Assembly: GCA_964276515.1 (NCBI GenBank)
Contig: OZ193909.1
Location: 17,360,001-17,424,000 of the forward strand
Length of the DNA: 64,000 bases
DNA from: Gordius albopunctatus
Taxonomy: Eukaryota
Reading direction: 5' to 3'
In this document: in pieces, positions 1 to 64,000 of the stretch
How the letters are laid out: every line of letters starts with the position of its first letter
How positions within the stretch are numbered: position 1 is the stretch's first letter
Notes under the pieces: model-generated
What the model was told of the DNA's origin: nothing
Database searches by the model: none
Seen by the model: only the letters and a program-made list of their open reading frames with translations
Made by a program: the position numbers and the translations under genes

Positions 1-238
1 ATAAACACCACGTTTTTTATAATTCTCGCTTACCTTCGCCCTATAACTTTTTTTCTATTTAATTCGAAAAATGCATCGACAATTTAATTTTACTCATAAA
101 TGCGATTTCCTTTTTTGATTATTCTGTCGTTTACATAATCTTTTTTGAAAAATTTAGGATTTGCAATTGAAATTGTGGCAAAAATTGAATTAATTTTCCA
201 TTACCTTTAATTATTATTACATCTAAATTGAATTTTAG

Positions 239-1100
239 ATGTGCCGAATGCGGGAAACAAGTTAGTCAGACTGGATTACAGGCTAGAATGGGACAAGGCA
301 TTTCGTAATTACCTCGTAAATTTGGACTCTAAAAAACCGGTTATCGCTTGTGGTGATTTTAACGTAGCCCACGAAGAAATTGGTATGAAATCTTGGCTAA
401 AATTGCAATTTTTATATTAGATTCTCAAAAATATTTATTTTGTTGGCCAATTCAGACCTCAAAAATCCTAAAACCAATCGCAAGAGCGCAGGTTTTACCC
501 AAGAAGAGAGAGATAGTTTTACGGAACTTTTAAAATCGGGGTTTACTGACACCTTTAGACATTTTTACCCCGACTTAAAGGATCAATACACCTACTGGAG
601 CTATAAATTCAACGCCCGATTCAAAAATATTGGATGGTAATTTGTCAGATATACGTTTTTGTTGTTGTTGGAATTATTGTTTTGATTTGATAAAAATTTA
701 ACCGATTAATTGCTTACACTATTTAGATGTGATTATTTTGAAAATTTTAGAGCGTTTTTGTGGCTTTAAAATTGAGTTGGTAAACTAAAGTGTATTGATA
801 AGAAGGATGTCTAAATGAATTTTTTAAGTATGACTATAAGGTTAAAATCACATTTACTCTAATGGCAACCCCAATATTCATAAACTCTGCGATTTGAAAT
901 GATATCCTAGAATCCAATGGAAATAATGAATCTAAATTATTTTGAGTCATTTTATTAATAAATCGTTTGTTTTCGATAGGCGACTGGACTATTTCCTAGT
1001 ATCAAATCGTCTGCTTCCCCACGTTTGTGATAACGTTATTCGCAAAGAAATATATGGTAGTGACCATTGCCCTATAACCCTCTTCTTAGATATGGACTAA
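239..1100 (+). CDS. APEX1: AP endonuclease (ExoIII/APE1 family), last three exons 239-382, 456-636, 980-1100; 5' part lies upstream of the window
   Basis: Spliced translation gives YVPNAG..., [41 protein letters not shown] and GSDHCPITL, all APE1 signature motifs. GT-AG junctions keep the frame; TAA at 1098-1100. Confidence 0.96.
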
Positions 1101-1363
1101 AGTTTTATTTTATCAATTTCTTTGTAATATATGTTACTATTTTGATCATTTTGTATCTTATATTATTGAAATTTATCTGTTTTTTCTATTAAAATGTGAT
1201 GATAATGTTTTAAATCAATTGTTCCCTGTTGGATGGAACTTTTCAAAAAATTATAACATGAATCCCCTTTAAAGCTGTTTTATTAATATTCATGCGCATG
1301 TATTTTTCCAAAACAATTAAAATCGTCGTTACAAATTAGGCTTACACATGGAGATGAAACAGT

Positions 1364-3491
1364 TCAAGGGCGAGCGTGCTTATAAGCGTTTAACAATAAA
1401 TTTCTTAGGTAAGGCGATAATTCCAAAAAATTTGACGACGTTTGAAAGCAATAATTAAGTTGAGGCGCCGTCATGGTATGAAATTTAATGAATCTCATCA
1501 CTTTTTCGATGTGAAATAAGCGACGGGGGAAATCGTTTTTGATCCAGGCTAAAGCCAAATCGAATAGCTTAATTTCATCTCTGTCCGGCATAAAATAGTC
1601 TTGACCCAAAAATTGGCATACCTCTTGCACTTCTCTGTCCACCAAAAATGCATTATCTCGTGGCTGACCACGATGCTGGTATCTATTCTTAAAAGAGTCC
1701 TCAGGTTCGGTACCAAAATGTGCCTTACCTTTGAGTTGCGGTTTTATGTCTGCCAATTTAAGCTTGGACAAATGTATTACGGGGGCCGTGTGCCTATACC
1801 TCTCCTCTTCAGCACTGTAACGTGTATTTTATACGATATATAAGTTTGGTTATAATATTGGGATAGTTTTATACACTCGCTCTCCCCTCTAAATTCAAAA
1901 AATCCTTCAAATTTAATATAATTATGGCTTGAATTTCAAAATATTATCATCCTACCCCTCCCTAAATCATTGTTGGCCCCCTCTGGTCCCAATCCTGGCT
2001 ACGTCCATGTTTTTATCTATTGTCAAAATGTAACGTGATAACTATGCTTTTTAGATAGATTGATTACCTCGAGAAGAGTGTAGTATTTTAGCAACCCTAA
2101 ATAATCTTCAATAAGCCTTAGCTTGATAACTTATAATTTAAATTTTTGGTCAACAATAATATTAAATATCCCTTTTGTTAAACATTCTACTTAAAGTCCA
2201 GTGTTATGATTTTAAATCTTAGCTAAAATTATGTAGATCGTTTTAAATTACTCGACCTTGTCGTGTCTACTTGTTGCGGCATCGTTAGAGGAAATGAATG
2301 CTTTTGATATATGTCCGAGTATAAATTTAGAAATTTCACTAATTCGCCCATTTCTAAAATCTTGGCCGACCTCATTAATTCATCCGCCGCTTTGCCCGGC
2401 ATCAAACTTATTCTGCCGGAATAAACGTAAAGTAATATGTCGGCCAAAATGTCCTCCCCTATTTTAAGACCAGGGAGTAAAGTGTATATGTATGGTTGAG
2501 CTTCTGTTGCCTCTAATTGAAAGGGTAAGTGACGATCTATATAACCACAAAATTGTCGCACTATGATGGAATGGACGGGAAAGTGTATATCTTTGCTCAC
2601 GATTTCCATATCAAATTTACCCTTGTCCCTTGCGAATCTTAAGTATTTCATTACGTCTTTCTCCTTTTCTACTGTCGGGGTCGTTTGACTAGGTACCTCT
2701 AGGCATGTCTTTTTGTCAATTTTGGAACTATCCGTAGTACTCGATGCCGGTACTTTTTGATTTTCCAAACTCTGACATTTTTGCAGTATGTATGGAATTT
2801 TAAGCTTTTCCCCAGCTTCCTTAAGTCTTTCTATGTCTGAAGCATCGGTTATTTTTAACTCTGAGGTGTATAGGAATCTTAAAATCAATCTTAGGGTCGG
2901 ACCACTTATGTGATAATCGGTGCCTAGTGGTACCTCCTTGATCGTTGGATTTTGAGACAATGTCTTAGCAAATATTTCACTGTTAAAATATATGAATTAA
3001 TATTTGATATCAAGATACTATTTTAACATTTACCGTAATGGGTATTTATAGTAATTTTAATTCGATATAGCAGCTTTTTAACCTTTTGATTTGATTAGAG
3101 ATCTACTTAAATACATTGTATTGTTTCCTATTAGATCAATAATATTCATTTAGTGAATTAGAATTAATCAACATTTTTTTAAGACTTCTTTATTATCTTT
3201 ATAGCATCATTAATTATTATTACCAAGAAAACAGATTATGCAAATACAAATCTATAATCCCTATGAATTCTACTATGTTTTATACTGGTAATAAGAAAGA
3301 TATAATAAATTATTTGAACAGCTAAAAAGTTATATAGATTCAAACCTGTAGGTTGCTAAAATTATTTTGTGGCAAGATATTTTTTCTTTATCTAAGATAA
3401 TACTAATATCTGGATCGTATATTTGTCCGTCATCACCATATTCACAGCAAAAAACTTTAGTTTTAATCTCTGATTTTAAATTACTTTTCAT
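1364..3491 (-). CDS. BTB/POZ x2 + BACK-like domain protein, ~439 aa; exons 3491-3346, 2979-2257, 1814-1364
   Basis: BTB motifs DISIILDKEKISCHKIILATYSEIF...LILRFLYTSEL and DMEIVSKDIHFPVHSIIV...ILLYVYSGRI; BACK-like DEIKLFDLALAWIKND...VMRFIKF. The exons join in frame via GT-AG (total 1320 nt). Start codon uncertain. Confidence 0.8.
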
Positions 3492-3818
3492 AACAACATT
3501 AATTGCATAATATTTCGATTGTTGCAAACATCAATTCTTATTAAGTTGTTATTTTAATGTGAGTAAAACTTATAAATCTTAATTATATTTACTAGGTTTT
3601 ATCGCAATTTTAATATTAAAAATATAATGTTCGTTTATTTTGTTAAACCTCATTGATCTTTAATATTGTGCAATTGTTATAATCTAGCTCAAAGATTTAA
3701 TTTGAATCATTAAATTAAGATTATTGCTCTCTCTTATGAAATATTTATTTATGCGGCGTCAGTTATATGAGAACACTTATCGACTCATTTGAGAAATTGA
3801 TTCTCGAACTACGTTTAA

Positions 3819-6612
3819 TCTATATATATAAAAATCTAAGTCCCGTTTTTTTGTAGGCCAATAACTTTTAGAGTTCTTAACCGATTGCCACCAAATTTGG
3901 CCAGATTATTGCCTTATCATTGTAGATGGTTTATAGATACTTTTTATCAAGCTGCGACAGCGGGAACCATGTTTTTAAATTTGGTTGGCGCCATCTAGCG
4001 GATAATTTATACTGCGTTGTTTGTACTTATTTATCGTTATGGTTCTACTTTTTGCCTTAAACTTTTTTCCACGATTGCTTTATCATTTGTGTCTCAATTT
4101 TTTACTCAACTACGCCCGTTTTTTTTACAATATATAAATCTGTAACCAATAAATATTCTAGATACCGTAATACATCACCATATACTTAAATAAATATAAC
4201 GCGCGCTTGTAGAAACGTTCCCACGTTTCGTGATTTTTTTCCATTTTTACGAAGTTCGAAGTAATATTTTCACATTCCCACGTTTGTGATCTGTGACAAG
4301 AATCCATATATTTAATACAATTAAAGTAACATTTGCACATTCACACGTTTGTGATCTGTGACAGGATAGGGTAAGTTTATCATATTTAAAATCCATATAT
4401 TTAATATAATTAAATTTTCATGGCAATGCAATGCCATCTTAAATGCTAATTTCATATTTATATCTTTTTAATATCCCAAAATGAAATAGCCGTGGCTCTT
4501 GCATCTTCCGGAATAGCTGCGACATTGTTGCCTGGTGGTAAAACTGCACATTTTCCTTTAAAATTGCCTTTAAACATTCATTATAGTGAAACTCCCATGT
4601 GCAACGTTTCACGAGCATCTGGAATGGTTAAAGTATTAGAAAGGTGCAAACTTATCGTGTAGGATGAATGCACAATGGCCCATAAAAAATCGTTCGAAGC
4701 TTTAGATCGTTCTTTGCAAGATTTGCGGCGCGATTCCAGATCTTTTGGTGGCGCATTTTTATTACTTGCAGGAGATTTTAGGCAAACTTTACCAGTGCTT
4801 CCTCGATTAACCACTGCTGACGAGATCAATGCTTGCTTTAAATATTCTATTTTGTGGCCTTACGTCAAAACCTTAAATTTAACTACTAATATGCGTGTAG
4901 TGTTACAAAATAAACAAGCATGTGAGTTATTCTCCCATCAATTGCTAGAAATTGGAAACGGAACCGTGCCCGTTGATATAAACTCAGGACGGATTTCATT
5001 TCCTACAAACTTATGTCAATTTGTGCCTTCCAAAACAGCTTTGTTGGAAAACGTTTTTCCAAATATTAACACCCATTATCTAGATCCAATTTGACTCTGT
5101 CAACGGGCAATTCTCGCCCCAAAGAATAAAAACGTCCACGAACTTAACAATCTAATTCTGTCTACCATTCACAGCAGTCCTGTCACCTGTAAGTCGGTTG
5201 ACACTGTTGTTAGTGATGATGATGCTGTTAATTATCTGATCGAATTTTAAAATTCGCTAGATCTTCCAGGCGTACCACCACACGCTTTGCATTTGAAAAT
5301 TGGGGGTACCGATTATCATATTGCGCAATATTAATCAGCCAAAAATTTGCAATGGCACACGTCTTGCTATTAAACGCTTAATGTGCAACGTTGTTGAGGC
5401 CACGATTTTGACTGGACCTTTCACGGGAGAAGATGTCTTCATACCACGGATCCCTTTAATTCCAACAGATATGCCCTTTGAATTTAAAAGATTGCAATTT
5501 CCTTTCAAACTCGCATTTTCTATAACCATTAACAAAGCTCAAGGCCAGTCCCTTGAATTTTGTGGAATCGATTTAGAAACAGATCGCTTCTCACATGGAC
5601 AATTATATGTTGCATGTTCGCGCGTCGGCAATTCACTAAATCTCTATATATACACAGAAAATAACATGACCAAAAATATTGTCTATCCCCAAGCATTATA
5701 GCAATTTGTTCCTTTCTAAGGCAGAAGTTAAGCTGCGAAGCATCTCTTACCCGAACCTACAACCCTCTTTATAACGCCTCACTACTTTTCTAAAGTTAGT
5801 GTCATTTCTATTTATCCACTTATAACTTTTAGCAATTACCATCAAAGCCCATTGATTTTATATTTCTTTTAGCATTTCTCCCCTTTTTATTACGCCAGAG
5901 TATTATAACCAAATTTGACGAGACATTCACAAGAAGATATAATACTGTACGTGTATTACCTTATTCTTCATAAGACCTATGTAGGGGTTTTAGCCTACTT
6001 TGTTCTAACTAAAGGAACTTTATTAATATCAAACCAAAAGATACAATATAATGATTCGATCGCTACGCATTAGTTATATACCATCTATCGAAGTTAATAT
6101 ACATAACTCGTAAGGTAGTTGGGGGCTATTCAAATTATAATCATTATGAATAGAATAAGGAGGAGTATGAATAGTGTGTATTCATCGAGTAAGAAGGGAT
6201 GTGAACAACGCGATATCTAAATTATAAAGGTACCACTATTCTAATTAGGTAATACCATACCTATCATTGATTTACCCTTTATCCATCAACTTTCCCTTGC
6301 AGGTTTTATTTTACTATTTACATCATTTTTTACATTATACTTTCACCCAAAATCTTCATGCAGCTCTTTATTACCCATACTTATTATAATTTTTTTATAT
6401 TTTAATGCTTATATACTCTTATAAGCATTTATAAATATTTTATATCGCTCTTAAATTAATATTATGGATATTTATTTGCATTAGCATTCGGACCTTTCAC
6501 ATTATAAATTATTTCATATATGACCCCATTTTAGATAAGTCTTATTAATAGGTTATACTTATTTAACCACTTAAGGACTGAGCCAAAGCAACGCTTGGCC
6601 GGGCACAGCTAG
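3819..6612 (+). mobile_element. Non-autonomous Helitron (copy 1), both termini present, carrying a disrupted PIF1 helicase C-terminal fragment
   Basis: A|TC at 3818/3819 and CTAG|T at 6609-6613, subterminal hairpin GCCAAAGCAACGCTTGGC, no TSD. PIF1 motifs GDFRQTLPV and TINKAQGQS with stops and a frameshift (~4490-5701). Confidence 0.93.
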
Positions 6613-6912
6613 TTAATAATATATGATTAAAGGGAAAAACGGCCATAGGAGCTTTAGATTAAATATCACAAGAAAATAAAAAAGATTAATTATAGAAACC
6701 TTATTTAGCCGGAAGTATTCCGAAAGGTCTGCCTTAAAAAATAAATTAAGATAAAGAGAGATGAAGATAATCTTAATAGGCTGACAAAAATGCGTTGTTG
6801 TTGGGTTTTTTATGTAATGTATAATTTATAACCTAGGAATTTGTAAAAGTACCCATAAATTACCACATAGCTATGATCTGAATGACCCTGGAAGTTTTCC
6901 AGCTGTTCACAT

Positions 6913-13358
<6,446 letters not shown>

Positions 13359-13479
13359 AGCATATACAAATACACAATGATATATATTTATTTATATTTA
13401 TACACGTATTGTGATTATTTACACATTTATTTATAACGATTCAGTTATATTGTCTATAACAAATAGGGAAAAATAAATT

Positions 13480-14702
13480 TTAAACAAGTAACACAGCATT
13501 GATGCATCCATCATTTTCAGGGACATTTGTTACTTGTGCATATTTTCCTGTAAATAAATTTAAGATGAGAAAGATATTTATAAATTTTGTTGAATGTAAA
13601 ATAATTTTTATAATTTATTTATATTAAGTATTTGTAAGATCATTTTTGTGTCAAAAAATCTTAATATTTAAAAATTAATCACAATAAAGTTGTCAAATAT
13701 AAATGTAATAAGTATTATTAATTTCATCAAAATTTGGGATGATATTTTACCCCAAACTATTTTTCCACCCTGTGTTACCAATCCAAGTTCACTAACATTA
13801 ACTTCAATAATTGTGCCTTTGGTTATAACCCCTAATGATGTGTAGAGTGGAGATGTTGGGTTCTTTTTTACCCCAATTATAGGTAATTGAAAAGTAGCTT
13901 TAAGCTCTGGATGTGTTACGTGTGCCTTGTTAAATCTTAAGCCCGAAGGTCTTATGAAACGTTCAAATTTAGGTGGTTTACGTGTGAAGTTCTCACCAAC
14001 ATAACAAACTTTAGTTACCATTCTTTTCCATGCCTTTTCTATTTAAAAATTACCAAAAAGATGTGAGGAAACATAAAAGTTTTAATAACTATTATTCTAA
14101 AATTTAAGGTACAAAATATAATTTGCGCACACAATAAATATGAAGAATATCTATAAATTAAGAAAATATAACCACAACTATTGATGACATACTTTTGGAT
14201 TTTCCTGTCCTTATAACTTTAAAAACTTCTTTTTCTGAAATGCCTTTAACTTTTGGAAGGTGGACATCCCATTTACCCTAAAAATATTATGGAATGATCA
14301 AATTTAAACTTACAGCCTTTTCTTTCCTTTTCTGCTTTATCATGTTTGATAAAACTTTAGATGTGCTTTGATTTTGTGCTTCACGATCAAGCAAATATGC
14401 AGGTAAAGCACCTTTTGGAGTATTCGCCACATCTTTATTTTTATTCTTAGTTTGCTTCAATTGATGTGATTTTAAGGTTTTTTGCAATGCAATCTTTTCC
14501 GCGTGTAGTTTTTTATTATAAAACTTCGCTTTTAATCCCTTAAGTTTTTTAGCTTTTTGCGCTCTAGTATGTCCTTCTCTAGCTTCACGTTTTCTTTTTC
14601 GTTCTTCATAATCAAATCTTCGTCCATGCTCTTTTCTAAACCTTTCAATGTATTCGTTTTGGGGCTAAAAATATATAATTTAAAATTTTTAATATTTACC
14701 AT
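13480..14702 (-). CDS. NSA2: Ribosome biogenesis protein NSA2; exons 14702-14700 (ATG only), 14664-14314, 14277-14193, 14038-13751, 13547-13480
   Basis: MPQNEYIE...[12 protein letters not shown]...[11 protein letters not shown]...[35 protein letters not shown]...[28 protein letters not shown] junctions in frame. Confidence 0.97.
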
Positions 14703-16302
14703 TAGCACATGAAACGAATTACGGTATTAAGACAAAAAACAAAATTATGAAAAATGTCTCAACGATATCTAGTATATCTAAATTTTATTTAAATAGATCC
14801 CCTAATTATTAATAATTCACACAAAGTCATCGGTTTATTAACAATCAGAATAATCAAAAATAGGCCGAGCTTTTTTGATATGCCAATTTGAATCCAATTT
14901 TTATGAAGATGCCAAATATTTTCATTTTAACAATGTTACACAAAAATGGATAGCAGAATGTACTGCTATATCAACAATAATAAGAACAAATAGCTTTAAA
15001 TATCTCTTAAGTCTATATCTTTTGCTAGATTTATAATGGCTTTTTGCAAAATGTTTTAACGGTGATGTAATGCAATAGAGCTGTTAACGCTATTTTTCGA
15101 GTAACGTATTGTTTAGATAGCAACTTGAGAGCTACCGCTCTTCATTTCAATAAAGTATTGATCTAGATTTAGAAATAAATCCTATATATTGTTTTCTTCT
15201 ATTCCATTTAATTAGACCTTTAAAATAAATTTTAATCCATCCAGCAGACCTATTAAAGAACACAAAATATTTTGACCCTGTCTTTTCCAATGCTGAACAT
15301 TTTTAATTGAACTCTAAAAAATCAAAGCCAGAAACAAAAGCCATAAATAAAAAAAATAAAAAAATTGTAGATTGTTTAGTTATATAGTATTTTGTTTAGA
15401 ATTTCAAACTCGAAACTATAGATTAAATATGGAATAAAATATTTAAAATAGAAATAGCTTTTCTTTTAAACGCTACACTGGAAAAAGCGCATTATGAACA
15501 CTCGTTTGTTATCGCTACTTTATAATTGTATAAAATTGTGCGAACTGCTCTGATTTAAAGAATATCTATGGATGTTAGGTACAATAATTTTTTTTATTCA
15601 TTTTGGGTTATTAAAAGGCGCTTAAATTAAAACAGAAAATTTATATGGGAAATCCAAGTAATGCATAATTTTTGGCTACTATACAATTTTTACAACTTTT
15701 GTACAGCGCTTTCCAGGAACGTTGGAAAGTGTTTTAATAGGTAAATTCATTTTAGCATTTAATTATTATAAATATATAAATCTTAAATAAACCACAATCG
15801 GTTTTTACAATCACGTCCCGCGCTTAACATATATTTTTAAGGATGGACTCATGATTTTGCCTTAATTTTCTCAATATAGTAATTGAATATCTTGTCAAAA
15901 ACCATTACTAGAGCCCTGTAAGAGTAGTTAAAACGTTGGGAGATAATTTAATAAAAATTACAGCTTAAGTAGGCCCGAAGGCAAGTTTTAGTTAACAAAC
16001 CATAAAAATGTCCTTTCTCCATACACACAGTATTTTATCTAACCTACCCTATGCAAAATATCGTTTTCTGTTCTACTTTTTTAAGGTTTTTGATTAAAAT
16101 TCTATATATTTTCCTTAAAATTATTTTGGGCTAAAAAACTTGGACTTGACAATAATTTCCCAAAACTTTACCATAATTTTATTGCCTGATCCCTGCTTAA
16201 TAAACCATCCAGCAGGATGTTGCCCTTATAAGTTAAATTATTTTAGTTAAGAGTGTTATGCTTTTAATATAACAATCCTCAATTACAGTCTAACGTATAG
16301 CA

Positions 16303-17115
16303 TGTTATAAAATCACAAAAGTGCTAATGTACAATTATGATAATATTATCATTATATAAGCACATATTATAAAGGATACAGTTCGAAGAAAATCAGTATT
16401 TTATTTATATCCGAGAAACTGCTAATGTTAGGTTGATAGCGCATTTCACAGAAAGCGAGGGGGGGATAGTAGGAATAAACCAACCATTACATCCTCTTCT
16501 TCTAGACAGCTTTCTCCGACCCGAGTGTTGACTTTTCTCAGCTCGGTCTTCGGACCTGAGTTTCTGACAAAGAGCAGACTTTTCCTCTGGTAGATTGTTC
16601 GGGCATATGTATCAAGCGATTTTTTCGGAAGACTTAATTGGGTTCGCACGTATCTTGGGTTAACGGGATATGTCTTCTACGATCGTTTTCTCTCTCTTTT
16701 TCCCCTTTCAAGCGTGCTACAAGGGGGGGGGGGGGTGTTGTTGTTATTCAACGTGACATCAATGGCTAACGATCAACTACGTATATCATCAAGGCGTCAT
16801 TGGTTTCAGACTACTCTACCGAAAGTTTTTTCACGCAACACCGCAGTATCTCTCTTGGTTTCTTTAAACGATCTCTCAGCTAGAAGTAGACAGAAGCTCG
16901 CCAACCCAGCTTCCTCAGGTCACTCACAAATGAAACCTATTATAATATTCCCACGACACGGGTACGGATATTTCCGTTAAATTATTTCTAACGTCGCTAT
17001 ACCACACATCACAGCCATCGGCGCCTGGGTGGTATAACTTCTTATCGAACAACGTGCAATGTTCCGGTAACCAACCCACTCGCCATCAACAAAATTCATT
17101 ATAGCGATTAAAGTT
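16303..17115 (-). mobile_element. ~800-bp solo-LTR-like repeat, copy 1 (copy 2 at 39669-40440)
   Basis: Long colinear similarity to 39669-40440. On the minus strand it has AATAAA near the end and terminates ...TATAACA. No conserved coding signature. Confidence 0.6.
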
Positions 17116-18319
17116 CATTAAGCCATTATGATATATGAAAATTTACTTCAAGAACACTTTTAAAGTTTAAAAATATTAACTCGTAATTCTATTTATGGTT
17201 AATATTATAAAATCTTTAAAAATATATCATTCAGACTTAACTATTTACTAGAGTGTTTAAAGTTTGTCAAACAGCTACAAAAAGGAGCTGCTACCAGTGC
17301 ATAATTCCCTCATTTAAAGTCATATAATCCTTTAACACTTAGTAGTTTGAGTCAAAAATGCTAACAATGATGGTATTTGGGGTCATAATTCCCTAAACTT
17401 TAAAAGCTATAACTTAGATGTTTAATAATATAAACTTGTCAAATTTGAAAGAATAATATCTCAACTCCTATACGTTCATTAATATATTAATATGGCTATT
17501 TGATCAAGTGGTTTAAATTTTATACCTATAATTAGAGCAACCCCAAAATTTTTCCCCTAACGAATATTTTGGCTCATATCAAAAAAATATTTTATTTTAT
17601 GGTTTAATCCATAAGATTATATAAAAGAAGGTTGAAACTATAAATATCGAAAATTTGGTAAAAAATAATCTAAAAACAAAGAAAATAGAGATGTTCTAAA
17701 TTAGGCAATTTTCGGCCTTTTATTTTAAAAAGTTACTATTGGTCTCAACTCATATTGTTATAAATTTAAATATTATTTTATAAATTTTTTATACATATAC
17801 ATAATAAAATATAAACCAGGGGCTTCGCCCCTGGTAGGAAGAAGGAGGGGGGGTAGGGATGGGAAAGGGAGGGCAGGAGAGAAGGAGGAACGAAACACAT
17901 CTATACTCCGTATAAATGTACCATATTTGCTATGCAATTTATGGGCGAGAAAGTTGGGATGGGGCGAGAATGCCTATGGAGAGGGTAGAAATTGCAAAAT
18001 GATTAGTTATTTATAAAAATATTTAAAAACTTAAATTTTTGTAAAACCTGCTATAAAATATTTATTAATACTATATTTATTAAGGAATAGGTTTTCTTTC
18101 ATTCATTCTTATTTATCAACTTGTAAATTAATCATAAATCATAATAACGAAAAGAACGCAAATAGAGGGTATGACCTTGGAAAAGCCAATATTCATTCAA
18201 ATCATGCGCATATCTATAGTATAAACAAGATATTAAAAAACGAAAAAATTTTGCAGTTAGATATTGGCCATTGGTCAGACGGGGAAATAGCCTATAATTA
18301 TAAAATAGAAAAAGATGCG

Positions 18320-19012
18320 ATATAAAATTTGTCCAGTGGTCATTTTTTCTAATGGCCAGCAGACAGCCAAATAACTAGTCTATAATTATAATCTAGAAAA
18401 ATCTATTTCAATCTCACTTTGGCCAGTGGTCATTTTTTCTATTGATCAGTAGCCAGCAGGCTGCCAAATACTGGCCAATAATCATAATCTAGAGAAAGAA
18501 TTTTATTTTAATCTCACTTTTGACAGTAGTCTTTTATTTTATAGGTCAGTAGCCAGAAAACAGCCAAACAGCCTATATTCAAAATATAGAAAAAAATTTT
18601 GATACACTTTGGCCAATGGTCATTTTTTCCATTGGTCAGCAGCCAGGAGACGGTCAAAAAGGATATAAATATATAAGGGACAAAAAAATTTGATTTGGAC
18701 AATGGTCATTTTTTTCCATTGGTCAGCAGCCAGCGGACGGCCAAAAAGTCATTTTATCCATGGTATTAACAAGAAAAATATTTTAATTAAATAAATTAGC
18801 CCTATCCGCGATTTTAACCCACATCAGTAGAGGCATAGGCCCTTGTAGGAGGGAGGCATAGGGTAGTTAATAGTTATCAATGTTAACCAAATATAGCAAT
18901 TCAAAAAACGAGAAAAGAATTTCCATTCACATTTTGGCTAATGGTCATTTTTTTCATTGGTCAGCAGCTAGCGGACGGTCAAAAAGTCATATTATTAATG
19001 GTATTAACAAGA
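18320..19012. repeat. Degenerate tandem repeat, ~85-97 bp unit, 5-6 copies
   Basis: Recurring GGCCA(A/G)TGGTCATTTTTTC(C/T)ATTGGTCAGCAGCCAG at ~18330, 18420, 18520, 18610, 18697 and 18937. Confidence 0.85.
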
Positions 19013-19017
19013 ACAAT

Positions 19018-19345
19018 TGTAAGGATCCGTAAAAATTCCATGCGTTGATTATTATTATAATTACCTTTTTTTATCATATGAAGTGTACGATATCGCTTTT
19101 TATAACGAGTAGTCATAAAATATATTTATACTCAGCTGTATTTTTGTAGTCATTATTCTGATCTATAAAACCCCCTTACAAAATAAGCGGTTCCCTTATC
19201 CATTTTACCCTCCCTTTATCATATTGGCTCGAACTACGATATATACCGTTAGACACCACGCTATAGGCAGTTGAACCGACAATAAACTAAATACTTTTAG
19301 TCCCAACTTCCAGTCTCAAGCCTTAACATTGGTGATAGCGGTGAT
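19018..19345 (+). mobile_element. LTR remnant followed by a tRNA-Leu-type primer-binding site
   Basis: TGTAAGG...AATAAA...CCTTAACA, then TTGGTGATAGCGGTG, resembling the tRNA-Leu PBS TGGTGGCAGCGGTG. Confidence 0.55.
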
Positions 19346-19930
19346 ATAGATTTTGAGGATTTAGGGAAGGGTTGAGGCATTCATTGTAAGCGTTGTAGTG
19401 CAAGTTAAAAACGAGGCGCAGATGAAAACAGCGCCCCTCAATAACCGGAGACCGATATATGCTAAGGTGTGGGTCCGCGGTACACGAAAAGACCCAATGC
19501 AGTATAATAACGAAGCGAATGTCGCGATAATTAATACAATCACAAAGAAACATGGTGCGAATAAAAGTTTTATAACGGTTTAACAATCTAACGCTGTGTG
19601 TAATACAGATAAGGGGGTGGGGCTAGTTGTGTCCTATGTTGGAAGCCGTTTTTTTAAAAGCCAGAGAACCTTCTAGCTTGGAGGCGGCCGGAGGTGGGAT
19701 AATATCCTGTTGCTGCTGTTGTTGAGGCTGTGGCTGGTGAAAGAAATATGTAGGAGGTATTCCCGTGCTGCTGCGAGATAAAAGACAGCTCAACGTTGAA
19801 TTACCGCAACTCAATCGACTATTGCTGCTCAGGGTACCGTGGTGGGTGCCATTAGATGGATATTGTTGTTTGGGCACGTGAGTGGATATAAGGCGTTGGT
19901 TATAGTGTTAGACAATGTATAGAAAATAGT

Positions 19931-21022
19931 TAGTGTTGCGATCTCGCCTCGTCTCGGTCTCGAAAGCTAAATCTCGTCTCGTCTCGTCTCGGATGCAATT
20001 ATTAAAATCTCGATCTCGTCTCGTCTCGACTTTTAAAAATAATTATACCATATATTTTTTTCTGACTCTTATAGATTATTATATAAGATATAAATTGGTC
20101 ATAGTGGAATCAATTTTTTATCTAGAACCCCAAAACACAAGCTAGATGGGTATCTTAAGGCAGGAAGCATTATTGGACGTGTTATATACACTACTTGCCT
20201 CGAAGGTATAAAGTTGTTAAACAATAACTTTCATTTCCTGGCTAAGGCTCAATAAAAGGATAAAATTTAATAATATCATCATATTTTTACATAATGAATT
20301 TATTTAGATCTTATATAATAACGTTAAAATAATGACAAAAATGCGAGAGTAAACCTTTGAAGATATCATTATTAATAACAAGTAATTATCTGAACATTGT
20401 AAATACAATAAAATAGGCATTTTTGTTGGAAGAACATAACAGTTTTGAGATCTTACGTTAATTACACATATATAACTTAAAATATAAAATTTTCTTTAAA
20501 GCCCAATTTACACTTTTCCATTCTATTTGATTCATGCTTGAATACTGTGAAATGTTTTAGCAGCTTGCTGTTTTTTGTGTTGGTTGATAAACTTGTTGCG
20601 CATAAACACATTATAGGTCTAAATAATTTTATATTATATAAGGTATACAAATAAGTAACAAATACCCAAATACCCTAGGGGCTACTAACACTATGTCTAT
20701 TAAGATTATATTAAAATCAAATTTGAAATTTGCGCGAAGCGGATAATTAGGTGCGTAAATAATTACTATCAAAAGTTTCAAAATCATATTAATTTGCATT
20801 AAATACCCTAAATTTAAATCTCATAAAATAAAAATTCTAAATAAGATAAATGAAGACTTAATAGATAAAAATTAAAGTCGAGATCTCGCCGATAAAATCT
20901 CGTCTCGTTTCGAAGTCAAAATCCTCGTCTCGATCTCGACTTAATTTTTCAAAATCTCGTCTCGTCTCGGTTTTTCGAGACGAGACGAGACCGAGATTTT
21001 TCTTGGTTTTTCTGTATCACTA
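19931..21022. mobile_element. Non-autonomous hAT element
   Basis: TSD AAAATAGT on both sides; TAGTG...CACTA termini; subterminal (TCTCG)n repeats. Confidence 0.9.
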
Positions 21023-21769
21023 AAAATAGTTTAGTACAGCGTTTATACTAGTGTAATGTCATAGCCTAAAATCTATTTGTATAAATGAAGGCTTTTATAA
21101 TATTTGGTTGGAATGAGAAATAATTAGAAATTATGAGAGAGAAAAATTAGAAAGATAGTTATATCGTTATACCTTGTAAAACATTGATCAGATGAAGGTG
21201 TTATAGGTGAGGTATGATTATAATAAAAACCAGTATAAAAATAATGACTTAAAAAGTATAAAGTAAAAAAATTGATCTGATAAGTTTAGACCTGCAAGTG
21301 TATTTAAGTTTAAAAAGGGACTTATGGTATATTTATAAGGATAGCCAGCATTGGAATTAGAGGGGGGCAATAATGATTTAGGCAGAAGTAAAATGATAAT
21401 TTTTTGAAATGTTAACCATAATTTTAATAAATTAAAAAAATTGATTTGGATGGGGGGCAGCCATCCCTCCATGCCTCCCTCTGGCTACACCCATGGGTAT
21501 GTTAATATTTTTATTGTAAATATACAGTTTTAACTTTACCTGAGAGATGTTAAGATATGCCCGACCAGTCGGGCCAGGTTCGGGCCTGGCTTCGGACGGC
21601 CGAAAGAAAACTATGCTTAAATTTACCTAAAAATAAGTTTGGATAAGAATAAAACTGGGAGATTGATATGGTTGGTGGGGAAGAAACATATTGGCATTAG
21701 TAGATAGGCTAAAGTGAAGATATATACAGCTATACCTGTTATGGAGTTATAAAATTTAAAAATGCACAT

Positions 21770-23643
21770 GTCCAGTCAAAATCGTGGCTTCTTCAACGTT
21801 GCACATCAAGCGTTTTACAGCAAAACGTAAACCATTGCAAAATTTTGGCTGACTTAAATTGCACATCGCGATACTTGGTACGCCATATTTCGAATGCAGA
21901 ATGTGAGATGGCATCGCTGCCAGATTATTTGAATGGAAAGATTCGATTGCATAATTTGCGTCATTAATAACAACAGCAGTGTCAACCGACTTGTAAGTAA
22001 TTGAATTGCCTTGAATGTTAGACAGAATGAGATTGTTAAGCTCGTGGACGTCATTATTCTTGGTGGTGAGAATAGCCTGTTGGCGGAGCCAAAGTTGATC
22101 ATGATAATGGGCGTTAATATTTGGAAACACTTTATCAACCAAGCAGTTTAGATGGAACAAAATTGCAAATTTTGGTAGGAAAAGATATCCGTCCTGAGCA
22201 TAGATCAACGTGCACGGTTGCCTTCCCAATTTCTAGCAATTAATGGGAGAATATCTAACATGCAGGATGATTTAGAAATACTACACGCAGATTAGTAGTT
22301 AGATTTAATGTTTTGACATAAGGCAACAAAATTAAATATTTTAGGCAAGCATTAATTTCATCCGCAGGGGTGGATCGTAAGAGAACCGCTAAAGTTTGCC
22401 TGAAATCTCCTGCAAGCAATAACCTTGCGTTACCAATAGGTTTGATGGTTCTTTGTAAATCTTGCGATTACCGATTAGAACTTAGAGCGGTTTTTCATAA
22501 GCCATTGTGCATTCATCCCAAACGATAAGTTTGCACTTCTGTAATACTATACCCATTCCATATGTTCTGGAAATGTTGCACATTAGAGTTTCACAGTAAT
22601 AAGCGTTCAAAGACAATTTTTAGTGACAGCCCTTCCGGAACACGCTAGAACTACTGCTATATTAATTTGGGAACGAATAGTTGCCAGAGCAAAGTCAGTA
22701 GGAAAGTTTTACCAGTCCCTTCTCAAGCATCTAAGAAGAAGCTTCTCCTTAACCTTTATTAACAGCAAGCAAAATTTTATTGTAAGGGGGGGGGAGGCGA
22801 AAACTTTTTAAGTTCAATTAAAATGGGGGGGGGGGGCAAAATAAATTTTTTTTGAATTTTTAAGGTTTTTTTTGTCATTTAAGGGGTGAGGGCATAAAGC
22901 CAAGGGCTATCTACCTAGACTATTGCGTTCCGCAGTTGAATGGTTGCCACGCTACCACCATCCTCTATTGATCTTATTTTCTATAAAGGATACGCATCAC
23001 TGCCCGTAATCTAACTAATGTAGAGCCGACGTTCTGATTCCATTTTGCCTCACATATTACATTGATGGAATAATTGGCGGCATTTTAAATATGATTTTCT
23101 TCGTGCTCTCGAAGCATTATTCTTGCATTTCAAGTTTGTCGGTTAACCATTGTCTGCATTTATCAACTTACCGTTAAAGTAATCTTTTTGTACTTTTAAT
23201 ATTAATAACCGAACTTCATAAAAATAGCAAAAAAGCACGAAAGGTGGGAAGGTTTCTACAAGCGCGCCTTATATTTATATAAGAAAATGGTGATGTTTTA
23301 CGGTATCGAGAATATTTATTTGTTACAGCTTTATTTATTGTAAAAAACGGGCGTAGTTGAGTAAAAAATTGAGACACAAATTACAAAGCAATCATGGAAA
23401 AAAGTTTAAGGTAATTAGTAGTACCATAACGATAAATAAGTATAAAAACGTAGTATAAATAATCCGCTAGATGGCGGTATAGACTGCCAAAAAACATGGT
23501 TCCCGCTGTCGCAGGTTGATAAAAAGCATCTATAAATCATCTACAATGCTAAGGCAATAATCTGGCCAAATTTGGTGGCAATCGGTTGAGAACTCTAAAA
23601 GTTATTAGCGTTCAAAAAAAGGGACTTCGATTTTATATATATA
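21770..23643 (-). mobile_element. Degenerate Helitron (subfamily B) with PIF1 pseudogene; 3' end not found
   Basis: Shares the 5' terminal region (AACCGATTGCCACCAAATTTGGCCAG, CCATCTAGCGG) with the other copies; frameshifted PIF1 fragments; closely similar to 49744-51300. Confidence 0.85.
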
Positions 23644-24031
23644 CTAGCTGTGCCTGGCTAAGCGTTGCTTTGGCTCAGTCCTTAAGTGGTTAAATAAGTA
23701 TAACCTATTAATAAGACTTATCTAAAATGGGGTCATATATGAAATAATTTATAATGTGAAAGGTCCGAATGCTAATGCAAATAAATATCCATAATATTCA
23801 TTTAAGAGCGATATAAAATATTTATTAATAATTCATAAGAGTATATAAGCATTAAAATATAAAAAGCTTATAGTTTTTTACTAAGACAATCAATCGCCCC
23901 TGTCATCGCTAAAACTAATTCTTATTCTCTCATGATTTCAATGTCCATCCTTATTTTGCGCAAAATATATTTATAAGTGAGAATTGTAAAGGTGATAAAA
24001 ATCGCATTACTAAGAAAATTTTAAAGTGAGA

Positions 24032-24105
24032 ATGAAAAAAAATTTAACTTACTATGAAAAGTTGAAAATTATAGAAGAAGCCAAACTTACCAGTAAATCA
24101 ACTTA
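24032..24105 (+). pseudogene. Possible pogo-type transposase N-terminal HTH fragment
   Basis: MKKNLTYYEKLKIIEEAK resembles the start of Brinker/CENP-B N-terminal HTH domains; short and terminated by a stop. Confidence 0.4.
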
Positions 24106-24899
24106 GAGACGTACTTGAAAAGCGATATTGAATGTGAGCGGCATAAGTCCACACTCACTAAAAACCCGTATAAGTTTCCACAGAAGCATCCTGATTAATC
24201 TTATAACCAGCTTTAAAAGATTAATAAATATTCTATTATCCATGCCTATATAACAATTACAACCCAATAGAAGTGTCGGCTAAATCGAAAAATGCTTATT
24301 ATGATTATCATAACATAAACTGAATGATGCATACTTAAAAAATTCTGCATAATTCCAATTAAATGGATAGAAGAGATATTGTGTTACACTTAGAATTTTA
24401 TTATCTTAATAGCATTCTTTAACATCTCATCATCACAGCATTTTGATTTGTTTAACAGACAAGCAAATTGAAGCCCTCAAACATTCATCACTAAACCAAT
24501 TATGAACATTCATTTTAAACAAAAAAATCATTCATCATTATATTAGACCAACAAAAAAATACAAAGAGAAAGTGATTGATCAAATCCTCAGTATTGATTT
24601 TACTTCCAAACAACAATCATATTAACTATTATCAGAAGAAACTCCATGTTTACAAACACTTTATAATGTTTCCATATTACAAAATGTAAGCAATGTATAC
24701 CTTACAAGTTTTAATATGACCTTTGTTGAATCCTTTGAGCCTTTTTTTCCTCCAATATCATACAATTAATAACACTTTTCCCAGATACTCTTTTGTATTA
24801 TTAAACTTACAAAATTCTTATAAATCAAACAGCTTTAAAATAATCCCAACTTTAATTTTAATTGTCCAACCTCATCAAGGTTTTTTTTATTCCACATAT

Positions 24900-27851
24900 G
24901 TTAATCTCTAAACCCCTATGCCCAACCTGTAAGCGACGAATATGCCTTGATAAACATAATTGTTTCTGGATTCATGGCCCAGTGTCTTCAAGATGCCCTT
25001 CTTCGGGCAAATTACCTCCACCCTGCTTACCAATTCCACCCCTGGCTTCTAACTTTGAAGAGGCTCCCCTATTGCCAATTCCTAGCCCCGTCATCCCCCC
25101 ATCCTTACAATGCTCCCCATCAATTAATCAACCGCCTGACTCATCTTGGAGCAATTCTTTTTTAACAAACCCATTTCCTAATACTATCTCCAGAATCCCA
25201 AGAGGAGCCAGACCTTCCATCCAACAATCTCTGCTAAATATATTCACTTCCATTATCAAAAACCCTTATAACTTAACCAATTGGGACAAACTTTTTAAAT
25301 TCCCATATTATATCCTTTATGTTAGGGAACCTAATGAACATAATTTATCAAGCCTCATCAAGGAATCCCTTCTGTGTTTTAATACGGATGTTCCCATTAC
25401 ATGCACAAGTAAAACAAAACCCTTTCCACTGGAACCCACAATTAACCAAACAGCCAAGCACATTTCAAATAAAATCCATAATTTCAACCCAAGAAGTGCC
25501 CTTAGAGCTTTTTATGATAACAACTCAATTGCCCCTTGTTGCCCTGACTCTTATAGGGAGCTTAATCAAAAACACCCAGCAGCATCATCAGCCAGTAAAT
25601 ACCCCACATCTCCATCATCAATAGTGCTCGAGTCTTCAGACATCCGTGAAGCCCTTAACTCCTTTCCTTTGGACTCCGCAGCCGGACTTGACGGATGGCG
25701 CCCAGTATATCTACAAGATTTACTCAACCTGAATAATTTAAATACTGAACCTCTTTTAAATTCTATTACTTCCTTTTGTAATATCATTGTTAACGGAAAA
25801 TTTCCTCATGAAATCATCCCTATTTTATTCGGTGCAAAACTTATCGCCATCAAAAAACCGGATAATTCAGTTAGACCCATCGCCATTGGAAGTCTTTTTC
25901 GCCGTATTATATCAAAAACCCTCTGCAAACTCATAAAACCCTCCTTATCCGCCAAGCTTCGCCCTCATCAACTCGGCTTCGGAATTAAAGGCGGATGTGA
26001 GGCAGCCAGCCATGCTGGCCGGATCACACTCCAAAATATTTCCACCGAGTCCTGCTTTGTTAAATAAGATTTTGCCAATGCTTTTAACTGCATTCGAAGA
26101 GAAACCCTTATTAACACTTTTTTAGCTGAATTCCCACAATTCCTAAATTACATTTTATTAAGCTATGGTTCTACAACCAAGCTTCGATTCGGCGAATACG
26201 TCATTGACTCGCCCGAAGGCATCCAACAAGGAGATCCATTAGGCCCTCCTTTGTTTTGTTTAGCCATTCATAATTTAGTCGAGGCTATATCATCTCAGTG
26301 TATCCTGGATTTAAATGTTTGGTATCTCGACAACGCCACCCTATGTGGCCCCCCGGAGGAGATCAGTAAAGCTATACAAATTATCAAAAATTTTGAACCC
26401 ACTCTGAATCTTACATTAAACTCGAAAAAATGTGAAATCTTTCAGGCCCCCAACACTATTGACTTTCCAATTTTTAAACCTTTTTTAGTTTTAGAGAAGG
26501 AAAACATATCCCTTTTGGGATCACCCATTGGCGGTGAAAAATCTCTCTTAAATTTTCTTCATAAGAACCTTGAAATTTTCAAATCTAAAACGGAACTTTT
26601 AAAATGCTTGCCAGCGCATCACTCATTTTACATAATCAAAAACTATTTTAACATCTCAAAGATTAATCATTGTTTTCGCTCATCTGGCGCATTTTTACAC
26701 CCAGACGTTTTAAAGTCGTACGAAGGCTTTTTAAAAACATTATTAGAAAAAATTTTAAATTTAAAATTTAATACTAACAATTGGATTCAAGCATCCCTCC
26801 CAACCAAATCTGGAGAATTAGGAATTCGCCCTCCCGGCAGCATATCGCTAGCCGCTTTTATTTCTTCTTTTAAGTCGGTCCAAAACTTAATTTTTAATCT
26901 CATAAAACATGATTCCGACCCCCTGCTAACTCAAGCCTTGGAGCTTTGGAATTTGAATGTCACACCCGAGACCATCCAGCCTCAAAGTACGAGACAAAAG
27001 GATTGGGATTCTGGACTAGTATCGCGCTCCGTTGATTACCTCTTATCGAGCAGCGATGATAGCCAGCATTACAACCTTAGGTCCCTCGCTTTTGACGGTT
27101 CCGGTCACGAGTGGCTTGAAGCCTATCCCAGCAAACTTTTGGGAATGCTGCTTAAGACTTTGAGCTATCATATTCCATAGCTTTAAGTTTGGGGATTAGT
27201 TACAGCAGAGAATTCAACTGTCAAAACTGCCTTACCGTTGTAGACGAATATGCTAGGCACCCTCTACACTGCCTAGCAAACAAACATAAATACGTTAGGC
27301 ACACTAAAGCTAATTTATTAATTCAAGCTGCCCTTAAAAAGGCCAAAATCCCCTCAATTCTTGAGCCGTCCGATCCCTCCCTTGAAGGTAGGATGCGCCC
27401 TGACGGCTCTTCTCTAGTCCCCTGGCAAAATGGCCTATCCCTCAAATGGGATTTTACTTGTATTGACCTTTTTGCACCTTCCCATTTTAATTACGACCCT
27501 ATCGCTACAGAAGAAGGACGTAAAACTACAAAGTATTCTGCCCTTTTGGCATCCAATATTTTTATCCCTGTCGTTACCACGTGCTCCGGTTCCTTTGGCA
27601 AACAGGCAATGGGGTTTTTTAAAGAAATCGGAAAACGCACCCCGAAATCTAAAATTTCTGCGTCCTTTTTACTCAGGCAACAACTAGGGATTCTTGTTGA
27701 ACGATACAACTTTAAATCCTTCGCCGACTCATGGCCCATTTTAGAAGAGAATGATATAAATCTTTGTATTTAACCAATATGTCTTTATTTTTGTATTTCG
27801 CTTATTAATGTAACTTTGTTTCTTGAAAATAAACTTTTTAACAAAACAAAA
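24900..27851 (+). mobile_element. CRE-like non-LTR retrotransposon (Zn finger, RT, C-terminal restriction-like endonuclease), inactivated
   Basis: CPTC...HGP...RCPSSG; SAAGLDGW; VRPIAIGSLFRR; K*DFANAFN (stop 26065-26067); GIQQGDPLGP; WYLDN where YLDD is expected; CQNC...HPLHC, RH and RPDG RLE motifs after a frameshift; AATAAA and A-rich tail at ~27828-27855. Confidence 0.9.
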
Positions 27852-28251
27852 AAATAAAGAACTGCATGAAGATTTTGGCTGAAAGTATAATGTAAAAAAT
27901 GATGTAAATAGTAAAATAAAACCTGCAAGGGAAAGTTGATGGATAAAGGGTAAATCAATGATAGGTCTTATGAAGAATAAGGTAATACACGTACAGTATT
28001 ATAGCTTCTTGTGAATGTCTCCTCAAATTTGGTTATAATACTCTGGCGTAATAAAAAGGGGAGAAATGCTAAAAGAAATATAAGATCAATGGGCTTTTAT
28101 GGTAATTGCTAAAAGTTATAAGTGGATAAATAGAAATGACACTAACTTTAATTATTCATGCAGAAAAGTAGTGAGGCGTTATAAAGAGGGTTGTAGGTTC
28201 GGGTAAGAGATGCTTCGCAGCTTAACTTCTGCCTTAGAAAGGAACAAATTG

Positions 28252-29460
28252 CTATAATGCTTGGGGATAGACAATATTTTTGGTCATGTTATTTTCTGTG
28301 TATATATAGAGATTTAGTGGATTGCCGACGCGCGAACATGCAACATATAATTGTCCATGTGAGAAGCGATCTGTTTCTAAATCGATTCCACAAAATTCAA
28401 GGGACTGGCCTTGAGCTTTGTTAATGGTTATAGCAAATGCGAGTTTGAAAGGAAATTGCAATCTTTTAAATTCAAAGGGCATATCTGTTGGAATTAAAGG
28501 GATCCGTAGTATGAAAACATCCTCTCCCGTGAAAGGTCCAGTCAAAATCGTGGCCTCAACAACGTTGCACATTAAGCGTTTAATAGCAAGACGTGTGCCA
28601 TTGCAAAGTTTTGGCTGATTAATATTGAGCAACATGATAATCGGTACCCCAATTTTCAAATGCAAAACGTGTGGTGATATGCCTGGAAGATCTAGAGAAT
28701 TTAAAAATTCGATCGGATAATTAACAGCGTCATCAGCAATAACAACAGTGTCAACCGACTTGTAGGTGACAGGACTGCTGTGAATGGTAGACAGAATGAG
28801 ATTGTTAAGTTCGTGGACGTTTTTATTCTTTGGGGCGAGAATTGCCCGTTGACGGAGCCAAATTGGATCTAGATAATGGGTGTTAATATTTGGAAAAACG
28901 TTTTCCAACAAAGCGGTTTTGGAAGGCACAAATTGACATAAGTTTGTAGGAAATGAAATCCGTCCTGAGTTTATATCAACGGGCACGGTTCCGTTTCCAA
29001 TTTCTAGCAATTGATGGGAGAATAACTCACATGGTTGTTTATTTTGTAACACTACACGCATATTAGTAGTTAAATTTAAGGTTTTGACGTAAGGCCACAA
29101 AATAGAATATTTAAAGCAAGCATTGATCTCGTCAGCAGTGGTTAATCGAGGAAGCACTGGTAAAGTTTGCCTAAAATCTCCTGCAAGTAATAAAAATGCG
29201 CCACCAAAAGGTCTGGAATCGCGCCGCAAATCTTGCAAAGAACGATCTAGAGCTTCGAAAGATTTTTTATGGGCCATTGTGCATTCATCCCACACGATAA
29301 GTTTGCACCTTTCTAATACTTTACCCATTCCAGATGCTCGTGAAACGTTGCACATGGGAGTTTCACTATAATGAATGTTTAAAGGCAATTTTACAGCAGA
29401 ATGTGCAGTTTTACCACCAGGCAACAATGTCGCAACTATTCCGGAAGATGCAAGAGCCAC
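28252..29460 (-). pseudogene. Helitron PIF1-like helicase fragment, open 402 aa but lacking the Rep/HUH domain and Walker A
   Basis: ASSGIVATLLPGGKTAHS, VWDECTM, GDFRQTLPV, LCNGTRL, TINKAQGQS, FSHGQLYVACSRV; no upstream GxGKT motif visible. Confidence 0.88.
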
Positions 29461-30494
29461 GGCTATTTCATTTTGGGATATTAAAAAGATATAAATATGA
29501 AATTAGCATTTAAGATAGCATTGCATTGCCATTAAAATTTAATTATATTAAATATATGGATTTTAAATATGATGAACTTACCTTATCCTGTCACAGATCA
29601 CAAACGTGTGAATGTGCAAATGTTACTTTAATTGTATTAAATATATGGATTTCTGTCACAGATCACAAACGTGGGAATGTGCAAATATTACTTCGAACTT
29701 CGTAAATATGGAAAAAAATCACGAAACGTGGGGATGTTTCTAAAAGCGCGCGTTATATTTATTTAAGTATATGGTGATGTATTACGGTATCTAGAATATT
29801 TATTGGTTACAGATTTATATATTGAAAAGAAAACGGGCGTAGTTGAGTAGAAAATTGAGACACAAATGACAAAGCAATCATGGAAAAAAGTTTAAGGCAA
29901 AAAGTAGCACCATAACGATAAATAAGTACAAACAACGCAGTATAAATAATGCGCTAGATGGCGCCAACCAAATTAAAAAACATGGTTCCCGCTGTCGTAG
30001 TGTGATAAAAAGTGTTTACAAACCATCTACAATGCTAAGGCAATAATCTGGCCAAATTTGGTGGCAATCGGTTGAGAACTTCAAAAGTTTTTATTCTTTT
30101 ATTCTTGAGTCAGTTTATTAAATAATCACCACCATTTATCATTAAAATAAAGCTTTGTTTCTAAACCATTGACACCGTTAATTTCTAATACATCTATAAA
30201 TAAATGAATAAACATATTTAATTTTATAAAAATTTAAAATTTAACCTAATTTTTTTCATAATAGATATGTACTTTTTCCAAATAGTGTATTATAATAAGT
30301 TAAAAAGGATACCAAAATTTGCAATATTCTTTAAGGTCGAGTAGGTTGCTAATCTATAAATTTATTTTCTCCAATTATTTATATATAATATTAATTTCAT
30401 GTTCAAATGAAATTTGCAATAAATAGGTAAATACATTGCATTACATAAATTAATATGCATTTAAGGGTAGATTTGGTGTGATTTTATTTAAATT

Positions 30495-31380
30495 GTGCGA
30501 GAAATAAACTCTAAACCTTTTCGGGTTAATATTGGATCACATCAAGGCTCTGCTTTAAGTCCCTTTTTATTTAATATAATTATAGACACGATAACGAGGG
30601 ACTTTCAAAAGCCATCGCCATGGTGTATGCTATATGCCGATGATATAGTACTATGCGAGGAAACAAGGGAGAAGGTATTCGAAGAAGCAGAAAAGTGGTC
30701 AAAGCGCTTAGCTGGATATGGTTTAAAGGTCAACGATCGAAAAACGGTATACATGGAAATGAACGGTACCCATCGCTGGATGACCACCTAAAGTACCCAA
30801 AAGTAGACAGGTTTACTTACCTCGGCTCTATGCTACATCAAGAGGGAGGTCGCGCAACTGAAATCAATGCCCGGATTCAAAAAGGATGGCTTAAATGGCG
30901 AAGTATGCCAATATGGTTGAAGAGCAAAGCTTACAAATCCATCGTAAGACCGGTGTTACTCTATGGAAGTGAAACATGGGCATTAAACACCACGGAAGGA
31001 AAGCTATTACAAGCCACGGAGATGAGAATGATACGGTGGAGCTTGGGGTATACTAAGCTCGACCATATGACGAATGACTTTCTCATGACAAAAATGGGTA
31101 TTCAACCTATGGCGGACATGATTAACGAAAATCGGCTAAGGTAGTATGGGCATATACTAAGAAGGGACCCGGATGACGTAAAACGAAAAGTGCTAGACAT
31201 GAAAATACCGGGGAAGAGAGGAAGAGGACGACCCCGTGTCACGTGGAAAAGGCAAGTCGATAAAGTTATGGAAACTAAAGAGATCAGTCAAGACATGGCA
31301 CTAATCCGGTCAAGATGGAAGGGACTCATCAAAACAAACCCCACCAATGTGGGACCAAATAACTGATAAAGAAGAAGAAG
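30495..31380 (+). mobile_element. 5'-truncated RTE-clade LINE (RT C-terminal part)
   Basis: GSHQGSALSPFLF, PWCMLYADDIVL, FTYLGS, IVRPVLLYGSETW, EMRMIRW; frameshift and stop; (GAA)n tail at ~31371-31380. Confidence 0.9.
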
Positions 31381-31479
31381 ATTTTTAAGCAGTGGCGTAG
31401 CTAGCCTTTTTGCCTTGAGGGGGGGGGGGCTGAGCTGGTCAAGCCATGGGGGGGGGGGGCAAAAAATTTTAACTACATA

Positions 31480-32094
31480 TAGAGCCCTGCAAAAAGAAAT
31501 TTCTTCTGTACGAGCCCGATTTTTCAATTTTTATTTTGCCCGAGCCCGACCCGAAAGACATTTTTGATTTTGTCCCGAGCCCGACCCGATTTTTCAAATA
31601 AAACTTCGAAAAAATTATATTTTCAAATTTTTTTCACCATCTAAATATAAAATGCATTAGATTGTTATTACTCGTAATTTACAACTAGGATAAGTTTGAA
31701 ATAAAAAATCCATTTCCACTCGTTAAAATATATTCAGCTAATAATTTAAAGCTAAACATTTAACTTTATAAAATGTATTTTTTATAGTTCCAATCGAAAA
31801 ACTTTTTGAGATATTTACTTCTCTTATTTCTAAAGTTGTAACTTCTATGAATCTATTTAAATAATAGAATAAGATTTGCATTTCATGTCGGTTATATTAT
31901 AACAGACAAGGGAAAAGAGCTGAAGTTTAAGAGCTATATAATGTACGCTGTGCCAAGATATTGAATTTATTTAAATTCTATTTTATAAAAGATTAATTTG
32001 CTTTAGTTCAATTCGGGCCGGGCTCGGGCCTCAGGTCGGGCCTTATGAAATTTTGAGGCCGGGTCGGGCTTCGTGCGGTCCGTGCAGGGCTCTA
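31480..32094. mobile_element. hAT MITE nested in 31390-34569
   Basis: TSD ACTACATA; TIR TAGAGCCCTGCA; CCCGA subterminal repeats. Confidence 0.9.
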
Positions 32095-33887
32095 ACTACA
32101 TATACCCTTAAAAATCCCCCCCCCCCTTTAATCCAAAACCTGAATACGACCATGGGTCAAACGCAAATTAAGAATTTTTCTCCCATAAACCTTGGACAAA
32201 CTTAAAATCCCGCTACTACTTTGTGTATTTTTTCTAATAACATCACACTGGTATGTCTTAGACCCGTATGTATCTAGGTTATAAAATAATGAAAATTTAT
32301 TCATAAATAAAACTAAGTAATGTAGTTGAAACAACATAAATTTCACTTTGTATAATAAGTTTGTGTATAAATGATTGTAAGGGCACAAGGTGGAACGGGG
32401 ATATTGACAGAAATCGTTGACATTTTAAAAAATAATACAAATAGTAAAAAAACTATATAAAAAAGTTTTTATAAAAATTATTATTGCCACAACCCCAAAA
32501 ATCTTGGCCATATATATAACAAATTTTAATTTTACAGGCAGCATTTATATCAGGAGAACAATGAGAACATTTAAAATCCTTTTTTAAGGTGATGCTCCAA
32601 AGGCGTAATTATAACATAAAATTTAAAAAAATTAATTATGAAATTAAAATTCGCTCAAGAATAAGTATTTAGAAGTTATTGCCCTGATATTATAGATATA
32701 TTTGTATAACCCCCCTCCCCCCCTCTTTACATCACCTAAAAACAAAGGCTAAATGAACCTTAAAAATATTCTGTCACAATTAAATGAATCCAAATTTTAT
32801 TTGATAATTTTAGGTAATTAGAGATGTGAGATACACAGAACAACTTAGCGTCCAAAGACAAATATAATGAATTTTTTTAGGATTTTTATCCCTTGAAAGT
32901 TTTGATGCGTTAACAATTTTATAAAATTCAGGAATTGGTTATTAATATTAATTTATCAAACTTATGATGGGACGAATAAAGGGAAAAAAGGGTGTGCAAA
33001 CAATTTTTTGGAAAACTATTGGCTTTATATGTGCATGTGGTACACAAAAATATGCAAGATATGCTAAAGAATAAGCATGTGAGATGGACAATTAAATTGA
33101 AACCCAGATGGAATTTTCGTAAATTTAATAATATTTTAATTTTGAAAGTGTTAAAAAGTATAAAACATGTTTAAAAGCCAAGATGATTTTTCATTAAATA
33201 TTAAAATTAGTCTTTTAATAGTAATTCAATAAGCCTTTTACCCGATGTTGAAAAGGAATTTATAATATCATCCGGGGAAATAAGATTTATAAAGCAATGT
33301 TCTAAGCTGAATAAAGCTAAGGAAGATAACCTATCTTGTCCAATTATAAAACGATAATAGTTTTGATCCATTTTAGCAATGAGAACGATCCTTCGCATGA
33401 GCATAAAGTTATTGGGATAGTTAAAATTATTTAATCAAAATAATAAAATTTAAAAACATTATTGGGGCAAAATTTTAATAAGTGGAAAAAAATCATTACA
33501 TTTTATTTTATTCGAAGTAAAGAATTATATTACATTATTTTTTTCCATTGTTATTTCTACATCTGGCAGTGTTAATTCATAATGGTAAATTACTTCTGAT
33601 AAAAGAGATTTATCGCAAAAAGAGGATGAAGGGTTTAATCTTCCATGGACCTAGCCAAGGGAGGGGGCTGCCCCCTCTAAATCCAAAAAGTTGTTAAAAT
33701 TTATCAAAATTATGGCCGAAATTTAAAAAAAGGATCATTTTTCCCTTCCCTAAATCATTATAGCCCCCCTCTAATTCAAATGCTGGCTAAGCCCATGAAA
33801 CCCTCTAAGGACCTATATTACAATTAATTTCCGAAAATCTAATGTTTAATTCTGCTACTACTCTATCGATTATCGGATATCATAAAT

Positions 33888-34168
33888 CAGGCGCGTAGCC
33901 AAGGGGGCAAAAAGCGGGACTTTTCTGGCCCCTTGACCAAAATTTGAAATTTTTTTTGAATGTCCATGTCCTTTTTTAAGGTATAAAATCGATAGTAAAT
34001 GCTGTGATTAATGAAGAGAGGAGATTTTTCCAAAGCTGGTTGTATAGCGCCTTGGAGTTTCGCATATGCATTGTAAGCGAAGTTTACTTATTTTACATTA
34101 TAAATAAAAGTGTCGGAAATTTTTTTGAATTTTTCTTCCCCCTTGAGAAAACCTTGGCTACGCGACTG
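33888..34168. mobile_element. hAT MITE nested in 31390-34569
   Basis: TSD TCATAAAT; TIRs CAGGCGCGTAGCCAAGG / CCTTGGCTACGCGACTG. Confidence 0.9.
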
Positions 34169-34801
34169 TCATAAATCCATTTTGAAATGAATTAATGAAT
34201 CGGTAGATTCAAAAGAGTAAAAAGTCTTATACTTTTTTGGTTTTATAATACGTTTAGAAGGTAGTAAATCAAAAATTGAAGGTAACTCTTTCGCCTTATT
34301 ATTAAGAATTCGATAGTAATCCTCATTTCTAATATCACTTGAAGTTAATATTAGGCTATAAACCGTTGAATTGCAATTATTAAACAAATATCTGGGCTTT
34401 ATATTATAATTAATAGTTATATTCAAAAACAATTAATTATAATCTTCATATATTTCTTAATTAAAATAAAATAATGGCGCACGGGGCCCAAGATTTTTCG
34501 CTTGGAGGGGCCCATGGGGCCCGGTTTTTGCTCTTGGGTGGGCCTGGGCCCCCCCTAGCTACGCCACTGTTTTTAAGGAACGTTAGATAAAATATTCAAA
34601 ATATTTTAGTTTTTTTATTATTGTTATCAAGGATATTTTGAAGTTCAAAATAATATCTTTTAATCTTGCACACCCAATTTGGCAAACGAACAAACTGTTA
34701 TTTTACCTTTAAACCTAACAACAGTTTTAAAATATTTTTGATCTCCGAAAGTTTTTTTATTTATTTTAATTGATTTTTAAAAATAAAAGAGCTCACACTC
34801 A

Positions 34802-34970
34802 CCAAAAGTCAGGGGAAATGTACTTTGAACTTTCATATATTTGGGAAATCTTGTAGACAAAAACAAAACAGTTCACATTGGCCAAAAGTCAAAGGAAATG
34901 TACTTTAACTTTTAAATATTTGGGAAATCTTGTAAACATATTATTCCTGATCTGATCACACTATAAAAAT
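34802..34970 (+). promoter_or_regulatory. Putative promoter of the micro-exon gene: duplicated ~57-bp module plus TATA box
   Basis: Direct repeats 34802-34858 and 34882-34938 (CCAAAAGTCA..GGAAATGTACTTT...TTTGGGAAATCTTGTA); CTATAAAA at 34961-34968, ~100 bp upstream of ATG 35063. Confidence 0.55.
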
Positions 34971-35062
34971 ACAAGCTAAGTAATCAAATCCATTCCATTC
35001 TAACATCCAATTCTATTACAGTTATAGCATATTGCTTAAATATCAAAAAACATATATTAACA

Positions 35063-38000
35063 ATGAACCTTTTCACCATAATTTTAAGCACCTTGTTTCT
35101 CTCACTTGTCTTATCAGGTATAGTTTAAGTTTATAATGTACGTATATAAATTTAAAAAAAGGCATTTAATGTTGTGATTAATAAAAAATAATTATTTAAA
35201 TTTAATATTACTACGAAGAACAAATATATAATTTATCTTTTTAATCATTTAGCCCCCAAATCTGCCATAGATGGTGAGTGTGATAATGAATAAATTTTTT
35301 GACTAAACTATAGCTTATATTTTTTTACAATTTACTTTGAGACACAACGTTTAAATTGTTAAAATGTCCACTGAAGTTGTATCTATATTATAAAACTCAA
35401 ATTCTGTAACATCTAATTGGGTTGTTTAGTGCAAAATGATGACCCTGTGAAAACTGTTGTCCCTCTTGCCGGTAAACCAAATTATGAAAAAATACATTTT
35501 AAAAGCATTTAAATAATTTTTTTATTAATTTTTATTACATAGTTATGGAAGACATATTTTGGGAAGACTAATCAAATCATTTATTAATTATTAGCGAATT
35601 TATCAAGTAATGTCAACGATATTCCTTCCAATATCTTGATAAAATGTGTGTTAAAAAATCAAATTTGCCACGACATCTAACGAGGCTATAAACACTAAAA
35701 TATCAAAAAAATGTTTGTATTATTTAAAAAAAGTAATTTTTTTCAAAGAAAATTGTTTGTTTAAATTAACTTTTAGAAGTTCAACAAGGCGAGGCTATCA
35801 AGGAGACTTCGGCCTCAAGTAATTTTATTTAATGTTTAATGTCTTGTCTATAGATTGATAAATACATATTTCTGTTAAATTTTATATAGCCAATGTCACA
35901 AGTAGCAATTTAAAAACCATATCTTCGTTTATAAAAAAACCATATCATAATAAATATTGTTTATAGCTCAAAATCCACATTATGGCCATCACTATTCCGA
36001 AGGTTAACTAATTAAAAGATTATTTTTAATTATAAAATAAAAATACTTTTCAATATCATTATTATTATTTTGTTGCGTAGTAAATTTAATTTTATTACTA
36101 TTTTCATCGGAAAAACAATTATAGAAGTACAGAATGATGAAGAAATCACTACAGCTGCAGGTACACTAAGCCATTTATATAAATTGCCTAATTTTTATAA
36201 TAAATAATTATTTAAATTTATAAAGTTGCAAAACTAATAATGCTTATTAATATAATTATAGTTAATGTAACCTCTAAAGGTATATTAATTGTTTTAAAAT
36301 AACTTTTAATCAAAATATATGATTTTTTCGGCCATGGCTACACATACCATTTATTTTAGTAAGCGCAACTATTTTGAAAAATGCGTTTCTTATAATTAAA
36401 ATTACGAACAGGTTCGGTAATTTGTTTGTTTACGTGTAAAGAATAGCTATTTGTAGAACAACATGGATGACAAATGTAAAAAACAAACATATAAATAGTT
36501 GTTTTAATCTAAAATTTATTGGAATTCAAATCAGAGGTCAGATTTGTTAGGAATTTTATGCCCGAACCCGGCCCGGTTCAATTTTTGAACTTCATTGCCC
36601 GCCCGAGCCCGCCCGAACCTTCTAGGTGCCCACCCGGGCCCGCCCGAAACATTAAAGCTGTCCGAACTGCCCGGCCCGAAATATTAAATTTGCCTGTTAG
36701 GCCTGAAATTTTGCGATCTCAAATTCTTTCAGCCACAATTAAAAAATAAGCATTAAATTAATGGCATATTTAATAAAACAAGTCCATGAAAATATTTATG
36801 TACCAATTTTTTAATTAAGTTTAAAGTTGACATATTAAATAAATAATATTACAATAAACAAAATTATACTCCCCTTTGGAGTTAACCCCTTTGCCCAGCC
36901 CATAAATAAACTTCTTAATGAATAAAATTAGTTCAATTAGTCAATCTGTGTTCTGTTAAAACTTACTTTTTTGATAAAAAGACAATAATTTATCAATAGA
37001 ATTTAAATGCAATTTATGGATAATTCTTTTAACTTAAAGCAAAAAAAGAAAGGTATAGAAATTTTTTATTATGAAAATAATTAGTAACTTAGCGAAAGCG
37101 ATGAATAATAAGGAAATAATAAAGGTTAATTAGAGAAACTTTGTGATGGCGAAATCAAGTTTCTTAACTTTTTTAGCATTTTAATATGCAATAAAATAAA
37201 AAGTAACAAAATAATACACTATTTAAAAAATCTTATTAAGCCCGAATCCTATCTTCGTGCCGAGCGCCCGGGCCCGCCCGAAAATAAAAATTTAGGAAAG
37301 TTGCCCGGCCCGACCCGGCCCACGGGCCGGTCAATCTGGTCTCTGATTCAAATCAAAGTTTTAAGTAATTAATTTTTGCAAAATAATTTATGAAATTTTT
37401 TTAAGTTTCAAGTTAAATGAATATCAAAACAATCAAATTTAAATGTCTTTTTTATATAATTTAGTTTGATTTCATATTTTAAATAATATAAAAATGAGAA
37501 TTGTATATATGTCTAGGTTCTTATTTAACTTTATTGATAAAGCTGACCTTTAATGTGTTAGATACACTAATAAATTGATAAAATACTGTAATAAATAATT
37601 TAGTATAAAATACATCTTTTATTAACCATAAATTATAATATCAAAATGTACAGATCATTTTAATAAATTTAGGAATTTTAACACAGGTGGAAGAGTTTTT
37701 TGCACTTCAATAGGTTTGCTTTTCTGCTTAAAGATTAAACCTAAAAAAATTGTATAATATAATTAATATGTATTAATTTACTAGTGTTCTTTTTCAATCT
37801 ACCATTGCCTTTCCTAAACTTTGAAAGCATTTTAATAGACTCCAATCTATTTTCAATACCTAAAAAGTTTACAACAGTTTAAATTTCACTTCTGTGCAAA
37901 ATCTAATATGTGCAAAATCTAATATAGGCAAGGGTTAGGGTTCGATTTAGTGATTTATTTGATAATATGTATTTATTTATAAAATAGTATTATACATTTT

Positions 38001-39351
38001 GATATAACTTATTTTGTTTCAATTAACAATTATAGTATCCTTTTATTACGTAGTTTTTTAGTACATATTACATGCGTATGAATATGCGTGAAAACCGGTC
38101 TCAATTTCTAAAATACGAATATTACATTATTAGATTTTGCACATATTAGATTTTTCACCAGATTCTTAGATTTAATTACTTTTTAGAAAAGGCTGTTGGG
38201 AATCACTAACATCATAATTATTAGTAACTATGTTGGATTGTTGAGGATTACCTACATCTTAATTAAGAAATTAACAATAAAACTTAAGTTACTCGCAGCC
38301 ATTCTGAAAATTTCAAGGACTCTACGTTCTAACATATTAGCTTTGAAATGTTCAATACCAATGAAATACATATCAAACAACTTATCATCCATCTCACATG
38401 CTATGGAATTTAATTCTGAAGTTATGGTCTAGAATTTTTTGATTTTTGGACAATGATCTTTCAATTGTAGGCCCATTGTGAATTTGAATGATAACCCCAT
38501 TTTCAGAATCCACATCATTTGGCCCAGATTTTACCCATCTCTCTGGGCATAATTTAGTGTCAAAGTATTCAATGTTGTTAAATTTCCTTGCCTTAAAGGG
38601 GTGACAACAAGGCAACAATATGCTGCTTTTAAAGCCACATGAGCATGTGGTTTCTGTGATATAATAATTTTTTTTTCATATTCCGCCTTAGCCTTGAGTA
38701 AATCAAATAGTTATTCGAAATAATATCCAAAAGTTTCTTTCTATAACGATATAATACTTTAAAAAAATTATACTTACCGTCTTTATACAATTAAATGACC
38801 CTAGGCGATTAAAATCAAACAAAAAATAATTGCGCTATTTAATTGTAAACAACGACATCATAATACCGATCATTTGTTGATCGGAAAATGGTAATTATAA
38901 GAAACGAATTTTTTGAAAATGGCTGCACATACTAAAATTAATGGTATGTGTAGCCATCGCCATCTAAGGGTAGTGATTTTAAATAATCTATAGTAGAAGT
39001 TCAACACGATGAACCAGACAAGGAAACACATCCTTTTGGTATTGTATTGCAAAGAATATTAAATTTAATTAAAATATTAAATTGTAGTCAATTCAACTAC
39101 AGGTAATTTATATATTATATTTTAAAAAATCCCCCAAAACAAATAGCCTAATATGTCTATTTATATATATATTTAAGCATCTGCTCCAACCACTTTAGAA
39201 GGTAAGTCACCTTATTTAATTACCATAAAAAATAGAATGAAAAAATTAAAATTTTATTATAGAACTTCAAAATGATCAGTCACCTGGGAATATCACAATA
39301 TATTTAGAAGAGTATAGTGATGGTTTTCCAATTATGTATTATAATAAGTAA
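35063..39351 (+). CDS. Candidate micro-exon gene encoding a ~133-aa secreted, N-glycosylated low-complexity protein; exons 35063-35117, 35253-35273, 35430-35471, 35595-35606, 35777-35818, 35890-35901, 35967-36002, 36125-36160, 36262-36279, 39088-39102, 39178-39201, 39263-39351
   Basis: Each internal exon is bounded by AG and GT and is phase 1/1, with lengths 21, 42, 12, 42, 12, 36, 36, 18, 15 and 24. Joined ORF: MNLFTIILSTLFLSLVLSAPKSAIDVQNDDPVKTVVPLAANLSKVQQGEAIKETSASTNVTTQNPHYGHHYSEEVQNDEEITTAAVNVTSKVNSTTASAPTTLEELQNDQSPGNITIYLEEYSDGFPIMYYNK*. Hydrophobic N-terminal signal peptide. Terminal exon uncertain. Confidence 0.75.
36532..37345. mobile_element. Non-autonomous hAT (Hermes/hobo-like termini) in the long intron of the micro-exon gene
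   Basis: TSD ATTCAAAT; termini CAGAGGTCAGAT / ATCTGGTCTCTG, the same family as 44205-47170. Confidence 0.92.
37655..38660 (-). pseudogene. SWIM zinc-finger C-terminal remnant, probably from a MULE/Mutator transposase, with short introns
   Basis: TTCSCGFKSSILLPCCHPF...FDTKLCPERW (CxC-x9-CxH); further exon-like pieces at ~37803-37859 and 37655-37740; interrupted by the MITE at 37887-38165. Confidence 0.65.
37887..38165. mobile_element. MITE, second copy of 11419-11691
   Basis: Near-identical sequence; TSD TTAAATTT / TTAGATTT. Confidence 0.85.
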
Positions 39352-39668
39352 TTTAATTATAATTTACTAATTCAACATTTGAGACGAAGTTCTCATAATA
39401 TTAAAATTACCCCTTTCCTCAACTTTCAATATTGTCGACACTTTACATGATAAAAACCAAGTCATTTTATAGCTACTTCATTCATTAATAATCTCTTACA
39501 ATTTCATACACATTCATACACATGCCTTTATATAAACCAATATCTTTCATAATATGCTTATATACTTTGTTATCGCTTAGAACTGATCAATAAATCAATT
39601 CAAAACGCTCTGTTTTTTTATTCCCTGAATCGTATAAATAGTGATGCGGAAAACTGAGAAAGATATCA

Positions 39669-40440
39669 TGTTATAAAGTCACAAAGGTGCGAATGTATAC
39701 TTGTGATAATATTATCATTATATATGCACATGTTATAACAGATACAGTTCGAAGAAAATCAGTATTTTATTTATATGCGAGGAACTGCTAATGTTAGCTT
39801 GCTAGCGCATTTCACAGAAAGCGAGGGGGGGATAGTGGGAATAAACCAACCACTACATCCTCTTCTTCAAGACAACTTCCTCCGACCCGAGTGTTGACTT
39901 TTCTCAGCTCGGTCTTCGGACCTGAGTTTCTAACAAAGAGCAGACGTTTTCCTCTGGTAGCTTGTTTGGGCATATGTGTCGAACGATTTCTTCGGAAGAC
40001 TTAATTGGGTTCGCACGTATCTTGGCTTAACTGGATATGTCTTATACGATCGTTTTCTCTGTCTTTTTCCCCTACCAAGCGTTCTACTAAGGGGGTGGGG
40101 GTTGTTGTAAAGCAAAGTGACATCGATGGCTAACGATTGACTACGTATATCATCAAGGCGTCATTGGTTTCAGACTACTCTACCGAAAGTTTTTTCACGC
40201 AAACCCGCAGTATCTTCCTTGGTTTTTCCGAACGATCTCTCAGCTAGGAGTAGACACAAGCTCGCCAACCCAGGTTCCTCAGGTCACTCACAAATTAAAC
40301 CTACTATTCCCAAGACATGGGTACGGATATTTCCGTTAAATTATCGGTAACGTCCCTATACCACACATCAGCCATAGGCGCCTGGGTGGTATAGCTTCTT
40401 ATCGAACAAAGTGCGATGTTCCGGTAATATAGCGATTAAA
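39669..40440 (-). mobile_element. Solo-LTR-like repeat, copy 2
   Basis: Colinear with 16303-17115. Confidence 0.6.
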
Positions 40441-40502
40441 GTATTTATCAATAAATCAATTCAAAACGTTCTGTTGTATTATTCCCTGAATCGTATAAAT
40501 AG

Positions 40503-41040
40503 TAGAGATGCACCGATACCAAGTATCGGCATGGTATCGGCGCCGATACCTTGCCAAAAGTATCGGCCGATACTTTGCTAGTATCGGCAATTATCAAGCC
40601 GATACCTTTACAATATGAAACTCAAAAAATAATATTTATAGTATCTCCTACCATTAAAAAATAGAGGACTTTTTAAATTTTTTGAAAATTGTTTCATTAT
40701 ATTGGCTATAAATATTTCTATGTGGAGTATAATAAACTCATTCACCATCTGTTCCGAATAACTGCGCTTTTAAGTAAATATTGTTTAATTTGAAAAATTA
40801 TTATATATTAAGCCTTAGATGGATTCTTTAGATACACTATGGAGTTATTTTGTTGTGTCAGCAGATGAAAAAATTGTAATCTGTGAATTATGCAAAGCTA
40901 AAATAAGTCTTGGGGGCAAAGACAAACATTCCTTTAATACTTCAAATTTAAGGAAACATTTAAAAACTAGACATACAATAGAATTTCGCAGTGTTCTTAA
41001 AAATGAAAGTGATATTAATATAAAGATTAATTTGAATAAA
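40503..41040 (+). mobile_element. Left end of a hAT element with a BED zinc-finger exon, truncated
   Basis: TAGAGATGCACCGATAC terminus, repeated GTATCGGC/CCGATAC; LWSYF...CELC...NTSNLRKHLKTRH BED finger. Confidence 0.85.
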
Positions 41041-41809
41041 CAATTAATATTATATTACAATTGTTTTATCGTCAAAATTCTGATCTACCAAAATTTGGAT
41101 ATGACTTAATTTATAATATTTAATTTGCATATGACGAGACGAGAATTTTAATGTCGAGATGATACGAGATTCTTTCGGCGAGATCTCGACTTTTTATTGA
41201 TCGTTAGATTTTAGTAAATTATTGTGTATTTTAATTTGCATGATTTACATTTAAAAAATTAAGTGTAATTCAATATGTATGGAATATATTTGATATGAAA
41301 AAAATTCCTAAGTGTAGTAAATATTATATATTTTTGCAAAAAATTTAAAATTTGCCAATCATTTACCTTGTGAATAATTTTATAATCAAAATTTTAGGTT
41401 TAGAATGAGATATGATGGAATAGGAAATATTACTAAAGCATATTTGAATTTCGCAGTTACTCATCCTGCATGATGCGGTAATTATAAATTGGTGTTCAAT
41501 CAGTTTGAATAAGTATACAAGTTAAACTAAGGTGGCTCGAGATTTTTAAGCACCCGCCTAACGATTTCAAAAGTACAATAGAGTATTTAATGACACCGTA
41601 ATAGATTAAATCTTAAATCATGAGTTTTTTAAAAGTTTTTATGCTTTAACTAACATTTTCGAATCTCAATATTCTGTGAATACTGTAGTGTAGCGTCATT
41701 CAAGGTTGCATTTTAAATACACGCGTTTTTTCCTATACTTGAGCGCGGTCAAGTCACAGACATTTGATTATACGCGTAGCCATTTGAATACACCCTAGTT
41801 TACTGTAGA

Positions 41810-42921
41810 GAGGTATCAAGCGAATGCAAGAAGTGGCGCGGCAGTATATATGGTGGCCTACTCTCGACGATGACTTATTGAGCGTAGCGAAAGGGTGCCT
41901 GAATTGCAATTACACGGCCACGGTGGCGAAGAAGGCACCGTTGATAGAGTGTCAACCCAGCCATAAACTATGGGTCCAAGTACATATCGATATCATGGGT
42001 CCTCTCAAGGGTAAGTCATACCTCGTGATGGTAGACAAGAGCTCGAAATCGGTAGAGGTGTTTAAATTAGAAGACACCACATCGACAACCATTATAAAAA
42101 AACTGGCCGAAACGTTTGCTAGATTTGGAAATTCACCATGGTTAATATCAGATAACGGTCCACAATTCAAAGGGCAGGATTTACAGAACTTTTGCAAGAT
42201 GAGAGGGATTAATCAGCGATGGACAGCTCCTTACCATCCTGCGTCAAACGGTTTGGCAGAAAGATACGTACGATTAATGAAAGAAGCCATCCTTAGGAAC
42301 GAGTCGGAAATAGGGCTAAGTAGATTTTTGGAAAACTACAGATCGACAAAACACCCCGCAACCAATAAAAGCCCGGCAGAGATGATTTTAAAAAGGCGTA
42401 TGCAAACCGAATGGGAGGTATTAAGGGAAACCGTACCAAAACAATGGGTAGAGACCGGGAACCCGCGAATTTTCAACGTAGGAGACTTGGTTTGGGTACG
42501 CATGTTTTTGGGTCCAAGCAAATGGGTAGAAGTCACGATAAAAGCCAAACACGGGAGTCGTTCCTACGATGTATGGGCACAGGGAAGAAAGCACCACCGA
42601 CACCTGGATCAATTAAGGAAACGGAGAATCCTGGATTGGACCACTCTGGGACAAGAGAACGGGTGGCTACAAAGAAGATCATCAGAAAGGGAAGAGGGAA
42701 CAAAGCCAAAACCAGGCAGGAACGCCTAGGGAAGAACCGAGATCCGGAGATACGTTATTTACCTGCGTGTTTACGTTATTTACCCGCGTGTTGTCGATCA
42801 AATTATCGTTAATTGGTTGTAACTTATATATGCGTTTGTTATATACGGTGAAGGTCACTTTTTCGAGTATTGTATCCCAGTCCTAATAGTTTATGTGAAT
42901 AAAGATCCAGCCCTTCAACAT
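41810..42921 (+). mobile_element. Ty3/Gypsy integrase fragment with possible 3' LTR remnant
   Basis: YIWWP...CLNC; VHIDIMGP; LISDNGPQF; APYHPASNGLAER; YRSTKHPATNKSPAE; AATAAA...CAACA near 42900-42921. Confidence 0.88.
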
Positions 42922-44204
42922 TTACACCGTACTTAGTATCTCTTATTTGATTGCTACTTTTATATATGCCCTTCGCTATGTGTATATAAAGCCCTATCCA
43001 CCTAATAAAAGACTCTCTGCCTCTTGATTTCTCTTGGTTTAGAATCTGAGTTTAGCTTTATATCCCCGAGAAATTCTCTTTCAACGCCTTGAATGTCTCG
43101 CTAAAATATGATAGCTATAACCCTCATTCCCCTTTCCCATGTATACGCTGGCACCACTCAAATAAGACGCTCTTCCTAACTCACTCAATCCTAGGTCTAG
43201 CCGCCCTCATACTGCACAAGCAAACGCTCATATTAGCCTCCCCTCTCTCGAATCTGTATAAATATTAGTCATTATTCTACTCTATACATCATCAAAAAAT
43301 TAAAAACACTTCCTGTCCTCTACCCCATGTGCGTAGGCAGGGGGGGGGCCTTTTATTTTTTAATCTAAATTTTTGTAAAAATTGGAAGAATTAGTCTTTC
43401 GCCCCCCCCCCCTAATTGTAATTGAAATTAAGTTTTATGTTAATAATTTCTATTTTCCTAAAAACTTAAGTGAACTTACAATATATATAACGTCAAACAA
43501 CGTATGTTTTTTTCTGACCACCTTTTTACAAGTTTTTGCAACCTATAAATCAGTCATTTTAAAAGATTTTTTTTGCAAATTAGTTGTCAATTTTAAATAA
43601 AGGGCTAGGCAAGCCTTTCTCTTGTTATTTATCTTTTATTTATTTGATTAACCATTAAATTATCATATTCTTCCTTCTGTCTATATTTTTTTTTTCACCA
43701 TACTCAAATTTTTATATCAAACTTATTTTCAAAATTATAATTAATTATTTGATCATATTTAATCAATTTTAGTGCTTAATATCAAATTTAGGTAAGCCTT
43801 CCAGTATTAACTTTTATTCAATATATGAGCTTCCGTATTACTTATAATTTATTTCTCTGTATGAAGGTTAAATTCGCATCGGATAGTAGTCTAGGGCCTA
43901 GATAGGCGTCGTCAATTCAAATATATCAAGGTATGGACTTACCCCTTCCCCACGCATTTCTAAAAAAAAAAATATACGTTATTCTTACTAATATTCCTTC
44001 TCAATGGGTGGTCCTGACTTTATATCTCCCCCTCCTACCACTTACCCCCCCCCCCTCCTATTCTAACGACACGAAATTAACTGCGAGCTCAAGACGAAAA
44101 TGCTACTAATGTTGTATAAGACACTCACTTGGGAGGTGTATGCTTTACTTTTAGCCCCCACCCCCTCCTCTTCTAGGGTATTCGATATGTGCAAAACAAG
44201 GAAT

Positions 44205-47170
44205 CAGAGGTCAGATTTGTTGGGAATTTTCTGCCCGAACCCGGCCCGATTCAATTTTTTAACTTCGTTGCCCGCCCGGGCCCGCCCGAACCCATCTAAG
44301 TGTCCGCCCGGGCCCGCCCGAATCGTTAAAGCTGCCCGAATTGCCCGGCCCGAAATATTAAATTTGCCCTTTAGTCCCGAATTTATGAGGTCCCAAACAG
44401 AGGTCGGATTTGTTAAATTTTCATCCACGTCCTTGTCTAAAACATCATTCAAGTATGAATCGATCTCATCTAATGCCGTATCATCTTCATCATCAGCCCA
44501 TTCCGAAAATGTCGCCTTTCTTTTTTTACCTGCTTAAATAAAGTATAGGGCATCATAAATTAATCTTACCATGAGAGATTGGATCTTTAGGAATGGTTAC
44601 ACTTACAACATCCATTTCTTCATAATCTTTAATTGTTTTGCGCACAAAGCTAATAACTTCGTCCCTTTCATTTTGTCCCAGCATTTTTAATTTTCGAAAT
44701 CGGGGGTTTAGCATTGTTGCTGCTTTATGATATAATGTGAGCGCAAAAACCTCGTTAATTTCATCTTTTAATCTTGTTTTGAGAGTGGAAATTTCGTCGT
44801 GGTCTTTTGGATCGTTTTTTAAAGAATCAATTATTTTAATTTTCCACAAAAATATATAAGGAAAAGTTGTATCCGAATCAGCCTGAAGCTGAGTGCTAGC
44901 TTCTTCAAATGGCATTAAAAGCTTAATAATTTCGTTGAGCAAGCTTAAATCAATATTCATTAACTTATGAGTTTCACACTTTTGCGTCAATATTGTGCCA
45001 ATATTGTCGTATTGACGTTGTATTGATTTAAGCATGGCCAATTTTGTATTCCACCTAACATCAACGTCTTGATGCAAGGTGTACTTAAGATCTTTGTTGA
45101 GACCACTTTGTTTAAAATATTTTACTAGTATTTTTGAATCATTTAAAATATTGGAAATTTCTGGGGCAAAATCTTTTAAACAACTTTCTTTAAAGGAATG
45201 TCTTAATATTGTATTGATTAAATGTGCTGTACAGTTGTAACGGTTATACTGTTCCAGGGCCTTTTTAATATTTGCGCCTTTGTCTGTGACAAAATTAATT
45301 GATTGAAAACTTTCCTTTTTAAAGCCAAATGACATGAATTTTTTTATTAATTCAGTTTTAATATTTTCTCCGCTTTTTTTATCGGGATTAAACTTTGTCG
45401 TGAAAAGAAGGTTATTTGATAATACCCAATCTTCATTTATATAATGCAAGGTAAATGATATATAATTATTTTTAATATGATCGTCTACCCACATATCTGT
45501 GGTGGCAGACACGAGGCCGTTGTCCAAATAAGGAATTAACTTTTCCGCGACATCCTTTCTTAATTTGTCGGACAAATTATTTACATTTTTTGATATTGTA
45601 GTAGGATGAGGCATTATATTATTAATATCTATGTGACCTTTGGAAGCCCCAATATCAATTAATAATTGACAAAAAGCCTCGAAGCCTTGGCCTGCAATAG
45701 CCTCAAATGGCCTAATATCTTTTGCGCAAAATAATACTGCACTTTTTGTTAGCTTTTGTTTAATCTCACTAATAGCATTTAAAGCGAGATTTTTATTGAT
45801 GTATTGTGTTATTTTTGGATTTGAGGGAATGCATGAATGCCTATTTAAATGCGAAGTTCCATCGCTGGATTTATATTTTAAAATTTTACAACAATTTTTG
45901 CATATTATAAAGCCCGAATATGCGCCAGCGCCATTAACTATCGTTTTAAACTTCTGCCAAACAGCACTTTTTAGTTCAACATCTTTTGTTGTAAAAACAC
46001 CATCATCAATACACTTCTTCACATCTACTGGGTTCAATGAGGCACACTGACTACTTTCTGACGAACAAGTTGACATGCTGCAAATGAGAAAATATATAAA
46101 ATAGTTCATTTATTCAGCAAAATATAACTCAAAAGTAAATTTATCCAGGAACTAAGAGATTTTCAGAATACAGTAACAGAGTTTAAATTTAGAATAGGGA
46201 AGACCGGGGACTAAATAGCCATTAAAAATTGTGGGAAGGGGTGAAAATGCTTATAGGGGGGTATTAAATGCAAAATGATTAGTTAATTATTTATACAAAT
46301 TTTCTATGCCTACAAGAAAATTTAAAATTAAAAATTTAAAATTGGGAGGTTGATGCTAACTAATAATAATGACTCGTCTTACCGTAGATTATTTATGATG
46401 TATATGACATTAAGTTATGAAAATATTTGAAGTGGTTTTAAGAATGTTTCATAAATAAACAACAAAAATAAGAATGCAATATTTTGGACAATTTGCGTCA
46501 AACTTAAATTACTTATAACATATGAGAGAGTTAAAAGTATAGGGAAATTCAGCAAGCAAATAATACAAGATATAATTACTTTTAAATAAGTCTAGTATAA
46601 AAAAATAAATATCGATATTTGAATTAATTTAGCTAATGATCATATAATCAAAGTAACTGTTAACAAATAAATCATAAATCTACTCATCTCATAAATTGCA
46701 TAGCAATTAATATAACTTACTTTGCCATAGAATGATAATTTAGTTGTTAAAAAATTTAAATAATTAGAATGTAACACTTATATTCGCGCGCATTGTTAGA
46801 AAATGGCATGAGCCCTTGTTTTAAGTCTAGACGGCGACGGCACACATGTGTGTGTAAGTGTATTGCGAACATGAAATGGCTACATAAATATAAATAATCC
46901 AATCCTTTTCTGAAACTATAAACGTACGATAAGGATTTAAGCGATGGAAAAAAATCTAGTCAAAAAATTGTTTATAAGCGAATTTTTCTTTTTTCGAGGA
47001 AAATTAATTTGAAAAATTTTTGGCATGCCCGAATTGCCCGAATCTTATCAGCGTGCCCGCCCGGGCCCGCCCGAAAATTAAAACTTAAGACAGTTGCCCG
47101 GCCCGGCCCGGCCCATGGGCCGGGCCGGGCGGGCCGGGCAGCGGGCCGGGCCGGGCATTTCTGGTCTCTG
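44205..47170 (-). mobile_element. Hermes/hobo-like hAT transposon with a long transposase ORF but lacking the C-terminal catalytic/dimerisation segment
   Basis: TSD CAAGGAAT; termini CAGAGGTCAGA / TCTGGTCTCTG; GCCCG subterminal repeats. Confidence 0.95.
44410..46109 (-). pseudogene. hAT transposase (BED finger, first two catalytic Asp), C-terminally deleted
   Basis: VWQKF..CKNC..GTSHLNRH; DIRPF; ATTDMW; VTDKGANI; CTAH; VRWNT. A short intron at ~44530-44569 precedes an acidic exon that runs into the terminal repeats with no SERxFS motif. Confidence 0.88.
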
Positions 47171-48779
47171 CAAGGAATAGAAACTCTATATTAAACAAAC
47201 TTATTATTCTCCTCTCATCGCTCCCGGAAGATTTCTGGCGGCACTACCGTCAATACCCAACTATGAAATTAAAAATAAGTCGGAAAAGATGGGCTCCCCA
47301 TTATAAATAATATATTTCCCCACCCCTCTACAAATAAGAGGTAGTTATTTATAACCAGTAATCAATTTGCCCGAACAAATACTTGCTAAAATGCTATAAT
47401 ATGTAAAATACAAGGCCGGTGACCTTCACCCACCGCTCCCCCTTGGAGCGACTCTATTTTTAAACTAATATATTTTCTACTGCTCAAATGCTTCCGGAAT
47501 TGATATCGCTTAAATACTAGTTTACTCTAAAAATAAGAGTGAAGCAGATTGACCCCCTCCCCCCATTATAAGGAAAGTTAACCTCTACTCCTCTACAAAA
47601 ATGGTCTTATTTATAACCAGTAATTCATCTACGAACTCACTTCTTATGTATTAACAATATACAAAACACAACTACTATTAAGTTTTACCCCAACTTTTAA
47701 TCCCTTATACTCAAATTAAAATGATCCTAAAATTGGGTTCTCTCAATACTCAAACCTTAAGAGAACCAGGAACGCTACAGAGCCTTACTTTATTTGCCTC
47801 CCACCACAGAATTCATATTCTCTGTGTTCAACAAACAAGATATTCACATCGCAAAGTTCTCCCCGTTAACGACTATAATTGCTATTGCACGGAATGAGGA
47901 GGGGGCTATAAAATATTCATGGTTAAATGTTTTTGGAACTATTTTTTTGGATGAAAATGATTTTTTTGAAATCGAATGTTTGTTGTGTTTTACTTGTTGC
48001 AGATAAAAATTATTCGAAAGATAAAAATAATTTATAATTTGTGTAATAATATTATATTTTTGAAGGGACATAACAAAAACACCAAGCTTAGATACAGTTT
48101 ATTTGATATTGTAACCCTCCCTTCCCCTTACCCCCCCCCCCTTCCCAAAAAAAATTATACAACTCTGCGTACGCCCCTGGCCTAATTGTTATAATAAAAG
48201 TTGAATGTCCTGTCCGGTAATCGTTTCGTATTAGCTTAGCAAAGCCTTTGATTTAATATTAGTACACTTTATAGATAGGCTAGCTTAGAGATTAACAAGT
48301 TTGACTTCACTACAGGCACAACAACAGCACACATCGTGTTGATGATGGTGATGTGATGACAATAACAACTAGCTAATAACACCCCCTTAGCATATATCAA
48401 AGGGTCCATCGGGTCCTTGTGAAAAAATAATAGACTAGCTAATGGTCGGTATTTAACACACCCACACTCAATTTCTTCACCAGAAAAGAAGACTAACAGT
48501 GTGGGTGTGGCTCTTTTTCTTAACACTATAATACCCCCTCAGCACACCCTAGGGCGCGCTCACAACACTATCGACTACTTATAAAATGATAACGTACAAA
48601 TGAAACATATTATGTTCAACTAAGCTTACACTAACTTTTCAATGGCCTATCGCCATTTACCATACAATATCTTATATCCAAAACGCCAGTTATTTACCAA
48701 AAGTAATATATACAAGGAAGAGTATGTATAGGGGGCTTTTAGAGCAGTTGGATTTGTCGATAGAGTTCTTTATGTTTAA

Positions 48780-51349
48780 CTAGCTGTGCCCGGCCAAGCG
48801 TTGCTTTGGCTTAGTCCTTAATTAGCTAAATGGGTCAATCGTTTATTGTTAAGCTGTGTAACGCACAGAAAAGTTGAACGTTGTAAAATAGCGAACCTCA
48901 ATCCCGATTTGCTATTCGTTAAAAGCACAAAATGATGAGTTTTGACGTTTAGTACGTGTTTTTTTACTAGCAGGGGATTGGGTGGGGATTTGCAAAAAGC
49001 ATTGTTACTTTTGACGATCTCATTGTTATACCATAGTGTTTCTAAATTTGAACGTCATAGAGATAGATAAGTAATACATTTAACTGATATAATTATATTC
49101 ATCTTAATAACATTTTCTAAGGAGGTAGATGCTAATTGTGTTGTCACTTTCTTGTGCCGAAGATCGCAAAACACTCAAATACCGAGCCATTGCTCATTCT
49201 AAGATTTTTATTCCAATAGTAGCTTCCTGTTCGGCCACTTTTGGCAAAAAAGCATTAGCTTTTTTTAAATCGATAGGAAACAGATCCCCCAAAGCTAAAT
49301 ACTCACCCAGCCTTATTTTACGCCAAAAAATCGGAATTCTGATAGCTAAATATAATTACAAATCTTTTTCTGACACATGGCCCGTGTTGGCTATTGACAA
49401 TTGTGATGAATAATTTTTTTTTATTTATAATATTATTTTAAGTCCGTTTATTGTATATTTCATGTACCAATTTTAGCGAATAAAAGCATTTTAATCATTA
49501 AAAAAATATTATTTTTTACCCTCTTGGGGTGTTTTGCCCCCCCCCCCCCATATTAATGTTCAATTGTCTTGTTTAATGTATTTGTTTGTTATCAAATCTG
49601 GAATGAAATAATATATAAAATATAAAAATGTATATAATACCTTTCTAAAACTCTTGTGTATTAGTTATCTCTGTTCTTGTTTAATGTATTAGTTATATCT
49701 AATTCAAATTTAGGATAATTGAAGTTCAAATTTAAAAACGCTAATTGGATTGCCTTGAATGTTAGACAGAATAAGATTGTTAATCTCGCGGACGTCATTA
49801 TTCTTGGGGGCGAGAATAGCCCGTTGGCGGAGCCAAAGTCGATCATGATAATGGGCGTTAATATTTGGAAACAGTTTATCAACCAAGCAGTTTAGATGGA
49901 ACAAAATTGCAAATGTTGGTAGGAAAGATATCCGTCCTGAGCATATATCAACGTGCACGGTTGCCTTCCCAATTTCTAGCAATTAATGTGATAATATCTA
50001 ACATGCAGGATGATTTAGAAATACTACACGCATATTAATAGTTAGATTTAATTTTTTGACATAAGGCAACAAAATAGAATATTTTAGGCAAGCATTAATT
50101 TCATCCGCAGGGGTGGATCGTAAGAGAACCGCTAAAGTTTGCCTGAAATCTCCTGCAAGCAATAACCTTGCGTTACCAATAGGTTTGATGGTTCCGTTGT
50201 GCATTCATCTCGAACGATAAGTTTGCCCTTCTGTAATACTATACCCATTGCATATGTTCTGGAAATGTTGCGCAAGAGTTTCAAAGTAATAAGCGTTTAA
50301 AGACAATTTTTAAGCTGAATGAGCAGTTTTTCTACCGGGTAATTATGTGACAGCCCTTCCGGAAGACGCTAGAACCACGGCTATATTAAATTGGGAACGA
50401 ATAGTTGCCAGAGCAAAGTCAGTAGGAAAGTTTTACCAGTTCCTCCTCAAGTATCTAAGAAGAAGACTTCTCCTTTATTAACAGCAAGCAAAATCTTATT
50501 GTAAAGGGGGGAAAAACGTTTTAAGTTCAATTAGGATGGAGGGGGGGGGGGCATATAAATTTTTTTTGCATTTTTAAGGGTTTTTGTATTGAATTATTTT
50601 TGTCATTTAAGGGGGTGGGGGCATAAACCCAAGGGCTATCTACCTAGAATGGTTGCCACGCTACCACCATCCTCTGTTGATCTTATGTTTTATAAAGGAT
50701 ACCCATCACTGCCCGTAATATAACTAATGTAGAGCAGACGTTCCGAATCCATTTTGGCTCACATATTACATCGATGGAAAAATTGGCGTCTTTTAAATAT
50801 GATTTTCTTCGTGCTCCCGAAGCATTATTCTGTATGAATAATCATATAACTGCATTTCAAGTTTGTCGGTTAACCATTGTCTGCATTTATCAACTTACCG
50901 TTAAAGTAATCTTCCGAACTCCATATAAAAAGCAAAAAGCACGAATTCTAAAACCGCGCGTTATATTTATTTAAGAAAATGGTGATGTTTTACGGTATAA
51001 AGAATATTTATTTGTTACAGCTTTATTTATTGTAAAAATACGGGCTTAGTTGAGTAAAATATTGAGACACAAATTACAAAGCAATCTTGGAAAAATTTTA
51101 AGCAAATTAGTAGCACCCTAACGATAAATAAGTATAAAAAACGTAGTATAAATAATCCGCTAGATGGCAATAGACTACCAAAAAACGTTGTTCCCGCTGT
51201 CAACCATCTACAATGCTAAGGCAAAAATCTGGCCAAATTTGGTGGCAATCGGTTAAGAACTCTAAAAGTTATTAGCGTTCAAAAAAAGGGACTTAGATTT
51301 TTAATTGCTATGCAATTTATGGGCTCGTCGTTTTATATATACAGATAGA
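48780..51349 (-). mobile_element. Helitron (subfamily B), both termini present, PIF1 pseudogene, containing a CRE 3' fragment
   Basis: Minus-strand A|TC at 51350/51349 and CTAG|T at 48783-48779 with the GCCAAAGCAACGCTTGGC hairpin; GDFRQTL motif. Confidence 0.9.
49140..49506 (+). mobile_element. 5'-truncated CRE-like retroelement (RLE C-terminus + 3'UTR)
   Basis: EDRKTLKY...IFIPIVASCSATFGKKALAFFKSIG...LRQKIGIL...KSFSDTWP is homologous to the end of 27189-27773; AATAAA and a short A-tail follow. Confidence 0.85.
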
Positions 51350-51955
51350 TCTCGGTTGTTGTGCGCGAGCTTCTGAAGCTTGCTTGTGCATGATTTATTT
51401 TGCTGCCCATGTACGATTTAACTCGGTGGTAGAGTATGTTTATGAAAATTTTTGAGGTGACATTTATTAGTGCTATACCTCTATAGCTATTGGGGTCAAA
51501 TTGGTTGCCTTTTTTGAAGATTTTTATCAGATCACTGCGACCATGATACGGGCAGTTGTTCGTTTGTCCAGCCAGATCCTTTCGAATAATGGTTGTAGGA
51601 GCTGGGAAGAAGTTTTAGGATTGGCCTTGTAAAGTTCGGCTGAGATTCCATCTTTGTCGGTAGCTTTGTGGTTCCTAAGTTTTTTATGGTTTGCATGATC
51701 TCGTAACCACTAGGGGGTTGGTAATCTATGTTGGCCTCTCCAGGGCCTTTGAAGCCCTTGATAAATCCTGCATAAATATCTGTATAAGGGAATGGGGTGG
51801 GGAAGGAAAGGATGTCGCGGAAGTGTTCTTCCCATGATTTCGTTTGAACCATGGAATCTTTGGGATCGGGGTTGGAGGTTGCATTGGATGCTCGTTGCAA
51901 CTGAGGTTCAAGCCTTTAGTTAGGGCTTTTACGTTTTTATAAAGTTTGTGCGTAT

Positions 51956-52158
51956 TAGAGTTGTTAAATTGCTAACTTTCTTCAAACTCCAGACGCGCGC
52001 ACGCACACTGAGTTGCTTAATATGCGCGTTAGCACAATATGTGCTCTCTGTTTGGTGCACTAGGTAGAACATTAGCATATAGAAATGCTCGAGGACCGAG
52101 CAGAAACTCGAGCAGATGGTAGCTGGAGTCGAAGAAAGTTAGCAATTTAACAACTCTA
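51956..52158. mobile_element. 203-bp hAT MITE
   Basis: Perfect 28-bp TIR TAGAGTTGTTAAATTGCTAACTTTCTTC; TSD GTGCGTAT. Confidence 0.95.
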
Positions 52159-53031
52159 GTGCGTATGGTTCGGTTTACTTGCAACTTCTGCTTCTTTTAT
52201 TATATCCACAGCGTATATCCACTTATCGCGTTGCACGCTGGCCTTTATAAGCTTGTTGATTGCTTTTAGACGCTCTTTCTTAAATTTGGCTGATGATCTG
52301 GTTATTGCGCTCCTATCATCCGTAAGGCGAAGGGATTCAAAGGAGAGCGATTTGTTATTATGGGGGGTGGATTTTAAGTTGAGCGATGATGTGATAAGGC
52401 TTTCTGTTATCCAAGCGCTTTGCTCATCGATGGTCATGTTAATTGGTTGTGGTGTTGACTCAATTCTCTTTTGCAGGTTCTCGTTTACTCTCAGCGTCGT
52501 TTTGACGTGGCAAGGGAGTTACGCGAGCCTTTTTTGAGGTGTTATGTAGCGATGCTGACGTGATTTAGATATCTGCCTCTAATATGTGGTGGTCCGGTGA
52601 TATGTAAGGGTTGGGGTAGGATGCGTAGTTTCTAACAAATCTTTTTGTATTAGAATTCGGTCAGGATGTGATTGATTTGAGAGCTTGAGGGCCTATCAGA
52701 CCTTATGACGATGGCTGCAATATTTCGAGATGTGGAGGGTGCTTTTATTATATGGATCTCATTTTAGTAAGTGGTAGATCCCGAGCACAGCATAATCCCC
52801 GTTTGCATGAAGTGCTAGGCCGGATTAAGGAGAGCGGTATGATCTTTAGCCAAGAAAAAAGTGTGTTTGCGGTAAAAGAAATAACCGATTTGGGTCATAT
52901 ATTGAGGGGAGCTACTATAGAACCGGTGGCGGACTAGGTGTGATTAGAACGTTGAGAATTCCTAGCACAAAAAAGAGCTACAGAGCTTCTTGGGTGTTTT
53001 TAATTATTATAGTTAGCTTATCAAATATTTA

Positions 53032-56000
53032 TAGTGCTGTAAAAATTTGTAAAAAAATCGAACGCGTTCGCGTTCAACGTTCATTGACAAAAATCGAACG
53101 CGTTCACGTTCGTTTAAATAAAAAAGGAACGCGTTCACGTTCGTTCAAAATTTTATGATAAATTTTTTTAAAATTTAATTTATTATAAATAAATGTCTTA
53201 TATCTTTTAATACAATTCCTTTTAGTTTTAAAAAAGGGATAAATTCTGAAACTACCTGCCCAATTCGCTCGCAACTTTACCCGTAGGTTCCCAGGGCGGC
53301 CAGGGGTAAAATAGCTTTTTCAGATTCCTAAAATAGCTTTTCGTTTTAAAAATATCGGACATTTCCCGGGCAGTTTCATTTATAGCATCATATACAATAA
53401 TGACGTCATACATACAAGGCTGAAGTTTTCTCGCATTAAATATTTAAAAGTATAATAAAAATGTTACAGTATACGGTCAAAATTATTGGGGTTTAACAAA
53501 CTATTTAAATTAAATAAATAATATTTAAATTATTATCACGTGGTCGATCATGGAAGCATATTTTTAATAATTATCCATCCTTCAATTAATTATTTTATTA
53601 TATTTAAGAAAATTGTATTTCAAATAAATCAGCTAACTAGAAAAATAAAATAATGGTATTATTGTATAATAAGCAGGTTTTGAATTAGGGGGGGGGGCAG
53701 ATTAAAAAAAAATTTCTCGACTATCCAAAAATTTTCATGAGAGAAAAAAAGGTCTTCGACTACTAAATTCCTAAATTTTTCCTGAGACCCGCAAGGGGTA
53801 GCCGCCAGAGGTCAGATTTGTTGGGAATTTTCTGCCCGAACCCGGCCCGACTAAATCTTTTACCTTCATTGCCCGCCTGAACCCATCTAAGTGTCCGCCG
53901 GGGTCCGCCCGAATTGTTAAAGCTGCCCGAATTGCCCGGCCCAAAATATTAAATTTGCCCGTTAGTCCCGAATTTATGAGGTCCCAAAAAGAGGTCAGAG
54001 TAGTTAAAATTTTTCTGCCCGAACCCGCCCCGGTCCAATTTTAATTAAATTGCCCGCCTGAACCCTTCTAAGTGTCGGCTCAGCCATGCCAAAATCATTA
54101 GAGCTGCCCGGCGTGATTAATAAAATTTTCCCGGTAGACCCGAAATTATCCAAACCCAAAATCTTTAACCACTATTACAAAATAAGCAATGGCATATTGA
54201 TCCGAACAAAGATGACAATATTTTATTATTCATATCGTCGACAATTTCCGGGGATAATCTTGTGCGTCTTTCCTCTATTAATCTTCCTGCGATAGAAAAA
54301 CTTCTTTCACTAGCAGCACTCGTCGCCAGGATGGCAAAGAGTATTTTTTTAAACCTTGCTAATTTAGGATACCTAAAATAGTTATAATTTTTAATAACTT
54401 TAATGTGACTTGTTTGCTTTTTTTTCCACCGTGTGTTTTTAGTTGTTAAGAAATTTAATGAATTACAATTATGCGCATTGTTAGAAAATGGCATGAGCCT
54501 TTGTTTTAAGTCTAGACGGCACACATGTGCAGTGTATTGCGAACAATGAAATGGGTTTGGCTACATAAATATAAATAATCCAATTCTTTCCATAATGGAG
54601 TAGGGCAAAGATTTAACTGAACGCGATAAAAATGTAATAAAATAATTTACTACCAGAGAGTAAAATGGTTTCTTCCATAGTATTAGATTAGAGAAACAGT
54701 TTACAGGGGCGTAGCCAGCTTTAAAATTAGAGGGGGGTAATAATGATTTAGGAAGGGGCAAAATAATCATTTTTTGAAAATTTAGCCATAATTTTAATAC
54801 ATTTTAACAAATTTTTGAGTTTAGAGGGGGGCAGCTGCCCCTTCCTGCCCCCCCCCTTGTCTACGCCCATGGCAGTTTAAATCGTTATGATTTTATTCTT
54901 TTATAATATAATCTGAAAATTAAAATTTTTTGATCTTGAGACAAACCAGTTAAACTAATTTATTCGAAATAAAAATTAATTTTGAAGAAATTGAAATTAG
55001 GACATTATATAAACGTACAATGAATATTTAAGCGATGAAAAAAAATCTAGTCAAATTTATTATGGCCCAAAATTGTTTATAAGCGAATTTTTCTTTTTTC
55101 AAGGAAAATTAATTTGATAAAATTCTGGACATGCCCGAATCTTATCAGCGTGCCCGCCCGAAAATTAAAATTTAAGGCAGTTGCCCGGCCCAGCGGACCG
55201 GGTATTTCTGGTCTCTGGTAGCCGCCCTCTCCTGACTAATTAGGGGGTACAGCCGCCCTTTCTGCCCTTCCCTGGCTAATTAGGGGGGGGGGGCAAAACA
55301 TAATTTTTAAGGGTTTTTGTATTGAAAAATTATTTTTTTTAAATTAGGGGGGAAGGGGTACGACCATGAATCAAAGTAATTTTTTTGCTTATTTTTTACA
55401 TCATTTATTATTATTATTATTATAGGACGGTCGTGTCCCCTCCTGCGTGGCTAAATAAATTAAAAAATCTAATTTTGTCATTTTTTGCGCGTTAAATAAG
55501 GAGAAAAATGAAAATACAATTAACAAAGTGCCAATAAATGTTGATATATATATCTCAGTTCTTCGGACATTATTAAGTTCAGAATTAAAAGTTTTATTCA
55601 GAAACAAATAATTATGATATTGTTTCTTAATTACAAAAAAATATAAAAAATTGCTTGAAGAGCCAGGGGGCCAAAGATTTTTCCCTTTGGGGGGGGGGGC
55701 ATGGGACCAGGTTTTATCTCTTGGGTGGGCCTGGGCCTTGGACCCTCTTTAACTATTTGTTTGAAAATTATCAAACTTTATTTTTACTTCAATAACCGCT
55801 TTATCATCATGTATGCCCTAAAATTCCAACATAATTTAATACACCCGGGTAAATGGCAAAACAACGTTTGCCGGGTTCATCTAGTTTAATATAAATAAAT
55901 GTCTTATATTTTTTAATACAATAAATACCCATAATAAAAAATAATAGTTTTATTTCGAAAATTCTATTTTCTTATTGATTTTTAATAATAAATGTTTTTC

Positions 56001-56778
56001 AAAATTGTCTTCTAATAAGCAGGAACGCTTGGCAGTTAATACAGCATTAGTTATACTAAAAACCTGTTCCACAGGGGCAGATGAGGGGATTGGAGTATTA
56101 TACTTAATAAACAAAATTTTTAAAGGAGGAAATTTATTAAAAACTTTTAATGATTTGTCCCTCGCTTCAAAAAATTGCGACAAGATATCACTTCCTCGCC
56201 AAAAAATGATATCTCGGAATTGACAGCTCTTTCATTATCAATTCTAGGGGTTTCAATCCATTTTTTCAATAACATTAAAAGTTTATTCTTTATAGGTTCA
56301 TTTTAATTATTGAATTTGATCTTTTATATGAAACGAGTGAAAAATATTTTTCATATTTTGGCCATGGCAATTTCAATTCATTTGCTGATTTTGAATATTC
56401 AGAATCTGAAGATGACGACGATATAATATTATGATTGTTCATATTAACCTATAAATTAAACTATAATTAATAATATCAAACTAATTAACTTTAATCTTAT
56501 CTTCTTTTGCACGTTATAGTATGTTAAAAGTATTTCGGAATTGGTAATAGGAAACAGGAAAAACAGCTGATTAAAAAATATAAGACTTTTTTGTTAAAAA
56601 TTCGGATTAACATTAATTTTCAAATAAATAAAAATAAAAAAGGGTTTTTAAAATTGAACGAACGTTGAATTCGAACGTGTTCATCAAAAAAAGAACGCGT
56701 TCACGTTCAAAGTTCACCAAAAAATAAAAGAACGCCGTTCATGAACGCGTTCATAAAATTTGAACGCGTTCAGCACTA
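53032..56778 (-). mobile_element. Degenerate hAT element containing further nested elements
   Basis: Termini TAGTGCTG / CAGCACTA; TSD AATATTTA / AATATTTC; GAACGCGTTC subterminal repeats; C-terminal remnant KYNTPIPSSAPVEQVFS at 55950-56183. Confidence 0.85.
53806..55217 (-). mobile_element. Internally deleted copy of the 44205 hAT family that retains the C-terminal transposase segment
   Basis: TSD GTAGCCGC; same termini; YPKLARF...ATSAASERSFSIAGRLIEERRTRLSPE at ~54230-54375. Confidence 0.92.
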
Positions 56779-57011
56779 AATATTTCCAATTGGCAGCACC
56801 CTCATTAAGAAATTTACTATATCTCATGACCCCCCTTTTACACCTTTTATCTTTCTCTCGCGTCTTAATTAACCTTTGACACTCGTTGGTGTGAAAATTT
56901 CTCGCGTTTATGTATATACTTTTTGTAGTTGTATGGAATATAAAATAAAACAAGAGTAAGGGGGATATCCCGAATGGGACTCTCCCTTCTCAAATTAGCA
57001 TTTGTGTAGGA

Positions 57012-57975
57012 TAGAGCCCCGCACGGGCGACCCGAAACCCGGTCGGGTTCGGGTTAAAAATTTTAAAATGCTTTCGGGTCGGGTCGGGTTCGGGTTGAAA
57101 ATTTTCAAACTCGGGTGGGGTCGGGTTGAAGGTTATGAATTTTAAATTGCATAATAGACATATCTTTTAAATTAATGCCATTATATATTATATTTTATAA
57201 TTAATATTGAAATATATGATTAATTTATCTCATACATTTATGAATTTCTTTTAAGTTATATCTAAATTTTGTATTTGCGCAATTTAAATTTCAGAAAGGT
57301 AAAATATCTTGATGCTATAAATAATAATAAACATATAATTAATATCACAAAACTTATTAACGATTTTGTGAACTCCCATTTTTCTTTATTAAATATTGAT
57401 GTCTCAACTAACTTTACCGTCTAACATACACATTAGAATAAAATAAAATTATCATGATTATTTAATAAACTAATGATTAAAATGTATAAGAACATGGTTT
57501 AAAAAATTAGAGTCTAAAAAAATGATAAAATTTTCTCCTTTCATCTCCGCACAATTCCATGATTAGCCTTAAAATCAAACTTGTTTGATAATAAAGACAG
57601 ACTCATTTTGATTTAGCAAAAGTTTAGGAATATGTGCATTTTTTATGGTGCCTACTGAAGATAATGAATGGCTTGTTAAGTGGGATACTTTGGGTGAAAT
57701 ATATTTTTTTAAAACTGTCTGAATTAGGATCTACTTTTCTTCTAATGCTATCACTTCTGGCAAACATGTTTTTAAATGTTGTTTAATCTGTTGTTGTTTT
57801 TTATGGAGATAACATTTTGCTGCCATTTAAAACCATCAAAGTCAATTTTACACCAATCACTTTTTTTACTTTTGGGTCGGGTCGGGTTAAAAAATTCAAA
57901 ACTCGGGTTCGGGTTTAAAAAATTCAAAACTCGGGTTCGGGTCGGGTCGGGTCGGGTTCACTATGCATGGCTCTA
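57012..57975. mobile_element. Non-autonomous hAT element
   Basis: TAGAGCC...GCA / TGCATGGCTCTA termini; (TCGGG)n subterminal repeats; imperfect TSD GTGTAGGA / GTGAGGGA. Confidence 0.8.
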
Positions 57976-60900
57976 GTGAGGGATAACGAAAATTGTCAGC
58001 TCAAGCAATCTCTTGATCGTTGCCAAAGTACTAATGTGCTTTGACAATGAAAGGAAGACGAGATTGGAGGTAGTAGATACTTTGATGTTGGAGTCGGCGG
58101 AGTATTGTTTAGGAAACGCTTGAATCTCATATAATAATTGTCAATACTCCTGCCTTTATAACAATTGTTATGCCATTATTATCACTTTCTAAAATTAGCC
58201 AATATATCCTTATCCGCAACAAACTAGTGTCGTATAAACTGCTCGATTTTCTTTGTTCGCCCTTTGATTTAAGAAAGCCATTGATTGCCTGGTCTCTTTT
58301 TCGAATTTCGACTAAGCCTAGAGGTCGGCTAAGAAAAGGAAGACCAAAAATCTGTTGCTGTCTACTTGACTAAAACCAAAGGTCAACATTTATTAAATTT
58401 AGAGATTTATGATTATTTCCAGGGTTAAAAAACGGATTCGGGCTAAAGAGATGTGGCCCGACGTCGTTTAAAAATTCGCCCAAGACCGTAAATTGTACCT
58501 TCTACTAGATCCCGGGCACCGAGGGTATTGTTTAATTGTTTTTCCTTTATTTACTTTTTCCTAGTGGAAAATTAATAAAAAAAATTCGAGGTAAAGTTAG
58601 TTTATTGATATCTATCCAAACATAATATTAAATACCACAATTGCATAATAACAGTGGCGTACGCAAGGGGTTGGCTTTGGGGTTAAATTTACTAAGTACG
58701 ATGGGGGCCTAATTTTTAATTTTACTTTAACAAATCATAAGTGTAGCCAAGGGGGGGGGGCAAGAAAGGGCGGCTGCCCTCTTTAAAATCCAAAAATTTC
58801 TCGAAACATATAAAAAATATGGGAAAAATTTTGAGAAAAGTATATTTTGCCTTCCCTAAATCATTATTGCTGTCTTCTAATTCGAATGCTCGCTACGCCC
58901 ATGAAATAAATGAATTTCTTATTAAAAAATGATTTTTGACAAGTAACAGAATATTCAATTCCTATTATATTATGTCCCTCATTTTCGTATGGAAAATCTG
59001 ATAGAAAAATAGCTTGAAGCTCGGTAATCTTTCCCACCACCGAGCTATTGACATTAATACTTCAAAATTTAGCTTTGAGCGTTTTTTTCGGTTTTCACTC
59101 TTCTCTTTCTCTCTCTGTGTGTGTGTGTGTTCATGACAATCAAGTGAAAATTTTCCCTTTTTTGCATACCTTTTTGCCTGAGAGAAATGGGTAGGGTATG
59201 TTTTTGCACTTCTTGAACCCCAAATTATTATTATTATTGAAATATGTATCAAAGGGTTGTGAATTGTGATGTGATATATGACTTTATACGTCATTCATTT
59301 CAGTGTGTCATAATTTTTTTATACTTCAGACGGTCTAAATGCGTCAAAAATAACATTTTTTATGTGTGCAAAAAGAGGAAAAATGTCGCTTATAAAGCTT
59401 AGCTAGGTTGCTTTTAAGTATAATTTTATTGTGATTTATTTGCGAATTCAGGAATTTACAGATGCCTACTTAAAGGACGAAAGTAGAATACCTTCAGGGG
59501 CGTAGCCAGCATTGGATTTAGAGGGGGGGCAACATTGATTTAGGGAGGGGCAAAATGATTATTTTTTGAAATTTTAGCCCTGATTTCAATGAATTTTAAC
59601 AAATTTTTGGATTTAGAGCGGGGACAGCCGCCCCTTTTGCCCCCACTCGGTTACGCCCATAAATACTATATATCAAAATCAAAACATTAAAGTAATTTAT
59701 AATTGTCAACTTATTTTTGGTGACAATTTTTTGCACAACACAATCCAGGTAGAGTTGTATGGTTATTTATAACCACATAGTCGTAAAAGGGTGCTTTAAA
59801 CAACAACAGCAAGAATTCAATTTTTCCTTTGCATTCTCGTGCCTTTTTTAATGTCACTATCGCCCTTCTTTTCACCGTTCATTACATAGGTGTTAATAAC
59901 TGGTTGCGACTCTTAAAATATATAAGCCCCCGGGCAATGTCCTCTTCAAAAGATGGATATTTTAAACGTCGTATACCCTGCGGGCTTTACAATTTTTCTT
60001 TTAGCTGATGCTGTAAAATGTGTAAATTGTGTTATCTTTGCTCACGCATCCCTTTTTGAATAATGAACGGCAAAAAACACCATTTTCATTAAATTGTATT
60101 ATTTACATACTTTAGTTACTATCTAAATCTATGAATAATACCCGCCTGTAAAGTGTTTGTCATTAATTTCTTTATCAATAGATTATATTAAATAAATGTA
60201 TATTTTTATTAGTCTTTAAATGAGTATGGAGGGAGGCAATTATGATTTAGGGAGGGACAAGATGAACATTTTTAGCTATAATTTGAAAGAATTCCAAAAA
60301 AACTTGGATTTAGAGGGGGCAGCCGTCCCTCCCTGCCCCCCCCCGGCTATCCCATGTGTGTAGGTTAGGTACTACAAAATTGAGTTCTTTAATAGAGAGG
60401 GATGCAAACAGGATATTAAATAAATTTGAAATTTACTGATATAAAAGACTATATTTTCTCCATTTTATAAGCACGATAAGCGTAGGAATGGTCATTAAAA
60501 GCAAAAATACCTAGAATTGGGTAGACCCATCTATTTAATAGCTCGCTAACACTTAATATGCTACAGTTTCTAAGAAAAAAGTTTACGAGAAAAAAGTTAA
60601 CAAGCTTATGTTTAGGTATAAAAAAGCACTAAATTCAAAAGTCGAAACTATTTTCGCGAAAAATATGTTTTCTAACAAAAATTCAGAACTCCCTTTTTAA
60701 AGTGTGTCAATATATTTTTGTGAACTATATTTAATGAACAATTACTCATGAAACGAACTGCTAAAAAATTACAAAGAAATTTTTGACATCATTTTAATAG
60801 AGTCGACTTGTCAAACTTTTCTGTACACTGTCAAAATCAGTATGTCACCAAGACATAAAAACGCAAAAGTTAGGTCTTTAAAATTCCATTTAATTCTTCT

Positions 60901-61009
60901 TTAATTTTACAAGAAAAATAAAGACAAATTTTGCAACGATTTAATAAAATTAAAGTTATATTTTTTTGAATATTAGGCTAAAATAGTATTGCGAAAACGG
61001 CTGGGTTAT

Positions 61010-61160
61010 TTTTGGCCACCCTTGGTGTCACTAAGGCTAACGGTCAACCAAGGTCTGTTTTTTAAATTTCGACTAAGCCTAGAGGTCTACTAAGAAAAAG
61101 GGGCCAAGACCGTTGGTCTGTATATGTTTAGTCAACAAAAACCAACGGTCGACCAAACAA
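61010..61160. repeat. Dispersed ~150-bp repeat built of GACTAA...AGGTCGAC units; copies also at ~58240-58390, 62335-62500 (inverted) and ~63400-63500
   Basis: Shared ATTTCGACTAAGCCTAGAGGTC..CTAAGAAAA core. Confidence 0.7.
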
Positions 61161-62956
61161 ATTTCAGCCCTTCTTTTACCACGGATAGGTTAAAATTTTA
61201 AGGTTACGCTGTTACTATTTTTTTTTACTTCTTGTAATAATAGATCGTTAATGGCTGTGTAAGTTGTTGATATATATATATGATAGGTAACAACCTATAG
61301 ACAATTGTTAAGATAACCCGCGGTGATATTACGTTTATTTATAAATTTTGGTTAAAAATGTACTTTTTGGGGTCAATAATGACCCTTTTCAAAGGTAGCT
61401 GATCTCAACCAGCAAATTAGGCCAAAGATATATAGCATTCGTAAATCATGGGTTTTGTAAAGGAAATCTTTTCGAATTACTCAAACTTGACCCCCCCCCC
61501 CCACCCTTTTTAATCACATTTTGAGCTTTACCAAAGATTTTCTTTTACCTCGGGCGATATAAAAATTTTGAAACTTACCAAAAACACTTTATATTTTTCC
61601 TTTGCATATTTCAATTTTCTCATGTCTAATTGAATTTTAAAGGGAAATAAGGACCCCGCAAAAAGTGCTAAGTTTGCCGCATGGGTTCAAATACTACAAA
61701 ACGGACTCTGCCTACCGACCCCTCTTCCCTTATTCTACAAATAGATAATTCCTATATACACATGATGCACACACATACACATAGAGGTACGTTACAATAA
61801 TAGATTCAGTTTTGAGTTTTGACTTTTTTATATTAGAAAGGTCTTAGATTTACACTCCTTCTATCACCATATAAAGTTCTCATACTATAGTTTTAACAAG
61901 GTGTTAAGTAAAATAGCATAAGTCTATTGTACCCCCACCCCCCAGTGTACCACTTTTAACATACCTCGGCCCCTGTATAAATAGAGTAATCCCTTTTCAA
62001 TTTCTAATACAAAAACTTTCGCTTCAACAAAATCCGCCCAAAAATTTCGTATGACAGTTATCATTTAATCCAAGCAGAAATTTCGTTTTAAATTTTTACT
62101 CCTTGAACGCATTACAAAAATTTGAAGTTAGTGTGACAAATTCCGGCCCTCCCGCAATGTCAACCAAAATTAGTGACATTTCAATAATGCTTTTTATCCA
62201 CATATTCCTCCTGATCATTATTCCCTGTTTCTCAATCCGTAAGTCTCGTTTTAATTCTCTATATTATTGCGCTATTTTTGCCATAAAAATTTATTATTAT
62301 TAGTATATATATAATGTTGTAAAAATGGCTGAGTTTTGTTTAGTCGACCTTTGGATTTAGTCGACTAAACATAAATAGACGACCAAAGGTTGGATGGAGT
62401 CTTTTTTTTCTTAGTGGACCTCTAGGCTTAGTTGAAATTTGAAAGATAGACCAGAGTGGACCGTTAGTCTTAGTTAAACCAAAGGTAGACCACACAAAAC
62501 CCCAACCGCTTGTTACTCCAATACTAATATACAACACACATAAATATAATGTAACATATTTTTTATTGAGTTATTTACGACGGTTTTGAACGTTAAAATG
62601 AGTTTAATTTTGATTGCAAATTTTTGAAGGAAAATTTTGTTTTTAGAAATAATAACACGTTTTTGGGCCTCATTCTTTTTAACCTACAAAGCCCCACATA
62701 CGTGACTTTTGTGGCGGCATGAGAAAACAGCAGGGTTTTTAAAAATAAACCAAATTTATTATTTCCTATTTACACAGCATGCATAAATTGTCACACTTTT
62801 TGCATTGAAAGTAAAAACTCAACTTTTAGTTGATATGAAGCCCACCTGAACGTTATTTTTTGACCCTTTTTTCAAAGCTGATCTAGCTTATGAAAGTTCA
62901 TGGGAGTAGCTAGCATTATAACTAGAGGCGGGGGGAGGGGGGAATAATGATTTAAT

Positions 62957-63156
62957 AAAAAAAAATTCCAATAGCTGTTTGTCACACGAAGGTGGTCAGC
63001 TTCCTTAGATATTTGGATAAGGGGTGATGCTCGGCTATCCAAGCCTGACAGCCGTGGTGACGATGTGATTTTTAATCTTTTTTGAAATAAGTGCCAGAGG
63101 CGGGATTGAACCTGCGAGCTCTTGTTTTAGAGACTAAACCTATGCCACCACGCCCC
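62957..63156 (-). mobile_element. tRNA-derived SINE inserted in a GC-ended MITE
   Basis: 16-bp TSD GGAATAATGATTTAAT (62941-62956 and 63157-63172); minus-strand head with B-box GGTTCAATCCC in a T-arm-like stem, ~130-bp body, T-tract end. Confidence 0.8.
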
Positions 63157-64000
63157 GGAATAATGATTTAATGAGGGACAAAATGACAATTTTTAGCAAT
63201 TTTAGCCATATTTCTAATAAATTTCAAAGGATTTTTGGATTTAGAGGGGGCAGTCGCCCCTCCGATCCTCCCTCTCGTTAGTTTTCCATTATGACAACCT
63301 CTTCATACATAAAATATTTTTTAAATTAAGGGTACGGGGGAACTAGTCTTATATGTTTATAATCCAGTTTTATGAGGAGAACTAGTGTTTTAAAAAGGCG
63401 GGGTTTTGTCAAATCGACCTTCAATTTTAGTGGACTAAACATAGTCTTATATCTACTTTTAGTCTACTATAACCACAAATCGACCTAACAGAACCCAGCC
63501 TATTTACAAGAACAATGTAATTAAACTACAAAAACTTAATTTTTTTACCAAACTTAGTGTGTGTGTGTGTTTCTCTTGTGTCGCCTTTTTGTAGATATGA
63601 CAAATGGCATTGTGTAGGTGGGATATAAATGTCACCATCATGAACCATGATAATTCAATTAAATGGCTGGGAGTGGCTCAATTAGTATTCTAAATGCGAA
63701 CGTTCTTCCATCCTAATTTTAGCAGGGCTAAAGGAAGAGCATTTAAATAGGGAAACTTTCATTCTTGGCCCTCCCGGGTAAATAAAACGCTGGCTGGCCT
63801 TGTATGGTCAGGTCCGATTTGTCACGTATGACAAAAATGAGTTGTAGTCAAATCTCTTAATTTACTACTTTTTTATTAATTTTTGTTTCTAATTTAATTT
63901 ATTTGGTTAGTGCGACAACATAACCCTTATAATATTTTAATTTTCTTAATAGTAAATGATTTTGCATTCTAAATTAAATATTTATAATTTATTTCAACTT

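Follow-up and report, generated by a model that had tools for sequence, protein, structure and literature searches.

Can a string of exons only a few dozen nucleotides long be a real gene, and does such a layout mean that the product is varied by exon skipping? Both questions are raised by a locus in the hairworm Gordius albopunctatus. The stretch of DNA analysed here (the window) is 64,000 nucleotides long, and the original prediction had placed in it a gene for a secreted protein with ten symmetric micro-exons, similar in architecture to the micro-exon genes (MEGs) of schistosomes. Excerpts of the work on MEGs describe them as restricted to platyhelminths, with micro-exons of 6–81 bp and introns of 0.1–5 kb (10.1101/2023.06.21.545858; PMC4350168; PMC4015677). 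The literature searched, which excludes the first MEG paper, the 2023 Current Biology hairworm genome paper and bioRxiv supplements, contained, by the titles and opening lines of abstracts among the matches listed, no paper on micro-exon genes in Nematomorpha. A supported MEG-like case in this almost unstudied parasitic phylum points to convergence of layout, and it makes it possible to distinguish duplication, as a source of symmetric exon arrays, from selection that favours skipping.

Structure of the gene model

The full model comprises 13 exons on the plus strand, with 444 coding nt for 147 residues, and all 12 introns are GT-AG and in phase 1. Exon 1 (35063–35117, 55 nt coding) holds a predicted signal peptide of 18 residues and ends at a phase-1 donor. 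It is followed by eleven internal exons, each of 12–42 nt, divisible by 3 and symmetric in phase 1, which make up 300 of the 444 coding nt (68%), and by the 89-nt coding part of exon 13 (39263–39351). The ten exons listed originally (21, 42, 12, 42, 12, 36, 36, 18, 15 and 24 nt) are each bounded by AG and GT and sit in phase 1, and their joined reading frame, announced as about 133 aa and free of stops, is indeed 133 aa with no internal stop. The count itself was incomplete, since an eleventh symmetric exon of 42 nt at 38997–39038 extends the protein from 133 to 147 aa. The claim that any subset of exons stays in frame likewise stands, except that eleven exons give 2048 distinct subsets in place of the 2^10 envisaged.

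Long and short exons tend to alternate. Exon 2 (35253–35273, 21 nt) is a spacer with the predicted mature N-terminus. The long units are exon 3 (35430–35471, 42 nt), with a Gln-Asn-Asp (Q-N-D) motif, exon 5 (35777–35818, 42 nt), exon 7 (35967–36002, 36 nt), which is His/Tyr-rich and lacks a sequon partner, exon 8 (36125–36160, 36 nt) and exon 10 (38997–39038, 42 nt, lengthened to 45 nt if the tandem acceptor at 38994 is used); exons 5, 8 and 10 have in-frame tandem acceptors. The short units each carry an N-glycosylation sequon, namely exon 4 (35595–35606, 12 nt, NLS), exon 6 (35890–35901, 12 nt, NVT), exon 9 (36262–36279, 18 nt, NVT) and exon 11 (39088–39102, 15 nt, NST). Exon 12 (39178–39201, 24 nt) is a Ser/Thr/Pro spacer, and exon 13 combines a Q-N-D motif, a fifth sequon, an acidic Tyr/Phe/Ile-rich tail and the stop codon. 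Exons of 36 nt or less account for 8 of the 11 internal exons and 39% of the coding sequence.

The exons have a GC content of 0.42 and the introns of 0.18. Apart from intron 9, introns measure 49–170 nt, and half of the 12 are shorter than 100 nt when a transposon is taken out of intron 9. Upstream, the TATA box of the original prediction is present as TATAAAA at 34962–34968 (plus strand), 101 nt 5' of the ATG, and is the sole TATA[AT]A[AT] match in 34800–35063, but in DNA of 27% GC it is weak evidence alone. Candidate poly(A) signals on the same strand (39400–39594) are ATTAAA at 39400 and AATAAA at 39589. Contigs from two DNA-like sequencing runs match 35099–36299 with zero mismatches, and exons 2–9 are therefore not an assembly artefact.

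The original exons had been picked by eye, partly guided by symmetry, and the model holds up under a parser that ignores reading frame and scores splice sites and base composition. Its splice-site frequencies are generic values and its composition derives from the Nsa2 and BTB-BACK genes of the window; it was run on two transposon-free parts of the gene, picked once the exons were known. All 11 segments that it returned at penalties of 10 and 12 were divisible by 3, as were 11 of 12 at a penalty of 8 and 8 of 8 at 14. Nine of the 11 segments coincide exactly with the model; one takes a tandem acceptor and one, at exon 4, a later donor at 35645. The latter choice would lengthen exon 4 to 51 nt and was discarded because its junction with exon 5 creates a stop. 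Across 900 shuffled sequences of three kinds, roughly one-third of the segments were symmetric, with a maximum of 7, and the total score reached at most 96 versus 121 for the real sequence; segments beyond the gene had a symmetric fraction of 0.33–0.38. When the whole window was parsed without a flank filter, no symmetric run on the two strands was longer than that of the micro-exon gene (8, the next being 5). All 11 internal exons are open in phase 1, versus 7 in each of phases 0 and 2. Symmetry in 11 of 11 exons proves coding constraint, not skipping.

Placement of sequons and origin by duplication

In the four shortest exons (12, 12, 18 and 15 nt) the first full codon is Asn and the third Ser or Thr, giving N-x-S/T. 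The two strands together hold 125 pseudo-exons of 12, 15 or 18 nt that are stop-free and bounded by AG and GT; four of them begin with a sequon in this way and all four are the exons of the gene; beyond the gene span the count is 0 of 120. The third codons of these sequons are TCA, ACA, ACC and ACT, with variation in the Val codons too, which indicates that the residue was kept while the DNA changed. Each sequon exon sits after a longer exon opening with a Gln-Asn-Asp-like motif. At the level of the whole protein, five sequons are only a mild enrichment for its composition (P = 0.014); the signal is thus one of placement rather than number. One sequon per exon is the distinctive, new element of the gene design. 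This pattern was absent from the original prediction, as was the transposon in intron 9. No array of micro-exons each with one sequon appeared in the literature among the matches listed, where single-site cases, such as exon 9 of FBLN2, do occur.

The long exons are also related to one another. Gln occupies the first or second full codon in exons 3, 5, 7, 8, 10 and 13, mostly followed by Asn or His and then Asp, and the long exons share 7.1 of their first 15 nt versus 4.0 +/- 0.5 in 20000 shuffles (6.5 of 21 for nt 16–36). No such relationship is seen between equivalent introns (z at most 1.5). The layout consists of the long-short pairs 3+4, 5+6, 8+9 and 10+11, the unpaired long exon 7, the spacers 2 and 12, and exon 13, in which motif and sequon are unsplit. 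From this arrangement we infer that the array descends from an old tandem duplication of a phase-1 exon pair, now in four copies. An ancestral pair would have been duplicated in tandem long ago, and selection would have retained the motif and the glycosylation site as the remaining exon sequence diverged. Duplication of a phase-1 pair preserves phase by itself and so accounts for the symmetry of the exons; as symmetry comes free with duplication, combinatorial skipping does not follow from it.

These observations bear directly on the idea that the exons are a chance pattern in AT-rich non-coding DNA, chosen by eye. AG/GT pairs are frequent in such DNA, the parser yields about 420 segments per strand, and symmetric runs of five arise outside exon clusters. 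Yet complete symmetry is set against at most 7 symmetric segments in any shuffle, sequon-first exons (4 of 4) against none in the outside pseudo-exons, and the common exon motif exceeds all 20000 shuffles. The signal-peptide exon of the original prediction is also unique within the window, being the sole hydrophobic, uncharged case among 38 candidates that run from an ATG to a phase-1 donor. We regard a chance origin as very improbable and the gene, with high confidence, as real. The MEG-like architecture proposed for it is likewise backed by tests independent of symmetry, namely the frame-blind parse, the shuffles and the placement of sequons. Ordinary annotation may overlook such genes, as this one suggests.

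The predicted product and the case for exon skipping

The leader in exon 1 is hydrophobic, uncharged and 18 residues long, and lies directly before the phase-1 donor. Under the -3/-1 rule for signal-peptide cleavage, the signal would be removed after residue 18, leaving a mature chain of 129 residues with 21 acidic and 7 basic residues, no Cys and a pI of 4.4; Ser and Thr make up 24 of the 128 residues counted. By its position relative to the charge-hydropathy line the chain is predicted to be unfolded, and hydropathy gives no apparent membrane anchor. The 33-residue frame of the last exon, compared with 1.84 billion proteins, has no credible relative: nine matches at E up to 0.001 were rejected as long repetitive proteins in which several weak stretches are summed. 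An atlas search with the last exon gave a best score of 0.79, under its chance level, and neither exon 1 nor the last exon matched a Pfam family.

The reading that we prefer, with little better than even confidence, is that the gene encodes a secreted, acidic, unfolded glycoprotein, made mainly in full-length form and probably serving as a coat, or a layer resembling mucus, on the worm's exterior. The proposed coat role derives from composition and from analogy. The flexible chain would carry up to five N-glycans at even intervals, like the teeth of a comb, and likely O-glycans as well, and the aromatic tail would hold or polymerise this comb, as proposed for MEG-4 and MEG-8. The full-length form would dominate, with some in-frame skipping to tune the number and spacing of glycans. 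In excerpts on MEG-4 and MEG-8, a disordered glycosylated middle and a hydrophobic tail are suggested to assemble into a net resembling mucus (PMC4671649). A disordered glycan comb is disfavoured by an excerpt on human proteins, whose N-glycosites are mostly in ordered regions (PMC7142085).

A more ambitious alternative would make the gene an independently evolved system of the MEG or SmPoMuc type, in which combinatorial skipping yields proteins of varying length with 1–5 N-glycans and so confuses the lectin-based recognition of the arthropod host. Several features of the exons would suit it: all 2048 subsets are distinct and stop-free and carry 1–5 sequons, no exon ends in T, so that no stops arise before the five exons starting with AA, every sequon is in an exon of its own, the four short sequon exons rank among the lowest in composition score, and tandem in-frame acceptors occur at three exons. 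The idea of a host interface fits because the source animal is a parasite; hairworm larvae parasitise arthropods (excerpt, 10.1101/2023.06.26.546503), and in SmPoMucs, which face an invertebrate host, splicing alters the predicted glycosylation (excerpt, PMC2576457). The same exons also argue the other way. Symmetry that stems from duplicating one phase-1 pair requires few independent events, and the donors, which match the U1 consensus at 4–8 of 9 positions, are no weaker than those of the Nsa2 gene (5–6). The introns are short (49–170 nt), as opposed to 0.1–5 kb in MEGs, and introns of small size tend to be spliced constitutively, by intron definition. A search for paralogs retrieved none within the 64-kb window. 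Such a variation system therefore strikes us as doubtful, and its fullest form, in which hairworms would have independently evolved micro-exon variation with every N-glycan site a skippable exon and a combinatorial glycan pattern at the interface with the arthropod host, as unlikely; it would be the first MEG-like system of an ecdysozoan parasite. With one glycosylation site per micro-exon, a precise question can be asked, namely whether splicing sets the number of glycans, and the gene offers a first candidate secreted surface protein for the hairworm-arthropod interaction.

A different challenge to a functional full-length product comes from intron 9, which measures 2717 nt and holds a DNA transposon remnant (36330–38961, unstranded) with terminal inverted repeats (TIRs) of about 70 nt, 87% alike over 70 nt, and smaller elements nested at about 36520–37350 and 37870–38165. 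Removing the element shortens the intron to 85 nt and the gene to 1657 nt. The gene could once have been functional and then been crippled by the transposon, so that it is no longer expressed, ends prematurely after exon 9, or is decaying as one copy of a small family; the insertion is 2.6 kb where all other introns are at most 170 nt, and it contains candidate splice sites. All 13 exons are nevertheless open, with GT and AG intact on either side of the insertion, and divergence of the TIRs to 87% together with the nested elements shows that the insertion is not new, yet exons 10–13 are undamaged. A crippled gene is accordingly improbable.

No clear target-site duplication was seen at the 36330–38961 element. 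Contig depth is high over the transposon region, which also has contig joints, and none of the joints listed (15 of 358) spans the whole transposon. Additional exons in the long intron were considered and rejected because they fall between the TIRs and in high-depth repeats; further exons within intron 9 are not expected. The 2.6-kb element may disturb splicing.

Known systems and genomic setting

Comparison with schistosome MEGs, especially MEG-4 and MEG-8, draws on excerpts of four sources (PMC4671649; PMC4350168; PMC4015677; 10.1101/2023.06.21.545858). Shared with them are a signal peptide in a longer 5' exon, small symmetric central exons and a longer 3' exon, as well as a small secreted product with a disordered Thr/Ser/Pro-rich middle and a hydrophobic tail, a transposon in the gene, and a parasitic animal as bearer. 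Thus, the greater part of the hairworm gene's coding region (68%, 11 of 11 exons) lies in very small symmetric exons, between flanking coding exons of 55 nt, with the predicted signal peptide, and 89 nt. In the strict form, the central part of a MEG consists mainly of exons below 36 bp, making up to 75% of the coding sequence (excerpts, PMC4671649; PMC4350168), and the 39% in exons of 36 nt or less falls short of this; nor are the introns of 49–170 nt long in the MEG sense. MEGs are moreover described as mainly O-glycosylated, whereas the hairworm gene alternates long and short exons with one N-site per short exon. It belongs to a nematomorph, and the last-exon search returned no MEG. The gene resembles the MEG and mucin layout by convergence and, by exon size, intron length and lineage, is not a member of the MEG family.

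SmPoMucs, as described in excerpt (PMC2576457), are likewise secreted acidic glycoproteins (pI 4.3–5) whose small exons are tandem duplicates, and they belong to a parasite that meets an invertebrate host. They differ in consisting of near-identical 1-kb repeats with one 27-bp exon and concerted evolution, whereas the hairworm has diverged exon pairs and N-linked sites; repeats of exon plus intron that are over 93% identical are not seen here, equivalent introns being unrelated. Caseins and other SCPP genes, and tropoelastin, are secreted disordered proteins whose numerous small exons share one phase and stem from duplication, and in tropoelastin two exon types alternate in phase 1. These are vertebrate structural proteins without homology to the hairworm product, and the same layout in them means that it need not signify immune evasion.

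As to lineage, the Nsa2 gene of the window (13480–14702, minus strand) encodes a protein 91% identical to that of Gordionus, with the next five matches at 79% or less. A tree built from 19 of the 120 listed matches, with nematodes absent and bootstrap not fully settled, joins it to Gordionus at 100/100 on a long shared branch, which makes the animal a nematomorph distinct from that Gordionus. The BTB exon, tried as a second clade marker, gave no matches. Over 35107–36310, summed contig depth, which is not the same as copy number, was in each run 2.5–4 times as high as for the contigs with an exact match and may hint at similar copies elsewhere.

Residue composition of the long units and tail

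Glutamine is common to all six long units of the micro-exon gene, namely the exons that encode a Gln-Asn-Asp-like motif. Histidine and tyrosine are abundant in one of these, exon 7 (35967-36002), and tyrosine is abundant in the C-terminal tail encoded by the last exon (exon 13, 39263-39351). Judged from composition, a putative cross-linking chemistry is a possible role for the conserved glutamine, the His/Tyr-rich exon 7 and the Tyr-rich tail.

Flanking sequence and mobile elements

Directly upstream of the TATA-like box, an 80-nt unit occurs twice in tandem (34779-34938), the two copies being 85% alike. The upstream region is also covered by a contig from run X2, a DNA-like sequencing run, that carries a differing base at position 35007 and is twice as deep as the contig with an exact match; this variant may hint at further copies or alleles. 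At the other end, the gene is directly followed by one copy of a 650-nt repeat found at 16297-16943 and 39663-40307 (90-92% alike).

A hAT/Hermes-like transposase ORF of 518 aa (44553-46109, - strand) belongs to an element ending near 44202 and 47123. Its end sequences are also present on a short element (~36520-37350) nested in intron 9 of the micro-exon gene, which looks like a non-autonomous derivative of the hAT/Hermes-like element. A Pif1-like helicase region recurs in several places (3860-5980, 27961-30092, 21770-23829 and 49742-51274), with two inverted copies that are 96-98% alike; judged by their motifs, these copies are probably Helitrons. A non-LTR retroelement with reverse transcriptase (24862-27773, +) and an LTR-type integrase fragment (41809-42729, +) are also present.

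Neighbouring host genes

A divergent gene on the - strand (1364-2996 and upstream) has Pfam BTB and BACK matches, and a search among longer proteins returned no relative. The Nsa2 gene (13480-14702, - strand) begins with a coding exon of 3 nt, consisting of the ATG only, and contains introns of 35 and 36 nt; very short introns therefore occur in this animal.

Follow-up and report, generated by a model that had tools for sequence, protein, structure and literature searches.

Single-sequon micro-exons, probably multiplied by exon duplication, in a likely micro-exon gene of the horsehair worm Gordius albopunctatus

The best-known examples of genes for secreted proteins that are composed of tiny symmetric exons come from blood flukes, in which they presumably generate protein variants where parasite and host meet. 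In a 64-kb stretch of the Gordius albopunctatus genome (contig OZ193909.1, positions 17,360,001 to 17,424,000; hereafter the window, meaning the whole of the DNA analysed) the initial annotation noticed four very short exons that encode little more than one N-glycosylation sequon (N-x-S/T) each, and proposed that their inclusion or skipping determines how many N-glycans a secreted protein carries and how far apart these are. This locus raises the question of whether the four intervals are exons of a gene at all and, if they are, whether their common pattern speaks for a splicing switch or has a simpler origin.

Architecture of the predicted gene

A 13-exon model could be drawn on the + strand between positions 35063 and 39351, with a frame that stays open across 148 codons and ends at a TAA stop (39349-39351). 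Its exons, together with a large insertion in intron 9, are as follows.

35063-35117, + strand: exon 1, 55 nt, start codon and predicted signal peptide (18 codons plus 1 base); the ATG is the first in frame after a stop; donor AG/GTATAG
35253-35273, + strand: exon 2, 21 nt, (A)PKSAID, phase 1-1
35430-35471, + strand: exon 3, 42 nt, first exon of module 1 (VQNDD...)
35595-35606, + strand: exon 4, 12 nt, second exon of module 1, sequon (A)NLS
35777-35818, + strand: exon 5, 42 nt, first exon of module 2 (KVQQGE...); tandem acceptor TAG/AAG; DNA repeat with exon 10
35890-35901, + strand: exon 6, 12 nt, second exon of module 2, sequon (T)NVT
35967-36002, + strand: exon 7, 36 nt, (T)QNPHYGHHYSE, rich in His and Tyr, without a sequon
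36125-36160, + strand: exon 8, 36 nt, first exon of module 3 (EVQNDEE...); DNA repeat with exon 13
36262-36279, + strand: exon 9, 18 nt, second exon of module 3, sequon (V)NVTSK
36330-38961, no strand assigned: nested transposon insertion in intron 9, with 52-nt inverted repeats (36330-36381 and 38910-38961) that are 87% complementary
38994-39038, + strand: exon 10, 45 nt, first exon of module 4 ((V)EVQHDE...); use of the acceptor at 38997 would shorten it to 42 nt
39088-39102, + strand: exon 11, 15 nt, second exon of module 4, sequon (V)NSTT
39178-39201, + strand: exon 12, 24 nt, (A)SAPTTLE
39263-39351, + strand: exon 13, module 5 unsplit (ELQND...NIT), aromatic and acidic tail, stop TAA

The 12 introns of the model are without exception of phase 1, and none of the 24 splice sites departs from the canonical form. 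The 11 internal exons are without exception phase 1-1 and multiples of 3 in length; at least 7 of them do not exceed 36 nt (12, 12, 15, 18, 21, 24 and up to 36 nt), and the rest measure 42-45 nt. Eleven introns span 49-170 nt, and intron 9, which is 2714 nt long, shrinks to 82 nt once the transposon insertion is subtracted. The exons have a GC content of 0.383 vs. 0.184 in the 11 short introns. The splice signals of the model (a T-rich stretch ending in TAG, and GTA) are also seen in the conserved NSA2 gene of the same window, which is 81-100% identical to that of Gordionus (next best 67%) and contains an intron of 36 nt (GTAAGT...TTTTAG). The predicted mRNA would be about 450 nt long.

The window as a whole is rich in transposons. 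Contig depth is very high across two parts of the intron 9 insertion (36470-37351 and 37793-38233).

Sequon-bearing windows are enriched over background

Translated in phase 1, the four intervals read (A)NLS, (T)NVT, (V)NVTSK and (V)NSTT, exactly as in the initial annotation. They are also, as it held, the smallest of the 13 modelled exons (12, 12, 18 and 15 nt), with AAT as the first whole codon in each (exon bases 3-5), and a fifth sequon, NIT, lies in the last exon (39289-39297). Their letters are CGAATTTATCAA (35595-35606), CCAATGTCACAA (35890-35901), TTAATGTAACCTCTAAAG (36262-36279) and TCAATTCAACTACAG (39088-39102). Phase 1 is the sole frame that gives NLS, NVT, NVTSK and NSTT, and 36262-36279 has stops in the other two. 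As their lengths of 12, 15 and 18 nt are all divisible by 3, the frame is uninformative as to whether these exons are included.

The four intervals could be intronic AG...GT windows, with an mRNA that joins only the longer exons and encodes 129 aa with one sequon. Leaving them out preserves the frame, AAT is frequent in AT-rich DNA, 13 further open windows of the same sizes occur within the gene span, and protein searches with the last-exon open reading frame and the signal-peptide exon provided no homologue in support of the exon calls. The initial annotation had named a similar background frequency of sequons as a result that would speak against its reading. For this comparison, all AG-(12, 15 or 18 nt)-GT windows open in phase 1 were collected from both strands of the 64-kb window and scored for N-x-S/T. 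A sequon was found in 8 of 316 open windows on the + strand, four of the eight being the sequon exons themselves, and in 9 of 354 on the - strand. Within the gene span the count was 4 of 17 vs. 13 of 653 (2.0%) outside it, which is a 12-fold excess (binomial P(>=4 of 17) = 3.0e-4), so the background proved clearly lower.

All four intervals are preceded by TAG and followed by GTA, and with this stricter frame 5 of the 26 open windows on the + strand contained a sequon, namely the four exons and a single other window in the whole 64 kb (52629-52646), as opposed to 0 of 22 on the - strand. Moreover, each interval stands directly after an exon of VQND type, the unsplit fifth module carries its sequon inside a long exon, and the four intervals pooled contain 18 G+C in 57 nt (32%) vs. 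18% in introns. Together these observations make it unlikely that the intervals are not exons. Relative to the composition of the chain, the sequon excess is modest: the 130-aa mature chain has five, and the mean of 100,000 shuffles was 1.70 (P = 0.013).

A repeated two-exon module probably accounts for the shared layout

The predicted protein contains five occurrences of a module that can be written x-VQ(N/Q/H)(D/G)(D/E)...x-N-x-(S/T). Modules 1-4 are split by a phase-1 intron located one codon ahead of the Asn, and module 5, in the last exon, is unsplit. A MAFFT alignment of modules 1-4 places VQxD and N-x-S/T in register. At the DNA level, exon 5 is 74% identical to exon 10 over 34 nt and exon 8 is 86% identical to exon 13 over 21 nt; pairs of module first exons score z = 1.2-4.2 above shuffles. 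Because the similarity between introns of different modules hardly exceeds that of shuffled sequences (z = 1.2-3.3), the case for duplication is built on the short exons.

We consider that one ancestral module, including its intron, may have been copied several times, after which the introns would have diverged to saturation and selection would have held the VQND motif, the Asn and the Ser/Thr. Tandem copying of one two-exon module would by itself yield the common layout, with an intron one codon before the Asn and AAT as its codon; the layout therefore adds no independent support for a designed switch. The claim that the shared pattern backs the exon calls independently of their symmetry holds, since the sequons are enriched approximately 12-fold over background. 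The four exons are paralogous copies and not independent events. The sequon-exon pattern is far beyond chance, yet it is probably the product of exon duplication. Our preferred reading, to which we give a probability of about 0.6, is that the four intervals are the second exons of a tandemly duplicated module in a 13-exon, phase-1 gene for a likely secreted, N-glycosylated acidic protein of Nematomorpha.

Predicted secretion and N-glycosylation

The encoded product is predicted to consist of a signal peptide and an acidic chain of 130 aa. Signal peptide, disorder and N-glycosylation were all assessed from sequence features alone, and the leader, with 18 hydrophobic residues and a GRAVY of 2.0, was judged by eye. 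The five sequons (residues 41, 59, 87, 108 and 129) all lie C-terminal to this leader, so that N-x-S/T, with x other than P, is found on a chain with predicted entry into the ER, as would be expected of an N-glycosylated secretory protein. The leader would direct the chain into the ER, where oligosaccharyltransferase may attach as many as five N-glycans, spaced by 18-28 residues, to a predicted disordered acidic carrier of 14 kDa and pI 4.4.

Real exons could still carry N-x-S/T for another reason than glycosylation, for example as part of a peptide-binding repeat motif, or the locus could be a silent or decaying member of a family. A 2.6-kb transposon nest within intron 9 and the transposon-rich surroundings speak for this view. 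Against both stand the intact 148-codon frame with its 24 of 24 canonical splice sites and the predicted signal peptide, which would deliver the chain to the ER lumen, the compartment in which N-x-S/T sites of disordered chains are as a rule used. The x residue also varies while N and S/T are fixed, the pattern expected for a glycosylation site. We therefore regard these explanations as very unlikely and retain the duplicated module of an N-glycosylated secretory protein.

Sequon exons as splicing cassettes

Could the four exons nevertheless be regulated cassettes, whose combinatorial inclusion sets the number and spacing of N-glycans? Skipping exon 4, 6, 9 or 11 would keep the frame and remove exactly one sequon each, and skipping all four would leave 129 aa with one sequon. 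According to two studies, schistosome micro-exon genes (MEGs) use symmetric micro-exons in such a fashion (PMC4350168, PMC4671649, citing DeMarco 2010), and two others describe short alternative inserts that act via an N-glycan. One is insert B of neuroligin-1, likewise very short (9 residues) and alternatively spliced, with an effect attributed to its N-linked glycan (PMC3084293); it is, however, a single, experimentally studied site in a folded domain with a known partner, as opposed to the predicted disordered chain of the hairworm with its four repeated sites. The other is exon 9 of FBLN2, the exclusion of which also removes one N-glycosylation site, but this exon is of ordinary size and belongs to a large vertebrate matrix protein, unlike the sequon-only micro-exons of the hairworm (PMC12095903).

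The locus itself offers little that would single out the sequon exons as cassettes. In-frame skipping, without a stop, is common to all 11 internal exons. The donors of the sequon exons match AG/GTAAGT at 5, 4, 6 and 7 of 8 positions vs. 4-8 elsewhere, so there is no sign of weaker splice sites among them. Splicing across short introns tends to be intron-defined and mostly constitutive, and the introns of this gene (49-170 nt, with 36 nt in NSA2) point in that direction. The uniform layout of the sequon exons is, in addition, accounted for by duplication. The glycan switch is thus possible but unsupported, and we rate regulated inclusion as unlikely; the sequon exons would most likely be included constitutively, and combinatorial skipping, although possible, is without support in this analysis. 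Quite unlikely in our estimate is the broader proposal that horsehair worms independently evolved a schistosome-like micro-exon family in which single N-glycan sites serve as 12-18-nt cassettes and splicing dials glycan number and spacing on a parasite surface or secreted protein, generating combinatorial glycoforms at the host interface.

Related copies and database searches

Variant copies of the gene were found in DNA contigs of two runs. These contigs are genomic, colinear with the introns, and none is joined at the predicted splice sites. In the related copies, two of the three listed changes in exon 1 are synonymous and the third is L>I; exon 5 reads VQEDEP; and in exon 9 the x residue is changed from V to L (two bases), with Asn and Thr kept. 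All 12 listed indels fall in introns. Of the 40 listed substitutions 15 are exonic, the exons amounting to 274 of 1261 nt, and exons are thus not depleted of substitutions, a share that is inflated because paralogues map to exons 1 and 5. These comparisons suggest that the gene belongs to a small family, in which the signal-peptide exon is conserved and the mature part changes faster, as in schistosome MEGs. Within the 64-kb window, tblastn with the model protein matched only the gene's own exons.

A search of RNA runs with positions 35000-39400 gave no RNA match; as introns make up about 90% of this query and few exons reach the length of the 31-letter index words, this result is uninformative on expression. 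For protein searches, a 40-aa query covering the signal-peptide exon returned nothing at E<=10. The 33-aa stop-to-stop open reading frame around the last exon gave nine matches at E<=0.001 among 1.84 billion representatives, which were rejected as relatives: the eight examined are all long repeat proteins (380-3341 aa) in which several separate stretches matched, and their repeats look like those of PKD and BNR type. No Pfam family was assigned to the last exon. The remaining unbroken open reading frames contain just 12-15 real residues each.

Comparison with schistosome micro-exon genes

In the available text of the cited studies, schistosome micro-exons are defined by a size of <=36 bp and are mostly symmetrical (PMC4671649), MEG introns span 0.1-5 kb (PMC10526429), and MEGs "appear to be restricted to platyhelminths" (PMC4350168). 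As far as these texts describe the Schistosoma genes, the hairworm gene shares with them a signal peptide in a longer 5′ exon (PMC10526429, PMC4671649, PMC4350168), a coding region that lies mostly in very small exons of a multiple of 3, a small, secreted and probably disordered product (predicted in the hairworm), signs of several related copies and a transposon-rich neighbourhood. Two features of MEG architecture, a longer 5′ exon for most or all of the (here predicted) signal peptide and a central part of mostly symmetrical micro-exons, are thus present in the model.

At the same time, the hairworm gene differs from MEGs, as described in those texts, in that its introns are short (49-170 nt vs. 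0.1-5 kb) and all of phase 1, that a two-exon module is repeated in tandem along the protein and that each of four exons is in essence a single N-glycosylation sequon. The parts of the MEG literature available to us contained no description of exons reduced to one such sequon. The gene also belongs to another phylum, Nematomorpha; neither homology to described MEG families nor a platyhelminth origin was indicated, the last-exon open reading frame having no credible relative and NSA2 being nematomorph. A literature search for work linking micro-exon genes with Nematomorpha found none: among the matches listed, micro-exon or hairworm terms occurred, never both. The locus is likely a real gene that resembles schistosome MEGs, in a new phylum.

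A gene of this kind in Nematomorpha, which is also a phylum of parasites, would speak for convergent evolution of the design and would show that automatic annotation overlooks genes built in this way. Sequon-only exons would offer the cleanest natural test of splicing control over glycan number. If the exons are constitutive, the locus still shows how the duplication of an exon pair multiplies glycan sites.

Gene model and predicted protein

The sequence supports a 13-exon gene model on the + strand (35063-39351), with AG/GT at every splice site, phase 1 in all 12 introns and an open joined reading frame of 148 codons:

Exon 1, + strand, 55 nt: starts with the first ATG in frame downstream of a stop and encodes an 18-residue hydrophobic leader
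Exons 2-12 (11 internal exons of the model), + strand: 21, 42, 12, 42, 12, 36, 36, 18, 45, 15 and 24 nt
Exon 13 (last exon of the model), + strand: 86 coding nt and a TAA stop

The predicted mature chain has 130 residues, with Thr, Glu, Val, Ala, Ser and Asn abundant. It has an acidic pI of 4.4 and a hydrophilic GRAVY of -0.77. The G+C content is 38.3% in the exons vs. 18.4% in the 11 short introns of the gene. Intron lengths range from 49 to 170 nt, apart from intron 9 (2714 nt), which owes its size to a nested transposon; without the insertion it measures 82 nt, in line with the other introns.

Predicted exons consisting of a single sequon

The initial annotation had read the four smallest exons as single N-glycosylation sequons (N-X-S/T). 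Its four intervals were exactly as described and are the model's four shortest exons, with the following phase-1 readings:

35595-35606, + strand: exon 4, (A)NLS
35890-35901, + strand: exon 6, (T)NVT
36262-36279, + strand: exon 9, (V)NVTSK
39088-39102, + strand: exon 11, (V)NSTT

AAT is indeed the first whole codon (exon bases 3-5) in all four, each of which is directly preceded by TAG and directly followed by GTA. The fifth sequon, NIT, which had been placed in the last exon, lies at 39289-39297, and the model protein has none beyond these five.

For the background frequency, a control that the annotation had proposed, AG-(12/15/18 nt)-GT windows with an open phase-1 frame on both strands of the window were scored for a sequon. 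Results showed a sequon in 4 of 17 such windows in the gene span vs. 13 of 653 (2.0%) outside (binomial P 3.0e-4). By strand, the sequon-bearing windows numbered 8/316 on + (four being the sequon exons) and 9/354 on -. When TAG...GTA was required, 26 open windows were left on + and 22 on -, and the five with a sequon were the four sequon exons and one chance case (52629-52646). The excess in the gene span and the TAG/GTA result therefore indicate that the pattern is real and does not come from choosing among many candidates. Measured against the composition of the protein, the sequon excess was more modest (5 vs. 1.70 in shuffles, P = 0.013). The sequence observation on the sequon exons is correct and non-random.

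The same annotation suggested that these exons act as splice cassettes that switch glycans on or off. Computed skipping of exon 4, 6, 9 or 11 preserves the frame with the loss of one sequon each, and skipping of all four leaves 129 residues with one sequon, so that the mechanism is formally possible. Yet in-frame skipping is common to all 11 internal exons, the sequon-exon donors (matching AG/GTAAGT at 5, 4, 6 and 7 of 8 positions) and pyrimidine tracts are no weaker than those of other exons, and the short introns of the gene also count against such a switch. As no feature that would indicate regulated use of the sequon exons was found in the sequence, we regard the mechanism as unsupported and unlikely.

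A repeated two-exon module

Exons 3, 5, 8 and 10, and likewise exon 13, open with the motif (K/E/V)-(V/L)-Q-(N/Q/H)-(D/G)-(D/E/Q). Each of exons 3, 5, 8 and 10 is then followed by one sequon micro-exon, giving modules of 18-20 residues, and MAFFT alignment placed the VQxD motif and N-x-S/T in register. The predicted protein is a tandem repeat, and the sequon exons are not four independent events. At the DNA level, exons 5 and 10 match at 74% over 34 nt and exons 8 and 13 at 86% over 21 nt, both matches extending a few bases into the acceptor. All first-exon pairs scored above shuffles (z = 1.2-4.2), whereas the introns were near saturation (z = 1.2-3.3 vs. shuffles).

The simplest history would be that a two-exon unit, with its intron one codon before Asn, was duplicated in tandem long ago, which would account for the shared phase, AAT position and size class. 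The fifth module carries its sequon within the long last exon, which ties the sequon to the repeat itself, not to the micro-exon format. The X residue varies among the five sequons (L, V, V, S, I), with Asn and Ser/Thr constant despite Ser/Thr codon changes (TCA, ACA, ACC, ACT, ACA); in this small sample, such a pattern would be expected of a used glycosylation site. We favor, at a probability of roughly 0.6, the reading that this is a genuine micro-exon gene whose product is secreted, N-glycosylated at several sites and built of repeats, with the sequon-only exons produced via duplication of one exon pair.

Tandem acceptors 3 bases apart were seen at exons 5 and 8 (TAG/AAG; 35774-35782 and 36122-36130) and exon 10 (TAG/TAG/AAG; 38991-39002), where acceptor choice would gain or lose one residue. 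Since the acceptor at 38997 gives a 42-nt exon 10 opening with EVQHDE, as in other modules, the true start of this exon is ambiguous.

Splice signals and related copies

Coding status draws support from the G+C contrast given above, from the splice signals and from related copies. For the splice signals, a bona fide gene in the window was used for comparison:

13483-14664, - strand: NSA2, a ribosome-biogenesis gene, aligning in three blocks to a Gordionus protein (80-100% identity)

One NSA2 fragment is 81% identical to the Gordionus protein (next match 67%) and the remaining blocks 91% and 100%, which places the window in a gordiid nematomorph. The NSA2 splice sites (GTAAGT/GTATGT donors, TTTTAG/AAATAG acceptors) carry the same signals as the gene model, and one NSA2 intron (14313-14278) has only 36 nt; short introns beside tiny exons are therefore nothing unusual in this genome.

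Related copies (alleles or paralogues) of the micro-exon gene are present in genomic contigs of two sequencing runs, X1 and X2. Exon 1 is overlapped in each run by seven other contigs, and of the three differences listed for it two are synonymous and one is L>I. An exon 5 copy with six base differences reads VQEDEP, a further member of the same exon type, and in an exon 9 copy the X codon is CTG in place of GTA (V>L), with Asn and Thr retained. The 12 indels listed, of 20 indel rows, are all intronic. Of the substitutions listed (40 of 58 rows), 15/40 are exonic, exons being 274/1261 nt; this absence of exon depletion counts against coding status, but the figure is inflated because extra paralogue contigs map to exons 1 and 5. 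No RNA runs matching the gene region were found with a query that, being mostly intron, is ill suited to detecting a 450-nt mRNA of tiny exons. Given the background control and the TAG/GTA borders of all four sequon intervals, we consider a reading of these intervals as intronic improbable.

Contig pile-up in both runs was far higher on exon 1 (35040-35125) and exon 5 (35771-35856) than elsewhere in the gene, with summed X1 depth, which is not a copy number, of about 3500-5000 vs. about 310-400 over the remainder, a hint that both exons are shared by a family of several copies.

Genomic surroundings

The remainder of the window is largely transposons, with the following features:

36330-38961: nested transposon in intron 9, outer 52-nt inverted repeats 36330-36381 and 38910-38961
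About 36530-37346: GC-rich element with GCCCGCCCGAA-type repeats, inside the intron 9 insertion
37894-37924 and 38128-38158: arms of a palindromic element, inside the insertion
38394-38675, - strand: 93-codon ORF inside the insertion, no Pfam match
1364-2996, - strand: ORFs for BTB and BACK domains, probable exons of a BTB-BACK(-Kelch) gene
28252-29502 (-), 4663-5701 (+), 21756-22232 (-) and 49710-49982 (-): PIF1-like helicase ORF copies (Helitron-type)
44553-46109 (-), 40819-41109 (+), 41809-42729 (+) and 24862-27773 (+): mobile-element ORFs

Contig depth over the intron 9 insertion repeats was about a thousand times flank depth. A 416-codon copy of the PIF1-like helicase is the most complete, and the copies at 4663-5701 and 28252-29502 have nearly identical protein sequences. 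The mobile-element ORFs comprise a hAT/Hermes-type transposase that is uninterrupted over 518 codons, a zf-BED ORF, an integrase of a retroelement and, across three adjoining ORFs, a reverse-transcriptase element.

Relatives and comparison with known systems

Searched against 1.84 billion representatives, the last-exon ORF (33 aa) gave nine hits at E<=0.001, and the eight inspected were long repeat proteins, which were rejected as unrelated. The signal-peptide exon as a protein query and the last exon in Pfam gave no match, and no second gene copy was found within the 64 kb.

In excerpts of three papers (PMC10526429, PMC4671649, PMC4350168), the micro-exon genes (MEGs) of Schistosoma have a signal-peptide 5′ exon, symmetric micro-exons and small disordered secreted products, and form gene families in surroundings rich in transposons. 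The hairworm gene is predicted to share all these traits, whereas schistosome MEG introns are described there as long vs. 49-170 nt here. Short alternative inserts acting through an N-glycan are reported for neuroligin-1 insert B (PMC3084293) and FBLN2 exon 9 (PMC12095903). MEGs are stated to appear restricted to platyhelminths (PMC4350168), and our literature search found no paper pairing micro-exon genes with Nematomorpha. The design of the gene is known, and it would occur here as a new variant in a phylum without an earlier report of such genes.
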